Positions 1 through 32,000 of a stretch of DNA of 32,000 nucleotides are shown here, one piece after another. The stretch comes from Pyrodictium abyssi. Lineage in GTDB: Archaea; Thermoproteota; Thermoprotei_A; Sulfolobales; Pyrodictiaceae. The notes under the pieces were generated by a model. It saw only the letters and a program-made list of their open reading frames with translations, did not search any database and was not told where the DNA came from. The stretch is taken from NCBI RefSeq assembly GCF_036323395.1, contig NZ_AP028907.1, positions 1,200,001 through 1,232,000 on the forward strand, read 5' to 3'. The translations under genes and the position numbers were made by a program. How positions within the stretch are numbered: the stretch's first letter is position 1; each line of letters starts with the position of its first letter.

Positions 1-70
1 AGCGGTATACGCTGGCGGCAGGAGGCTCGAGCCCAGCGACCAGCTGCCAAGAGGCTGCCAGGGCGTAGCC

Positions 71-571
71 GTGCTCGCCCCGCCGCCCGGCGTGCTGCTC
101 GCCAGGGTAGCCGAGCCCGGAGAGAGGGTGGACCTCGACGGGCTCTCCCGGCTCATGGCCCGGCGCGCAACGCTACTGGGAGGCGGCGCCCTCGTAGCCT
201 TCATGGGGTTCGTGAAGGGCCGGGTAGGCGGCGCGGAGGTCTCGAGGCTGGAGTACGAGGCGCTGGAGCCCCACGCCACCAGGAGGCTCCGGGAGCTCGC
301 CGAGAAGTACGCAGGGCTCCCCGGCGTGATAGACGTCGCCGCTATACACTACCAGGGGGGCCTCGGGCCCGGCGACCCCACGATATACATCCTAGTAACC
401 GCCGTGACCCGTAGCATCGCGTTCCACGCTGCCGCACTGCTGCTGGAGGAGGTCAAGCACAGTGTCCCGATATACAAGCTCGAGCGCCGTAGCGACGGCG
501 ACTACTGGATACTAGGCGACGGCACAAGGATACCCCGAGGAACAGAACGACAAACACACCCACAACTATAA
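71..571 (+). CDS. moaE: Molybdopterin synthase catalytic subunit (MoaE family)
   Basis: 166-aa ORF from GTG 71. The frame stays open to the window edge, so the true start is uncertain (GTG 92 is also possible). The layout GALVAFMGFVKG / LEYEA / AAIHYQGGLGPGDPTIYILVTAVTRSIAFHAA / VPIYKLE follows the E. coli MoaE pattern GAVVTFTGKVR / EHY / IHRIGEL.PGD...HR..AF.A / P.WK.E. Confidence 0.75.
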   Translation: MLAPPPGVLLARVAEPGERVDLDGLSRLMARRATLLGGGALVAFMGFVKGRVGGAEVSRLEYEALEPHATRRLRELAEKYAGLPGVIDVAAIHYQGGLGPGDPTIYILVTAVTRSIAFHAAALLLEEVKHSVPIYKLERRSDGDYWILGDGTRIPRGTERQTHPQL

Positions 572-838
572 ATCCTCTAGCACACGCCCGGAACTAAACT
601 TGAAGTTCCAGCTCTAGTACTCAGCTTCCTCCGGCCAGGTTTCAACCACCTAGATACACGTCATCCTCAAGTCCATGAGCCAACTACAAAGCTCCTACCG
701 ACTCATTACGACGTTATTCTGATATAATTTATAAATTAATAATTAATCTCTAGCCTCACCGTTTTGCAGCTCTAAAGACGAGCAGTAACTCTTACATCTT
801 ACATTAATAACGAATATAAGCAAAGCCTATAATGTAAT

Positions 839-851
839 AAAAATAAACAAA
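839..851 (-). terminator. T-rich tract downstream of the ATPase gene, an archaeal-type terminator candidate
   Basis: The minus strand reads TTTGTTTATTTTT about 25 nt after the TAG stop at 874-876. Archaeal termination commonly uses oligo-T tracts. The surrounding DNA is AT-rich, so specificity is weak. Confidence 0.3.
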
Positions 852-873
852 GGTATAGACATTAGTAATCATC

Positions 874-1950
874 CTAGACGAGCAATTTAAGTATATCTAC
901 GACTCGTCCTATTTCGCCTAAGAGATGTTCTAACAAACTCTCTTCTCCATTTTCATTTTTACGGTGAAGATATCTAATAACGGCTGCACGAGTACATGGT
1001 GCATTATTCTTGCCACTATTTGATTTAAATAGAGCAATATTTCTGAAAACATCACAGGTTACTTCTGATATAATCTTAGTATCATCCTGCATATTGATAT
1101 TCACTTTTTCTATACTCTTCATGCTGTCTTCAGGTATATATTTATCAGCGATACATTCGATTTTTCCTTCAATTCTTTTCCAGATATCCAGCTGGTAAAA
1201 GTTCAGAATAGGGTATATCTCCACATCTCCTATTTGTTTTCTAATTTTCTCTACTTCTTTAAAATCTTTGTGTATCTTATCTAAAATCTTTACATGTGAA
1301 AACGAATTTGTATGTGGGATGTCGGTTTGGCCTAAGCCGTGCCCGCCCCCCGTATTCCCCGTATTTCTACATTCTTTAGGTAAATCAGGTAAATCATATA
1401 GTAATGCGAGAGCCCTTGTATCTATTAAGTATATAATTCGTACTCTCATGCCTCGAGATACTACCTTCTCTTCCTTTCGGAGGAGTTCAACCAGCATCTT
1501 CAAGAGATCAGAGAAGTCTTTCGGGTTGAACGTTAGTATTGGTGATAAATCGATAATGACGTTTAGTGTGCTTTCCCCCTCTAAGTGTTGCAAGTGTTGC
1601 CTAATAATGTCCAAGATGCTAGCCACAATAAGTGCCGTATTTGATACAATGACTGCAAGCATCATATCTTTTTCCTTGGTTCCAGCTACATCGTAGATAT
1701 GCACCTTATCATTATCTCTAAGCATGTAGCGGTTAAATTTAATTACTTTGCCTACTTCATTATCTTCCGACCTCAACAGCAACGTTAGAGGAAAGGGTGT
1801 TGCAGGATCCAATGATATACATATGCTCTCGCCTTTATTATGCTGTCCAAAGGTGCTGCATAGTGCAGACGCTATAAGCGACTTCCCAGTACCACCCTTA
1901 TGCGAAGTAACAATATACAAGTTTATAACCGGATTATATCTGCCTGCCAT
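874..1950 (-). CDS. ParA/MinD-class (SIMIBI) P-loop ATPase with a roughly 170-aa C-terminal extension
   Basis: 358-aa ORF in AT-rich DNA. It has a deviant Walker A, YIVTSHKGGTGKSLIASAL (KGGxGK[ST]), and a Walker-B-like LNVIIDLSP. GGAGG (minus strand, 1960-1964) lies 9 nt upstream of ATG 1950 and overlaps the upstream gene's stop, so this is an internal operon gene. The C-terminal half (about residue 190 onward) has no motif I recognise. Confidence 0.8.
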   Translation of the reverse strand: MAGRYNPVINLYIVTSHKGGTGKSLIASALCSTFGQHNKGESICISLDPATPFPLTLLLRSEDNEVGKVIKFNRYMLRDNDKVHIYDVAGTKEKDMMLAVIVSNTALIVASILDIIRQHLQHLEGESTLNVIIDLSPILTFNPKDFSDLLKMLVELLRKEEKVVSRGMRVRIIYLIDTRALALLYDLPDLPKECRNTGNTGGGHGLGQTDIPHTNSFSHVKILDKIHKDFKEVEKIRKQIGDVEIYPILNFYQLDIWKRIEGKIECIADKYIPEDSMKSIEKVNINMQDDTKIISEVTCDVFRNIALFKSNSGKNNAPCTRAAVIRYLHRKNENGEESLLEHLLGEIGRVVDILKLLV

Positions 1951-1963
1951 CCCATATTACCTC

Positions 1964-3301
1964 CTAGCTTAGTTCATCACATAGGTAGAGAAGCGTTGCA
2001 AAAGGATACCTCTCTGCCATCGTTTCTAAATTCTTGTTTCCATTCTTGCCCCTATTTTTACTACTTAACGCATCTTTTAGGTCATATTTGAAGTATTTAA
2101 AATCATCACATAAATCACCCTTACACCATTTATGCCTTAGTATTACTGTTGCAACGAATTTTCGTAGCACATAGAGCCTATTGCCTTTAGGTACTCTTCT
2201 AAGAATAATGTATGCTGATAAAACTGGATGGATAAGACCGACTATACCCTTTCCTGCTAGCCTATCAATACCCTTCTCTGCAGTATTCTTCAAGGTTTCC
2301 AGGACTAGTTTTAGTATGTCTTCGCTTCGTAATCTCTTTTCATCAGTATGTGAATAAAATGCGTATTTGAACTTTAGCATACTTACTATCTTTCGAGGAT
2401 CACCTTCGAACGCATAGCCAAGATCATGCAGCAGCCCTGCCGATAAGATAACAAACCATTTAAAGTACTCAAATAAAGTACTGTTTAAAAACATTCCAAG
2501 CTCACGTCCAAATTCCCTATATTCTTCCGTGTCTTTAAAATTATCATAACTACTAATCTTATTATGGATAGACCGGGCTACTTCGTTTATACTGGTCTTC
2601 CATTTTTTGAAGTTTCTCGGTATTATTTCGTCTATTGTCACATCATTTACTATTTTTATCATGCATTTCGTTACATTTAGGCTGTGGAGTATATGATCGC
2701 GGTAAGCATAATGCAGAGGATCATGACTAAACATGTTATCGATCGATAGGAAGCGTATAATGTCGTCAAATATGTCGCTATAGTACAGTTTGTTCATAAG
2801 GTGCATATATACTGTTGTAGCTGCAGCTAGTATCTCCTCGACACGCTCTAGGCAGCTAGATAGTGGGGGTCTACCGCTAGATTCAAGTCTTGATTTTGCT
2901 AGCTTTACCATCATGCCCCTATATGCTTCTGAAGTAATTGTATTTTTGACATAAAGGTCTTCTATGCTCGTGACTAAAGGGGCATATTCATCTTTTAATA
3001 GTAGATATGCAAATAGGTAAGAAGCATTCTGAATGCCTTCAAGTATTTGATTAACCGTATTAACTATATCTGTAGCTTTCTTTACATCCTTATCGTTGGG
3101 CACAGTGGTATCACCTTTACTATTAACGTTGTAGCTGTGAGTAGAGACGTAACACCCAATAATGTCTACCATGGATAAGTCAGTGGGAATGATTGCTAGC
3201 ATTACCGTTACCGATAAACGCGACGCCTGCGTAAAGTATACTGGGCTCGAGGAAATATGTATTACGAACATAAGCAGCACAAGGAGAAGTATACTGTGCA
3301 T
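1964..3301 (-). CDS. HD-superfamily phosphohydrolase/nuclease-like protein with a hydrophobic N-terminus
   Basis: 445-aa ORF. The N-terminus MHSILLLVLLMFVIHISSS looks like a signal peptide or TM anchor. The C-terminal half carries an HD-type series: DHILHSLNV, AGLLHDLGYAF, GLIHPVLSAY, ILRHKW, ATLLYLCDELS. The start is ambiguous, with in-frame ATGs also at 3271, 3202 and 3172. Confidence 0.75.
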   Translation of the reverse strand: MHSILLLVLLMFVIHISSSPVYFTQASRLSVTVMLAIIPTDLSMVDIIGCYVSTHSYNVNSKGDTTVPNDKDVKKATDIVNTVNQILEGIQNASYLFAYLLLKDEYAPLVTSIEDLYVKNTITSEAYRGMMVKLAKSRLESSGRPPLSSCLERVEEILAAATTVYMHLMNKLYYSDIFDDIIRFLSIDNMFSHDPLHYAYRDHILHSLNVTKCMIKIVNDVTIDEIIPRNFKKWKTSINEVARSIHNKISSYDNFKDTEEYREFGRELGMFLNSTLFEYFKWFVILSAGLLHDLGYAFEGDPRKIVSMLKFKYAFYSHTDEKRLRSEDILKLVLETLKNTAEKGIDRLAGKGIVGLIHPVLSAYIILRRVPKGNRLYVLRKFVATVILRHKWCKGDLCDDFKYFKYDLKDALSSKNRGKNGNKNLETMAERYPFATLLYLCDELS

Positions 3302-4243
3302 CCCATATCACTTGCAGAGCATAGAGAGCATGACTTGTACCGTGACTATAGTAGAAATGTAAAAGATAAAAAGGGTTTGATTATATCTGATTATAATCAT
3401 GGTTCTATTAAGCTTAGTATGGTAGAGCTATTTAGCATGTGGCCTAACAAGGAAGAGCCTTTAGAGCGCTTTAGCAGTGAGTATAAGGATGAAAAGTTTG
3501 CTAAGTACGGCAGCCGCCTTGTAGTGTTCACTAGCATTGATAAGGGCGAAAAGGAAGGCTGGCTAAAGCCGGGACCCCAGCTTCCTCCTGCACTCAAATG
3601 CCTCCAAGTAGATTCATATGTGACTACAAATCTTCTGATTCAAATATATTCACATCCTTACTTGAGCACTCAGTATACTACACTAGGTGGATCGGCAAAC
3701 TCGTTGCGTCAAATGCTCTCTCAAGTGCATCTTTTGGAGAGTAGTACTGTACAAAATATGCTGCAGCAACTCTATTACAATATAGATTACATCGCAGATA
3801 GTGGATCACATTATTCATCACTGTCTGCTAAAGTTAGCAAAATAAACATAGAAAAAGATTTTAATAGTATAATTAGCGAAATAATTAGTATTATTAATGA
3901 GTTAGAGAAGCGTTTTAGAAGAGCCTATGAGCTAGATTTGATAAAGTATGATGACTGGCAAATAATTTCAGACAAACTACAGAAGCTTGGACTCCTAACC
4001 GAGATGTTGTATAAGATACGCGGCAAGCACATAGATATCTTAGACGCTCTCTCGATCATTAATAAAATAGAAACGAGTGTAGAGGAAATAGCAGAGGAAA
4101 CTAAAAAAAGAGTACCTCTAGTTGCATTACTGCTTGCTCCGGTATTCATACACTTTGAAAGAATAATAAACCCAGTGATGAAGGCTCTAGTTTCAAGATT
4201 ATATAATGCAAAGGTTACGGAAGACTCCCTCGCAAAAGAATAA
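3257..4243 (+). CDS. Hypothetical protein (island orphan 1)
   Basis: 328-aa maximal ORF. Its first 45 nt overlap the divergent HD gene head-to-head, so ATG 3419 (or TTG 3377) is the more likely start. The sequence looks mostly helical, with a hydrophobic segment VPLVALLLAPVFIHF near the C-terminus. I recognise no catalytic motif. Confidence 0.7.
   Translation: MYYEHKQHKEKYTVHPISLAEHREHDLYRDYSRNVKDKKGLIISDYNHGSIKLSMVELFSMWPNKEEPLERFSSEYKDEKFAKYGSRLVVFTSIDKGEKEGWLKPGPQLPPALKCLQVDSYVTTNLLIQIYSHPYLSTQYTTLGGSANSLRQMLSQVHLLESSTVQNMLQQLYYNIDYIADSGSHYSSLSAKVSKINIEKDFNSIISEIISIINELEKRFRRAYELDLIKYDDWQIISDKLQKLGLLTEMLYKIRGKHIDILDALSIINKIETSVEEIAEETKKRVPLVALLLAPVFIHFERIINPVMKALVSRLYNAKVTEDSLAKE
3391..3397 (+). 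promoter_or_regulatory. TATA-box candidate for the plus-strand island operon
   Basis: TTATAAT is centred about 25 nt upstream of ATG 3419. That spacing fits a leaderless archaeal transcript. A second TTATATC lies at 3381-3387. The AT-rich context lowers specificity. Confidence 0.35.
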
Positions 4244-4248
4244 ACAAG

Positions 4249-5163
4249 GTGACATGTAAAATGAGCACTGCTTGTGAATACATGACTAGAGTTCCTGATA
4301 AGAGTGAACCGTTTATCTTGGTAAAGTTGCTTTACTCGTTTCGTTATGAGCCTGACTTGAAGCATACAGAAGGAGTAAAGTTCGAGGAAGCTATGAGAGA
4401 CCTAAGAAGTGAAGTTGAGAACGTTATATCGAGCCTCCGCACTAACTATAGTGTGATAGAGGAAGAGGAAGCAACCAGACTAGTTATAGTTCATCCTGTA
4501 AACCATTTTGCTATAACTATTAGGTACGATGCTGTGATTGTCGAACGTCATGCAGCATTCCTTGAAGAAAAAGAGTGCAACGAAACAATAAACCTTATGA
4601 GATACATCCTAGAGCTACTTGCCGGAAAGCTAATTAATTATTATAAGCAATCGATAGTTGAGGTTGGTGTTCGTGTTTCTCAATCATATATCATTGTGAA
4701 GGGTGAGAATAGTGGCTCCCCAGCGGCTAGGGATGAGCTTCTAAGAGGTCTAGAGGAAGGGACTGTTGTTAGCGTTCTTGCCAATACATTAAATTTAATG
4801 CTAAGCAACAAGAGTCTACGAGATAATACACGCGACTTGGAAGTTAACTGGGGTATTCGAGTAGAAGGTTTAGGTAATGCGAGATTTGTAATAAAGTTTA
4901 TACGGCTAATGCAGGGGAACACTCTTTCTCTTCTTCCCTTGCTGTTGATACCTATGGGTCGCCCGGATCATGGTGTTGAGATTTCTACCCAGTTAATTAT
5001 CGTGCCGAGAGCACAGCGGGATGTCGGAGATGTTATTAGAACCCTGGATAGAGCCGAGGATTGGGTTATTAGTACGTCCCGCCAGTTACATGCTGGTATA
5101 GTAGAGCTGTTGCGGAAGCTAGTTGGTAAGGTGATAGTAATGTATGCTCCCTTGCCTGGTTAG
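4249..5163 (+). CDS. Hypothetical protein (island orphan 2)
   Basis: 304-aa ORF from GTG 4249. ATG 4261 is the likelier start because AAGGTGA (4246-4252) precedes it by 8 nt. The ORF begins only a few nt after the upstream stop at 4243, so the two genes form an operon. I recognise no motif. Confidence 0.7.
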   Translation: MTCKMSTACEYMTRVPDKSEPFILVKLLYSFRYEPDLKHTEGVKFEEAMRDLRSEVENVISSLRTNYSVIEEEEATRLVIVHPVNHFAITIRYDAVIVERHAAFLEEKECNETINLMRYILELLAGKLINYYKQSIVEVGVRVSQSYIIVKGENSGSPAARDELLRGLEEGTVVSVLANTLNLMLSNKSLRDNTRDLEVNWGIRVEGLGNARFVIKFIRLMQGNTLSLLPLLLIPMGRPDHGVEISTQLIIVPRAQRDVGDVIRTLDRAEDWVISTSRQLHAGIVELLRKLVGKVIVMYAPLPG

Positions 5164-5540
5164 TTTTACTTTACTGGTGAACTGGGTACTGGCGCTAACG
5201 TGACCCAAGTGAGGAGGCTTTCCGCTTTTCTTTGGTGTGTTTACTGACGTGGTTATTGTTTAAGTGCTTGCTGGGTTTGCTGATTGATTCTGGGGCATGG
5301 GGTAGAAGTGACGGAGGGGCCTTGTCTGAAGTACCTTGGATGCATTTCTGAGTGCTCTAGAGTGTTCATCTGGGGTGGGAGAATGGTGCTTACGAAGTGT
5401 TGATGCTGGCTATCCTGGAGCGGGTGTTGGTATGTCATGTGCGCGCCGGGTCTGAGATAGCTATTGCATGAGTTTGTGTGCTGGCTTGTTACGGGCCATG
5501 AGTCTTCTAGGGCTTATTAGCCGTAGCTGCCAGGCTATAG

Positions 5541-6041
5541 GTGGGTATGCAGGACTTGGCTAGTGCTGTGGTTGTTAGGCTTCCCCGCAGTGACGCTGAG
5601 AGGCTGGAGCGCGAGGCTAGCAGGCTCGGCATAGGCCTGGAGGAGTACGTGCTAGAGCTCCTCCTCCGGAACCTGGACCCGCTGGAGAGGGCGAGGGAAT
5701 ACGCTGAGGCTGCAAGGGGCCTCCTAGAGCGGGCGAGAGAGGAGCTAGAGAGGGGTGATGTCCGGCAGGCTGCCGGGGAGGCCTGGGGCGCTGCAGCGCT
5801 GGCCGTGAAGGCCTACGCGGCGTGGCGGGATGGCAAGAGGTTGACAAGCCATGAGGGGCTATGGGAGTACAAGAGGGTGATGAAGAAGGATCTCGGTGAA
5901 CGGGTTAGTGATGCGTGGTACGCTGGGCAGAGTATGCATGTCTGCTTCTACGAGGGCTGGTGCGCTCGAGAGGGCGTTGAGGAGGCCCTAGAGAGGATCA
6001 AGAGGCTAGTAGAGGAGGTTGAGAAGCGGGTAGAGGCGTAA
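5541..6041 (+). CDS. Ribbon-helix-helix / PaREP1-family fusion protein
   Basis: The N-terminus VVVRLPRSDAERLEREASRLGIGLEEYVLELLL has a strand-helix-helix (CopG-like) pattern. The rest matches the PaREP1 pattern: GDVRQAAGEAWGAAALAVKAYAAW...LTSHEGLWEY...SMHVCFYEG. ATG 5547 is an alternative start. Confidence 0.7.
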   Translation: MGMQDLASAVVVRLPRSDAERLEREASRLGIGLEEYVLELLLRNLDPLERAREYAEAARGLLERAREELERGDVRQAAGEAWGAAALAVKAYAAWRDGKRLTSHEGLWEYKRVMKKDLGERVSDAWYAGQSMHVCFYEGWCAREGVEEALERIKRLVEEVEKRVEA

Positions 6042-6225
6042 CCGGAGCCTACGGCGCCGCTACTGAGGCCTGAGCGCCGGGCTGCATCTCGGCGTGCTCC
6101 GGCGGTTAGGCGCTGACGCTGCTGTGCGCCGGGCGGCTGTGAGGACGTGTGCCCACCCCCGCGTCTTCTCGCTGGCTATCCTGTCACCTGTGGTAGGCCC
6201 CCGGGGCTGTGTCCTGGCGGCTGTT

Positions 6226-6245
6226 GTGTGGAGCCGGCTCCACAC
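6226..6245. promoter_or_regulatory. Perfect 20-nt palindrome, a candidate operator upstream of the ArsR-family gene
   Basis: GTGTGGAGCC|GGCTCCACAC is a perfect inverted repeat. A related copy, GTGTGTGGCTCCACAT, lies at about 6255-6270. Both sit 50-130 nt upstream of the plausible ArsR starts. Confidence 0.4.
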
Positions 6246-6321
6246 TTGGGGCGGTGTGTGGCTCCACATAGCCGCTATAAGGCTTGTCGGCGCCTATACC
6301 CGGGGTGCGGGATGGGGCTCC

Positions 6322-7737
6322 TTGAAGGGGTCTAGCGGCTTTAACTGTGAGAGCGACGTGGACACTGTGCTCCAGGCTCTAGGGCACCCGCTGAGGCGCC
6401 GCATAGTGGAGGCTCTGGCCGAGGAGGGTGAGATGAGCTACGCTGACCTCATGAGGAGGGTTGGGGTCGAAGACTCGGGGACCTTCGCGTTCCACCTCCG
6501 GAGGCTCAGGGGCCTCGTCGAGAAGGACGAGGAGCGCGGCGTCTACCGGCTCACCGAGCTAGGGCTACGGGCCTACCAGGCGCTCCGCCTGGTCAAAACG
6601 GGGGCCTCCGGGGATGTGGGGGCCCGCGAGACAGGGGCCCCGGACCAGCACGAAGAGGGCAGCAGGCTGCTATCGCGGGAGGAGGCTGAGCGGCTCCGGG
6701 ATGAGGGCACCTTCTGGGTTATCAGCGACCGTACCAGCTTCCGGCTCACGAGGGAGCACCTGGAGAGAGCGCTTAGGCGCGGCAGGAGGATACTACTCAC
6801 CGACATAGCTACGCTCGTCATAGACCCGGTCCCCGAAGAGCTGTTCGAGGAGGCCGTCCACGCTATCACGGATGTTGCGCGCGTCTACGCCCCGGAGCAC
6901 CTGCGGGCTGTTCTGGACGAGAAGCTGCAAGATGTGCTCAGTGTAAAGTACTATGACCCGTCGGAGGGCGTGCCGCAGCCGGGGCTACTCGGGGCGCTCG
7001 TTGAGACCCTCGGCTCCATCATCTCGAAGATCGTCGAGGCAGCATTCATGGCCAAGGGTACGGGCAGGCAGCTGGTGGAGGTGGATAGGGTCTTCAGCCG
7101 GCACGGCGAGGAGCTGAGGCTCCGCGCAGAGGCCTGCTCTCTCGTCGTGCTCCCCGGGGAAGACGGCGACACGATACGCCTCCATGGCCGCTCCCGCGGA
7201 GAGCCCTCTGTGGAGGCTACGGAGGCCGAGGACGGGCTAGCCGTCTCTATACGTGGCTCGCGCGAGACTAGGCTACAGCTAGACCTGCCGCCCGGGTGGC
7301 CCCGCCGCCTAGCACTAGAGGCCCGGGCGGCCAGCGTCAAGGCCACGGACCTGGAGCTTGAGAAGCTGAGCGTCAAAGCCAGCGCGTCGGCCCTGATGAT
7401 AGCGGCTAGGCTCGTGGGCCGGAACCCCTCCGCGGAGATAGCGTGCGACACGAGCGCCCTCCAAGCGGAGCTTGGGGGAGACTGGCAGGGCGAAGCCCTA
7501 GTCTCGCTAAAGCTAGGCGCTTCCTCCGCCGAGATAGAGCTGGCTGTCCCGCAGAGCGTACGCGTGGCCGTCGAAACCCTGCTGACAGCGTCATCAGCCA
7601 GCATAGTGGTCGACGGGAAGCGGGTACACGGAGGCTTCATGGAGCCCGGCTACGAGGAGGCCGGGCAGAGGCTCCGGCTGCTAGTGGAGGGCGCCGTGGG
7701 CTCAGCCAAGGTAAACGTCAAGAGGCTGCGAGGGTAG
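6322..7737 (+). CDS. ArsR-family winged-HTH protein with a long beta-rich C-terminal domain (DUF4097-like)
   Basis: The wHTH region reads LQALGHPLRRRIVEALAEEGEMSYADLMRRVGVEDSGTFAFHLRRLRGLVEKDEERGVYRLTELG. About 330 further residues follow with repetitive short-strand sequence (LRLRAEACSLVVL, LAVSIRG, LQLDLP, LSVKASA, EIELAVP). The maximal ORF starts at 6094, but its first roughly 76-88 codons are Arg/Cys/Trp-rich and contain the palindrome. TTG 6322 or GTG 6358 are the likelier starts. Confidence 0.7.
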   Translation: MKGSSGFNCESDVDTVLQALGHPLRRRIVEALAEEGEMSYADLMRRVGVEDSGTFAFHLRRLRGLVEKDEERGVYRLTELGLRAYQALRLVKTGASGDVGARETGAPDQHEEGSRLLSREEAERLRDEGTFWVISDRTSFRLTREHLERALRRGRRILLTDIATLVIDPVPEELFEEAVHAITDVARVYAPEHLRAVLDEKLQDVLSVKYYDPSEGVPQPGLLGALVETLGSIISKIVEAAFMAKGTGRQLVEVDRVFSRHGEELRLRAEACSLVVLPGEDGDTIRLHGRSRGEPSVEATEAEDGLAVSIRGSRETRLQLDLPPGWPRRLALEARAASVKATDLELEKLSVKASASALMIAARLVGRNPSAEIACDTSALQAELGGDWQGEALVSLKLGASSAEIELAVPQSVRVAVETLLTASSASIVVDGKRVHGGFMEPGYEEAGQRLRLLVEGAVGSAKVNVKRLRG

Positions 7738-7837
7738 GCGACAGCAGAGCACCCGGGCCATGGTAATTGATAAATGCTTATAGCCGGGTAGCAGCCCACC
7801 CGCCGTAGCCACACCGCCGCATGGGTGTCTATGCGCC

Positions 7838-8728
7838 TTGAGGAGGCTTGCCGGGCTCTTGCTAGCGGCTTCCGCCCCGCTGGCCTGGGCTACCAACGTG
7901 GTGGCTTCCCGGGTCCTGGTGACGAGCGGGGTCAACCCGTTCGCCCTGACAGCGGTACGGTGGACCGTAGCAGCCCTGCTGATGGCCGTGTACTCGCTCG
8001 CCAGGGGCCTGGGGGTGCCTGTTGGCCGCCGCCTTCTGGTCGCGGGGCTTCTCGGGATAACCATGTTCAATAACCTGCTCTACCTGGCCCTCGGCTATGC
8101 GCCGGCTGCGCTGGTCGGCCTCGTGTTCGGCCTACTCCCCGCAGTAACGATGCTCATGGCCCGCGCCCTTGGGGTTGAACGGGGCGACCGGGTGCTAGCC
8201 CTAGCCGCAGCCGTGGGCCTCCTGGGCGTCGCGCTGCTCGAGGCTGAGGGGCTCCGGAGCCCCGGCAGCATGGAGTGGCTCGGCGTGCTCCTAGCACTCG
8301 CCGACGTGGCGGTCTGGGCGCTCTACACGATAGAGTCGCGCCGCCTTACCCGCGGCCTTCACCCCCTGGCAGCGCTGACCGGCAGCACCGTGCTCAGCAC
8401 ACCCTTCAACACTGCTATAGCGCTACCCTGGCTCTCGGAGAGCCTCGCCGCGCTAGGGGACCCCTTGCTCCTAGCGCTCCTGCTCTACGTGGCTGCTGTG
8501 CCCGGCTTCCTAGCCTACCTGGCGTGGTTCCACGCGGTCAAGGAGCTCGGCCCGACCACCACGAGCCTCTTCGTGAACCTGCTTCCGCCCGCGACGCTAC
8601 TACTAGCGGTCGCTGTGCTGGGCGAGAAGCCGCGCGGGCTACAGCTAGCCGGTACAGCGCTCATACTGCTAAGCCTAGCCCTGGCAGCACGCAGGCAGCT
8701 ACAGCTAGCCTCCCACGAGGCCAGCTAG
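7838..8728 (+). CDS. EamA/DMT-family transporter
   Basis: 296 aa from a TTG start, with about 10 hydrophobic helices in two similar halves. The sequence is typical of the drug/metabolite transporter family (LLAASAPLAWATNVVASR..., ALYTIESRRL..., LGEKP). Confidence 0.75.
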   Translation: MRRLAGLLLAASAPLAWATNVVASRVLVTSGVNPFALTAVRWTVAALLMAVYSLARGLGVPVGRRLLVAGLLGITMFNNLLYLALGYAPAALVGLVFGLLPAVTMLMARALGVERGDRVLALAAAVGLLGVALLEAEGLRSPGSMEWLGVLLALADVAVWALYTIESRRLTRGLHPLAALTGSTVLSTPFNTAIALPWLSESLAALGDPLLLALLLYVAAVPGFLAYLAWFHAVKELGPTTTSLFVNLLPPATLLLAVAVLGEKPRGLQLAGTALILLSLALAARRQLQLASHEAS

Positions 8729-8746
8729 AGGACACTGGGGCGCTAT

Positions 8747-9202
8747 TCATCGCTGTTGCGGCTGTGCAGCTGTAGCAGCTTCCTTATCCTCGAATAAGGC
8801 CTTCTCCGTCTCCCCCAGTAGATAGTATGCTTCAACGCCGTATCTCCGGGCGCTCAGAACCTGCACCCTATCGTTCGAGACCAGGATGGAGCTTGTCTTC
8901 GAGGCACATGCTATGTAGTAGGCGTCGGCCGCTCTGGACCCAGTGGCTATGGCCACACGGTAGGCATCCTCGTCAAGGTTGGTGCACACACGGATCCTAG
9001 ATACAATCTCCTCCACCAGTTGTTCAACAACATCCCTAGGGTTAAGGCGTACCAAGAGCCCGGCAAGCTCCACCCGGAAGAGTGCAGGCTCGTATATAGC
9101 TAGGCCCTCGACCTCTGCGAAGAACTTCTCAGCTAGTCTAAGACGGGCCTCATCCCTCGCGTTGAACAAGTCGAACCACAACGAAGCATCAACAACTATC
9201 AT
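8747..9202 (-). CDS. vapC: PIN-domain ribonuclease toxin (VapC)
   Basis: It begins MIVVDASLWFDLF (first acidic PIN residue) and later has SNDRV. A small antitoxin-like ORF ends 6 nt upstream. Confidence 0.8.
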   Translation of the reverse strand: MIVVDASLWFDLFNARDEARLRLAEKFFAEVEGLAIYEPALFRVELAGLLVRLNPRDVVEQLVEEIVSRIRVCTNLDEDAYRVAIATGSRAADAYYIACASKTSSILVSNDRVQVLSARRYGVEAYYLLGETEKALFEDKEAATAAQPQQR

Positions 9203-9208
9203 GCCGCT

Positions 9209-9394
9209 TCAACGCCTCTCGGCGAGGTACCCGTCTATATCCTCGGAGGAGAGCTTGACGCCGTGCTTTTCGCGGTAACGGCGTGCTACATCAACTATGC
9301 TCTCCTCGATCCTTACTAGTACGTGCTGCCCTTCGTATAGGTCAAGCCTCTCTAGAGGCCTTAGTACCCCCTTCTCGTAGACTGCTCTTACTAC
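9209..9394 (-). CDS. DUF104 (AF2212-like) antitoxin-family protein, with no canonical start codon
   Basis: My manual translation of the minus strand gives (TR)VVRAVYEKGVLRPLERLDLYEGQHVLVRIEESIVDVARRYREKHGVKLSSEDIDGYLAERR*. The AVYEKGVLRPLE..L.L.EG..V.V signature is typical of DUF104 antitoxins paired with PIN toxins. The frame is closed by TGA at 9401-9403. There is no in-frame ATG, GTG or TTG, which explains its absence from the ORF track. Confidence 0.55.
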   Translation of the reverse strand, partial: VVRAVYEKGVLRPLERLDLYEGQHVLVRIEESIVDVARRYREKHGVKLSSEDIDGYLAERR

Positions 9395-9572
9395 TCTAGT
9401 TCACACCTTGTACCCATGTACCGTAGCACCGGCACTCCGGATAAGCACAGTGGCTATTCCAACACCCTCCGGGTGCATCACTCTCCACGCGTTAAGCCAG
9501 GTGAAAAGCTAGGCTTAGACCCCGTTAGCCGACTGGGGGCTTGTCGCTACACTGTGGCTGTCGCCGCGTGTT

Positions 9573-10007
9573 CTAGGCTGGTGGGCCGGGGTCCTCGTAC
9601 TCCACTACGAGCCATACATGGCTTCCATCGCTCCTCGGCACTGGTGCCAGGAGGAGGGCATGCGCCGGGTCCTCCAGCTGGGGGCTTCTGCCGGCGGCTA
9701 GCGTGTAGGGAGCCGCCTCGACCGTGTACGGCGGTGTGTATACTGTGGGTCCCGGGGCTGGGCAGGCCTGTGCCTCTAGTAGGAGTAGCTCTGCCTCGGC
9801 CACGGCTCTCGCGGCTAGGCGCATGCCCGGCGGCTTGGCGGCCACTGTGCCCGGCTCTAGGAGCTGGGTGCTCTCATTGGTCTCTGCCGCCACTGTGCCG
9901 CGGAGGACAAGGAGGATTATGCAGCCCGCTTCTCCGAGGACTAGTACTGTGCCCTTGTCCAGCCTCTCTAGTCTAGGGCTCCCGGCTCGCCCGGGAAGGG
10001 GCTCCAC
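9573..10007 (-). CDS. Hypothetical protein, possibly cupin-like
   Basis: 144 aa from a GTG start. Codon usage resembles neighbouring genes. The segment VLVLGEAGCIILLVLRGTVAAE...LLEPGTVAAKPPGMRLAARAVAEAELLLLE resembles cupin beta-strands. The overlapping plus-strand ORFs are Arg/Pro/Cys-rich and look like shadow ORFs. Confidence 0.45.
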   Translation of the reverse strand: MEPLPGRAGSPRLERLDKGTVLVLGEAGCIILLVLRGTVAAETNESTQLLEPGTVAAKPPGMRLAARAVAEAELLLLEAQACPAPGPTVYTPPYTVEAAPYTLAAGRSPQLEDPAHALLLAPVPRSDGSHVWLVVEYEDPGPPA

Positions 10008-10049
10008 ACGCTGTTGGAGGGATAATACGCGGCCACCTCCCGGTCCAGC

Positions 10050-10970
10050 ATGCTTCCTTCGGAGCGCGTGTCTGGGCCAGTGTTGCCCACCCGCGTGGGG
10101 CTAGTTAAACTGTTCGCCCCCGAGGGGCCCGCCGCGCGTGGTAGGCTGCGCCGGGGCGCTAAGAGGGGCCGCGGGGCCTGCCCCCAGGCGGGGGTGCAGC
10201 GGGGCCTGGTTGAGCGCGGCCGGTTGAGGGCTCTAGCGCTGCTAGCGGGCGTCTTCGCCGCGCCGGGGCTGCTGGAGCCGCCGCTCGCCGGCGTGGAGCT
10301 TACCCGGGTGCGGCTGGGGCTAGGCCGCCGGGTGCTACTCCTAGCAGACATGCACATCCACGGCAAGCCCAACGCCATGGCGGTGGAGGCTGCTAGAGCC
10401 TCCAAGCCCGACGTGATAGTCGTCGCCGGGGATACGTGGGACGAGCGCAGCCCAGGCCTAGCCGCCGTCGAGGAGACGCTCAGAGAGGCTGCGAGGCATG
10501 CGCGCGCCGGGGTCGCGGTGCTCGGCAACCACGAGGAGTGGGCCCGGGACAGGATAAGCCTCGAGGATGGGATACGGGTGCTCGAGGACGCGGGCTACAC
10601 CGTGCTCGTGGACAGCGACGCCGAGGTGCAGGGGCTACGGGTCGCCGGGCTCCGGTGGAGAGACAACCCGAGGCGCTACGAGGAGCCCCTCAGCCGGCTA
10701 GCCCCGGGGACCGACATAGTCGTCTCCCACAGCCCTGACGCGTTCAACCACCTCCCCAGGGCCGCGGGGAGGCTCGTCATGCTCTCGGGCCACACGCACG
10801 GCGGGCAGTGGTGCCTGCCGGGCGGCTACGCTCCCTTTACCAACAGCGTCTACGGCTACCGGTGGGGCCTCTACCGCCGCGGCGAGGCAGCGCTGTACGT
10901 CAGCCGGGGCCTAGGCGAGATGATCCCGCCCAGGCTGTACTGCCGCTACCAGGCCGTAGTCATAGAGTAA
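10050..10970 (+). CDS. Metallophosphoesterase (YkuE/YaeI-like)
   Basis: Motifs LLLADMHIHG, VVAGDTWD, VLGNHE and SGHTHGGQ are present. The first roughly 48 codons are Arg/Gly-rich, so GTG 10194, just before the hydrophobic segment LRALALLAGVFAAPGLL, is a plausible true start. Confidence 0.8.
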   Translation: MLPSERVSGPVLPTRVGLVKLFAPEGPAARGRLRRGAKRGRGACPQAGVQRGLVERGRLRALALLAGVFAAPGLLEPPLAGVELTRVRLGLGRRVLLLADMHIHGKPNAMAVEAARASKPDVIVVAGDTWDERSPGLAAVEETLREAARHARAGVAVLGNHEEWARDRISLEDGIRVLEDAGYTVLVDSDAEVQGLRVAGLRWRDNPRRYEEPLSRLAPGTDIVVSHSPDAFNHLPRAAGRLVMLSGHTHGGQWCLPGGYAPFTNSVYGYRWGLYRRGEAALYVSRGLGEMIPPRLYCRYQAVVIE

Positions 10971-11016
10971 CACCGCGTGATGGCCGGCCACCATGTGTCC
11001 TCGGCCCGGGGCCTAG

Positions 11017-11970
11017 ATGCACGTGTTACCAGCCCCTCCAGGGGCCCGGGGATCCTGGGGGATGGCGGTTAGGGGCCAGGGCTTCACAGTGGAGGCCCAG
11101 CTGGGCCTAGCCCGGGTGCTCTCCCCCGGCGGCACCGTGGAGCCGGCAGTGGTCTACAGGGGCAGGGTCTACCCCCTAGGGGCCTGGGGCTACAGCGACG
11201 TGAGAGAGGTCATGCTCGAGAACCCGCCGGAGGAGTTCGAGAGCCTCGCGCGCAGCGTCGCCTCGAGCGACCGTGGGCTCCCGCTCCACGGGGTCCGGCT
11301 AGCAGCGCCAGTGGACCGGCCAGGCAAGCTAGTGCTGGTCGGCCTCAACTACATGGACCACGCCCGCGAGATACGCCGGGAGCCGCCCCGGGTGCCCGAC
11401 CTCTTCACCAAGACCAGTAACACGGTCATAGGGCCCGGGGACCCCATCGTGCTCCACGACCCCGGGCTCCGGGTGGACGCCGAGGCCGAGCTAGCAGCGG
11501 TCATAGGGCTCCCAGGCCGCAGCCTAGAGCCCGAGGAGGCCCTAGAGGTGGTCTGGGGCTACACCTGCCTCAACGACGTCTCAGCCCGGACCGAGCAGCT
11601 CCTATCCGGGGCCACCCAGTGGTGGAGGGGCAAGAGCAGAGACACCTACGCGCCCATAGGCCCCGTGATAGTGCCGCGCGTGCTCCTAGACCCCGGGCAG
11701 GGGCTCCGCCTAAGACTGCTAGTCTCCGGCGAAACCCTCCAAGACGGCACCACACGGGACATGATACACAACGTCGCGGTGCTAGTCTCCTACACGAGCA
11801 GGGGCACACTCCTAGAACCCGGCGACATAATAGCCACCGGGACCCCCGCCGGGGTAGGCCACGCACGCCAGCCGCCACGCTACCTAGAGCCCGGCGACAC
11901 CGTAGCCGTGTGCATCGAGGCGATAGGCTGCATAGAGAACCCCGTAGTACCCGACACCCAGCCCGCCTAG
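11017..11970 (+). CDS. Fumarylacetoacetate hydrolase (FAH) family protein
   Basis: Motifs LVGLNYMDHAREI, PDLFTKTSNTVIGPGDPIV, VDAEAELAAVIG, GYTCLNDVSAR, WWRGKSRDTYAPIGP and ATGTPAGVG are present. ATG 11062 is an alternative start. Confidence 0.85.
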   Translation: MHVLPAPPGARGSWGMAVRGQGFTVEAQLGLARVLSPGGTVEPAVVYRGRVYPLGAWGYSDVREVMLENPPEEFESLARSVASSDRGLPLHGVRLAAPVDRPGKLVLVGLNYMDHAREIRREPPRVPDLFTKTSNTVIGPGDPIVLHDPGLRVDAEAELAAVIGLPGRSLEPEEALEVVWGYTCLNDVSARTEQLLSGATQWWRGKSRDTYAPIGPVIVPRVLLDPGQGLRLRLLVSGETLQDGTTRDMIHNVAVLVSYTSRGTLLEPGDIIATGTPAGVGHARQPPRYLEPGDTVAVCIEAIGCIENPVVPDTQPA

Positions 11971-12328
11971 AGCACCGAGATACACGAGCAGAGTCGACGC
12001 CAAAAGAACGCCCCTTCAGCCCTCGAACTCTTCCTCCAGGTCTATCTCCGCTAGCTCGCCGAGCCTAGCTCTTCCGGCCCTCAACTGGGCACGCCTCTCA
12101 CGAAGCTACCGGAGCACATTCTTCAGCTGCGCATCATAGGCCATAAGCTCCTCCCCCTGGGCCCGAGTAGAGCGTAGCCCCTCTATGACCATAAGCCTCG
12201 CAGAGAGCCCCCCGGGTACCACTATCTATCCCTTAGGTCCAGTCCTTCTGTCCTCGGTCTAACCAGGGGCCACACTGTGCAAGAGGCTAGCAGTATTCAA
12301 GGCTAAAATAGACATCCAGTAGCAGGGG

Positions 12329-12445
12329 CTAGTTGCTAGCCGTAGCAGGACAGTCCGAGCCCCCAGCCGCCCCAGGCGCTAACAGAAGGGCAATAACCGC
12401 GCCCAGCCATAGCCCGGCGCCAAGGAGTACAGCGTGTCTACCCAT
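12329..12445 (-). CDS. Possible 38-aa single-TM peptide
   Basis: My manual translation gives MGRHAVLLGAGLWLGAVIALLLAPGAAGGSDCPATASN*. Its ATG lies a few nt after the stop of the co-oriented membrane-protein gene. It is short, so support is weak. Confidence 0.25.
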   Translation of the reverse strand: MGRHAVLLGAGLWLGAVIALLLAPGAAGGSDCPATASN

Positions 12446-12452
12446 TTAGGCG

Positions 12453-12800
12453 CTATAGCTTCTCGTAGGCGTATCTACGCGCCTCCCCGACCAGCTCGTA
12501 CATTGATGCGAGAGCAAGCAATAACATTGCCGCCCCGGCTAGACCCGGGCCGTAGAGGAGGAAGCCTAGCAGCCCCAGCACCGCGACGAAGAGATAATGG
12601 GCCACTGCTAGCAGCTCTGGGACGCGGTCCCTGGGCAGCGAAGCCAGGAGCAGAATCGCGTAGTTTATCGCCGAGCCTATATTCCGGGCTATGAGGGAAT
12701 AGAGTAGCCCGGCTAGACCCGTCACTAGGCCTAGAGCAGCTAGAATACCTATCCACTGCCGACTATCCCTGGAAGTGCCCGTAGTACCCCCCGGGCTCAA
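12453..12800 (-). CDS. Hypothetical integral membrane protein
   Basis: 115 aa from a TTG start, with three or four clear hydrophobic helices (WIGILAALGLVTGLAGLLYSLI, AINYAILLLASL, LFVAVLGLLGFLLYGPGLAGAAMLLLALA). Confidence 0.55.
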   Translation of the reverse strand: MSPGGTTGTSRDSRQWIGILAALGLVTGLAGLLYSLIARNIGSAINYAILLLASLPRDRVPELLAVAHYLFVAVLGLLGFLLYGPGLAGAAMLLLALASMYELVGEARRYAYEKL

Positions 12801-13024
12801 CTAATGCAGCACCATATGAGACACATCGAATACAGGTCTGCATATCTTAAGTGATGTGCCCCAGGAACCGTAGACACCTTCGGATATCCTGCCGAGCGGG
12901 CTAGCCGTGGCCCGCTACCTGTGGCTAGCTAGCGCCCAGCGCTGCACCGCCGATATACTATCACGTTATCCTCGTATTATCGTGTCCGCTTCCTTTTAGA
13001 AGTAGCGCCATTAAACTCCAGACA

Positions 13025-13102
13025 ATGAGGTATACCTATCAAGTAGATGACGCTACGCCGGAGATAGAGCTAAGCAGCCATGCCAAGAGAAGGATTGAGT
13101 AG
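13025..13102 (+). pseudogene. 5' fragment of a DUF4258-like toxin gene, cut off by an in-frame TAG
   Basis: ATG 13025 encodes MRYTYQVDDATPEIELSSHAKRRIE, followed by TAG at 13100-13102. The same frame continues RGIAIEAVIDT into the ORF at 13136. LS.HA..R..(x)RGI is the N-terminal DUF4258 signature. Confidence 0.5.
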
Positions 13103-13135
13103 CGAGGCATAGCCATCGAGGCAGTAATAGACACC

Positions 13136-13597
13136 ATGCTTAGCCCTAGCTATGAACTATACGATGTAAAAGAGAGCACGCTCATATATACTTCGGAGAA
13201 GCACCGGCTGGTTGTCGCGGCTGTACGCCGTCCCGGAGACAAACTATACGTTGTCACCGTTATACCTGTGAGCAATCTTGAAAGCCTTGTGTCTAGGAGG
13301 ATTAGGAGGGCCGGTGGATACCGTTCGATAGAGGAGCTAGTAGAGGGCAGGATAATTGAGTACGACCCCGGATCCGATATCCTGGTTATACGTATACGCC
13401 GGGGCAAGGCTGTCGACGGCGAGTGGCTGGATAACGACGTGGTGCTACTGTATGGAGAGGATGGTAGGCTCCTCGAGGTGGAGGTCCACCGCGCCCGTGG
13501 TCGTGGCCTCGTGGAGGCCGTGCTGGAGCTGAGCGAGCGGCTAGGGCTCCGGCCAATGCGGCGGGCGGCTGAGGCTAGCCATGTAGAGGCTACGTGA
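13136..13597 (+). CDS. DUF4258-like (C-terminal part) fused to a DUF2283-like domain
   Basis: 153-aa ORF. The N-terminal part (LIYTSEKHRLVVAAVRRPGDKLYVVTVIPVS) continues the DUF4258 fold begun upstream of the TAG. The second part, IIEYDPGSDILVIRIRRGKAVDGEWLDNDVVLLYGEDGRLLEVEV, fits the DUF2283 pattern (YD.e.D.L.I....g......vd.d..G.lvgiEi). Confidence 0.65.
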   Translation: MLSPSYELYDVKESTLIYTSEKHRLVVAAVRRPGDKLYVVTVIPVSNLESLVSRRIRRAGGYRSIEELVEGRIIEYDPGSDILVIRIRRGKAVDGEWLDNDVVLLYGEDGRLLEVEVHRARGRGLVEAVLELSERLGLRPMRRAAEASHVEAT

Positions 13598-13652
13598 GCG
13601 CACAGAGGAGGGCCCCCGGGGCCGCGGGATACAGCATAACCTGCGGCATTGT

Positions 13653-14561
13653 CTAGGGCTGCTGCGTGCTCGTGGTCTGGTTGTCTTCTTTGGTGCTCTT
13701 TCTGGCTCGGGCTAGGCGGCTGCGTGCCTTCTCTAGTACTGGGCCGAGTAGCTCCATGTGCTGGTCTACCGTGTAGTGCCTGTATGGCGCTGGCCTGCCC
13801 CGGTACACAACCCTCTCGCTGAGCGTGGCTGAGTCTACCCGTGTTACCTCGACGCCGCTGCTGTCCAGGCGTATGACGTTGAAGGATGGTGATGTGCCTG
13901 CTTTTAGCTTGATTGTTGTCGCGGTCCCGGCGTGTAGTATCAGCATGCCGTTGAGCTCCCATACCCATGGTACGTGCTTGTGGCCCGAGAGCACTATGTT
14001 GACGCCTAGCCGGAGGAGTAGGTCTAGGAAGTCTCCAGCGTCGACTGGTATGTTTCTCTCACGCCCGGTCCCGGGCACCGGTACTAGGTGGTGGTGTAGC
14101 GCTACTATCTTCAGGCCGTTGCACTTCTCTAGGTTCTGCTCTACTATCCTGTACGCGAGCCTACCTATGTGGCCGTCGTCTAGGTCTGGCTCGCTCGAGT
14201 CGACGCCCTGTATGCATACCCGGCCACGGTGGCTTATGAAGGGGTAGCGTGTGCCGAATACGTGCTCGAAGACGACATAGCCCATGTTCCTCGAGTCGTG
14301 GTTGCCGGGCACGACGAGCAGCTCGGCCGTGTTTATCCTGGCTAGCAGGTCTATCGCCTTCTCGTACTCGTGTACAAACCCGTAGTCCGTGATGTCCCCA
14401 GTCACCACCACGATGTCCGGCTCCACTCTGTTCACATAGCCTATCACGTTCTCTGCCAGCTTTGGCGAGAAGACCCCGGCGCCTACGTGCAGGTCTGAAA
14501 GGTGTACTATCACTGTCACCACGTAGCCACCAGGAGCTATGCTCAGTATGATGATTTCCAC
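13653..14561 (-). CDS. Metallophosphoesterase (calcineurin-like)
   Basis: Motifs VIVHLSDLHVG, VVVTGDITDYG, VPGNHDS, ALHHHLVPVPG and LSGHKHVP are present. The start may lie a few codons downstream of the first candidate. Confidence 0.85.
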   Translation of the reverse strand: MEIIILSIAPGGYVVTVIVHLSDLHVGAGVFSPKLAENVIGYVNRVEPDIVVVTGDITDYGFVHEYEKAIDLLARINTAELLVVPGNHDSRNMGYVVFEHVFGTRYPFISHRGRVCIQGVDSSEPDLDDGHIGRLAYRIVEQNLEKCNGLKIVALHHHLVPVPGTGRERNIPVDAGDFLDLLLRLGVNIVLSGHKHVPWVWELNGMLILHAGTATTIKLKAGTSPSFNVIRLDSSGVEVTRVDSATLSERVVYRGRPAPYRHYTVDQHMELLGPVLEKARSRLARARKSTKEDNQTTSTQQP

Positions 14562-14694
14562 GAAGCAGGTAATATAGTCCCCTCTCCGGCCTTGGGTGGA
14601 GCTGGCATTGTTCTAGCTTGCACGTTAACCCTTAGGATACCTGGCTTGCTCTACAAAAACACTCCTAGGTGCACAATATGGCCAAAATGTAGTT

Positions 14695-15501
14695 TTATGT
14701 AGTGTTAAAGATATCCTTGTGGGACTGGCTCATACTCCTGGAAAGCATGGCTGCGAATTCAGCTATGTATCTTAGGACTGAGTCGGTGGCGCTATCTGTG
14801 GTCTTTTTGCTGAGACCTCCTATAGCGAGGCTATCGCTAACTACTAGAGCTACAACAGTCCTTATGCCCAATAGGCTGGCGATAGTATAGAGTGTTGCTG
14901 TCTCACATTCTACGCAGAGGATCGGCTTGTCGGCCCACTCCCTGAGCAGCTTGTTCTCAGTCATATGGCTTGATGTTGTGTAGACTAGTCCCAGTGTTGC
15001 CTCTAGGCCTCTCCGGCGGAGGAAATTATGCAGCTCTACAGCTAGCACGGGATCTGCTACTGCGGGAAACCGGGGGTTCACGTAGTTCTCAGAGGCTCCG
15101 TCGCCACGTACAGCCGCGTAGGCGACTACGACGCTGCCTAGGCCGAGCTGCTCCTTCAGTGCTCCGCACCAGCCTAGCCCTAGAATGTACTCTGCTCTCG
15201 CTGCACACGCAAGGGCTAGGAGAACCTCCACGTAGTGTGGCCCGCCCGCCAGGGCTACGAAGGATACGGGCAGCCTTCTGTGCCTCCATACGCGTATTGT
15301 GTGGAGCGTATTGTCTAGCTTCTCAACATCCCTGCCGAGGACTTTCTCGACTCTCTGGAACCCGCCGCCGAGCAGAGGGACTATGACCTTGCCCAGGACC
15401 GAGGGGTCTCTACCGCCTAGGCTTGATCGAACCCAGTTCTCAACCCAGTAGCGCGGGGAGTCGAGCACCCGGAAACATTGCTCCGGAACGAGTGGGCTCA
15501 T
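14695..15501 (-). CDS. Nucleoside phosphorylase family protein (PNP/UDP phosphorylase fold)
   Basis: 268 aa with segments typical of family-1 nucleoside phosphorylases: GGPHYVEVLLALA, LGLGWCGAL, VRGDGASENY, VECETATLYTIASLLGI. Confidence 0.6.
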   Translation of the reverse strand: MSPLVPEQCFRVLDSPRYWVENWVRSSLGGRDPSVLGKVIVPLLGGGFQRVEKVLGRDVEKLDNTLHTIRVWRHRRLPVSFVALAGGPHYVEVLLALACAARAEYILGLGWCGALKEQLGLGSVVVAYAAVRGDGASENYVNPRFPAVADPVLAVELHNFLRRRGLEATLGLVYTTSSHMTENKLLREWADKPILCVECETATLYTIASLLGIRTVVALVVSDSLAIGGLSKKTTDSATDSVLRYIAEFAAMLSRSMSQSHKDIFNTT

Positions 15502-15620
15502 AGAATGCCCCGTACCCCTAGTGCCGGGGCATCGTCTACGCTATGTGCTTTACGTGGCATAGCCCTCTATGCTGCCTATAGCGCCTCCTGCCTGGCCGAG
15601 TATAGGCTAAAGTGCAACCG

Positions 15621-17135
15621 TTACCCGGGGCCGTTGCTCTTGCTGTTGGTGAGGCTTATCAGGCCTAGGGCTGCCTTCTGCTTGCACTCCGTGCATAGGT
15701 AGAGCCTCTCTATGGCCGCCTCGGGGGCCCCTGCGCTGCGTAGCCGTGCCTCCACGGTCTTTATCATCCTTAGCGGGCCTATGGGCTTGCCGCAGACCCG
15801 GCAGCGGGCCACCTCCTCCCTGTGCAGGACTACGCTGTCCCCTGCGAGGAGAGCCGGGTCCACGGCGTGGCTCACAGTGATGGCGTCCTCGGGGCATGCT
15901 TCGACGCATAGCCTGCAGGGGGCGCAGCGGTCTGGGTGGAAGACTAGCCTGGAGCCCTCCTCTGTCTCTACCAGCTCTAGGGCCGATGTGGGGCAGGTGT
16001 ATGCGCAGGCGCCGCATAGGGTGCACCGTCCCGGGTCCACCGCTGCTACGCCGAGCAGGGGGGTTCTGGTCTCGACCCGTGCGCTGGGCGGCTTGGCTTT
16101 GAGTGTCTCTACTGCTGCCCGCCAGGCGTGCTTCGCCCTGGGGCCGATGGGCTCCAGGCCTGGTGCTGTCTCTAGCGCTTTGCGTAGCTCGCTCGGCGAG
16201 GGGGCGAAGACCAGCTTTACCCCGGTGAGCCGCGCGTAGTCGCCGACGACCGTCTCCAGGTACTTCTCGAAGGCTTCTACGCCGCAGCTCTTCACCGTGC
16301 TGCTGCTGCACGCGTAGACGGGTACGAGGCCGGAGCCGAGGGCTGCTAGGAGGAGACGGAGCCCAGCCTGCCCGGGGCACGTCACGGGCAGGAGCACTGC
16401 GCGGGCCGCGGGGCTGGCCCCCCGTAGAGCGTCTATCATCTCGGCCGCGTCGCTGCGGCATATGAGCACGAGGTAGCCGGGGCCCTGGGCCCCTAGTAGC
16501 CCTAGGTACTTCCACGCCGGGTCGTCGCCCGCCGCTGCGTGCTCGAGTATGCCTACGGGGCAGGCGCTCGTGCAGAGCCCGCAGCCCGTACACCGGTACG
16601 GGTCGGGCTGCGGTGGCTTGCCCTCTAGGGCGCTGTAGGGGCATGCCTCGATGCATAGTCTGCAGCCCGTGAGCCTGCTGCACGCGCTGGGCTCGGTCAC
16701 GAGGGGCGTGTCTACTGCCTGGAAGACGGCTGCAGGGCCGCTGCGTAGGAGGTCGCGCCTGGCGAGCCTCTTGCCAGCCGAGGCGCGTAGCCCGGCCTGG
16801 TCTGGCCGCAGCCACTCCATGAGCGATGCGCGGGCGGCTACCGCTGCCTCCAGTGTGGTGCCTGCTAGCTGGGCCTCTAGCGCGTCGAGGCCCCAGACGA
16901 GTAGGCTATTGCCTCCGCTCCGGTCGAGCCTGCCCCAGGCCTCCCTAGCCGCCTTCCAGGCGCCCTGGCCCACTATGAGGGCCCTCTTGCCCTCCTCGGC
17001 TGCCTGGACGGCCTTCTCGACCGCGTCGTCTAGGCTGCTGGCGCTGGCCGCGCCGGCTACACTGGCTCCGGGGAGCGCTATCACCAGGGTCAAGGGGCGC
17101 GGTCTCCTCCCTAGGGGTGTGCGCCGGGTAGGCAT
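15621..17135 (-). CDS. Multi-[4Fe-4S] ferredoxin-domain protein with an MvhD/FlpD-like central domain
   Basis: It has four CxxCxxCxxxCP-type motifs: CSRLTGCRLCIEACP, CTGCGLCTSACP, CTLCGACAYTCP and CAPCRLCVEACP. Between them, LVLICRSDAAE...LLPVTCPGQAGLRLLLAALGSGLVPVYACSSS resembles the methyl-viologen-hydrogenase delta-subunit fold. The C-terminus carries a CxxC...CxxC pair. Confidence 0.8.
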   Translation of the reverse strand: MPTRRTPLGRRPRPLTLVIALPGASVAGAASASSLDDAVEKAVQAAEEGKRALIVGQGAWKAAREAWGRLDRSGGNSLLVWGLDALEAQLAGTTLEAAVAARASLMEWLRPDQAGLRASAGKRLARRDLLRSGPAAVFQAVDTPLVTEPSACSRLTGCRLCIEACPYSALEGKPPQPDPYRCTGCGLCTSACPVGILEHAAAGDDPAWKYLGLLGAQGPGYLVLICRSDAAEMIDALRGASPAARAVLLPVTCPGQAGLRLLLAALGSGLVPVYACSSSTVKSCGVEAFEKYLETVVGDYARLTGVKLVFAPSPSELRKALETAPGLEPIGPRAKHAWRAAVETLKAKPPSARVETRTPLLGVAAVDPGRCTLCGACAYTCPTSALELVETEEGSRLVFHPDRCAPCRLCVEACPEDAITVSHAVDPALLAGDSVVLHREEVARCRVCGKPIGPLRMIKTVEARLRSAGAPEAAIERLYLCTECKQKAALGLISLTNSKSNGPG

Positions 17136-17348
17136 TCCAGGTGCTGCTGAGGGTTATAACATGGCCTACGGGCTGGTGCCGGGGCTATAGCTGCTGCTGT
17201 GCCACTGCTTCTGCCTGGTATCCGTATCGCATGCTTATTGGTAAGACTATCGACAAGACAATTACTATTATTGATAGATGTTAAGCATTAAGGATAAATT
17301 GTTCGCGCAGTGTTAGTGTAGCCTACTAGCCTGGAGGGATGTAGACAC

Positions 17349-17906
17349 ATGACCCCGGGCGCGGGGAAACCAGGGTATGATGTCAGGCTGCTAGTGGAGA
17401 ACGCTATACTGATAGACCGGGACATAATACTGGACCTCTACACCGGCTTCGAGAAGGTCCTCCGGTTCGTGGGCGGCCTCCTCTACACGGCGTCGAAGAG
17501 GGCGGGCAAGCTCACCGCCGAGAGGATGGAGAAGAGGGGAGTGCTCAGTAGGGAGAACGCGCTGGACCTGCTCTTCTGGAGCTTCACAGCCGCGGGCTAC
17601 GCGGAGAGGGTCGAGATAGCGGACGTGAGGCTGGGCAGGAAGGATACCGAGATAGAGATACGGGTCACGGGCGCGCTGCTCGGGTCGAGGCTGAAGGGGA
17701 GGAAGAGGCCCGTAGACCAGCCGCTAGCCGGCTACGTGGCTGGCTGGCTCGAGCACGTCTACGGCCTCCGGGTGGACGCGCGTGAGACTAGCTGCGCCGC
17801 CAAGGGCGACGGGAGCTGCGTCTTCACCGTCAGGATACACGGCCGGGTCGATGAGCTCGCCGGTGCCGTGGGCAAGGTATACCAGCGGGAGGCGCAGCAG
17901 TCATAG
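17349..17906 (+). CDS. V4R-domain protein (4-vinyl-reductase-like small-molecule-binding domain)
   Basis: 185 aa, with GGAGGG about 10 nt before ATG 17349. The C-terminal SCAAKGDGSCVFTV matches the V4R C...G...C.F signature. Confidence 0.6.
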   Translation: MTPGAGKPGYDVRLLVENAILIDRDIILDLYTGFEKVLRFVGGLLYTASKRAGKLTAERMEKRGVLSRENALDLLFWSFTAAGYAERVEIADVRLGRKDTEIEIRVTGALLGSRLKGRKRPVDQPLAGYVAGWLEHVYGLRVDARETSCAAKGDGSCVFTVRIHGRVDELAGAVGKVYQREAQQS

Positions 17907-18662
17907 GCTCATGGCCAGCCCGTCTACGGGGACGACGACTCCCTGGGGGAGCTTCCCCGCCCGGGCCCGTTCCCTCAGCTCCTTGAGGCTCTCGCGGGTA
18001 AGGTGTATCGTCACCAGCGTGGAGCCGCTCCTTATGACTCCCCGGTAGGCTAGCACTTGCTCCACAGTGTGGTGCCCAGACTCCTGCGCGACCTCGGCCA
18101 GGCTGCTCGGAATGGTGGTCTCCACCGCCGCCACGGCCGCGCGCTTCACGGCATCCTCCACGGTCTCTGTTGGCGCCGTATCGCCGCTGTAGTAGAGCAC
18201 TGGCTCCCCGTCCCAGTAGACCAGGGCGCCGTAGCTCGTGACCGCGTGGCGGCCCTCCACAGGCTCTACCTCGAGCCTGGCACCGGGGCTCCAGCGCCTC
18301 CGCGGCTCTATCCCGATTAGGCTGCTGCACTGCTCCCGGTAGACACGGGGGAGCCTGGGGAGGAGCGCCTCCAGGGCCTCGCCCGCCACCGGCGACGCGG
18401 CCACGATGCGTGGTGGCCTGCACTGCTCGGCTGCAGAGTAGACTGCTATGTCGAATAGCCCGGCCCAGTGGTCGATGTGCAGGTGTGTTATGTAGACGTA
18501 GTCTATCTCGCAGACGCTGTAGCCTGCCTCCTGGAGCCTCTGGCCGCAGCCTGGCCCGGCGTCGAGCACTATGCGTGCGTCCCCGGTGTCTACTAGTATG
18601 CAGTTCTCGGCCCGTCCCGGCGGCGCGCCCGAGCCGCCCGTGCCCAGGAAGACGACGTACAT
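17901..18662 (-). CDS. MBL-fold metallo-hydrolase
   Basis: MYVVFLGTGGSG...ENCILVD followed by YITHLHIDHWAGL (the HxHxDH motif). Confidence 0.8.
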   Translation of the reverse strand: MYVVFLGTGGSGAPPGRAENCILVDTGDARIVLDAGPGCGQRLQEAGYSVCEIDYVYITHLHIDHWAGLFDIAVYSAAEQCRPPRIVAASPVAGEALEALLPRLPRVYREQCSSLIGIEPRRRWSPGARLEVEPVEGRHAVTSYGALVYWDGEPVLYYSGDTAPTETVEDAVKRAAVAAVETTIPSSLAEVAQESGHHTVEQVLAYRGVIRSGSTLVTIHLTRESLKELRERARAGKLPQGVVVPVDGLAMSL

Positions 18663-18818
18663 GGCGCGCTAGCCCACATAGATGGCATCCCGGCGGGCCC
18701 TCGGATATTTAGCGTAGCCCCTGGCGCGGCGCCCCGCGTTATTAGCCCCTGACCAAGCCATGCTAGCCTGGCTGCTTCCACAGAGGAGCCAGAACACCAG
18801 GCTTGAGGGTGGCATGGC

Positions 18819-19610
18819 TTGGCGCTGACGGGCCTGCTGGACCTACAGCAGCTGAGCCCGCTGGAAGCCGCGCTCGCTATGAGCCTGTTCGCGGCCGCCA
18901 TGACGAGCCTCGGCGGGCTCGCTGCCCTCCCCCTGGGGAGGCGGAGGCTCGACCCCCGGGTGCTGGACGCGGGCCTCGGGTTCAGCAGCGGCGTGATGAC
19001 GGTGGCTAGCTTTACGAGCCTGCTCCTCCCGGCCATAGAGGCTGCTGGCCAGCCCTGGACGCCCCTGCTAGGCTTCGCGGCTGGCGCGGCCACGATAGCT
19101 GTTGTCCACCGGCTTCTGCCGCACGAGCACGTGCTCCTCGACCGCTACGAGGGCCCAGAGTGGGGCCGGAGGAAGCTCCGCGCAGCGTGGCTGGTGGCTG
19201 TGGCGATACTCATCCACAACCTGCCGGAGGGTATGGCTATCGGCGCCTCGTCGGCATACAGCGTCGAGAAGGGCGTGGCCACGGGGCTCGCCATAGCGCT
19301 GCAGGATGTGCCAGAGGGCCTAGCAGTAGCCATGCCTGTTCTCCTCGCCTCTGGGAGCCGGCTGGCCGCGCTGGGCATCAGCGTGCTCAGCGGCCTATGC
19401 GAGGTAGCCACAGCAGTCCCTACCGTCCTGCTGGGCGAGGCTGCTGCAGCGCACCTACCGGTGATACTCGGCTTCGGGGCTGGCGCCATGGTCTACGTGG
19501 TCAGCCACGAGGCGCTGCCGGAGAGCCACCGGAGCGGGCACGAGAACCTAGCCACGCTAGGCTACTTCCTCGGCTTCGCCGTGATGCTGATACTGGACAC
19601 CACGCTCTAG
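18819..19610 (+). CDS. ZIP-family divalent-metal transporter
   Basis: TTG start and multiple TM helices. The ZIP signatures HNLPEGMAIG and LQDVPEGLAVA are present. Confidence 0.8.
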   Translation: MALTGLLDLQQLSPLEAALAMSLFAAAMTSLGGLAALPLGRRRLDPRVLDAGLGFSSGVMTVASFTSLLLPAIEAAGQPWTPLLGFAAGAATIAVVHRLLPHEHVLLDRYEGPEWGRRKLRAAWLVAVAILIHNLPEGMAIGASSAYSVEKGVATGLAIALQDVPEGLAVAMPVLLASGSRLAALGISVLSGLCEVATAVPTVLLGEAAAAHLPVILGFGAGAMVYVVSHEALPESHRSGHENLATLGYFLGFAVMLILDTTL

Positions 19611-19678
19611 CCGCCAAGGCCCGTTCGCGATCGGGATAAGAGGCTGCACATCCCACCCTCTGCTGTGGGGTAGCCGGC

Positions 19679-19903
19679 TTGCCCACCGTGGTTCTCGACC
19701 AGAAGGGCCGCATAACCATCCCCTCCGAGGTGAGGAGCCGGCTGGGGCTAAAGCCTGGCTCCAGGCTCGAGCTCGTGCTCGAGGGCGACAGGATAGTGCT
19801 CCGCCCAGCACGGAGGCTACGGGCACGCGACCTACTAGGCATCGCCGGCCAAGAGGAAGTGGAGCTGGAGGATGTAGAGTGCGCTCTAGGGGAGACTAGT
19901 TGA
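19679..19903 (+). CDS. vapB: AbrB/SpoVT-fold antitoxin (VapB)
   Basis: VVLDQKGRITIPSEVRSRLGLKPGSRLELVLEGDRIVLRP. The stop overlaps the next gene's TTG start in the sequence TTGA. Confidence 0.8.
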   Translation: MPTVVLDQKGRITIPSEVRSRLGLKPGSRLELVLEGDRIVLRPARRLRARDLLGIAGQEEVELEDVECALGETS

Positions 19904-20313
19904 GCCCAAGGAGGTTTATAGACTCGAACGTGTTCGTGTACGTGCTGTCGGCTGACCCCCGGTTCTCTACCCACGCGCTCGCCGTGCTCGAGGACGCCGA
20001 GAACGGGGCATACGAGGCCTATACCTCGACCCTCGTCGTGTCCCAGGTGCTGGCGCACCTCGAGCGCCGGAGGAGACGGAGAGCCCTCACAGCCTTCCTC
20101 GAGTACCTTGAGGAGTCCCCGATAAAGGTCGTTGAGACCACCATGGAGGACTACCTGGAGGCGCGCCGCCTAGCCGAGAAGGCGGGCCTAGAGTTCCCGA
20201 GCATGTGGGACGACCTCGTCATAGCCGCTCAGATGAAGCGGTTAGGGATAAGCGAGGTGTACTCTAACGACCGGGATTTCGACCGAATACCCGGTGTGCG
20301 GAGGCTCTTCTAG
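19900..20313 (+). CDS. vapC: PIN-domain toxin (VapC)
   Basis: FIDSNVFVY (first acidic residue) and a C-terminal SNDRDFDRI. It overlaps the vapB stop by 4 nt. Confidence 0.8.
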   Translation: MSPRRFIDSNVFVYVLSADPRFSTHALAVLEDAENGAYEAYTSTLVVSQVLAHLERRRRRRALTAFLEYLEESPIKVVETTMEDYLEARRLAEKAGLEFPSMWDDLVIAAQMKRLGISEVYSNDRDFDRIPGVRRLF

Positions 20314-20377
20314 GAGGCATGGCCCCGGTATTCTTAATTCGCTGCACGGGGCGGGCTGAATGCCCTCCTGGGAGTAG

Positions 20378-21094
20378 GTGGCGGAGTTGAACCGGGTTGA
20401 CGAGCTACGGCTACGCCTCGAGGCTGTCGAGCTGCTCCGGCTGCTCCGCCGCTGGTGGAGCCTCCGAGAGCTAGAGGAGATAACCGGGCTCCCGCGGGGC
20501 GTGCTCGCCCACTACGTCTCCGGGAACCGTGTGCCGAGCGGGGGCCAGGCCCGGCTCATAGTCGAGCGTGTCCTCGAGAGGCTCCCGCCGAGCAGGCTCC
20601 TAGGCGAGAAGGTGCGCGGCCAGCAGGGGATGCTAGACCTCCAGGAGCTGGTGCTGGACCCCCTCGTGCTGCGGCTCGCCTCGCTCTGGGCTTCAAGGCG
20701 CTACCGGGGCCGCGTCACCAAGGTCCTGGCGGCCGAGACGGCCGGCGTACCCCTGGCCACGGCTATAGCGCTCAGCCTCGACGCCGACCTGGTGCTAGCC
20801 CGGAGGAGCCGGGAGAACCCCTACCGGGACTACCTCCGCGGCGAGGCCGGAGAGCCACCGTTCAACGTCAAGGTGTTCTACGTCACCGCGGGGAGCCTCG
20901 AAAAGAGCGACCAGGTCCTCCTCGTAGACGACCTCGCCCGCAGCGGCGCGACCCTCGAGGCGCTCGCCAAGATAGTCCACGCAGCCGGCGCCGAGCCCGT
21001 GGCGGCGATGGTCCTTATCGCGTTGGGCGGGGAGTGGCGCCGGCGCCTAGCCGCGCTGGTCCCCGAGGCGGTAGCGCTCCTGGAGCTAGGCTAG
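20378..21094 (+). CDS. HTH plus phosphoribosyltransferase-domain protein (PurR/GfcR-like architecture)
   Basis: The N-terminus has an HTH-like LRELEEITGLPRGVLAHYVSGNRVPS. The C-terminus has the PRPP-binding loop VLLVDDLARSGATLEAL. Confidence 0.65.
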   Translation: MAELNRVDELRLRLEAVELLRLLRRWWSLRELEEITGLPRGVLAHYVSGNRVPSGGQARLIVERVLERLPPSRLLGEKVRGQQGMLDLQELVLDPLVLRLASLWASRRYRGRVTKVLAAETAGVPLATAIALSLDADLVLARRSRENPYRDYLRGEAGEPPFNVKVFYVTAGSLEKSDQVLLVDDLARSGATLEALAKIVHAAGAEPVAAMVLIALGGEWRRRLAALVPEAVALLELG

Positions 21095-21119
21095 CCCCGC
21101 GAGCCACCCCGGGCCAGCC

Positions 21120-21341
21120 TCAGCTCCGCCAGCCACTCGGGGCCTCAGCAGCCAGCACCGCTATGAGCACAGCCGCCAGGGCCAGCCTCACCCAGCCGGC
21201 GAGCGGGCACACCCCTACGAGGCTGCAGGCCGGAAGGGTCCACACGGCGAGGAGCCAGTAGACGAGGCTCCGCCGAGCCCCGCTACACCCCCTCACGCAC
21301 CCGGGCAGCACAGCCGCGAGAGCCGCGTCCACTGCGAGCAA
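21120..21341 (-). CDS. Possible small membrane protein (uncertain)
   Basis: 73-aa hydrophobic ORF from a TTG start. It overlaps the next ORF by 49 nt in another frame, so the two may be one frameshifted gene or not genes at all. Confidence 0.2.
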   Translation of the reverse strand: MLAVDAALAAVLPGCVRGCSGARRSLVYWLLAVWTLPACSLVGVCPLAGWVRLALAAVLIAVLAAEAPSGWRS

Positions 21342-21583
21342 GCCAGCAGCACCGCCACGGGGTAGGAGCCCGCCCCGCTGCCTGCCCCCATTGCGAGCAG
21401 GAGGAGTAGGCAGGCCGAGAGAGCGATAGCCGCCAGGCCCAGAGCTACAGCGAGCAAGCCGGCAGCCCTAGAGCCGGGCACAGCCCACACCCCTCGGGGC
21501 GCTTGACAGGTTGCCCTGGGACCCGGCGCAGGAAGCCGCCCACCACAGCCAAGGCGTAGCCCTGCTCCGCCAGGGCCTCTCAA
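21293..21583 (-). CDS. Possible small membrane protein (uncertain)
   Basis: 96-aa ORF. Only the C-terminal half (AAGLLAVALGLAAIALSACLLLLLAMGAG) looks membrane-like. The N-terminal part is Arg/Gly/Pro-rich. Confidence 0.2.
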   Translation of the reverse strand: MRGPGGAGLRLGCGGRLPAPGPRATCQAPRGVWAVPGSRAAGLLAVALGLAAIALSACLLLLLAMGAGSGAGSYPVAVLLACSQWTRLSRLCCPGA

Positions 21584-21797
21584 CCGTGTGGCTGTCTACG
21601 AACCCACCGCACCGGTGACTAGGACCATCAAGGCGGCGTACCGCTGACTTGCTCACCGGGCCTCCTCTACGCCCCCTGGTTCCCTCGGGGCTGCCCCAGC
21701 TACCGCCGCTAACGGGGTTACGTAGCCCGTAAGCCCTGGCTCTCCCGAGAGGCAGCGGGCCCGGGGCAACAGGGGCTGCTGGCTCCTCTTCCCCAGG

Positions 21798-22244
21798 TCA
21801 TGTGTAGGCGTGGCCCGTGTGCCGGGTGGTGCCCGTTCTCCGGGGTTTCTGTTGTTCCTCTGCTGGCTGCTTGGTGCTGCCTGGCTCTCCGAGTAGCACC
21901 TCCTTGACGTGTTCTAGGAATGCTTCTAGGCTCGGGTCTTCTAGGGGTCTTACCTCTCCTCCTACGTGCCGGTGGTGCGGGTGGGTCTCCACCTCTGGGT
22001 GGTGCGGGGCGTTATCCCATCCCTCTATGGTTTCTCCGCTCTGGCTGAGCCAGTAGTAACTGTAGGCTATCACCTTGTCGCCCCGGCGGATCTGGCGTAG
22101 GTGGAGCTTTGAGCCGTCTACTAGTGCTGCTGTGGCCTTTTCCACTACTATGTCTCCCCTTACGGTGAGTTCAAGCTTCTCTAGCCTCGCTACTATGCCC
22201 CGGTACCTCTCCAAGAGCTTTTCTAAGTAGCTGGCGTAGCTCAC
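21798..22244 (-). CDS. TumE-like (DUF6516) toxin-family protein
   Basis: YSYYWLSQSGETIEGWDNAPHHPEVETHPHHRH matches the conserved (W/Y)DNAPHHP....PHH(K/R)H core of that family. GTG start at 22244, with GTG 22145 as an alternative. Confidence 0.65.
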   Translation of the reverse strand: MSYASYLEKLLERYRGIVARLEKLELTVRGDIVVEKATAALVDGSKLHLRQIRRGDKVIAYSYYWLSQSGETIEGWDNAPHHPEVETHPHHRHVGGEVRPLEDPSLEAFLEHVKEVLLGEPGSTKQPAEEQQKPRRTGTTRHTGHAYT

Positions 22245-22512
22245 CTATCTCCTCCTCTAGGCTCTTCCTGGCCTCGTGGAGGAACTTCCACTCGATCCAG
22301 GCCTCGTGCGCCTCAAAGCTATCATCCATGGCTTTCTCGAACTCCTCCAGGTCCATGCCGTGCCTCCTGCGTAGCTTTTCCAGCTCGGCTTCGACCTCGC
22401 GTAGCTCCCTCTCGGCCTCGGCTAGGCGCCTCCGGATAGCCTCGACCAGGGATGAGCGTAGGAGGCCCGGGTACCTCCGCTGCAGCTCCTCGGCAACAGC
22501 GCCTAGAGACAC
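22171..22512 (-). CDS. Coiled-coil hypothetical protein, putative partner of the TumE-like gene
   Basis: 113 aa, highly charged and helical (RRRLAEAERELREVEAELEKLRRRHGMDLEEFEKAM...). It lies directly upstream of the TumE-like gene and overlaps it by 74 nt. Confidence 0.55.
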   Translation of the reverse strand: MSLGAVAEELQRRYPGLLRSSLVEAIRRRLAEAERELREVEAELEKLRRRHGMDLEEFEKAMDDSFEAHEAWIEWKFLHEARKSLEEEIGELRQLLRKALGEVPGHSSEAREA

Positions 22513-22552
22513 GGTGTCCTGCCCCCGGGTGCCTGGATGGGGATACGCGCCC

Positions 22553-22568
22553 TACTGTATATACAGTA
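22553..22568. promoter_or_regulatory. Perfect 16-nt palindrome containing a TATA-like core, a candidate promoter/operator of the TumE-like operon
   Basis: TACTGTAT|ATACAGTA sits 41-56 nt upstream of the start at 22512 (minus strand). Confidence 0.4.
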
Positions 22569-22939
22569 TGGCATTCGTATAACCTTATGGCTCCGTACCG
22601 TTCTAGGCAGACCTCTGTCTTCTAGGTGAGGGCTTCGGCGCGTTCATCCGCTGCCCCGTGGACAATCTGTGCGAACTCGTCTTCGTGTACCCCCGGTCTC
22701 GTCCACGTGCAGCCCCGGGGGGCTCCGAGAGTGGCTGAGAGGCTCTCGAGGCAGCCCGCGGAGAGGTTACCAATGCCGACCATCGTGTTGCCTTGTTCTC
22801 GCAGCCTGCTGGCCAAGCTGGCTGCATGTGAACCCCGCCGCGCCAGCGGCCACGGCCATCAAGGGGGCCGGGGCTCTGTACCCGGCCCTAGGGGTCTCTT
22901 CCCCATCAGGCTTCTCCCCGGCGCGTTGGCCCAGGGCTC

Positions 22940-23341
22940 CTAGAGTAGGCCCCTCTCCCGCCTTCTCCTCAGCTCCTGCTCCCGGTACCAGGCCAGCAGC
23001 CCAACACTGGCGTACAGCGCCACCACGCCAACGAGGGCCGGCACCAGCGGTGTGTACGGGACCACATCCCGCTCGACGAGATACCTATACACCCTGTACA
23101 CAATGGTAGCCCCGAGGAAGTACATCACACTGCAGTGTACGCGGCTACCTCTCCTACACTTCATGAACGCGTCACGCCAACCGAAGAGGAAGAGCAGCGT
23201 CGTAACTACGTAGCTAATGTTGCTATCGATGGAGAGCACTACGGAGGCATAGAATCCGGCGCCCAGGGCCACTCCGCGACACCATCTGCGTCCAGGCCGC
23301 GCACTGTGAGCCGGCCCTCTACGCATCTCTGCGGCAGGCAT
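22940..23341 (-). CDS. Hypothetical membrane protein
   Basis: The maximal ORF reaches 23566, but its N-terminal part is Arg/Pro/Cys-rich and overlaps the upstream gene. The convincing part is FYASVVLSIDSNISYVVTTLLFLFGW...VMYFLGATIVYRVYRYL...LVPALVGVVALYASVGLLAWY. Candidate starts are ATG 23341, ATG 23326 and GTG 23272. Confidence 0.45.
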   Translation of the reverse strand: MPAAEMRRGPAHSARPGRRWCRGVALGAGFYASVVLSIDSNISYVVTTLLFLFGWRDAFMKCRRGSRVHCSVMYFLGATIVYRVYRYLVERDVVPYTPLVPALVGVVALYASVGLLAWYREQELRRRRERGLL

Positions 23342-23408
23342 CCAGCACCCGTCTATATGGCCTACGCAGCTACGGCACAGGCCCCCGGGGCCCACTCGCG
23401 GCTGCAGC

Positions 23409-23921
23409 CTACGAGCCGCGCCCCTCCACGGCCTGCCGGCAAAGCCTCGCCGCCTCGCGCAGAACGTAGGCGAATACAGCGCCGCCGAGAACAAGCAACA
23501 CGAGCCCCACGGCAACAGCCCTGCCGTCGGAGCCGGCGCCGCCGGCCAGCACGGTGAACAACCCAACGATCATGGCTGCGCCGCCAAGCCCCCAGAGGAC
23601 AGCGTGCTGGGCGAGCCTCCTCTTCTCGTACCTGCAGGCCAGTAGCTGCTCGAAACCGACCCCGTAAGCCCTCGCGCTATAGACCATAGACGCGGCCGCA
23701 AGACCCAAGACAGCGACGGGCGTAAGGGCCGCGAAGAGCCTCACTGAGACCGTTCTCGGCGCCCAGAGCAGCGGGGCAAACAAGACAGCCAGGACACCAG
23801 CCAGCCACAGCGCCTTCACCAGCCTACTCCCGCGCCACATGCCGAAGGCAAACACCCTAACAAGCGCCTCAACAAGCAAGACAGCCACAACCACAAGTAC
23901 CACACCAGCGTAATCCACCAC
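23409..23921 (-). CDS. Hypothetical polytopic membrane protein
   Basis: 170 aa with about 5 hydrophobic helices and no recognisable family motif. Confidence 0.55.
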   Translation of the reverse strand: MVDYAGVVLVVVAVLLVEALVRVFAFGMWRGSRLVKALWLAGVLAVLFAPLLWAPRTVSVRLFAALTPVAVLGLAAASMVYSARAYGVGFEQLLACRYEKRRLAQHAVLWGLGGAAMIVGLFTVLAGGAGSDGRAVAVGLVLLVLGGAVFAYVLREAARLCRQAVEGRGS

Positions 23922-24082
23922 CGCCTAGTCACCCCCATCACGCCTCCAAAGCCCCTGTACAACATGTAGACAAAGACGCCGCCGATGCACAGAGATACGA
24001 CCGGGCTCTGGGGTACTAGGCCGTAGCCGATGCTAGCAGCCCTGCAGGCAGAGAGCACCGCAAACACCCCCGCAGGTAGCAT
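23816..24082 (-). CDS. Possible small membrane protein (uncertain)
   Basis: 88-aa ORF. The first roughly 50 aa form a hydrophobic hairpin. The last 105 nt overlap the next gene in another frame. Confidence 0.3.
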   Translation of the reverse strand: MLPAGVFAVLSACRAASIGYGLVPQSPVVSLCIGGVFVYMLYRGFGGVMGVTRRWWITLVWYLWLWLSCLLRRLLGCLPSACGAGVGW

Positions 24083-24211
24083 GCCCGCCTATCGCCACAG
24101 CGGCACTCCCGATGGAAGAGTACCACCGCAACAAGCCATAACAATGCATGGATAAGCTCAGAGGAGAAATGGACGGCCAACTCATGAAAGCCCAACCCCG
24201 GTGGACACATG

Positions 24212-24448
24212 CTAGCCGCTGCGCGGCCTCTGCGTCTGCGATTCTGCTCTTAGCTTCCTCACGTGCATTCTGCACTCCTCTATGTCTCTCATCAGCAGCT
24301 TATAGGCTGCAAAGGAGCCTCCAACAGCTAGCAGCAACGAGGCCACGGTCAGCAGGATGTAGTCTCTGGCCTCTAGGGCTAGGCGTTTTAGATACACTAT
24401 GGGCGGTATCAGCGCGCCGCCCACCGCCAGCGTAGACGCTGATACCAC
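24212..24448 (-). CDS. Possible small membrane protein
   Basis: 78 aa from a GTG start, with two hydrophobic segments and then a charged tail. The frame stays open a further 150 nt upstream but has no canonical start there. Confidence 0.4.
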   Translation of the reverse strand: MVSASTLAVGGALIPPIVYLKRLALEARDYILLTVASLLLAVGGSFAAYKLLMRDIEECRMHVRKLRAESQTQRPRSG

Positions 24449-24816
24449 CGCTACGAGCCTCAGGAAGGCGCTGGTGTCTAGGGCCGAGCACGCTACCAGC
24501 TCCTCGAAGCCGAGAATAGCTATCGGGGATAGCGCTAGTGCTGTCTTCCCGAGGGTGCTGTTATTGGGTATTCTGGATGGAGTGCCCCCGTCACCCTAGG
24601 GCACCCCTTCTCTTCTCTGGCGGGCTGCTATTGTCTCCTGCACTCCTTATTGTACAAGACTGACCGCGAGGAATATATCCGTGTAGCGTAGAGGCTATAA
24701 TGTGCATCTAGATATAAACCGGGGATCAATTTATATTATGCATGGTCTATGGCTTTTCAGCATGTATTAACGTTACACTGCTCCTCCGGGTTTAGGCCTA
24801 ATAGGCTTTAGGCCCC

Positions 24817-25833
24817 TTGCGGCCCCTCCAGGGGACGGTACAGACATTGCCGCTGGTCGTTGAGGAGCAGGCAGCCCGTGTAGCAGAGGCCATAAGGCAG
24901 GCAGTGGACCAATACAGGCCCGACGCGTTCACGGACCCGCGCTACTACCCCGACCCGGGCAGCGACCCGGAGACTGTGGCGCGGTACTTCCTCGTGATGG
25001 TGGCTATGGACCACCGTCTCTCCAGGCCCGGTCGGCCCTACGAGGCGGTGGTCGAGGGGGAGAGGTTCCACGGCGCCGATCTCCTCTACAGGCTTGGCCG
25101 TCTCATGCTGGACCGCGACCCCGGCTTCTTCAGCCCCGAGAGGCTGGCGAGGGTCACGGCTGAGGATGTGAAGCGCTGGCTATGCAGGGGCGGCGTCTGC
25201 CCGCCCGACCCCGGGGCCCGGGCTGCGCTGCTCCGCGACCTGGGCTCCCGGCTCCAGAGCCTCTACGGGGGCAGCGCCTCCCGGCTCCTAGAGGAGGCCC
25301 GGGGCATGCTCCACACCTGGGACCCGGCGGCCCCGGGGCTGGTGGAGAGGCTGAGGGTCTTCGAGGCCTATAGCGACCCTGTCGAGAAGAAGCCGATGCT
25401 TCTCGCCAAGTTCCTCGAGAGGCGGGGGCTGCTAGAGATACGCGACCCGTGGAACAAGAGAGTCCCGGTGGACAACCACCTCACCCGTATAGCCCTCCGC
25501 CTGGGCCTAGTAGAGCTCGAGCCCAGCCTACAGAGGAAGGTCGAAGAGCAGACGGAGACAACGCCCTGGGAGGACCTGTTGATACGCACTGCTGTGCGGG
25601 AAGCCTGGCACCTAGTAGCCAGCAGAGCGGGCGTAGACGAGTTCATCCTCGACGACCTCCTCTGGACCATGGGCAGGAAGCTCTGCATACACGATAGGCC
25701 GCGCTGCACAGGCTGCCAGGGCCACTGGATGTGCAGCCAGGGCGGGTGCATCCTCCGCAGCGTGTGCCCGGTAGGGCTGGGCCTAAGGAGGCCCGTGGAG
25801 GAGCATAGGTTCCTAAACACCTGGTGGTACTAG
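24817..25833 (+). CDS. Endonuclease III-related (HhH-GPD superfamily) glycosylase-like protein with an Fe-S cluster loop
   Basis: The C-terminal CIHDRPRCTGCQGHWMC has exactly the C-x6-C-x2-C-x5-C spacing of the EndoIII/MutY [4Fe-4S] loop. VPVDNHLTRIALRLGLV resembles the VDTH..R...R.G segment that carries the catalytic Asp. TTG start at 24817, with TTG 24847 as an alternative. Confidence 0.65.
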   Translation: MRPLQGTVQTLPLVVEEQAARVAEAIRQAVDQYRPDAFTDPRYYPDPGSDPETVARYFLVMVAMDHRLSRPGRPYEAVVEGERFHGADLLYRLGRLMLDRDPGFFSPERLARVTAEDVKRWLCRGGVCPPDPGARAALLRDLGSRLQSLYGGSASRLLEEARGMLHTWDPAAPGLVERLRVFEAYSDPVEKKPMLLAKFLERRGLLEIRDPWNKRVPVDNHLTRIALRLGLVELEPSLQRKVEEQTETTPWEDLLIRTAVREAWHLVASRAGVDEFILDDLLWTMGRKLCIHDRPRCTGCQGHWMCSQGGCILRSVCPVGLGLRRPVEEHRFLNTWWY

Positions 25834-25930
25834 CCCCCTACGGGCCGGTGAGGACCCAGCTCCTTTGGCTACCACTGCAGCCCGGCAGCCCCGGGCGATG
25901 ACGAGTCCTGGCCTTACCGAGGGTTTCTCC

Positions 25931-25961
25931 CCGAATACGCAGACTAGCCTTGCGTATTCGG
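25931..25961. repeat. 11-bp perfect stem hairpin downstream of tnpB (IS right-end or omega-RNA structure candidate)
   Basis: CCGAATACGCA - 9-nt loop - TGCGTATTCGG. Confidence 0.6.
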
Positions 25962-25986
25962 TTCATCCCCCGCTTGGGTCGTGTTC

Positions 25987-27177
25987 TCATCCCCGCACCG
26001 CGGGGGCCTTCGGGGCTCCACGGAAACCCCTGGAGCCCCTCATCCGCGTGAAGCCTTTCAATGCAAGATTCCAAGCCGCCACGATGTCTCTAGTTGTAGC
26101 AACACCGTTTGGCAGTACCATCCATCGGTAGTTCAGCTTCTTCACCTTGCCCTGTGGCGAGGCTTTGCTGGTGCTTTTCGCGGGGACGTAGATTGTCTTC
26201 AATCCTCTCCATGCCGCCTTGTACTCTATGAAGCCCTGTAGCCTTCTGTAGGCGAGCTGGGTGAAGAGCCATGCCAGCCTACTGTTCTCTTCCGAGGCAC
26301 ACATCTTCAAGCCTTTGAGGTTCTCCAGGACTATGAGCGAGCCATACCTGTCCGCAATCCCCACCAGCTTCTTAGCCGCAAAATGAGCGGTATCATTGAC
26401 TATGCTCCTGGCTCTGCTCATCCGCCTCTTGTAGACCTTCCGAGACCACTTCATGAACCTCCAGTGTCTTCCGAGGCGCTTCTGGAGGCTCTCCGCCATT
26501 TTGCGGAGGCGTAGTGCTCTCTTGAAGCCCTTGAAGACTGTGACGCCAGCGGTTACGATTCTACCAGACTCGGCGTCGAGGACAACGTAGCTCACGTTGC
26601 CCAGGTTCACGTCCACGCCCATAACGGTTCTAGGCTTCCTCTCTTCGACCTCCCTCTCAAGAGTCATATAGACCTTGAAGCCGTCGTTGCGGTGTGATAC
26701 TAGTAGCTCCTTTGGCCTCCAGCCCTCGGCGAGGAACCGCTTTAGCCTGCGCATACCTCTCAATCGCAGCTCTACCCATCCGCCGTGGAGAACTGCTACT
26801 TTGAGCACCCCTCTCTCGACGTCAAGCCTGTACTCGTAGCTGTGGAGCCTCGCGGTTAGCCTCCTTAGTATGGGCTTTCTGCCACCGTTCTTCTTGACTG
26901 CCTTCACTATCTCCTTTGCACGCTTGTATATCTCGCTGACGTGGTGGGCGCGGAAACCCCAGCCCCGCAGCTCCCTGTAGAACATCTCGTGTAGCTGCCT
27001 GACGCTGGGAACCCTATCTAGACCCCATATAGTGTCCACGATGTACTGGACCGCGTCGCGGTACGCCTTGAGGAAGTCGAGTAGGGGCTGGGGATTAGGG
27101 GGGCCACCGCATCCATTACGACGGTGGCTCTGACCCTCATCCCGCCAGCCCCCAGCCATGCGAGCGGAGAGTAACAC
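25987..27177 (-). CDS. tnpB: TnpB-like (IS605 OrfB family) RuvC-fold protein, probably degraded
   Basis: RuvC triad context is present: VMGVDVNLGN (D), LIVLENLKGL (E) and TTRDIVAAWNLA (D). The usual CxxC...CxxC zinc ribbon between E and the last D is absent (STSKASPQGKVKKLNYRWMVLPNGV). The first roughly 25 codons look out of frame relative to a better N-terminus starting at ATG 27140. Confidence 0.8.
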   Translation of the reverse strand: MLLSARMAGGWRDEGQSHRRNGCGGPPNPQPLLDFLKAYRDAVQYIVDTIWGLDRVPSVRQLHEMFYRELRGWGFRAHHVSEIYKRAKEIVKAVKKNGGRKPILRRLTARLHSYEYRLDVERGVLKVAVLHGGWVELRLRGMRRLKRFLAEGWRPKELLVSHRNDGFKVYMTLEREVEERKPRTVMGVDVNLGNVSYVVLDAESGRIVTAGVTVFKGFKRALRLRKMAESLQKRLGRHWRFMKWSRKVYKRRMSRARSIVNDTAHFAAKKLVGIADRYGSLIVLENLKGLKMCASEENSRLAWLFTQLAYRRLQGFIEYKAAWRGLKTIYVPAKSTSKASPQGKVKKLNYRWMVLPNGVATTRDIVAAWNLALKGFTRMRGSRGFRGAPKAPAVRG

Positions 27178-27360
27178 CGCATAAGAGCTAGCCTAGCATC
27201 ATCTCCCGAGCTAGGATATGACGCTCCACGCTATTACCGGATATTCCAGAATAAACCCAGAATATCCTAAACGTTATAGCCCACAGTATGCCCGTGCCAG
27301 TATTGCGTATGGACTGTCCAGCCCCGTGATGTACTGCACCAAGAGGGTGTAGGCTAGGGT

Positions 27361-27825
27361 TTACCACGCTACTGTTATTCCCAGCTTCGAGGCCACGTAG
27401 GCTAGGTCTCTGTCACCCGTGACTATAGGCGCTCTATGCTTCTGTGCTAGCACTATCACTGTTGAGTCGACTATGCTTAGCCTCCTCCTCTTCAGATCAG
27501 GGTCCTCCGCATCACGGAGTAGACCGTCTCCCCTATGCTTTATCTCAGCCGCTTTCACCCAGTCGGTTAGGTCTAGGTTCTCTACCCTGAAGTACCGGGT
27601 TAGGAAGGTCACGACCTCCTCCAGCGAGGTGAGGACGGGTATCCTGCCTCTACGCCAGTGGACGATATACTCGTAGGCTACTGTCACCGGCAGCAGCCCT
27701 ACTACGCGTCCCCTCCTAACGTCTTGTAGTAGCTGTGTCGCTTTCTCGCCTAGCTCCCCAAAGGCCATTGCTAGGAGCGCGTGGGTGTCTACTACGACCT
27801 TTCTGGGCTTCTCTTCCTCCACCAC
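27361..27825 (-). CDS. vapC: PIN-domain toxin (VapC)
   Basis: KVVVDTHALLAMAF and a C-terminal TGDRDLAYVA. It overlaps the upstream AbrB-type antitoxin gene. Confidence 0.8.
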   Translation of the reverse strand: MVEEEKPRKVVVDTHALLAMAFGELGEKATQLLQDVRRGRVVGLLPVTVAYEYIVHWRRGRIPVLTSLEEVVTFLTRYFRVENLDLTDWVKAAEIKHRGDGLLRDAEDPDLKRRRLSIVDSTVIVLAQKHRAPIVTGDRDLAYVASKLGITVAW

Positions 27826-28052
27826 GCCTCCTCCTCTCCATCGAGCTCCTCCTCGGCTGCCTCTGCCGAGCCCTTGCAGCAGCCCCAGACACGCTCCCAG
27901 AGGTCCAGGGGCCGGAGCACTATCTCCCCGTCCCTGGTCTCCACTTCTAGTAGAGAGCCCTCTACGATGTGCAGGGCCTCCCGTACCGCCTTGGGCAGCA
28001 CTATGACCCCCTTCCTGCCTACGCGGACAACCAGACCCACTGGTCGCACCAA
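27792..28052 (-). CDS. vapB: AbrB/SpoVT-fold antitoxin (VapB)
   Basis: VRVGRKGVIVLPKAVREALHIVEGSLLEVETRDGEIVLRP, followed by an acidic tail. TTG or GTG start at 28052 or 28049. Confidence 0.75.
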   Translation of the reverse strand: MVRPVGLVVRVGRKGVIVLPKAVREALHIVEGSLLEVETRDGEIVLRPLDLWERVWGCCKGSAEAAEEELDGEEEAWWRKRSPERS

Positions 28053-28073
28053 TAGGTTAGACTATAGGGTCCT

Positions 28074-28082
28074 CCATATAGG
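28074..28082 (-). promoter_or_regulatory. TATA-box candidate for the vapBC operon
   Basis: The minus strand reads AAACCTATATGG, centred about 26 nt upstream of the start at 28052. That spacing fits a leaderless transcript. Confidence 0.35.
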
Positions 28083-28294
28083 TTTGACCGGGGAGTGCTC
28101 CGCGGCGCCTGGCTAGGGGGTATCAGGTACCGCTACGCGCACTTGGCGTGAGTCCCTTTTGTGACGTGTTGCACGTCTTCGTTGCGACAATGCCGCTTCC
28201 CGGCACCGATGCCCCGGAGCCCGGCTGCACACCAGTACCCGTGCCCCAAGGCGACCAGGGCTGGGCTACTGCCTCCAGTAGAATGCCGAGTAGG

Positions 28295-28364
28295 GGTGCT
28301 GCCCCGGCCCCCTGGGGCCTCTCCGCGGGCTGCATAAAGTGCCGAGGCCCGGTGCTGCCCCGGC
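28295..28364. repeat. 14-nt perfect direct repeat, two copies 56 nt apart
   Basis: GGTGCTGCCCCGGC occurs at 28295-28308 and again at 28351-28364, in the roughly 310-nt ORF-poor region upstream of the SAM-hydrolase gene. Confidence 0.5.
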
Positions 28365-28367
28365 TGG

Positions 28368-29216
28368 GTGCTCTGGGGCGTGGCTCCGCCAGGCCGCGGG
28401 CTAGTAGTCTACATGAGTGATTTCGGCTGGCGTGACCCCTATGTGGGGATAGTCAAGGGCGTGATAGAGTCCCTGGGCGCGGGCAGGATAAGGGTGGTAG
28501 ACCTTACGCACGACATCGCCGCGTTCAGCGTAGTGGCGGGCGCGTACGTGCTCTATACGAGCTACCGGTACTACCCGCCCGGCACCGTGTTCCTAGCAGT
28601 GGTGGACCCGGGCGTTGGGACCGAGAGGAAGCCAGTCGCGATAGAGACCCGGCGCTACTACTTCGTGGGCCCGGATAACGGGCTCCTCTACCCGGCCGCA
28701 GCGGAGGACGGGATAATCCGCGTCCACGTGATAGACAACGAGGCCGTCTACATGAAGCCCGTCTCCCTCAGCTTCCATGGCCGCGACATCTTCTCCCCCG
28801 CCGCGGCGCTGCTAGCCCTAGGCGTCGGGGTAGAGGCCCTCGGCAGCCCCATGAAACCCGAGGAGCTGGTGAAGCTCAGCCTCCGCAAGCCGTGCAGCGG
28901 CACCGAGGAGGAGGTAGAGGCCACAGTGGTCTACATAGACCGGTTCGGGAACGCCGCACTAGGCCTAGAGCGGGGCTGCCTAAACACGCTATGCCGCTGG
29001 GGCGAGGTAGAAGTCGTAGCCGACAGGAGGAAGAAGGCTAGGGCACGCTGCCTCCCTGTCTTCAGCCACGCTGAGCCCGGCGAGCTGGTATTCTACATGA
29101 ACAGCCTCGGGTTCCCAGAGCTAGCAGTAAACCTCGGCAGCGCCGCGGAGGAGCTCGGGCTCCAGGTGGGCAGCCAGGTAGTACTGCGCCCGGCACAGGC
29201 CAAGGGGAAGCCTTAG
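28368..29216 (+). CDS. SAM hydroxide adenosyltransferase / SAM hydrolase family protein (DUF62)
   Basis: Motifs LVVYMSDFGWRDPYVGIVKGVI, VVDPGVGTERKPV, VGPDNGLL and FHGRDIFSPAAA are present. I keep the GTG 28368 start because the first beta-strand, LVVYMSDFG, lies upstream of ATG 28413. Confidence 0.8.
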   Translation: MLWGVAPPGRGLVVYMSDFGWRDPYVGIVKGVIESLGAGRIRVVDLTHDIAAFSVVAGAYVLYTSYRYYPPGTVFLAVVDPGVGTERKPVAIETRRYYFVGPDNGLLYPAAAEDGIIRVHVIDNEAVYMKPVSLSFHGRDIFSPAAALLALGVGVEALGSPMKPEELVKLSLRKPCSGTEEEVEATVVYIDRFGNAALGLERGCLNTLCRWGEVEVVADRRKKARARCLPVFSHAEPGELVFYMNSLGFPELAVNLGSAAEELGLQVGSQVVLRPAQAKGKP

Positions 29217-29286
29217 AGACCCAGGCCAGCCTCTAGCAGGCTACCCGCGGAGACCATCTGCAGAGACGAGCCGGGGGCGAGGAGAC

Positions 29287-29523
29287 GTGACGAGCAGCGT
29301 AGACGGTCTTCTGGAGAGGCTCCGGAGCCTCGGGCTCGAGGCTGTACAGGAGGACGGCCGGCTGCGTATACGCGGCGAGCGGGGCTTCAGCCTAGCAGAC
29401 CTGCCCCGCGACATACTTGAGGGGCTCCGGGCCTTCGAGGAGGTTGTCGTGGAGGCGCCGGAGGGCTACTACTTCTACTTCAGGAGAAAGGACGTCGAGA
29501 AACTGCTCAAGGTGAAGAGCTAG
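29287..29523 (+). CDS. Hypothetical small protein
   Basis: 78 aa from a GTG start, with ordinary composition and host-like codon usage. I recognise no motif. Confidence 0.5.
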   Translation: MTSSVDGLLERLRSLGLEAVQEDGRLRIRGERGFSLADLPRDILEGLRAFEEVVVEAPEGYYFYFRRKDVEKLLKVKS

Positions 29524-29553
29524 GCCGCCATACACCCCTGGGCCCGGGCCACC

Positions 29554-30144
29554 CTACCCGCTGAAGCCCCTGTTTATCCTGTCCTCCGTCTCAGCTATCT
29601 TCTCGAGGAGTGGTTCCCTGCTCTTGATCTTGGTGCTGAGCTTCTTTGCCTCGTGTAGCGCCCTTAGCGCTCCCTCTTTGTCTCCCCTTGCTAGGAGTAT
29701 GCGGGACTCCAACATTTTGCTCCAGGCGCGGGCCTGCAGGTAGGGCTCCGTGTCGCCCCTCGCGAGAGCCGCCTGGGCCCTGGCTAGAGCCTCGTAGGCC
29801 TTGTCGAGTCTTCCCGCGTTGTAGTGGACGGCTGCTATTAGGTGGGCCCGGCCAGCCTCTATGGTGCTCCCGGCCCGCTCGGCGTGCCGTAGGGCCTCTC
29901 TGGCATAGGCGAGTGCTCTGTCGTAGTTGCCCTTGTAGCTCTCGATGTTAGCGAGCCTAGTCTTGATGAACGCTATCACCTCGTGTTTCTCCGGCGTGTC
30001 GCTCCACTTCTCCACTCTGCTGAGGAGCTGTAGCAGCTTCTCCTCAGCCTCCCTGTACCGGCCTCTCCTCTCGAGGCCCCAGACTATGCGCCTGAGCAGC
30101 CACGCCGTGATCAGCATCCTTAGCTTCGCGAGGAGCCGGGGCAA
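29554..30144 (-). CDS. TPR-repeat protein
   Basis: It has repeated 34-aa-like helical units with small/aromatic spacing: YDRALAYAREALRHAERAG, AGRLDKAYEALARAQAAL, GDKEGALRALHEAKKL. The N-terminus is hydrophobic. Confidence 0.65.
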   Translation of the reverse strand: MPRLLAKLRMLITAWLLRRIVWGLERRGRYREAEEKLLQLLSRVEKWSDTPEKHEVIAFIKTRLANIESYKGNYDRALAYAREALRHAERAGSTIEAGRAHLIAAVHYNAGRLDKAYEALARAQAALARGDTEPYLQARAWSKMLESRILLARGDKEGALRALHEAKKLSTKIKSREPLLEKIAETEDRINRGFSG

Positions 30145-30270
30145 CAGCTACCCCGAGAGAGACAGCTACAGAACAACCCAGTATTTCTATCCAGGGGGCT
30201 ACGCTCTCCGCCGACCGCGGAAAGGCCCGGGGCAGACGGGGCGGAAAACAACGGGCGGCGCTGGTGTGTT

Positions 30271-31926
30271 TTAGCCTAGGTACTCGTGGAGCTTGCCGGG
30301 GAGCTCCAGGTACTTCCACTCGAGGTACTCTACTAGGGCTCTTGCTGAGGGCTGCTCGCCTAGGCTCCGCTCGACTAGCTCCTTTGGCGGGAAGGTGGCG
30401 CCCCAGCGGTGTATCCTCTCCCTCAGCCACTCGCGTAGCCTCGCCAGGTCGAGGCCTGCTAGTAGCTCTGGGTTGTCGCTCCATATCCGCCTCCATATCA
30501 TGGCCGCTACTACGTTGCCTAGGGTGTATGTCGGGAAGTAGCCGAAGCTGCCGTGGCTCCAGTGTATGTCCTGTAGCACGCCCTCCCGTGGGCTGGGCGG
30601 CCGGATGCCGAGCAGCTCCTCCATCATCGTGTCCCAGGCCTCGGGGAGCTCGTCGACCGTCATGCTGCCCTCTATCAGCTTCTTCTCGAGTGTGTAGCGT
30701 AGGTATATGTGGAGGTTGTAGGTGACCTCGTCGGCGTCTACCCTTATGAGGTCTGGGCGGACCGTGTTGACGTAGCGGTACAGCTCCTCGGGCGCAGCGT
30801 CTACGCCCATGTACTCTCTGAGCCTCTCGCTGAGGAGCCTCATGAACCAGGGGCCGCGGCCCACTATGTTCTCCCAGAACCGCGACTGGCTCTCGTGTAC
30901 GCCCATGCTGGCGCCGCCGGCTATCGGGGTGCGGGCTAGCGCCCGGTCTATCTGGAGATGGTAGAGTGCGTGGCCGTACTCGTGTACTAGGCTGTAGACC
31001 GCCCTCTTTATGTCGTGGCCCTCGTACCTCACTGTTATCCTCACATCGTCTATGCCTAGATCCATGGTGAACGGGTGGGCTGACTCGTCGAGCCTGCCGC
31101 GGCTCCAGGGCCAGTCTAGGTCGTCGAGGAGCCTCTTCATCAGCGCCCTGGCCTTGTCCACGTCGTAGCTCTCGTCCTCTAGGGGGTGGCGCTGGGGGTA
31201 GAAGCCGCCGGAGAGCACCCTGTCGAGTACGCGGCGGGTTGCCGGCACTAGCTCGGAGAAGAGCGCGTCTAGGTCGCGGACCCTTAGACCCTCCTCGTAG
31301 ATGTCTAGGAGCGCGTCGTAGGGGTGGTCTTCGTAGCCTAGCAGCTCGGCTTTCCGGCGCTGTATCTCGACTATCTCCTCGAGGTACGGCTTGAACAGCT
31401 TGAAGTCGGCCTTCCTCTTGGCCTCCCGCCAGACCACGGTGGCCTTGCTGGTTACCCGGGCCTCGCGGCGGGCTAGCTCCTCCGGTATCGCCTTGGCTAC
31501 GCGTACTTCGCGGCCTAGGACGCGGACTACGCCGCGCTCGTAGACGTTTAGGCTGTCGAGCTTCTCCTCGGCTTCGCGTAGGAGCTGGCCTAGCTCGGGG
31601 TCGAGTAGCAGCCGGTGGCGGAGCCCCTCTAGCTCCTCGGCTGCTGCTGAGCGGTCGCTTATGCCGTCGCGGGGCATGTAGGTCTCCAGGTCCCAGCCCA
31701 TGAGGGCTACCGCGTGGTCTAGGGCCCATAGCAGCCGGTACTTGGCGAGTATCTTCTTCACTGTCTCGTCGCGGAATGGGTTTTCAGCACGCTCGGTGGC
31801 TGTCATAGCGCTGTGCATCCCTCCAGAACCTGCTGCAGCAGGACGACGCTTCCACGTGGTGAGGGCTTGATGCCCCTCCTCCGGGATATTCCGCGTTTCG
31901 TCGCGCGGCTTGGCCAGGGGTAGCAT
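30271..31926 (-). CDS. M32-family carboxypeptidase (Taq-type thermostable carboxypeptidase)
   Basis: Motifs HEYGHALY (HExxH), HESQSRFWEN and DIHWSHGSFGYFPTYTLGN are present. By comparison with Taq carboxypeptidase, the true start is probably ATG 31818 or 31806 (MTATERAENPF...) rather than 31926. Confidence 0.9.
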   Translation of the reverse strand: MLPLAKPRDETRNIPEEGHQALTTWKRRPAAAGSGGMHSAMTATERAENPFRDETVKKILAKYRLLWALDHAVALMGWDLETYMPRDGISDRSAAAEELEGLRHRLLLDPELGQLLREAEEKLDSLNVYERGVVRVLGREVRVAKAIPEELARREARVTSKATVVWREAKRKADFKLFKPYLEEIVEIQRRKAELLGYEDHPYDALLDIYEEGLRVRDLDALFSELVPATRRVLDRVLSGGFYPQRHPLEDESYDVDKARALMKRLLDDLDWPWSRGRLDESAHPFTMDLGIDDVRITVRYEGHDIKRAVYSLVHEYGHALYHLQIDRALARTPIAGGASMGVHESQSRFWENIVGRGPWFMRLLSERLREYMGVDAAPEELYRYVNTVRPDLIRVDADEVTYNLHIYLRYTLEKKLIEGSMTVDELPEAWDTMMEELLGIRPPSPREGVLQDIHWSHGSFGYFPTYTLGNVVAAMIWRRIWSDNPELLAGLDLARLREWLRERIHRWGATFPPKELVERSLGEQPSARALVEYLEWKYLELPGKLHEYLG

Positions 31927-32000
31927 AATTTAGGGGGAATACCGGGCTCGGCCTAGCACCGAGGCCTGGAGTGCCTTGCGTGGAAAGAAGCTATACCTCG

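Follow-up and report, generated by a model that had tools for sequence, protein, structure and literature searches.

A low-G+C four-gene island downstream of moaE in Pyrodictium abyssi and its counterpart in an uncultured lineage

Results

Gene content and layout of the island

We analysed a window of 32,000 nucleotides from the chromosome of the hyperthermophile Pyrodictium abyssi (NZ_AP028907.1:1200001-1232000). The island directly follows the moaDE operon. It borders a variable stretch of 9.5 kb in which HEPN/PaREP1 and vapBC toxin-antitoxin genes are found as well. Its left flank is the host gene moaE (71-571, plus strand; Pfam MoaE, 5.1e-20; G+C 0.67, GC3 0.79). The C-terminal tail of MoaE past residue ~157 is not conserved in a homologue from a distant relative (L001), and the final ~30 nt of the gene, beyond a fitted compositional breakpoint at 540, are already C/A-rich. 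A left transition zone follows (572-715; ~50% G+C, C/A-rich on the plus strand), which looks like host intergenic DNA and carries a 6-bp hairpin, GGAACT (590-595)/AGTTCC (604-609). Positions 716-873 form an AT-rich non-coding tail (~25-35% G+C) 3' of the island's ATPase gene; this tail includes a short AT palindrome (730-752) and gave no Rfam match.

The four island genes form two compact operons of two genes each. On the minus strand, a gene for an HD-motif protein (1964-3103) precedes one for a ParA/Soj-like P-loop ATPase of 358 aa (874-1950). The HD-motif frame has no stop as far as 3301 (445 aa); the GTG start at 3103 in the NCBI annotation gives 379 aa. On the plus strand, the gene for protein X (PABY_13210; 3257-4243, 328 aa) is followed by that for protein Y (PABY_13220; 4249-5163, 304 aa, or 300 aa if the start is at 4261). 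Between the divergent operons, in the intergenic region 3104-3256, TATA-like AT stretches lie ~22-27 nt 5' of each start and may serve as promoters. All four ORFs are intact, with 300-445 codons in DNA of 38% G+C, where the chance of 300 open codons is ~2e-9, and their catalytic-type motifs are kept in comparison with homologues at only 24-47% identity. The ORF lengths and the conservation of these motifs together indicate that the four ORFs are real genes.

To the right, a 377-nt non-coding transition zone (5164-5540, ~50% G+C) is strongly G/T-rich on the plus strand (GC skew +0.38, AT skew -0.32); it gave no Rfam match, and its folding z-scores were -1.66 and +0.96. The right flank is a PaREP1/HEPN-family gene (5541-6041, plus strand; Pfam PaREP1, 4.8e-23; HEPN, 6.2e-4) of host-like composition (GC3 0.725). 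Further on lie a vapBC-type pair (8747-9400, minus strand), made up of a PIN gene (8747-9202; Pfam PIN, 7.1e-9) and an AF2212-like antitoxin gene (~9272-9400), and a metallophosphatase gene (10050-10970, plus strand; Pfam Metallophos). Genes of transposon type come no closer to the island than a TnpB-like ORF ~20 kb away (25987-27177).

The compositional break

The original prediction described a sharp fall in G+C after the moaE stop. Sliding-window G+C, GC3, codon usage and tetranucleotide composition were all determined, and every measure set the block apart from the host. G+C was 0.73/0.69 at 1-450, 0.47 at 451-750 and 0.33-0.45 at 600-4950. It was 0.48-0.52 at 4950-5550 and 0.62-0.70 past 5550. 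A maximum-likelihood fit with two breakpoints placed the edges of the block at 540 and 5404. The core (720-5163) has a G+C of 0.384, against 0.634 +/- 0.025 (minimum 0.585) for 4.4-kb windows in the remainder of the 32 kb, a difference of ~10 SD. GC3 is 0.36-0.38 in the four island genes and 0.72-0.80 in moaE, PaREP1, HTH547 and EamA. In tetranucleotide signature, the island stands about twice as far from the rest of the window (distance 0.30) as host chunks do (0.14-0.16). Codon choice differs likewise between island and host (Arg AGA, 41% vs 7%; Glu GAA, 59% vs 9%; Lys AAA, 47% vs 12%).

The left edge of the block is abrupt. On the right, the proposed rise in G+C after 5163 does occur, with ~50% at 5164-5540 and the host level reached only past 5550, but it is gradual, and the Y gene is already at 42-45%. 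This graded right edge, together with four intact genes, would be compatible with an old resident of the Pyrodictium lineage in which selection, for instance on DNA melting, silencing or the control of expression, keeps G+C low. Such a history would however demand strong synonymous-site selection over 4.4 kb to keep GC3 at 36-38% against 72-80%, and we regard it as highly unlikely.

The ATPase and the HD-motif protein

The ATPase carries a deviant Walker A motif, SHKGGTGKS (K18, K23), the motif SLDP (D48) and a Walker B motif, IIDLSP (D134), and these motif residues are invariant in the alignment with its homologue on L006, a metagenome contig. Like the ParA/Soj/MinD proteins (SIMIBI), it thus has a KGGxGK[ST] Walker A with the signature lysine, and the DP-containing A' motif and hhhhD Walker B are also present and kept between both ATPase homologues. 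It differs from them in that the likeness is limited to the motifs. The Pfam CbiA match is sub-threshold (6.8e-5, 23.3 bits; cut-off 25.4), as is that of the L006 homologue (24.7 bits), and the PDB profile match to MinD (3Q9L) covers the Walker A portion only. Furthermore, it has no recognisable ParB or centromere partner and is operonic with the HD-motif protein. A homologue was found at L003:1702-2715 (E 1.5e-8); a search of 5.8 bn clusters yielded no relative beyond the P. abyssi copy.

In the HD-motif protein, H203, H206, H292-D293, H358, H390 and D442 are invariant with respect to its homologue (P0003, 8.3e-41) at 36-47% identity. Across 1.84 bn representatives, an exhaustive HMMER search recovered P0003 as the sole sequence besides the P. 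abyssi copy itself. The H...HD...H...H...D residues and an all-helical prediction are common to this protein and the HD-superfamily phosphohydrolases and nucleases (Cas3 HD, dNTPases). The matches to that superfamily are however non-significant (Pfam HD, PF01966, E 0.016, 15.9 bits, cut-off 22; PADLOC Cas3-HD, E 0.035), and unlike known HD effectors the protein has no helicase or other typical partner. A PDB profile search returned no match, and the AF2 model (pLDDT 33) was unusable and gave no confident HD fold.

Proteins X and Y

Protein X, which was searched more narrowly than the other three, gave sub-threshold matches only (Pfam, PHROG, NCBIfam, PADLOC) and belongs to no family among them. 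Its composition and the weak matches suggest a mostly helical protein. By position, it is the counterpart of a 411-aa gene 5' of Y on contigs L006 and L015; homology between the two could not be demonstrated (pairwise E 0.01 at best).

Protein Y has a homologue, P0004 (31% identity, E 2.8e-12), with which it shares the conserved motif H-x3-H-F-x3-IRYD-x6-H. Its AF2 model (pLDDT 60.6, pTM 0.61) has the topology beta-alpha-beta4-alpha x2, so that Y is modelled as a pseudo-dimeric, TBP-like fold. The top PDB match of this model in Foldseek was RepSTK1 (4CIJ), a Rep_trans protein (E 4.9e-6, probability 1.0), yet with a TM-score of merely 0.24-0.26; TBP and AdoMetDC matched too.

These matches bring in a possible explanation of the whole block, which we judge unlikely: a small cryptic plasmid or rolling-circle element (~4.5 kb) whose backbone became integrated. 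In that case Y would be a very divergent TBP-fold initiator of the Rep_trans or Rep-Arvir kind, and the ATPase, with its ParA/Soj-type motifs, a partition protein. Integration could have proceeded by host recombination or by a nicking-joining activity of Y, and either route would explain the missing integrase, inverted ends and target duplication. Small archaeal plasmids are of a comparable size and gene number. Moreover, TBP-fold Rep-Arvir initiators, which are related to Rep_trans at the level of structure only, are used by archaeal viruses and plasmids, including those of hyperthermophilic archaea (PMC13107129, 2026).

The resemblance of Y to these initiators lies in the modelled fold and the RepSTK1 neighbour. 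Neither Y nor P0004 matched PF02486 (Rep_trans) or PF25227 (DUF7845, Rep-Arvir), even at E <= 10. All Rep-Arvir proteins have a wHTH after the TBP-like part, and the catalytic Tyr of motif III in Rep_trans and RepSNJ2 lies within the C-terminal half (PMC13107129). Y, in contrast, stops at residue 304 with no HTH match. Its invariant tyrosines (Y29, Y67 and Y93) are all in the N-terminal third, and Y299 is shifted by three residues in the homologue. Nor did the non-coding parts hold a hairpin origin: no inverted repeats of >= 8 nt were found at 5120-5560, and elsewhere there were AT palindromes only. The low TM-score and the model's pLDDT also count against an initiator, and no free circular form is known.

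A second copy of the cassette

Searches with the ATPase, the HD-motif protein and Y recovered the P. abyssi copy and a single other lineage, an uncultured organism represented by metagenome contigs of ~30% G+C. The cassette order on L003-L006 and L015 is X->Y->ATPase->HD, the X slot being held by the positional counterpart. The second copy is also a low-G+C island (GC3 0.20-0.33, against 0.51-0.65 in the adjoining vapBC pair), and GC3 is higher in the P. abyssi island than in the L006 copy. The cassette lies ~21-25 G+C points under its flanks in two hosts of unlike G+C. Neither island has genes beyond this set of four, and none of the four is missing, which argues that the cassette itself is the inherited unit; the unlike gene order argues that the two are not recent copies of one element.

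On L006 the cassette is flanked by the vapBC pair and a tRNA-Arg gene. The VapB of this pair matches the P. abyssi antitoxin at 9272-9400 (49% identity, E 3e-9), so toxin-antitoxin genes occur near the cassette in both hosts. Since hyperthermophilic archaea carry a great many vapBC and HEPN genes, this closeness may be due to chance.

A cassette that is AT-rich relative to two very different hosts could reflect an intrinsic constraint, as expected of an old resident under selection; the sole homologues, however, stand in an unrelated context with another gene order. Alternatively, the block might be an assembly chimera, or a contaminant joined into the P. abyssi AV2 chromosome, as the extreme composition jump and genes without relatives in the family could suggest. 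We consider this extremely improbable. The record is a single 2.22-Mb contig, and neither junction cuts a gene, each lying in non-coding DNA of intermediate composition. The island's codon usage is intermediate, with GC3 above that of the L006 copy. Furthermore, an island of this kind, in a neighbourhood of this kind, was recovered in independent assemblies of six samples.

Beyond these two lineages, PHROGs, PADLOC and NCBIfam gave only sub-threshold matches for the cassette proteins. Those to the defence models of PADLOC-DB 2.0 were the Cas3-HD match and one of a Cas12c helical region to X (6e-4). None of the four proteins had a relative in IMG/VR, nor did the HD-motif protein in the JGI metagenomes. 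There was no match to the island DNA or the HD-motif protein in a phage BLAST collection, and none to the ATPase in a plasmid collection. This lack of viral and plasmid relatives speaks against an integrated plasmid, for which a cassette AT-richer than both hosts, with one copy adjoining a tRNA gene, would otherwise argue.

Mobility machinery and the site downstream of moaE

It had been proposed that the island lacks an integrase, a tRNA target, an IS end and flanking direct repeats, and this held across the 32 kb. ARAGORN found no tRNA genes and no T-arm/acceptor-like fragment was seen; Rfam gave no match in the window. The long ORFs from 1 to 25 kb contain no integrase or transposase domain, and six-frame translations of both flanks, viewed by eye, showed no integrase-like frame. 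The island and its vicinity are free of transposase genes, and terminal inverted and direct repeats are within chance. When the two edges were aligned in search of att-like repeats (400-950 vs 4900-5750), the longest exact direct match was 9 nt; shuffled sequences gave a mean of 8.6 and a maximum of 12.

The 3' end of a tRNA gene is the classical target of integrative elements, and the L006 cassette lies ~320 nt from the 3' end of its tRNA-Arg(CCG) gene (Rfam 31.1 bits, gathering score 29). The four genes could accordingly be the surviving cargo of a tRNA-targeting provirus or plasmid of the SSV or pT26-2 type. In P. abyssi a secondary rearrangement would have separated the cassette from the tRNA, and deletion or erosion would then have removed the integrase and the att sites. 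Foreign, AT-richer DNA in the chromosomes of both hosts fits such an element. However, the P. abyssi copy has no whole or split integrase, tRNA or tRNA fragment, or att repeat, and the tRNA 3' end occurs just once on L006. Moreover, both independent copies hold the same four genes and no others of an element, which makes random decay unlikely. We therefore hold this origin to be distinctly unlikely.

In distant relatives the DNA 3' of moaE differs. In L001, L008 and L011 a homologue of the metallophosphatase follows moaE directly (tblastn, 25-28% identity, E 1e-7 to 1e-9); in P. abyssi this gene is 9.5 kb from moaE and marks the far end of the variable stretch. In L010 moaE is followed by different low-G+C DNA of ORFan and HEPN-MNT content, and in L012 by a low-G+C ORFan. 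These arrangements indicate that the site is recurrently variable, and the different content also weighs against an old resident.

Discussion

The original prediction had attributed the block to recent acquisition from a low-G+C donor, by a mechanism left unexplained. Foreign origin is supported by the composition and by the recurrence of the four-gene cassette as a low-G+C island elsewhere. The word recent is not: intact ORFs may be kept by selection or be too young for decay, and the relatives compared at this site are distant ones. A low-G+C donor is one option; a position 21-25 points below the flanks in two hosts also fits circulation in an AT-rich mobile gene pool. The arrival remains without an integrase or att site to account for it, but is less puzzling at a recurrently variable site and with a second copy near tRNA-Arg.

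The island resembles the archaeal 'dark matter islands' (Makarova et al. 2014, PMC4158269) in its narrowly distributed, fast-evolving, uncharacterised genes of deviant composition, and in its variable chromosomal spot among toxin-antitoxin and defence-type genes. It differs in that no integrase, transposase or virus gene accompanies it as a mark of the mobilome, and in that its cargo, a compact set of four genes, is found again, intact, in another lineage.

The explanation that we favour, at evenly balanced confidence, is a horizontally acquired, self-contained cassette of ~4.5 kb and four genes that is kept as a conflict module. The cassette would come from an AT-rich mobile gene pool in the shared environment of its hosts. 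Lacking its own recombinase, it could have entered the chromosome when the host recombined imported DNA, or it could be what is left of the core of an integrative element. It might then be retained for defence or addiction. DNA would be recognised by an ATP-dependent DNA-binding ATPase and the TBP-fold protein Y, and the HD-motif protein, whose full, conserved H..HD..H..H..D set resembles HD metal-ligand motifs, would act as the hydrolytic effector.

This explanation is at its weakest where it assigns functions. No known defence model matches, so the conflict role is drawn only from the types of domain and the neighbouring genes. Plasmids typically encode ParA-type ATPases and TBP-fold Rep-like proteins, and this combination favours a plasmid backbone instead. 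As a genomic island the low-G+C block of P. abyssi is of an ordinary kind, but its cargo is unusually obscure; it is best read as either a conflict system or the backbone of a plasmid, which arrived without a known recombinase of its own.

Composition and edges of the low-GC block

The compositional discontinuity that follows moaE was confirmed and is far beyond chance. In a sliding window, G+C was 0.69–0.73 in moaE, 0.33–0.45 from about 600 to 4950, about 0.50 at 4950–5550 and 0.62–0.70 beyond, and a two-breakpoint likelihood fit placed the island edges at 540 and 5404. The G+C content of the core (720–5163) was 0.384, compared with 0.634 ± 0.025 across all 4.4-kb segments from the rest of the window. 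GC3 was 0.36–0.38 in the four island genes and 0.72–0.80 in the flanking genes, codon choice in the island was strongly unlike that of the host, and the tetranucleotide distance between island and host was 0.30 against 0.14–0.16 among host chunks. The sharp drop in G+C after moaE in the original prediction was thus borne out by sliding-window G+C, GC3, codon choice and tetranucleotide distance alike.

Non-coding DNA of about 50% GC, resembling host intergenic DNA, forms the left edge (572–715) and also the right edge, a G/T-rich stretch of 377 nt (5164–5540) upstream of the PaREP1 gene. Strand asymmetry in 5164–5540 is extreme (GC skew +0.38, AT skew −0.32), and no ORF, Rfam match or significant RNA fold was found in it. 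The stretch at 572–715 is its compositional mirror image, with no sequence in common.

The four genes of the cassette

The block is taken up by four long ORFs, closely packed in two pairs that diverge. On the minus strand lie the gene for an HD-motif protein (1964–3103, 379 aa; the NCBI start is the GTG at 3103) and, 13 nt downstream of it, that for a P-loop ATPase (874–1950, 358 aa). On the plus strand, the ORF for protein X (PABY_13210, 3257–4243, 328 aa) is followed after 5 nt by that for protein Y (4249–5163, 304 aa; 300 aa as annotated, PABY_13220). The chance of 300 open codons in DNA of 38% GC is about 2e-9, and the four ORFs are therefore real genes. The encoded proteins show 100% identity to P. 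abyssi proteins at NCBI from a contig of 2,224,219 nt; a paper lists the AV2 genome as NZ_AP028907.1.

The ATPase carries a deviant Walker A motif (SHKGGTGKS), an SLDP motif and a Walker B motif (IIDLSP). Its Pfam matches are of CbiA/ParA type, slightly under threshold, and against PDB profiles only the MinD Walker A was matched. The HD protein matched PF01966 weakly (E 0.016), and in the alignment H203, H206, H292-D293, H358, H390 and D442 are kept in its homologue; its structure model (pLDDT 33) was too poor for fold comparison. The PDB sequence-profile search returned no match for the HD protein or for Y. Neither X nor Y matches a family in Pfam, PHROGs, NCBIfam or PADLOC, and the cassette proteins gave nothing above noise in the last three of these.

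A second copy of the cassette in an uncultured organism

For the HD protein and the ATPase, the P. abyssi copy was the only one among 5.8 billion protein clusters. An exhaustive HMMER search of 1.84 billion representatives gave exactly one further relative of the HD protein, P0003 (435 aa, E 8e-41), encoded on near-identical metagenome contigs from six samples (L003–L007 and L015; SRR33151389/90, SRR13622961, SRR13853570, ERZ23491340 and ERZ23491094). These contigs hold four genes on one strand, X', Y', ATPase' and HD'. The 435-aa HD' is 36% identical to the HD protein over 358 aa (E 4e-50), the 337-aa ATPase' matches the ATPase (E 1.5e-8), and the 328-aa Y' is 31% identical to Y (E 3e-12). 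X' (411 aa) is the positional counterpart of X, each lying directly upstream of Y' or Y; comparison of X with this 411-aa gene of L006 and L015 did not demonstrate homology. A profile search with Y and Y' recovered these two lineages only. No relatives of any of the four proteins were found in IMG/VR and none of the HD protein in JGI metagenomes, and a few BLAST queries against phages and plasmids gave no match.

X and Y are adjacent in both lineages, as are the ATPase and HD genes; the relative orientation of the pairs differs between lineages, as does the order inside the ATPase-HD pair. On contig L006 the cassette (about 900–5700) has G+C of 0.20–0.44 and GC3 of 0.20–0.33, and to its left stand an AF2212-like antitoxin and a PIN toxin with GC3 of 0.51–0.65. 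In two hosts that differ in base composition, the bare set of four genes therefore lies about 21–25 G+C points under the DNA around it. Because random decay of a larger element is unlikely to produce the same set of four genes on two occasions, what is inherited is the cassette itself. The block is very probably horizontally acquired DNA and a discrete four-gene cassette. An old resident kept AT-rich by selection is unlikely, and so is an assembly artefact.

Repeats were seen at X'. Two stretches of 34 nt, one immediately before the X' start codon (L006 973–1006) and one within X' (1782–1815), form a direct repeat of 91% identity, and a 54-nt tandem duplication inside X' (1542–1649) is also present in the independent assembly L015. 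These may be binding sites or the product of slippage.

Absence of recombination machinery and the route of arrival

The original prediction also held that no integrase, tRNA target, IS end or obvious flanking direct repeat accompanies the block, and this stood up to each scan. The whole 32-kb window contains no tRNA, tmRNA or tRNA-like fragment and matched no Rfam family, and no long ORF from 1 to 25 kb has an integrase or transposase domain. A check for att-like repeats in the flanks gave a longest direct match of 9 nt, which is not above chance (shuffles: mean 8.6, maximum 12). Comparison of the flanks of both cassettes for shared motifs or terminal repeats yielded only chance-level matches of 9–11 nt. 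The sole transposon-type ORF of the window encodes a 396-aa TnpB-like protein (25987–27177, minus strand) with a Cas12f1-like TNB domain of TnpB/OMEGA type (E 8e-10). It is probably an IS200/IS605-family remnant, lies about 20 kb from the island in DNA of locally lower G+C (0.55–0.57), and has no connection with the island. A C/A-rich stretch at 23–24 kb proved to be minus-strand coding sequence for a membrane protein.

A tRNA gene is cut by the end of the L006 contig, 320 nt beyond the stop codon of HD'; its 3' part (5964–6008, minus strand) remains and is followed by an encoded CCA. Rfam scored this fragment at 31.1 bits (gathering score 29), and its anticodon loop, CUCCGGA, points to tRNA-Arg(CCG). 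Rfam aligned the fragment as a standard tRNA, which ruled out a class II tRNA. L006 contains no second copy of the tRNA end and no convincing att repeat.

Thus the P. abyssi copy is without a known recombinase, tRNA or att site, and a tRNA borders the other copy. Insertions that lack a recognisable integrase are not rare. Most likely, either imported DNA was captured through host recombination at a permissive operon end, or the cassette is the surviving, selected core of an integrative element.

The insertion site after moaE

The matches listed in a MoaE search of genome contigs comprised one distant MAG (L001) and a bacterium; a relative from Pyrodictium was not among them. The MoaE relatives compared are distant (37–55% identity). 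Three of their loci (L001, L011 and L008) have a metallophosphatase within about 250 nt after moaE. Its sole homologue in the window lies at 10050–10970 (25–28% identity, E 1e-7 to 1e-9). At locus L010, a 3-kb block (10500–13500) of G+C 0.34–0.41 starts right after moaE and holds ORFans and a HEPN-nucleotidyltransferase toxin-antitoxin pair, and at L012 moaE precedes an ORFan of 39% GC (5097–5660). In P. abyssi, 9.5 kb separate moaE from the metallophosphatase, and this stretch holds the cassette, the PaREP1/HEPN gene, a DUF7347 HTH protein, an EamA transporter and a vapBC pair. Because P. abyssi and these distant relatives differ in the DNA after moaE, the end of the moaDE operon is a recurrently variable spot that gathers AT-rich and toxin-antitoxin DNA. 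The cassette is the compositionally most foreign layer of this spot.

The vapBC-type pair, a PIN toxin (8747–9202) and an AF2212-like antitoxin (about 9272–9400), lies on the minus strand in DNA of 55% GC, and its antitoxin is 49% identical to the one directly beside the L006 cassette. Since hyperthermophiles very commonly have such pairs, the likeness at both cassettes may be coincidence.

Two further ORFs of the window were recorded. The 547-aa ORF at 6094–7737 (plus strand) has a DUF7347/ArsR-type HTH at residues 91–163, and its first 90 or so residues seem to stem from a start placed too far upstream, at a GTG. At 17901–18662 (minus strand) lies a metallo-beta-lactamase-fold protein that weakly resembles Apyc1, an anti-Pycsar nuclease (E 1.3e-4; at 22 bits the match is below the cut-off of 50).

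The predicted fold of protein Y and the possible role of the cassette

The model of Y (pLDDT 60.6, with 67–84 at residues 20–150; pTM 0.61) shows a duplicated beta-alpha-beta4-alpha arrangement, and at this moderate model quality the predicted fold is TBP-like. In the PDB it comes closest to RepSTK1, a rolling-circle initiator of the Rep_trans family (4CIJ; E 4.9e-6, with TM only 0.24–0.26), followed by AdoMetDC and TBP, and its best viral structural neighbour is an unnamed protein (TMt 0.56). TBP-fold Rep-Arvir (DUF7845) initiators are used by archaeal viruses and plasmids, those of Thermococci included (2026, PMC13107129). Since Rep-Arvir kinship with Rep_trans is itself structural only (PMC13107129), the Rep-like fold of Y is a lead. 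Y has no match to PF02486 or PF25227 even at E ≤ 10 and no wHTH domain, and the tyrosines invariant between Y and Y' (Y29, Y67 and Y93) all fall outside the C-terminal half. Y93 belongs to a conserved H-x3-H-F-x3-IRYD-x6-H motif. A search of the non-coding parts revealed no hairpin origin. Assignment of Y to Rep_trans or Rep-Arvir is thus unsupported.

The cassette may be a conflict module, serving in defence or addiction; the pairing of an ATPase with an HD hydrolase, inheritance as a bare cassette and the toxin-antitoxin neighbourhood all fit this role. We rank it slightly ahead of a small plasmid or rolling-circle backbone, with which an ATPase of ParA type and a Rep-like fold in Y would be consistent. 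It is very improbable that the cassette represents a new type of autonomous mobile element, with Y a Rep_trans-like nicking-joining enzyme in place of an integrase. Y would then both replicate and insert the cassette by a rolling-circle mechanism, insertion would leave no integrase, inverted ends or target duplication, and the ParA-like ATPase and HD protein would serve in maintenance. Such an element would account for two unrelated archaeal chromosomes each having the same bare cassette as an AT-rich island.

Significance

Archaeal genomes commonly carry low-GC islands of foreign 'dark matter' genes. Compositional islands of this sort are already a recognised kind (PMC4158269). The phenomenon is therefore ordinary, and the useful part is the cargo: a ParA-like ATPase, an HD-motif protein, a TBP-fold protein and a helical protein, inherited together. 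This co-inherited set matches no described system, and in searches with the ATPase, HD protein and Y it was seen in two lineages only, in both as an AT-rich island beside toxin-antitoxin genes. If the conflict-module reading is right and the cassette is a defence system, it would be a further, hyperthermophile-specific one with an unusual ATPase-nuclease pairing. If Y is a Rep_trans-like enzyme, the TBP-fold replication initiators lately recognised in archaeal mobile elements would also occur in the Pyrodictiaceae. We know of no described plasmid or virus in this family. The end of the moaDE operon also seems to be a place where foreign DNA has landed recurrently in this clade.

Follow-up and report, generated by a model that had tools for sequence, protein, structure and literature searches.

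Compact anti-phage systems such as Gabija, Septu, PARIS and Lamassu combine an NTPase with a nuclease in units of two to four genes. ParA-class ATPases, by contrast, are typical of partition and positioning and not of known immune systems, and we know of no immune system in which the ParA/MinD class has been found. Proteins of the ParA/MinD family position many cargos, most HD proteins act as phosphohydrolases, and the archaeal mobilome typically contains AT-rich orphan genes. Apart from CRISPR-Cas and toxin-antitoxin (TA) genes, little has to our knowledge been described of the immunity and mobile elements of organisms that grow near 100 °C, and we are aware of no virus or plasmid isolated from Pyrodictium. 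Here, we consider an AT-rich block within a 32,000-nucleotide stretch of the chromosome of the hyperthermophile Pyrodictium abyssi (hereafter the window; Table 1). We read the block as an accessory island that was acquired by horizontal transfer and carries a self-contained gene module which has very rarely been sampled. This module is real, mobile and essentially undescribed, and its most plausible role is in defence or conflict.

The foreign origin of the block follows from its AT-rich composition relative to the host and from its insertion relative to the sister species Pyrodictium delaneyi. The GC content is 38.4% between positions of about 650 and 5170, compared with 63.5% in the remaining window, which is also the value for the host chromosome. 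When the window was compared by blastn with the P. delaneyi locus, homology stopped at 537 and restarted at 6227, such that about 5.7 kb in P. abyssi take the place of 185 bp in P. delaneyi, between moaE and a wHTH gene that adjoin each other in P. delaneyi strains. The PaREP1/HEPN gene is likewise missing from the P. delaneyi locus; its GC content, examined by codon position, is host-like (62%) even though it lies within the inserted segment. The left flank contains no ORF, tRNA or Rfam match and its RNA fold is not significant (z = -0.39); the fold of the right flank is not significant either (z = -1.66), and in similarity comparison this flank resembles neither the left one nor those of the metagenomic locus described below. 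The preliminary description of this DNA had noted that the four-gene block lacks mobility, replication and capsid genes and sits among TA genes, and both observations hold. We detected no integrase, transposase, replication or capsid gene in the block, and the surroundings in the window include PaREP1/HEPN, VapC, PIN and TumE genes together with a TnpB-like gene. TA-rich variable regions also gather mobile-element debris. The window contains no tRNA, integrase or flanking direct repeats, so the island does not qualify here as an integrative element, and neither tandem nor iterated repeats occur within or beside the block. No CRISPR-like repeats were found in the window, and among its ORFs scanned against Pfam no Cas family was matched at E <= 0.001 beyond a TnpB/Cas12f-like TNB protein about 21 kb away from the block.

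Table 1. Features of the island and its immediate surroundings, in window coordinates.
Feature	Position	Strand	Remarks
Island	538..6226		extra relative to P. delaneyi, where the wHTH (DUF7347) gene directly follows moaE
Left non-coding flank	572..873		downstream of the ATPase gene; GC drops from ~50% to ~30%
ParA/MinD-class deviant Walker A ATPase, divergent (PABY_13190)	874..1950	-	358 aa; assigned from motifs and sub-threshold profile matches
HD-superfamily protein, divergent (PABY_13200)	1964..3103	-	probably 379 aa; ORF open up to 3301 (445 aa)
Divergent control region	3104..3256		separates the two operons; holds one 8-bp palindrome, AGTATACT, at 3235-3242
ORF3 (PABY_13210)	3257..4243	+	315-328 aa (ORF 328 aa); orphan, predicted mostly helical; no family match
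ORF4 (PABY_13220)	4261..5163	+	300 aa; mixed alpha/beta, conserved partner; ORF open from 4249 (304 aa)
Right non-coding flank	5164..5540		~50% GC, G+T-rich
PaREP1/HEPN-family gene	5541..6041	+	Pfam PaREP1, E = 4.8e-23

Four genes (PABY_13190-13220; ORFs of 300-445 aa) fill the block, and the earlier view that such long ORFs are unlikely to arise by chance is borne out. Measured from stop to stop, they span 447, 360, 341 and 318 codons. When the block was shuffled 500 times under a first-order Markov model, the longest ORF was 94 codons on average and never exceeded 168, and the fourth-longest was at most 94 codons in every shuffle. GC content by codon position (GC1 0.45-0.54 > GC3 0.36-0.38 > GC2 0.29-0.35) follows the pattern of real coding sequence. 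The geometry of the genes is consistent with the two divergent two-gene operons proposed previously, and the details given for these agree with the sequence: the ATG of the ATPase gene at 1950 comes 13 nt after the HD stop codon, a TAG overlapping GGAGG, and AAGGTGA lies 8 nt ahead of the ATG at 4261, which is most likely the start of ORF4. Translation of ORF3 would begin at 3257 or 3296. In addition to the palindrome in the control region, a second copy of AGTATACT occurs at 3288-3295, just within the ORF3 frame if the start is at 3257; there are three copies in the 32-kb window against 0.44 expected, all of them within the island.

An exhaustive HMMER search with the ATPase and the HD protein against 1.84 billion representatives, which stand for about 15 billion proteins, returned a single non-self relative, that of the HD protein. 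All four proteins are near-orphans. This relative sits in metagenome contigs of about 30% GC (L003-L008) from an uncultivated lineage, in which a gene designated m3 and homologues of ORF4, the ATPase and the HD protein follow one another in colinear order. Identities between the homologues of the two loci range from 24 to 36%, with 36% for the HD proteins (E = 1e-50), E = 4e-9 (z = 13.4) for the ATPases, and 31% over 142 aa by BLASTP (E = 7e-13; Smith-Waterman z = 16.9) for ORF4. The original proposal was held to fail if the four genes never co-occurred elsewhere. The ATPase, HD protein and ORF4 do occur together in this independent lineage, and so three of the four genes pass that test, but the place of ORF3 is taken by a non-homologous 411-aa protein (z = 0.9). 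ORF3, directly upstream of ORF4, is lineage-specific and not conserved. Between the loci the ATPase and HD genes have swapped order and the operons are built differently, but the gene set has stayed together. Genes are tightly spaced at both, with a 13-nt overlap in L003 and a 13-nt spacing with a Shine-Dalgarno-like sequence in P. abyssi. As judged from these two loci, the conserved core comprises the ATPase, the HD protein and ORF4, with the HD gene tightly coupled to the ATPase gene; with two lineages, conservation of this linkage is a sample of two.

In L006 the gene set forms an insert of about 5.1 kb with 18-37% GC in a host of about 50% GC, bordered by a VapBC (AF2212-like/PIN) cassette on one side and by a tRNA-3'-half repeat on the other. 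In L009 this repeat occurs within 43 nt after the orthologous PIN gene and is followed by unrelated AT-rich cargo. The unit thus travels alone. There is no integrase at the metagenomic locus, and the repeat is present on one side only. Dense TA arrays surround this locus, in which TA and AT-rich cassettes are arrayed with tRNA-half repeats between them. Given that the unit was inserted alone at two unrelated chromosomal sites, with about 200-350 nt of non-coding DNA at either side, it could be regarded as a new autonomous mobile element whose mobility machinery is the HD enzyme and the ATPase. We consider this very improbable. Terminal inverted or direct repeats and a target duplication are absent at both loci, the flanks of one locus are not related to those of the other, a single copy was seen per locus with no second one in the window, and we know of no HD-domain transposase.

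The orphan status of the genes and their strongly atypical GC content would also be expected of decaying, non-functional foreign DNA in which long ORFs merely survive. There is very little chance that this is so, since the four intact ORFs lie far past chance expectation, the catalytic motifs are invariant across homologues of such low identity, the metagenomic variants differ by 11 synonymous against 4 non-synonymous changes, and Shine-Dalgarno-like sites precede internal starts of island genes. The invariant Walker A/B and HD residues, the synonymous excess and the tight gene spacing together argue that the island genes are functional.

The preliminary description placed the two minus-strand proteins in the ParA/MinD class and the HD superfamily, and the motifs on which it relied (SHKGGTGKS, LLHDLGY and LLYLCDELS) are all found in the translations. 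For the ATPase, the class assignment stands at the level of its conserved deviant Walker A motifs but not at that of curated profile thresholds. The P-loop pattern KGGxxGK[ST] reads SHKGGTGKS in PABY_13190 and SHKGGTGKT in its homologue, with Lys18 as signature lysine, and by inspection, without a model, the Walker B and switch aspartates lie at the expected spacing in both proteins (ISLDP; VIIDLSP/IIIDIPP for Walker B; IYLIDTR/INYIIDSR). Pfam CbiA matched PABY_13190 with E = 6.8e-5, and the two whole-domain scores obtained with this model, 23.3 bits for PABY_13190 and 24.8 bits, fall below the gathering cut-off of 25.4; every other model scores far under its cut-off and covers the P-loop only. 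Against a manually entered sequence of E. coli MinD, hhalign gave 93.7% probability over 39 columns, and MinD (3q9l) was the top match in the PDB profile search at E = 0.014, with E >= 0.014 throughout the PDB sequence searches.

The HD protein presents a similar picture. The H...HD...H...H...D metal-binding pattern (H203/H206, H292-D293, H358, H390 and D442) is invariant between the homologues, but the scores obtained with Pfam HD (PF01966), 15.9 bits (E = 0.016) and 12.3 bits (E = 0.22), fall short of the gathering score of 22. The cas3_HD model matched both homologues independently with E = 0.035-0.15, at about 12 bits against a cut-off of 43.45 and so short of membership in Cas3'', and an hhalign alignment with a bona fide HD protein of P. 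delaneyi covers the HD dyad only. The start of PABY_13200 is probably the GTG at 3103, given the RefSeq call, AAAGGTGAT just before it and the metagenomic homologue, which has no hydrophobic N-terminus. The membrane anchor proposed previously, a hydrophobic stretch upstream of this GTG, is therefore probably an untranslated extension of the ORF. If one considers that most HD proteins are phosphohydrolases and that ParA/MinD proteins position many cargos, the genes may serve an accessory cellular function outside genetic conflict, as a regulated nucleotide or second-messenger phosphohydrolase or as a system that positions a cellular complex. We regard this as improbable: the module is extremely rare, with two lineages in the whole protein collection searched, it has a foreign composition and is missing from P. 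delaneyi, both loci lie in TA-rich variable regions and the proteins diverge fast.

The preliminary description knew of no named system that pairs such an ATPase with an apparently membrane-anchored HD protein and recognised no motif in ORF3 and ORF4, and the searches agree. PADLOC, Pfam, NCBIfam, PHROGs, the PDB and the phage and plasmid collections yielded no match to a named system; profile searches found no family for either ORF, and ORF4 had no PDB match. With PADLOC-DB v2, the eight proteins of the two loci gave no convincing match to any system model. The top score, of ORF3 with Cas12c models (E = 6e-4 and 1.4e-3; 15-16 bits), is read as a chance likeness of a low-complexity helical protein, and the remaining matches were to Cas3-HD (E of about 0.04) and JAB (E = 0.018). 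The structure models were uninformative, with a pLDDT of about 37, and the fold search gave no match.

The main rival of a conflict module is a captured maintenance module, a piece of some plasmid or virus from hyperthermophiles. In this reading the ATPase would act as a motor for partition or positioning, with ORF3 and ORF4 as its adaptors or DNA binders and the HD protein as an accessory enzyme of the element, and integrase and replication genes would have been lost after capture. The AT-rich orphan genes would suit such an origin, as would the weak matches of the ATPase to ParA partition models (PHROG 164, E = 0.002-0.03; NCBIfam ParA_partition, E = 0.003), the tRNA-half repeat adjoining the second locus, which is of the kind left by integrative elements, and the unsampled reservoir to be expected of vent viruses and plasmids. 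However, the same small set with nothing else mobile in two hosts is unexpected from independent decay, and an integrase fragment and att direct repeats are both absent. The operon partner of the ATPase is an HD enzyme and not an HTH/RHH centromere-binding protein; profile searches, which very divergent binders could escape, detected no DNA-binding domain in the HD protein, ORF3 or ORF4, and with neither an adjacent ParB-like HTH/RHH binder nor iterated centromere repeats the block is not a ParABS system. Both protein sets gave no tblastn match at E <= 1 in 50,697 phage/virus records and 72,556 plasmids, IMG/VR scans found no relative, and PHROGs returned weak P-loop matches only, so the well-characterised partition cassette or viral module that would have undone the original proposal was not found. 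Taken together, we judge this origin somewhat unlikely.

We tentatively favour a horizontally transferred conflict module, acting in defence, exclusion or addiction, whose HD nuclease or hydrolase would be under the control of an ATP switch; we infer the activities of the proteins, their interactions and any protective effect from context. Since PADLOC found nothing, the term defence here expresses guilt by association with TA-rich variable regions. By analogy with other members of its class, the ATPase would be an ATP-dependent dimerisation switch that licenses or positions the HD enzyme on nucleic acid. The HD enzyme would be a metal-dependent hydrolase, most likely a Cas3''-like nuclease, and ORF4 and the variable ORF3 may act as sensor or adaptor. 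A bolder and, in our view, unlikely version is a categorically new archaeal conflict system, encountered to date only in high-temperature archaea, in which a ParA/MinD-class ATPase gates a Cas3''-like HD nuclease from a compact AT-rich cassette that moves into TA arrays with tRNA-half repeats between cassettes. If true, this would hint that hyperthermophilic archaea capture defence cargo by an integron-like or att-array mechanism, and the arrays at the second locus may explain how TA and AT-rich cargo is captured. The module is a compact four-gene candidate in which two genes have predictable catalytic residues, and the second host provides an independent natural replicate that separates the core from the variable ORF3. 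If the module is defensive, the ParA/MinD ATPases would join the known immune switches; if it serves maintenance, it would offer initial access to the mobilome of the Pyrodictiaceae, which is so far unsampled.

Compared with described systems, the ATPase resembles those of the ParA/MinD/Soj type (SIMIBI; archaeal plasmid ParA, SegA) in its xKGGxGK[ST] P-loop with signature lysine, DP motif, hhhhDxxP Walker B and downstream hhxDxR strand, and its top profile matches are CbiA, ParA, MinD, ArsA, BcsQ and BagA. It differs in that it aligns over the first ~50 residues only, with all matches under curated cut-offs, in its unique C-terminal ~150 residues, and in having an HD enzyme as operon partner where these have ParB, MinE or a centromere-binding protein, with no centromere-like repeats. 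The HD protein comes closest, by weak profile match, to the Cas3'' HD nucleases: its conserved residues follow one another as they do there (H, HD, H, H, D), and for each homologue independently Cas3-HD is the sole defence model matched. Unlike in Cas3'', an insert of ~70-100 residues separates the first His from the HD dyad, and there is an extra N-terminal region; unlike in CRISPR-Cas, the window holds no Cas3 helicase, cas genes or CRISPR array. The likeness to Gabija, Septu, PARIS and Lamassu is one of design only, an NTPase switch with a nuclease-type effector and small partners on variable islands; those systems use ABC/OLD/SMC-type or AAA ATPases with TOPRIM, HNH or other nucleases, and the island matches none of their models. 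We did not find a ParA-plus-HD module mentioned in the work of Makarova et al. 2014 (PMC4158269) on archaeal 'dark matter islands', narrowly distributed and fast-evolving gene clusters with links to the mobilome and defence, and it is these islands, a descriptive category rather than a system, that the P. abyssi island resembles.

The four open reading frames that the preliminary description had placed in an AT-rich block of what is Pyrodictium abyssi chromosomal DNA were all found at their expected positions, and exact protein look-ups identify them as PABY_13190 to PABY_13220, each annotated as hypothetical. The block (~650-5170) has a G+C content of 38.4%, compared with 63.5% in the rest of the window, and its stop-to-stop frames span 447, 360, 341 and 318 codons, compared with a mean of 94 and a maximum of 168 codons for the longest frame in Markov shuffles of the same DNA (n=500). 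Codon-position G+C in these frames follows the coding pattern GC1 > GC3 > GC2, and that the block is simply dead DNA is one of the less likely explanations for it. The motifs reported ahead of two of the genes are also present, with GGAGG lying over the stop codon of the HD protein gene, 13 nt ahead of the ATPase ATG at 1950, and AAGGTGA lying 8 nt upstream of the ORF4 ATG at 4261. The membrane anchor proposed for the HD protein is not supported. The hydrophobic stretch falls within the initial 30 codons of the open frame, ahead of the RefSeq start (GTG 3103, 379 aa), which is preceded by a AAAGGTGAT of its own; initiation at 3301 would mean a 45-nt overlap with the divergent ORF3, and a hydrophobic N-terminus is lacking in the only known homologue, whose alignment starts near residue 82 of the P. 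abyssi open frame. Against an expectation of 0.44 copies, the 32-kb window contains three of the 8-bp palindrome AGTATACT, and all three fall within the island; two of them lie 53 nt apart in the control region from which HD and ORF3 diverge, and could represent a candidate operator.

In two P. delaneyi strains, moaE, a wHTH gene (DUF7347) and an EamA transporter gene follow in order, with a gap of 270 bp between the first two. Since blastn homology to P. delaneyi ends at window position 537, just within the 3' end of moaE, and restarts at 6227, ~5.7 kb is specific to P. abyssi; that this DNA serves a cellular housekeeping role is one of the less likely readings. The moaE frame runs on to 571, past the end of the homology, and its last few codons are replaced at the insertion junction. 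The island contains no tRNA gene, Rfam match or integrase and has no flanking direct or inverted repeats. On the transcribed strand, the non-coding DNA 3' of both operons is rich in G+T, as is its counterpart in a second, metagenomic copy of the module, and these flanks show no sequence similarity and no significant RNA structure (z -0.1 to -1.7). No terminal inverted or direct repeats were found, and the flanks are alike neither within nor between the two loci; a new autonomous element is also among the less likely accounts of the module.

Features of the P. abyssi island, the surrounding window and the related metagenomic contigs (L003-L008, second copy of the module; L009-L011, toxin-antitoxin cassettes)
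Feature	Location	Remarks
ATPase gene	window 874-1950 (-)	
HD protein gene	window 1964-3103 (-)	frame open to 3301
ORF3	window 3257 (or 3296)-4243 (+)	
ORF4	window 4261-5163 (+)	
AT-rich four-gene core		part of ~5.7-kb insertion
Intermediate-GC non-coding DNA		~300 and ~380 nt, one each side of four-gene core
PaREP1/HEPN gene	window 5541-6041	inside insertion; host-like composition
G+T-rich DNA, minus operon	window 572-873	
G+T-rich DNA, plus operon	window 5164-5540	
G+T-rich DNA, metagenomic	L006 5638-5960	
AGTATACT palindrome	window 3235-3242, 3288-3295, 3672-3679	
m3		411 aa; first of four colinear genes, metagenomic locus
m4		328 aa; second colinear gene
Metagenomic ATPase		337 aa; third colinear gene
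Metagenomic HD protein		last colinear gene; overlaps ATPase gene by 13 nt
Tandem duplication in m3	L006 1542-1649	54 nt
AT-rich segment	L006 ~805-5945	18-37% G+C
tRNA-3'-half repeat	L006 5964-6008	~50 nt
tRNA-3'-half repeat	L009 2265-2326, 4263-4317, 5184-5235	~50 nt
tRNA-3'-half repeat	L010 4336-4384, 6468-6512, 7401-7469	
tRNA-3'-half repeat	L011 4366-4414	
Cargo ORFs	L009 5429-8536	152, 402, 210 aa
Second P. abyssi-specific segment	window 8716-9573	
VapC/PIN toxin gene	window 8747-9202	
Lower-GC segment	window ~12000-15600	53-60% G+C
TumE toxin gene	window 21798-22244	
TnpB/Cas12f-like gene	window 25987-27177 (-)	
PIN-domain gene	window 27361-27825 (-)	

The island proteins are near-orphans, the exhaustive search of a large collection having used the ATPase and HD sequences. 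The claim that no named system matches was upheld, in that none of the four proteins exceeded a threshold in Pfam, NCBIfam, PHROGs or PADLOC, and ORF3 and ORF4 had no family match in these collections. The ATPase scored 23.3 bits against CbiA (cut-off 25.4), with weaker matches to ArsA, ParA, TraL, BcsQ and BagA in the P-loop only, and the HD protein 15.9 bits against the HD model (cut-off 22) and ~12 bits against cas3_HD. With the ATPase and HD proteins as queries, word-seeded searching of 5.8 billion clusters returned self matches only; a concatenated ORF3+ORF4 query had zero matches and also missed the known ORF3 self entry, making it an unreliable negative. Degenerate DNA patterns for the HD block (SAYIILRRxxKGxRL) and the ATPase N-terminus (YIVTSHKGGTGK) had zero matches in GTDB representative genomes, JGI metagenomes and IMG/VR. 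In a control, the HD-block pattern matched the window and six of the fetched loci (L003–L008), so the GTDB collection evidently lacks this P. abyssi assembly and its negative is weak. Automatic alignment-based scans of public collections also found none (again weak for GTDB), and in the literature we found no account of a ParA-plus-HD module or of P. abyssi islands. The reservoir of the module is unsampled.

When the ATPase and HD sequences were searched exhaustively with HMMER against 1.84 billion representatives, one non-self protein came back, P0013 (435 aa, E = 8.7e-40). The contigs encoding it come from four sequencing runs (SRR33151389, SRR33151390, SRR13622961 and SRR13853570) and two ENA metagenome samples (SAMN10217872 and SAMN10217878), are at least 99% mutually identical and have ~30% G+C. 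The supposition that the four genes belong together was borne out for three of them, since homologues of the ATPase, the HD protein and ORF4 occur together in these contigs, and failed for ORF3, which is replaced by the unrelated m3. The HD pair shares 36% identity over 358 aa (BLASTP E = 1e-50; Smith-Waterman z 66 vs shuffles), the ATPase pair gave E = 4e-9 (z 13.4) with the unusual LYIVTSHKGGTGK start common to both, and ORF4 and m4 share 31% over 142 aa (E = 7e-13; z 16.9). Similarity between ORF3 and m3 was undetectable (z 0.9), and neither showed reproducible similarity to the HD proteins, but both lie directly upstream of the ORF4-type gene. The metagenomic genes form one operon (m3, m4, ATPase, HD), whereas P. 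abyssi has HD followed by ATPase on one strand and ORF3 followed by ORF4 on the opposite one, so the linkage has outlived rearrangement. Comparison of two metagenomic variants across the three core genes gave 11 synonymous and 4 non-synonymous changes. The core is conserved and under constraint, as judged from two lineages. The metagenomic module lacks the AGTATACT palindrome.

Within m3 lies a 54-nt tandem duplication (96% identical), at the same site in contigs L006 and L008, which repeats NYYILSYQKQPILPSL and is the exact breakpoint of the Logan contigs L003 and L004. Circularity of the 4273-nt contigs was rejected, as they have no terminal overlap and break at a polymorphic site as well as at this internal duplication. 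An apparent m3 frameshift in L006 is a 10-N scaffold gap.

To the left of the L006 module is a pair of genes of ~50% G+C, encoding an AF2212-like antitoxin and a PIN toxin, and to its right, on the opposite strand, is a tRNA 3' half (Rfam tRNA, 31.1 bits) that runs off the contig end. Copies of this half, in which the anticodon loop reads CCG by eye, sit between VapBC cassettes in the related contigs L009, L010 and L011, the last being from a hydrothermal vent metagenome according to its record name. The repeats resemble an array of cassette boundaries or remnants of att sites. In L009 a copy lies within 43 nt downstream of the orthologous PIN gene, and beyond it come unrelated AT-rich ORFs, two of them seemingly membrane-rich; that different AT-rich cargo follows orthologous PIN genes in the two strains represented by L006 and L009 suggests a variable hotspot. 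In a second host, then, the module is once more a discrete insert of AT-rich DNA within a variable region rich in toxin-antitoxin genes, without any other mobile-element gene.

The P. abyssi window is likewise rich in toxin and mobile-element genes, in agreement with the earlier impression of a region dense in toxin-antitoxin genes. The VapC/PIN gene lies in a second segment specific to P. abyssi relative to P. delaneyi (blastn), and the gene for the TnpB/Cas12f-like protein (TNB domain, E = 8e-10) neighbours one with a PIN domain; the window also has a TumE toxin gene. Separately, a segment of lower GC carrying DUF2283, Metallophos and PNP_UDP_1 genes is flanked by FAA-hydrolase and ferredoxin genes that are adjacent in P. 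delaneyi, and, judged by gene order only, is probably another insertion.

Taken together, the module is an intact, horizontally transferred accessory unit that inserts into variable regions of hyperthermophile chromosomes where toxin-antitoxin genes abound, the second locus being known from metagenome contigs. Both ATPases contain KGGTGK[ST] with the signature lysine, ISLDP, hIIDxxP and IxYxIDxR, the motif series of ParA/Soj/MinD proteins, a putative assignment at motif level and below curated thresholds. A two-sequence ATPase profile aligned with E. coli MinD by hhalign at 93.7% probability, over 39 columns only (the MinD sequence used agrees with the 3q9l fragments from the PDB search). PDB sequence and profile searches matched the P-loop alone, with MinD first (E = 0.014) and the Get3-like Rv3679 next (E = 0.05), and were otherwise empty. 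An ATPase of ParA class, together with the tRNA-half boundary, would fit a maintenance module captured from a plasmid or virus, which is the main rival reading and one that we consider less likely than a role in conflict. A centromere-binding partner, repeats and other element genes are all absent, and two independent 'remnants' would need to have decayed to the same gene set. Neither does a viral or plasmid relative appear: tblastn of the P. abyssi proteins against 50,697 phage/virus records and 72,556 plasmids gave none at E <= 1, the metagenomic-locus proteins gave an empty result against viruses and plasmids, and IMG/VR scans found none.

The HD proteins both keep H203/H206, H292-D293, H358, H390 and D442, as well as a 35-residue ungapped block, HPVxSAYIILRR..KG.RL..LR..VATVILRH.W. 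Against a bona fide P. delaneyi HD protein, hhalign aligned the HD dyad alone. Their placement in the HD superfamily is a motif-level prediction, below every curated threshold. The sole defence-library match of each, obtained independently, was Cas3-HD (E about 0.04). AlphaFold2 models, made from single sequences of fused ORF3+ORF4 and fused ATPase+HD, were discarded (pLDDT ~37); Foldseek searches with them gave no match at E <= 0.001, and TM scores were 0.1-0.3.

As to function, which we infer throughout, we tentatively favour a role in conflict, because the unit travels alone, is placed among defence-type genes, has one replaceable, fast-evolving component, and appears to couple an ATP switch to an HD enzyme. 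If this is the case, the ATPase would dimerise on ATP and the dimer would license or position the HD hydrolase, with ORF4 and ORF3 perhaps acting as sensor or adaptor. The motif order of the island HD enzyme resembles that of Cas3'', its match to the cas3_HD model being below the curated threshold, and this order in the partner of an ATP switch is part of what inclines us towards conflict.

Follow-up and report, generated by a model that had tools for sequence, protein, structure and literature searches.

It is well known for type II toxin–antitoxin (TA) systems that the toxin is lost first while the antitoxin lingers, as losing the antitoxin first is lethal. The described systems closest to the locus analyzed here are the DUF4258/Ntox49 toxins of the BECR fold that have a downstream partner, fused BECR TA modules, and degenerate TA loci with orphan antitoxins. 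DUF4258 has been placed in the RelE/ParE superfamily, with its function listed as unknown (Gerdes 2025, PMC11980606). A 2026 preprint assigned it to a colicin-like branch and equated it with Ntox49 (bioRxiv 10.64898/2026.08.28.747851), for which a BECR fold and conserved His and Lys/Arg residues have been described (Zhang et al. 2012, PMC3482391). The partner of DUF4258 in the present locus is DUF2283, whereas the fused partner described in PMC11980606 is MqsA. No description of a DUF4258–DUF2283 pairing was found in the searchable literature. The labels DUF2283 and PF10049 are also used for unrelated proteins, so text searches return misleading matches: the 'DUF2283' of PMC4755241 is FseA of ICEMlSym and bears on another protein, and the citation of PF10049 in PMC6733907 concerns a calcineurin-like protein (a phosphatase) and is irrelevant to DUF2283.

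The locus is located at positions 13025–13597 (plus strand) of the window, i.e. the whole 32,000-nt stretch of Pyrodictium abyssi DNA that was analyzed, and its lesions were read from the deposited assembly. As described in the initial annotation, one frame holds ATG 13025, TAG 13100–13102, ATG 13136, and the terminal stop, TGA 13595–13597. From ATG 13025 this frame runs for 25 codons (MRYTYQVDDATPEIELSSHAKRRIE) to the TAG and then continues as RGIAIEAVIDT-M(13136).... The DUF4258-like and DUF2283-like domains that had been proposed for it were both recovered when the read-through translation, with X at the stop, was compared with Pfam. DUF4258 (PF14076; cut-off 25 bits) matched residues 16–80 with 29.4 bits (E 1e-6; profile positions 1–70 of 71), in a match that spans the TAG, and DUF2283 (PF10049, 'YuzE'; cut-off 23 bits) matched residues 111–157 with 34.4 bits (E 2.5e-8). 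The similarity to the two families does not arise by chance. The ORF at 13136–13597 corresponds at 100% identity to the annotated 153-aa 'DUF2283 domain-containing protein' (P0001), which by itself matches only DUF2283 in Pfam and does not reach the DUF4258 threshold. The family alignment confirmed that the TAG falls within the conserved H-A-x-x-R-x-x-x-R-G-I signature, where it occupies the bracketed position of HAxxRIx[E]RGI and is flanked by two nearly invariant arginines. The toxin signature is thus severed by a nonsense change while the downstream ORF is still open, as had been noted from the sequence.

In its Pfam score, in the fold of its intact orthologue, and in the conserved His and Arg/Lys, the locus resembles DUF4258/Ntox49 BECR toxins with a downstream partner. 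However, the gene in the window cannot yield one polypeptide, as its start is lost, a TAG follows ancestral codon 15, and its tail is replaced. Like the fused BECR TA modules of PMC11980606, the locus has toxin and antitoxin in one frame with the toxin N-terminal, but the single frame of P. abyssi is the product of a recent lineage-specific frameshift, and the toxin portion is both interrupted and truncated. Degenerate TA loci and orphan antitoxins are matched in that every lesioned locus examined has a toxin lesion and in that the toxin evolves neutrally and DUF2283 is constrained. In contrast to orphan antitoxins, the DUF2283 of P. abyssi lacks a start of its own and forms the C-terminal part of a chimeric ORF that begins inside the dead toxin gene. 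The locus is very probably the decayed remnant of an overlapping two-gene DUF4258–DUF2283 module, in which the toxin was knocked out and a 1-nt deletion merged the two frames. It provides a clean, polarized example of TA-like decay, in which the toxin is lost first and an indel in the overlap merges the frames, and reveals no new mechanism; the small additions are the pairing of DUF4258 with DUF2283 in archaea and the convergence of frame-fusing lesions.

Related loci were gathered by protein searches and a genome scan, after which the contigs were retrieved; two WD40 proteins in the phmmer list (P0008 and P0024) were set aside as spurious repeat matches. Intact loci consist of a DUF4258 gene of ∼95–104 aa whose 3′ end overlaps a DUF2283 gene of ∼80–100 aa in a different frame. 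This two-gene arrangement is present in the close loci L005 (103-aa toxin and 90-aa antitoxin) and L010/L011 and in the more distant L008/L009, the first pair of L012, and L014, and the split was confirmed by an HMM map of the six-frame translations of all loci. The comparison indicates that the module ancestrally consisted of two genes that overlap in different frames and that the P. abyssi fusion is derived. Since the single frame depends on a lineage-specific 1-nt deletion, the 'fusion' is a derived frameshift and not an ancestral fused gene, and the earlier reading of the locus as nonsense inactivation of a fused TA gene does not hold. The orthologues are split, and two large searches returned no intact DUF4258–DUF2283 fusion: no protein with an intact N-terminus and both domains was present among 35 matches in 1.84 billion representatives, and no PF14076+PF10049 architecture was present among the 120 matches listed of 502 in a DUF2283 profile search, all of which had PF10049 only. 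DUF4258–DUF2283 is documented here as a conserved overlapping gene pair in archaea. In L005, L010/L011, L008/L009, L012, and L014, DUF2283 directly follows and overlaps DUF4258, of which it is presumed to be the cognate antitoxin. Locus L012 contains two tandem DUF4258–DUF2283 pairs (1535–2635 and 4484–5426) followed by a HepT/Polbeta (MNT) pair and resembles a small toxin–antitoxin island; the second L012 toxin, of 70 aa, is encoded with its C-terminal tail in a different frame.

The closest relatives of the P. abyssi locus are L003/L004, which are syntenic with the window (FAA_hydrolase, the locus, Metallophos, Fer4, V4R, Lactamase_B, and Zip). Changes were polarized on the tree ((P. abyssi, L003),(L005, L011)), and those assigned to the P. 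abyssi branch are T13056C, G13100T, A13138G, Asp>Ser at 13175–76, the loss of 1 nt at 13308/13309, and T13326C. The features of the P. abyssi locus, all on the plus strand, are as follows.

12990–13054, plus strand: upstream region conserved in orthologues (CTTTTAG..., CCATTAAACTCC, CAAGTAGATGACGCT); presumed promoter and 5′ leader.
13055–13057, plus strand: ACG at the ancestral toxin start (T13056C); ATG in L003, L004, L005, L011, and L002.
13055–13099, plus strand: N-terminal 15 codons of the toxin (TPEIELSSHAKRRIE) with the conserved His and Arg of the DUF4258/Ntox49 signature; Pfam profile position 1 begins here, and custom toxin HMM positions 2–15 lie at 13058–13099.
13100–13102, plus strand: TAG nonsense codon (G13100T); ancestral GAG (Glu), GAG in L005, L011, and L002, GAA in L003 and L004.
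13103–13308, plus strand: rest of the DUF4258 toxin core (end of helix 1, helix 2, four strands, and C-terminal helix, assigned from AF2 modeling of an intact orthologue); toxin HMM positions 17–86 at 13103–13312, 95.6 bits.
13136–13138, plus strand: start codon (ATG) of the annotated 153-aa ORF, created by a lineage-specific change from ATA (A13138G); Ile in L005 and L011, Thr in L003.
13136–13597, plus strand: annotated chimeric ORF, 153 aa, comprising toxin remnant, linker, and DUF2283; the remnant is without the first strand, helix 1, and nearly all of helix 2.
13175–76, plus strand: Asp>Ser (D41S) in the conserved EDT motif, a change on the P. abyssi branch.
13308–13309, plus strand: site of the 1-nt deletion; AGGAG[C/T]GGCCGG in all relatives, seen as an indel column of the alignment and confirmed with L011.
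13325–13327, plus strand: TCG at the antitoxin's own TTG start (T13326C); TTG in L003, L005, L011, and L002, and the L005 gene call begins at this TTG.
13340–13576, plus strand: DUF2283 domain, intact, five strands and a helix; Pfam 34.4 bits, antitoxin HMM 97.5 bits.

The upstream 25 codons, which the initial annotation had treated as one coding segment, are of two kinds: codons 11–25 (13055–13099) are homologous to toxin coding sequence, and codons 1–10 (13025–13054) correspond to the 5′ leader of the orthologues. ATG 13025 is not conserved; it is ATA in L003/L004, and an in-frame TGA separates this position from the true start in L005, L011, and L002. As this in-frame ATG might replace the lost start, the start lesion alone may not knock out the toxin. 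The His and two Arg of the signature (13079–13093) are located 5′ of the TAG and the beta-sheet core 3′ of it, so they belong to separate polypeptides. Through the 1-nt deletion, the conserved SGRW(I/V) tail of the toxin, which is kept even in distant homologues in the family alignment, was lost and DUF2283 was moved into the frame of the toxin remnant. With both start codons mutated and the frames merged, the bicistronic two-gene layout of the orthologues is absent from the window. In the course of decay, the toxin lost its start (ATG to ACG), and the GAG>TAG change severed the N-terminal helix that bears the conserved His and Arg. The 1-nt deletion in the gene overlap then accounts for removal of the SGRW tail and for joining of DUF2283 to the frame of the dead toxin core, and the new ATG 13136 together with loss of the antitoxin's TTG start leaves one 153-aa chimeric ORF, as publicly annotated. 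The locus is relevant chiefly to annotation: the public record omits both the upstream toxin pseudogene and the fact that the first ∼58 residues of the product are a dead toxin remnant.

A functional single-chain TA fusion, in which the TAG would be a sequencing or assembly error or a site of programmed recoding that yields a 190-aa protein, was considered and is highly improbable. Such a protein would fit the presence of a single frame with a single stop from 13025 to 13597, and fused BECR TA genes exist elsewhere, including 17 DUF4258-MqsA fusions (PMC11980606). However, the stop is not conserved: the comparison that the initial annotation had called for found a sense codon in four of four orthologous sequences and in more distant relatives. 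The codon specifies Glu in L002, L003, L004, L005, and L011, and every aligned relative carries a sense codon. A single frame also requires the 1-nt deletion, which is a second change specific to P. abyssi, and the orthologous start codon is mutated as well; several independent changes within ∼270 nt, especially substitutions, are unlikely to be errors. TAG is a standard stop and the commonest among the likely genes of the window (14 of 26), which argues that TAG 13100–13102 is a genuine stop, and no tRNA, Rfam family, or informative repeats were found in the window. In addition, the conserved toxin tail is missing, and constraint on the toxin is relaxed, as also seen in the Asp>Ser change in a conserved motif. 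Together, the lack of conservation of the stop, the need for a second lineage-specific change, and the relaxed constraint make sequencing error or programmed read-through very unlikely.

The fold of the toxin was modeled on an intact orthologue, P0005, for which AF2 gave a pLDDT of 83.5 and a pTM of 0.74. The model comprises a strand (residues 3–6), two helices (residues 8–16 and 21–29), four strands (residues 33–71), and a C-terminal helix (residues 75–85). Its best PDB neighbours in Foldseek are all BECR toxins, namely RelE1, HigB, YafQ, BrnT, Cami1, colicin D, and a CdiA-CT, with a probability of up to 1.00 and a TM score of up to 0.67, although E-values were weak (0.016–0.1). This result agrees with the assignments in PMC11980606, 10.64898/2026.08.28.747851, and PMC3482391. 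DUF4258 is presumed to be an RNase toxin of the BECR fold that resembles RelE and colicin D. Searches of PDB by sequence with the intact toxin or antitoxin returned nothing with single sequences and only chance-level matches with profiles, PADLOC gave no meaningful match to defence systems, and a tblastn search of phage and plasmid collections with the toxin gave no match. When the lesions are placed on the P0005 model with the alignment, the TAG maps to helix 1, past the conserved His. The annotated ORF begins at a position that corresponds to residue 28 and therefore lacks strand 1, helix 1, and nearly the whole of helix 2. In the AF2 model of the 153-aa product, pLDDT is 76–87 for DUF2283 (residues ∼72–136), 45–59 for the toxin remnant, and 31–45 for the linker. 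A fold search with this model returned noise only, which is explained by the low confidence outside the DUF2283 domain.

The pattern of substitutions differs between the two genes. In the non-overlapping part of the toxin, three synonymous and five nonsynonymous changes were counted on the P. abyssi branch (pN/pS 0.53) and four and 11, respectively, on the L003 branch (pN/pS 0.87), both indistinguishable from neutral. In the non-overlapping part of DUF2283, the counts were six and three on the P. abyssi branch (pN/pS 0.18, p = 0.015) and eight and one on the L003 branch (pN/pS 0.05, p = 0.0002). The pooled contrast between toxin and antitoxin on the two Pyrodictium branches, which is based on small counts, gave a Fisher p of 0.004. 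These values indicate that constraint on the toxin is relaxed and that DUF2283 has been under constraint during most of the period since the split. As they cover whole branches, continued constraint on DUF2283 after death of the toxin cannot be shown from them. In L003 (4245–4793) and L004, the toxin carries a 1-nt insertion that leads to an early end (…SRED*) and a Gly>Asp change in the conserved RGI motif, and DUF2283 carries +3 and +1 insertions, the latter of which is a frameshift; these lesions are common to two independent run assemblies. Lesions in both genes imply that at least one sister lineage can do without the antitoxin, and since L003 combines the strongest DUF2283 constraint with a DUF2283 frameshift, lesions can be very recent. 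Locus L002 (a Hyperthermus MAG with 5x coverage) hardly differs from L005 apart from the loss of 1 nt in the toxin.

Whether the surviving ORF still functions is the only point on which our explanation differs from one in which the whole locus is dead, DUF2283 included, and the 153-aa ORF is an annotation relic kept open by the short time elapsed and by GC-rich DNA. The latter is a serious contender with nearly an even chance of being correct. It would account for the lesions of L003/L004 in both genes, for the loss of the antitoxin's own start codon in P. abyssi, and for the poor structure of the toxin remnant and linker in the AF2 model. It also agrees with the lack of a convincing ribosome-binding motif 5′ of ATG 13136, where no good Shine–Dalgarno-like motif was found at the normal distance and the nearest GAGG is 14 nt upstream, and with a 272-aa antisense ORF over the locus, which shows that ORFs easily stay open in this DNA. 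However, the DUF2283 constraint was detected on the P. abyssi branch, where the toxin looks neutral, a new in-frame ATG arose just 3′ of the TAG, and an intact DUF2283 alongside a lesioned toxin is seen repeatedly, in several lineages (L001, L002, L006/L007, L015, and L016–18). Within our preferred reading, a decayed two-gene module, the chimeric ORF may still be expressed, and the DUF2283 part could plausibly still serve as an orphan antitoxin, at a likelihood slightly under one half, with the remainder falling on a relic that has not yet decayed.

Among the loci with a lesioned toxin and an intact DUF2283, L001 is the only other 'fused' match of the first protein search. When its protein was rebuilt with one G removed, it matched DUF4258 with 27.1 bits (profile positions 1–69) along with DUF2283. 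Comparison with the intact two-gene locus L014 (92% identical DNA) identified two insertions of 1 nt each in L001. The N-terminal motif is severed by one of them, which lies in a G-run, and the other, at the toxin 3′ end, fuses the core to the antitoxin frame. The two-lesion pattern of L001 is that of P. abyssi, reached independently. In L006/L007 the toxin core alone (HMM positions 26–83 in L006) is fused to an intact DUF2283; an ORF upstream in L006 was considered as a degenerate toxin N-terminus and found no support in Pfam, and only the core is recognizable by HMM. In L002 and L016–18, DUF2283 is not fused.

Two further arrangements were observed in the same set. In L015 (465–863), only the last ∼22 toxin codons are left, in frame with an intact DUF2283 (P0103), and no toxin N-terminus is recognizable upstream. 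In L016 (1352–1627), L017, and L018, the middle strand of the toxin (…KLAVIYERRGR…) is in another frame while both flanks are in the original frame; the sequence is identical in the three samples, and the toxin adjoins an intact DUF2283 and an ATPase_2/STAND-like gene.

The recurrence of such loci bears on a further explanation, in which the remodeling was adaptive: selection would have favored the frame-fusing deletion and the new ATG, keeping DUF2283 translated once its coupling to the toxin gene was lost. This presupposes a toxin-independent role of DUF2283, for example in neutralizing related toxins encoded elsewhere or on mobile elements, and we regard it as unlikely. It would explain why the same pair of lesions arose twice, as a nonsense codon and a −1 deletion in P. 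abyssi and as a +1 in the G-run and a +1 at the toxin 3′ end in L001, and it is in line with the further ORFs that join a toxin remnant to DUF2283 in L006/L007 and L015 and with the constraint on DUF2283 on the Pyrodictium branches. However, the loci were collected with a fused query and through the choice of DUF2283 proteins of unusual length, which introduces ascertainment bias. Moreover, L002 and L016–18 keep an unfused DUF2283, L003/L004 lost both genes, no other DUF4258 copy is present within the window, and Met at toxin codon 28 (ATG 13136) is a conservative change in a hydrophobic column. Because several loci were chosen as unusually long DUF2283 proteins, the recurrence numbers are not frequencies. 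The more general proposal that DUF2283 has repeatedly been rescued after death of a DUF4258 toxin by overlap indels that fuse a toxin remnant in frame (in P. abyssi and L001, and perhaps in L006/L007 and L015) is likewise doubtful. If it were true, DUF2283 would have a selectable role of its own in hyperthermophilic archaea, such as that of an anti-addiction factor against related toxins.

The surroundings of the decayed module in the window have several features of their own. The 272-aa antisense ORF (13150–13968, minus strand) overlaps the whole locus and the start of the metallophosphoesterase gene and is probably a G+C-rich artefact. Directly 5′ of the locus, ∼790 nt of P. abyssi DNA (12163–12950) have no counterpart in L003, which is syntenic elsewhere; no repeats were found at the flanks of this segment, and a 115-aa hydrophobic ORF inside it (12453–12800, minus strand) has no Pfam match. 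The toxin part of the locus (13000–13300) has a G+C content of 0.46–0.50, compared with 0.60–0.72 in the flanks, a composition that is compatible with a horizontally acquired module.
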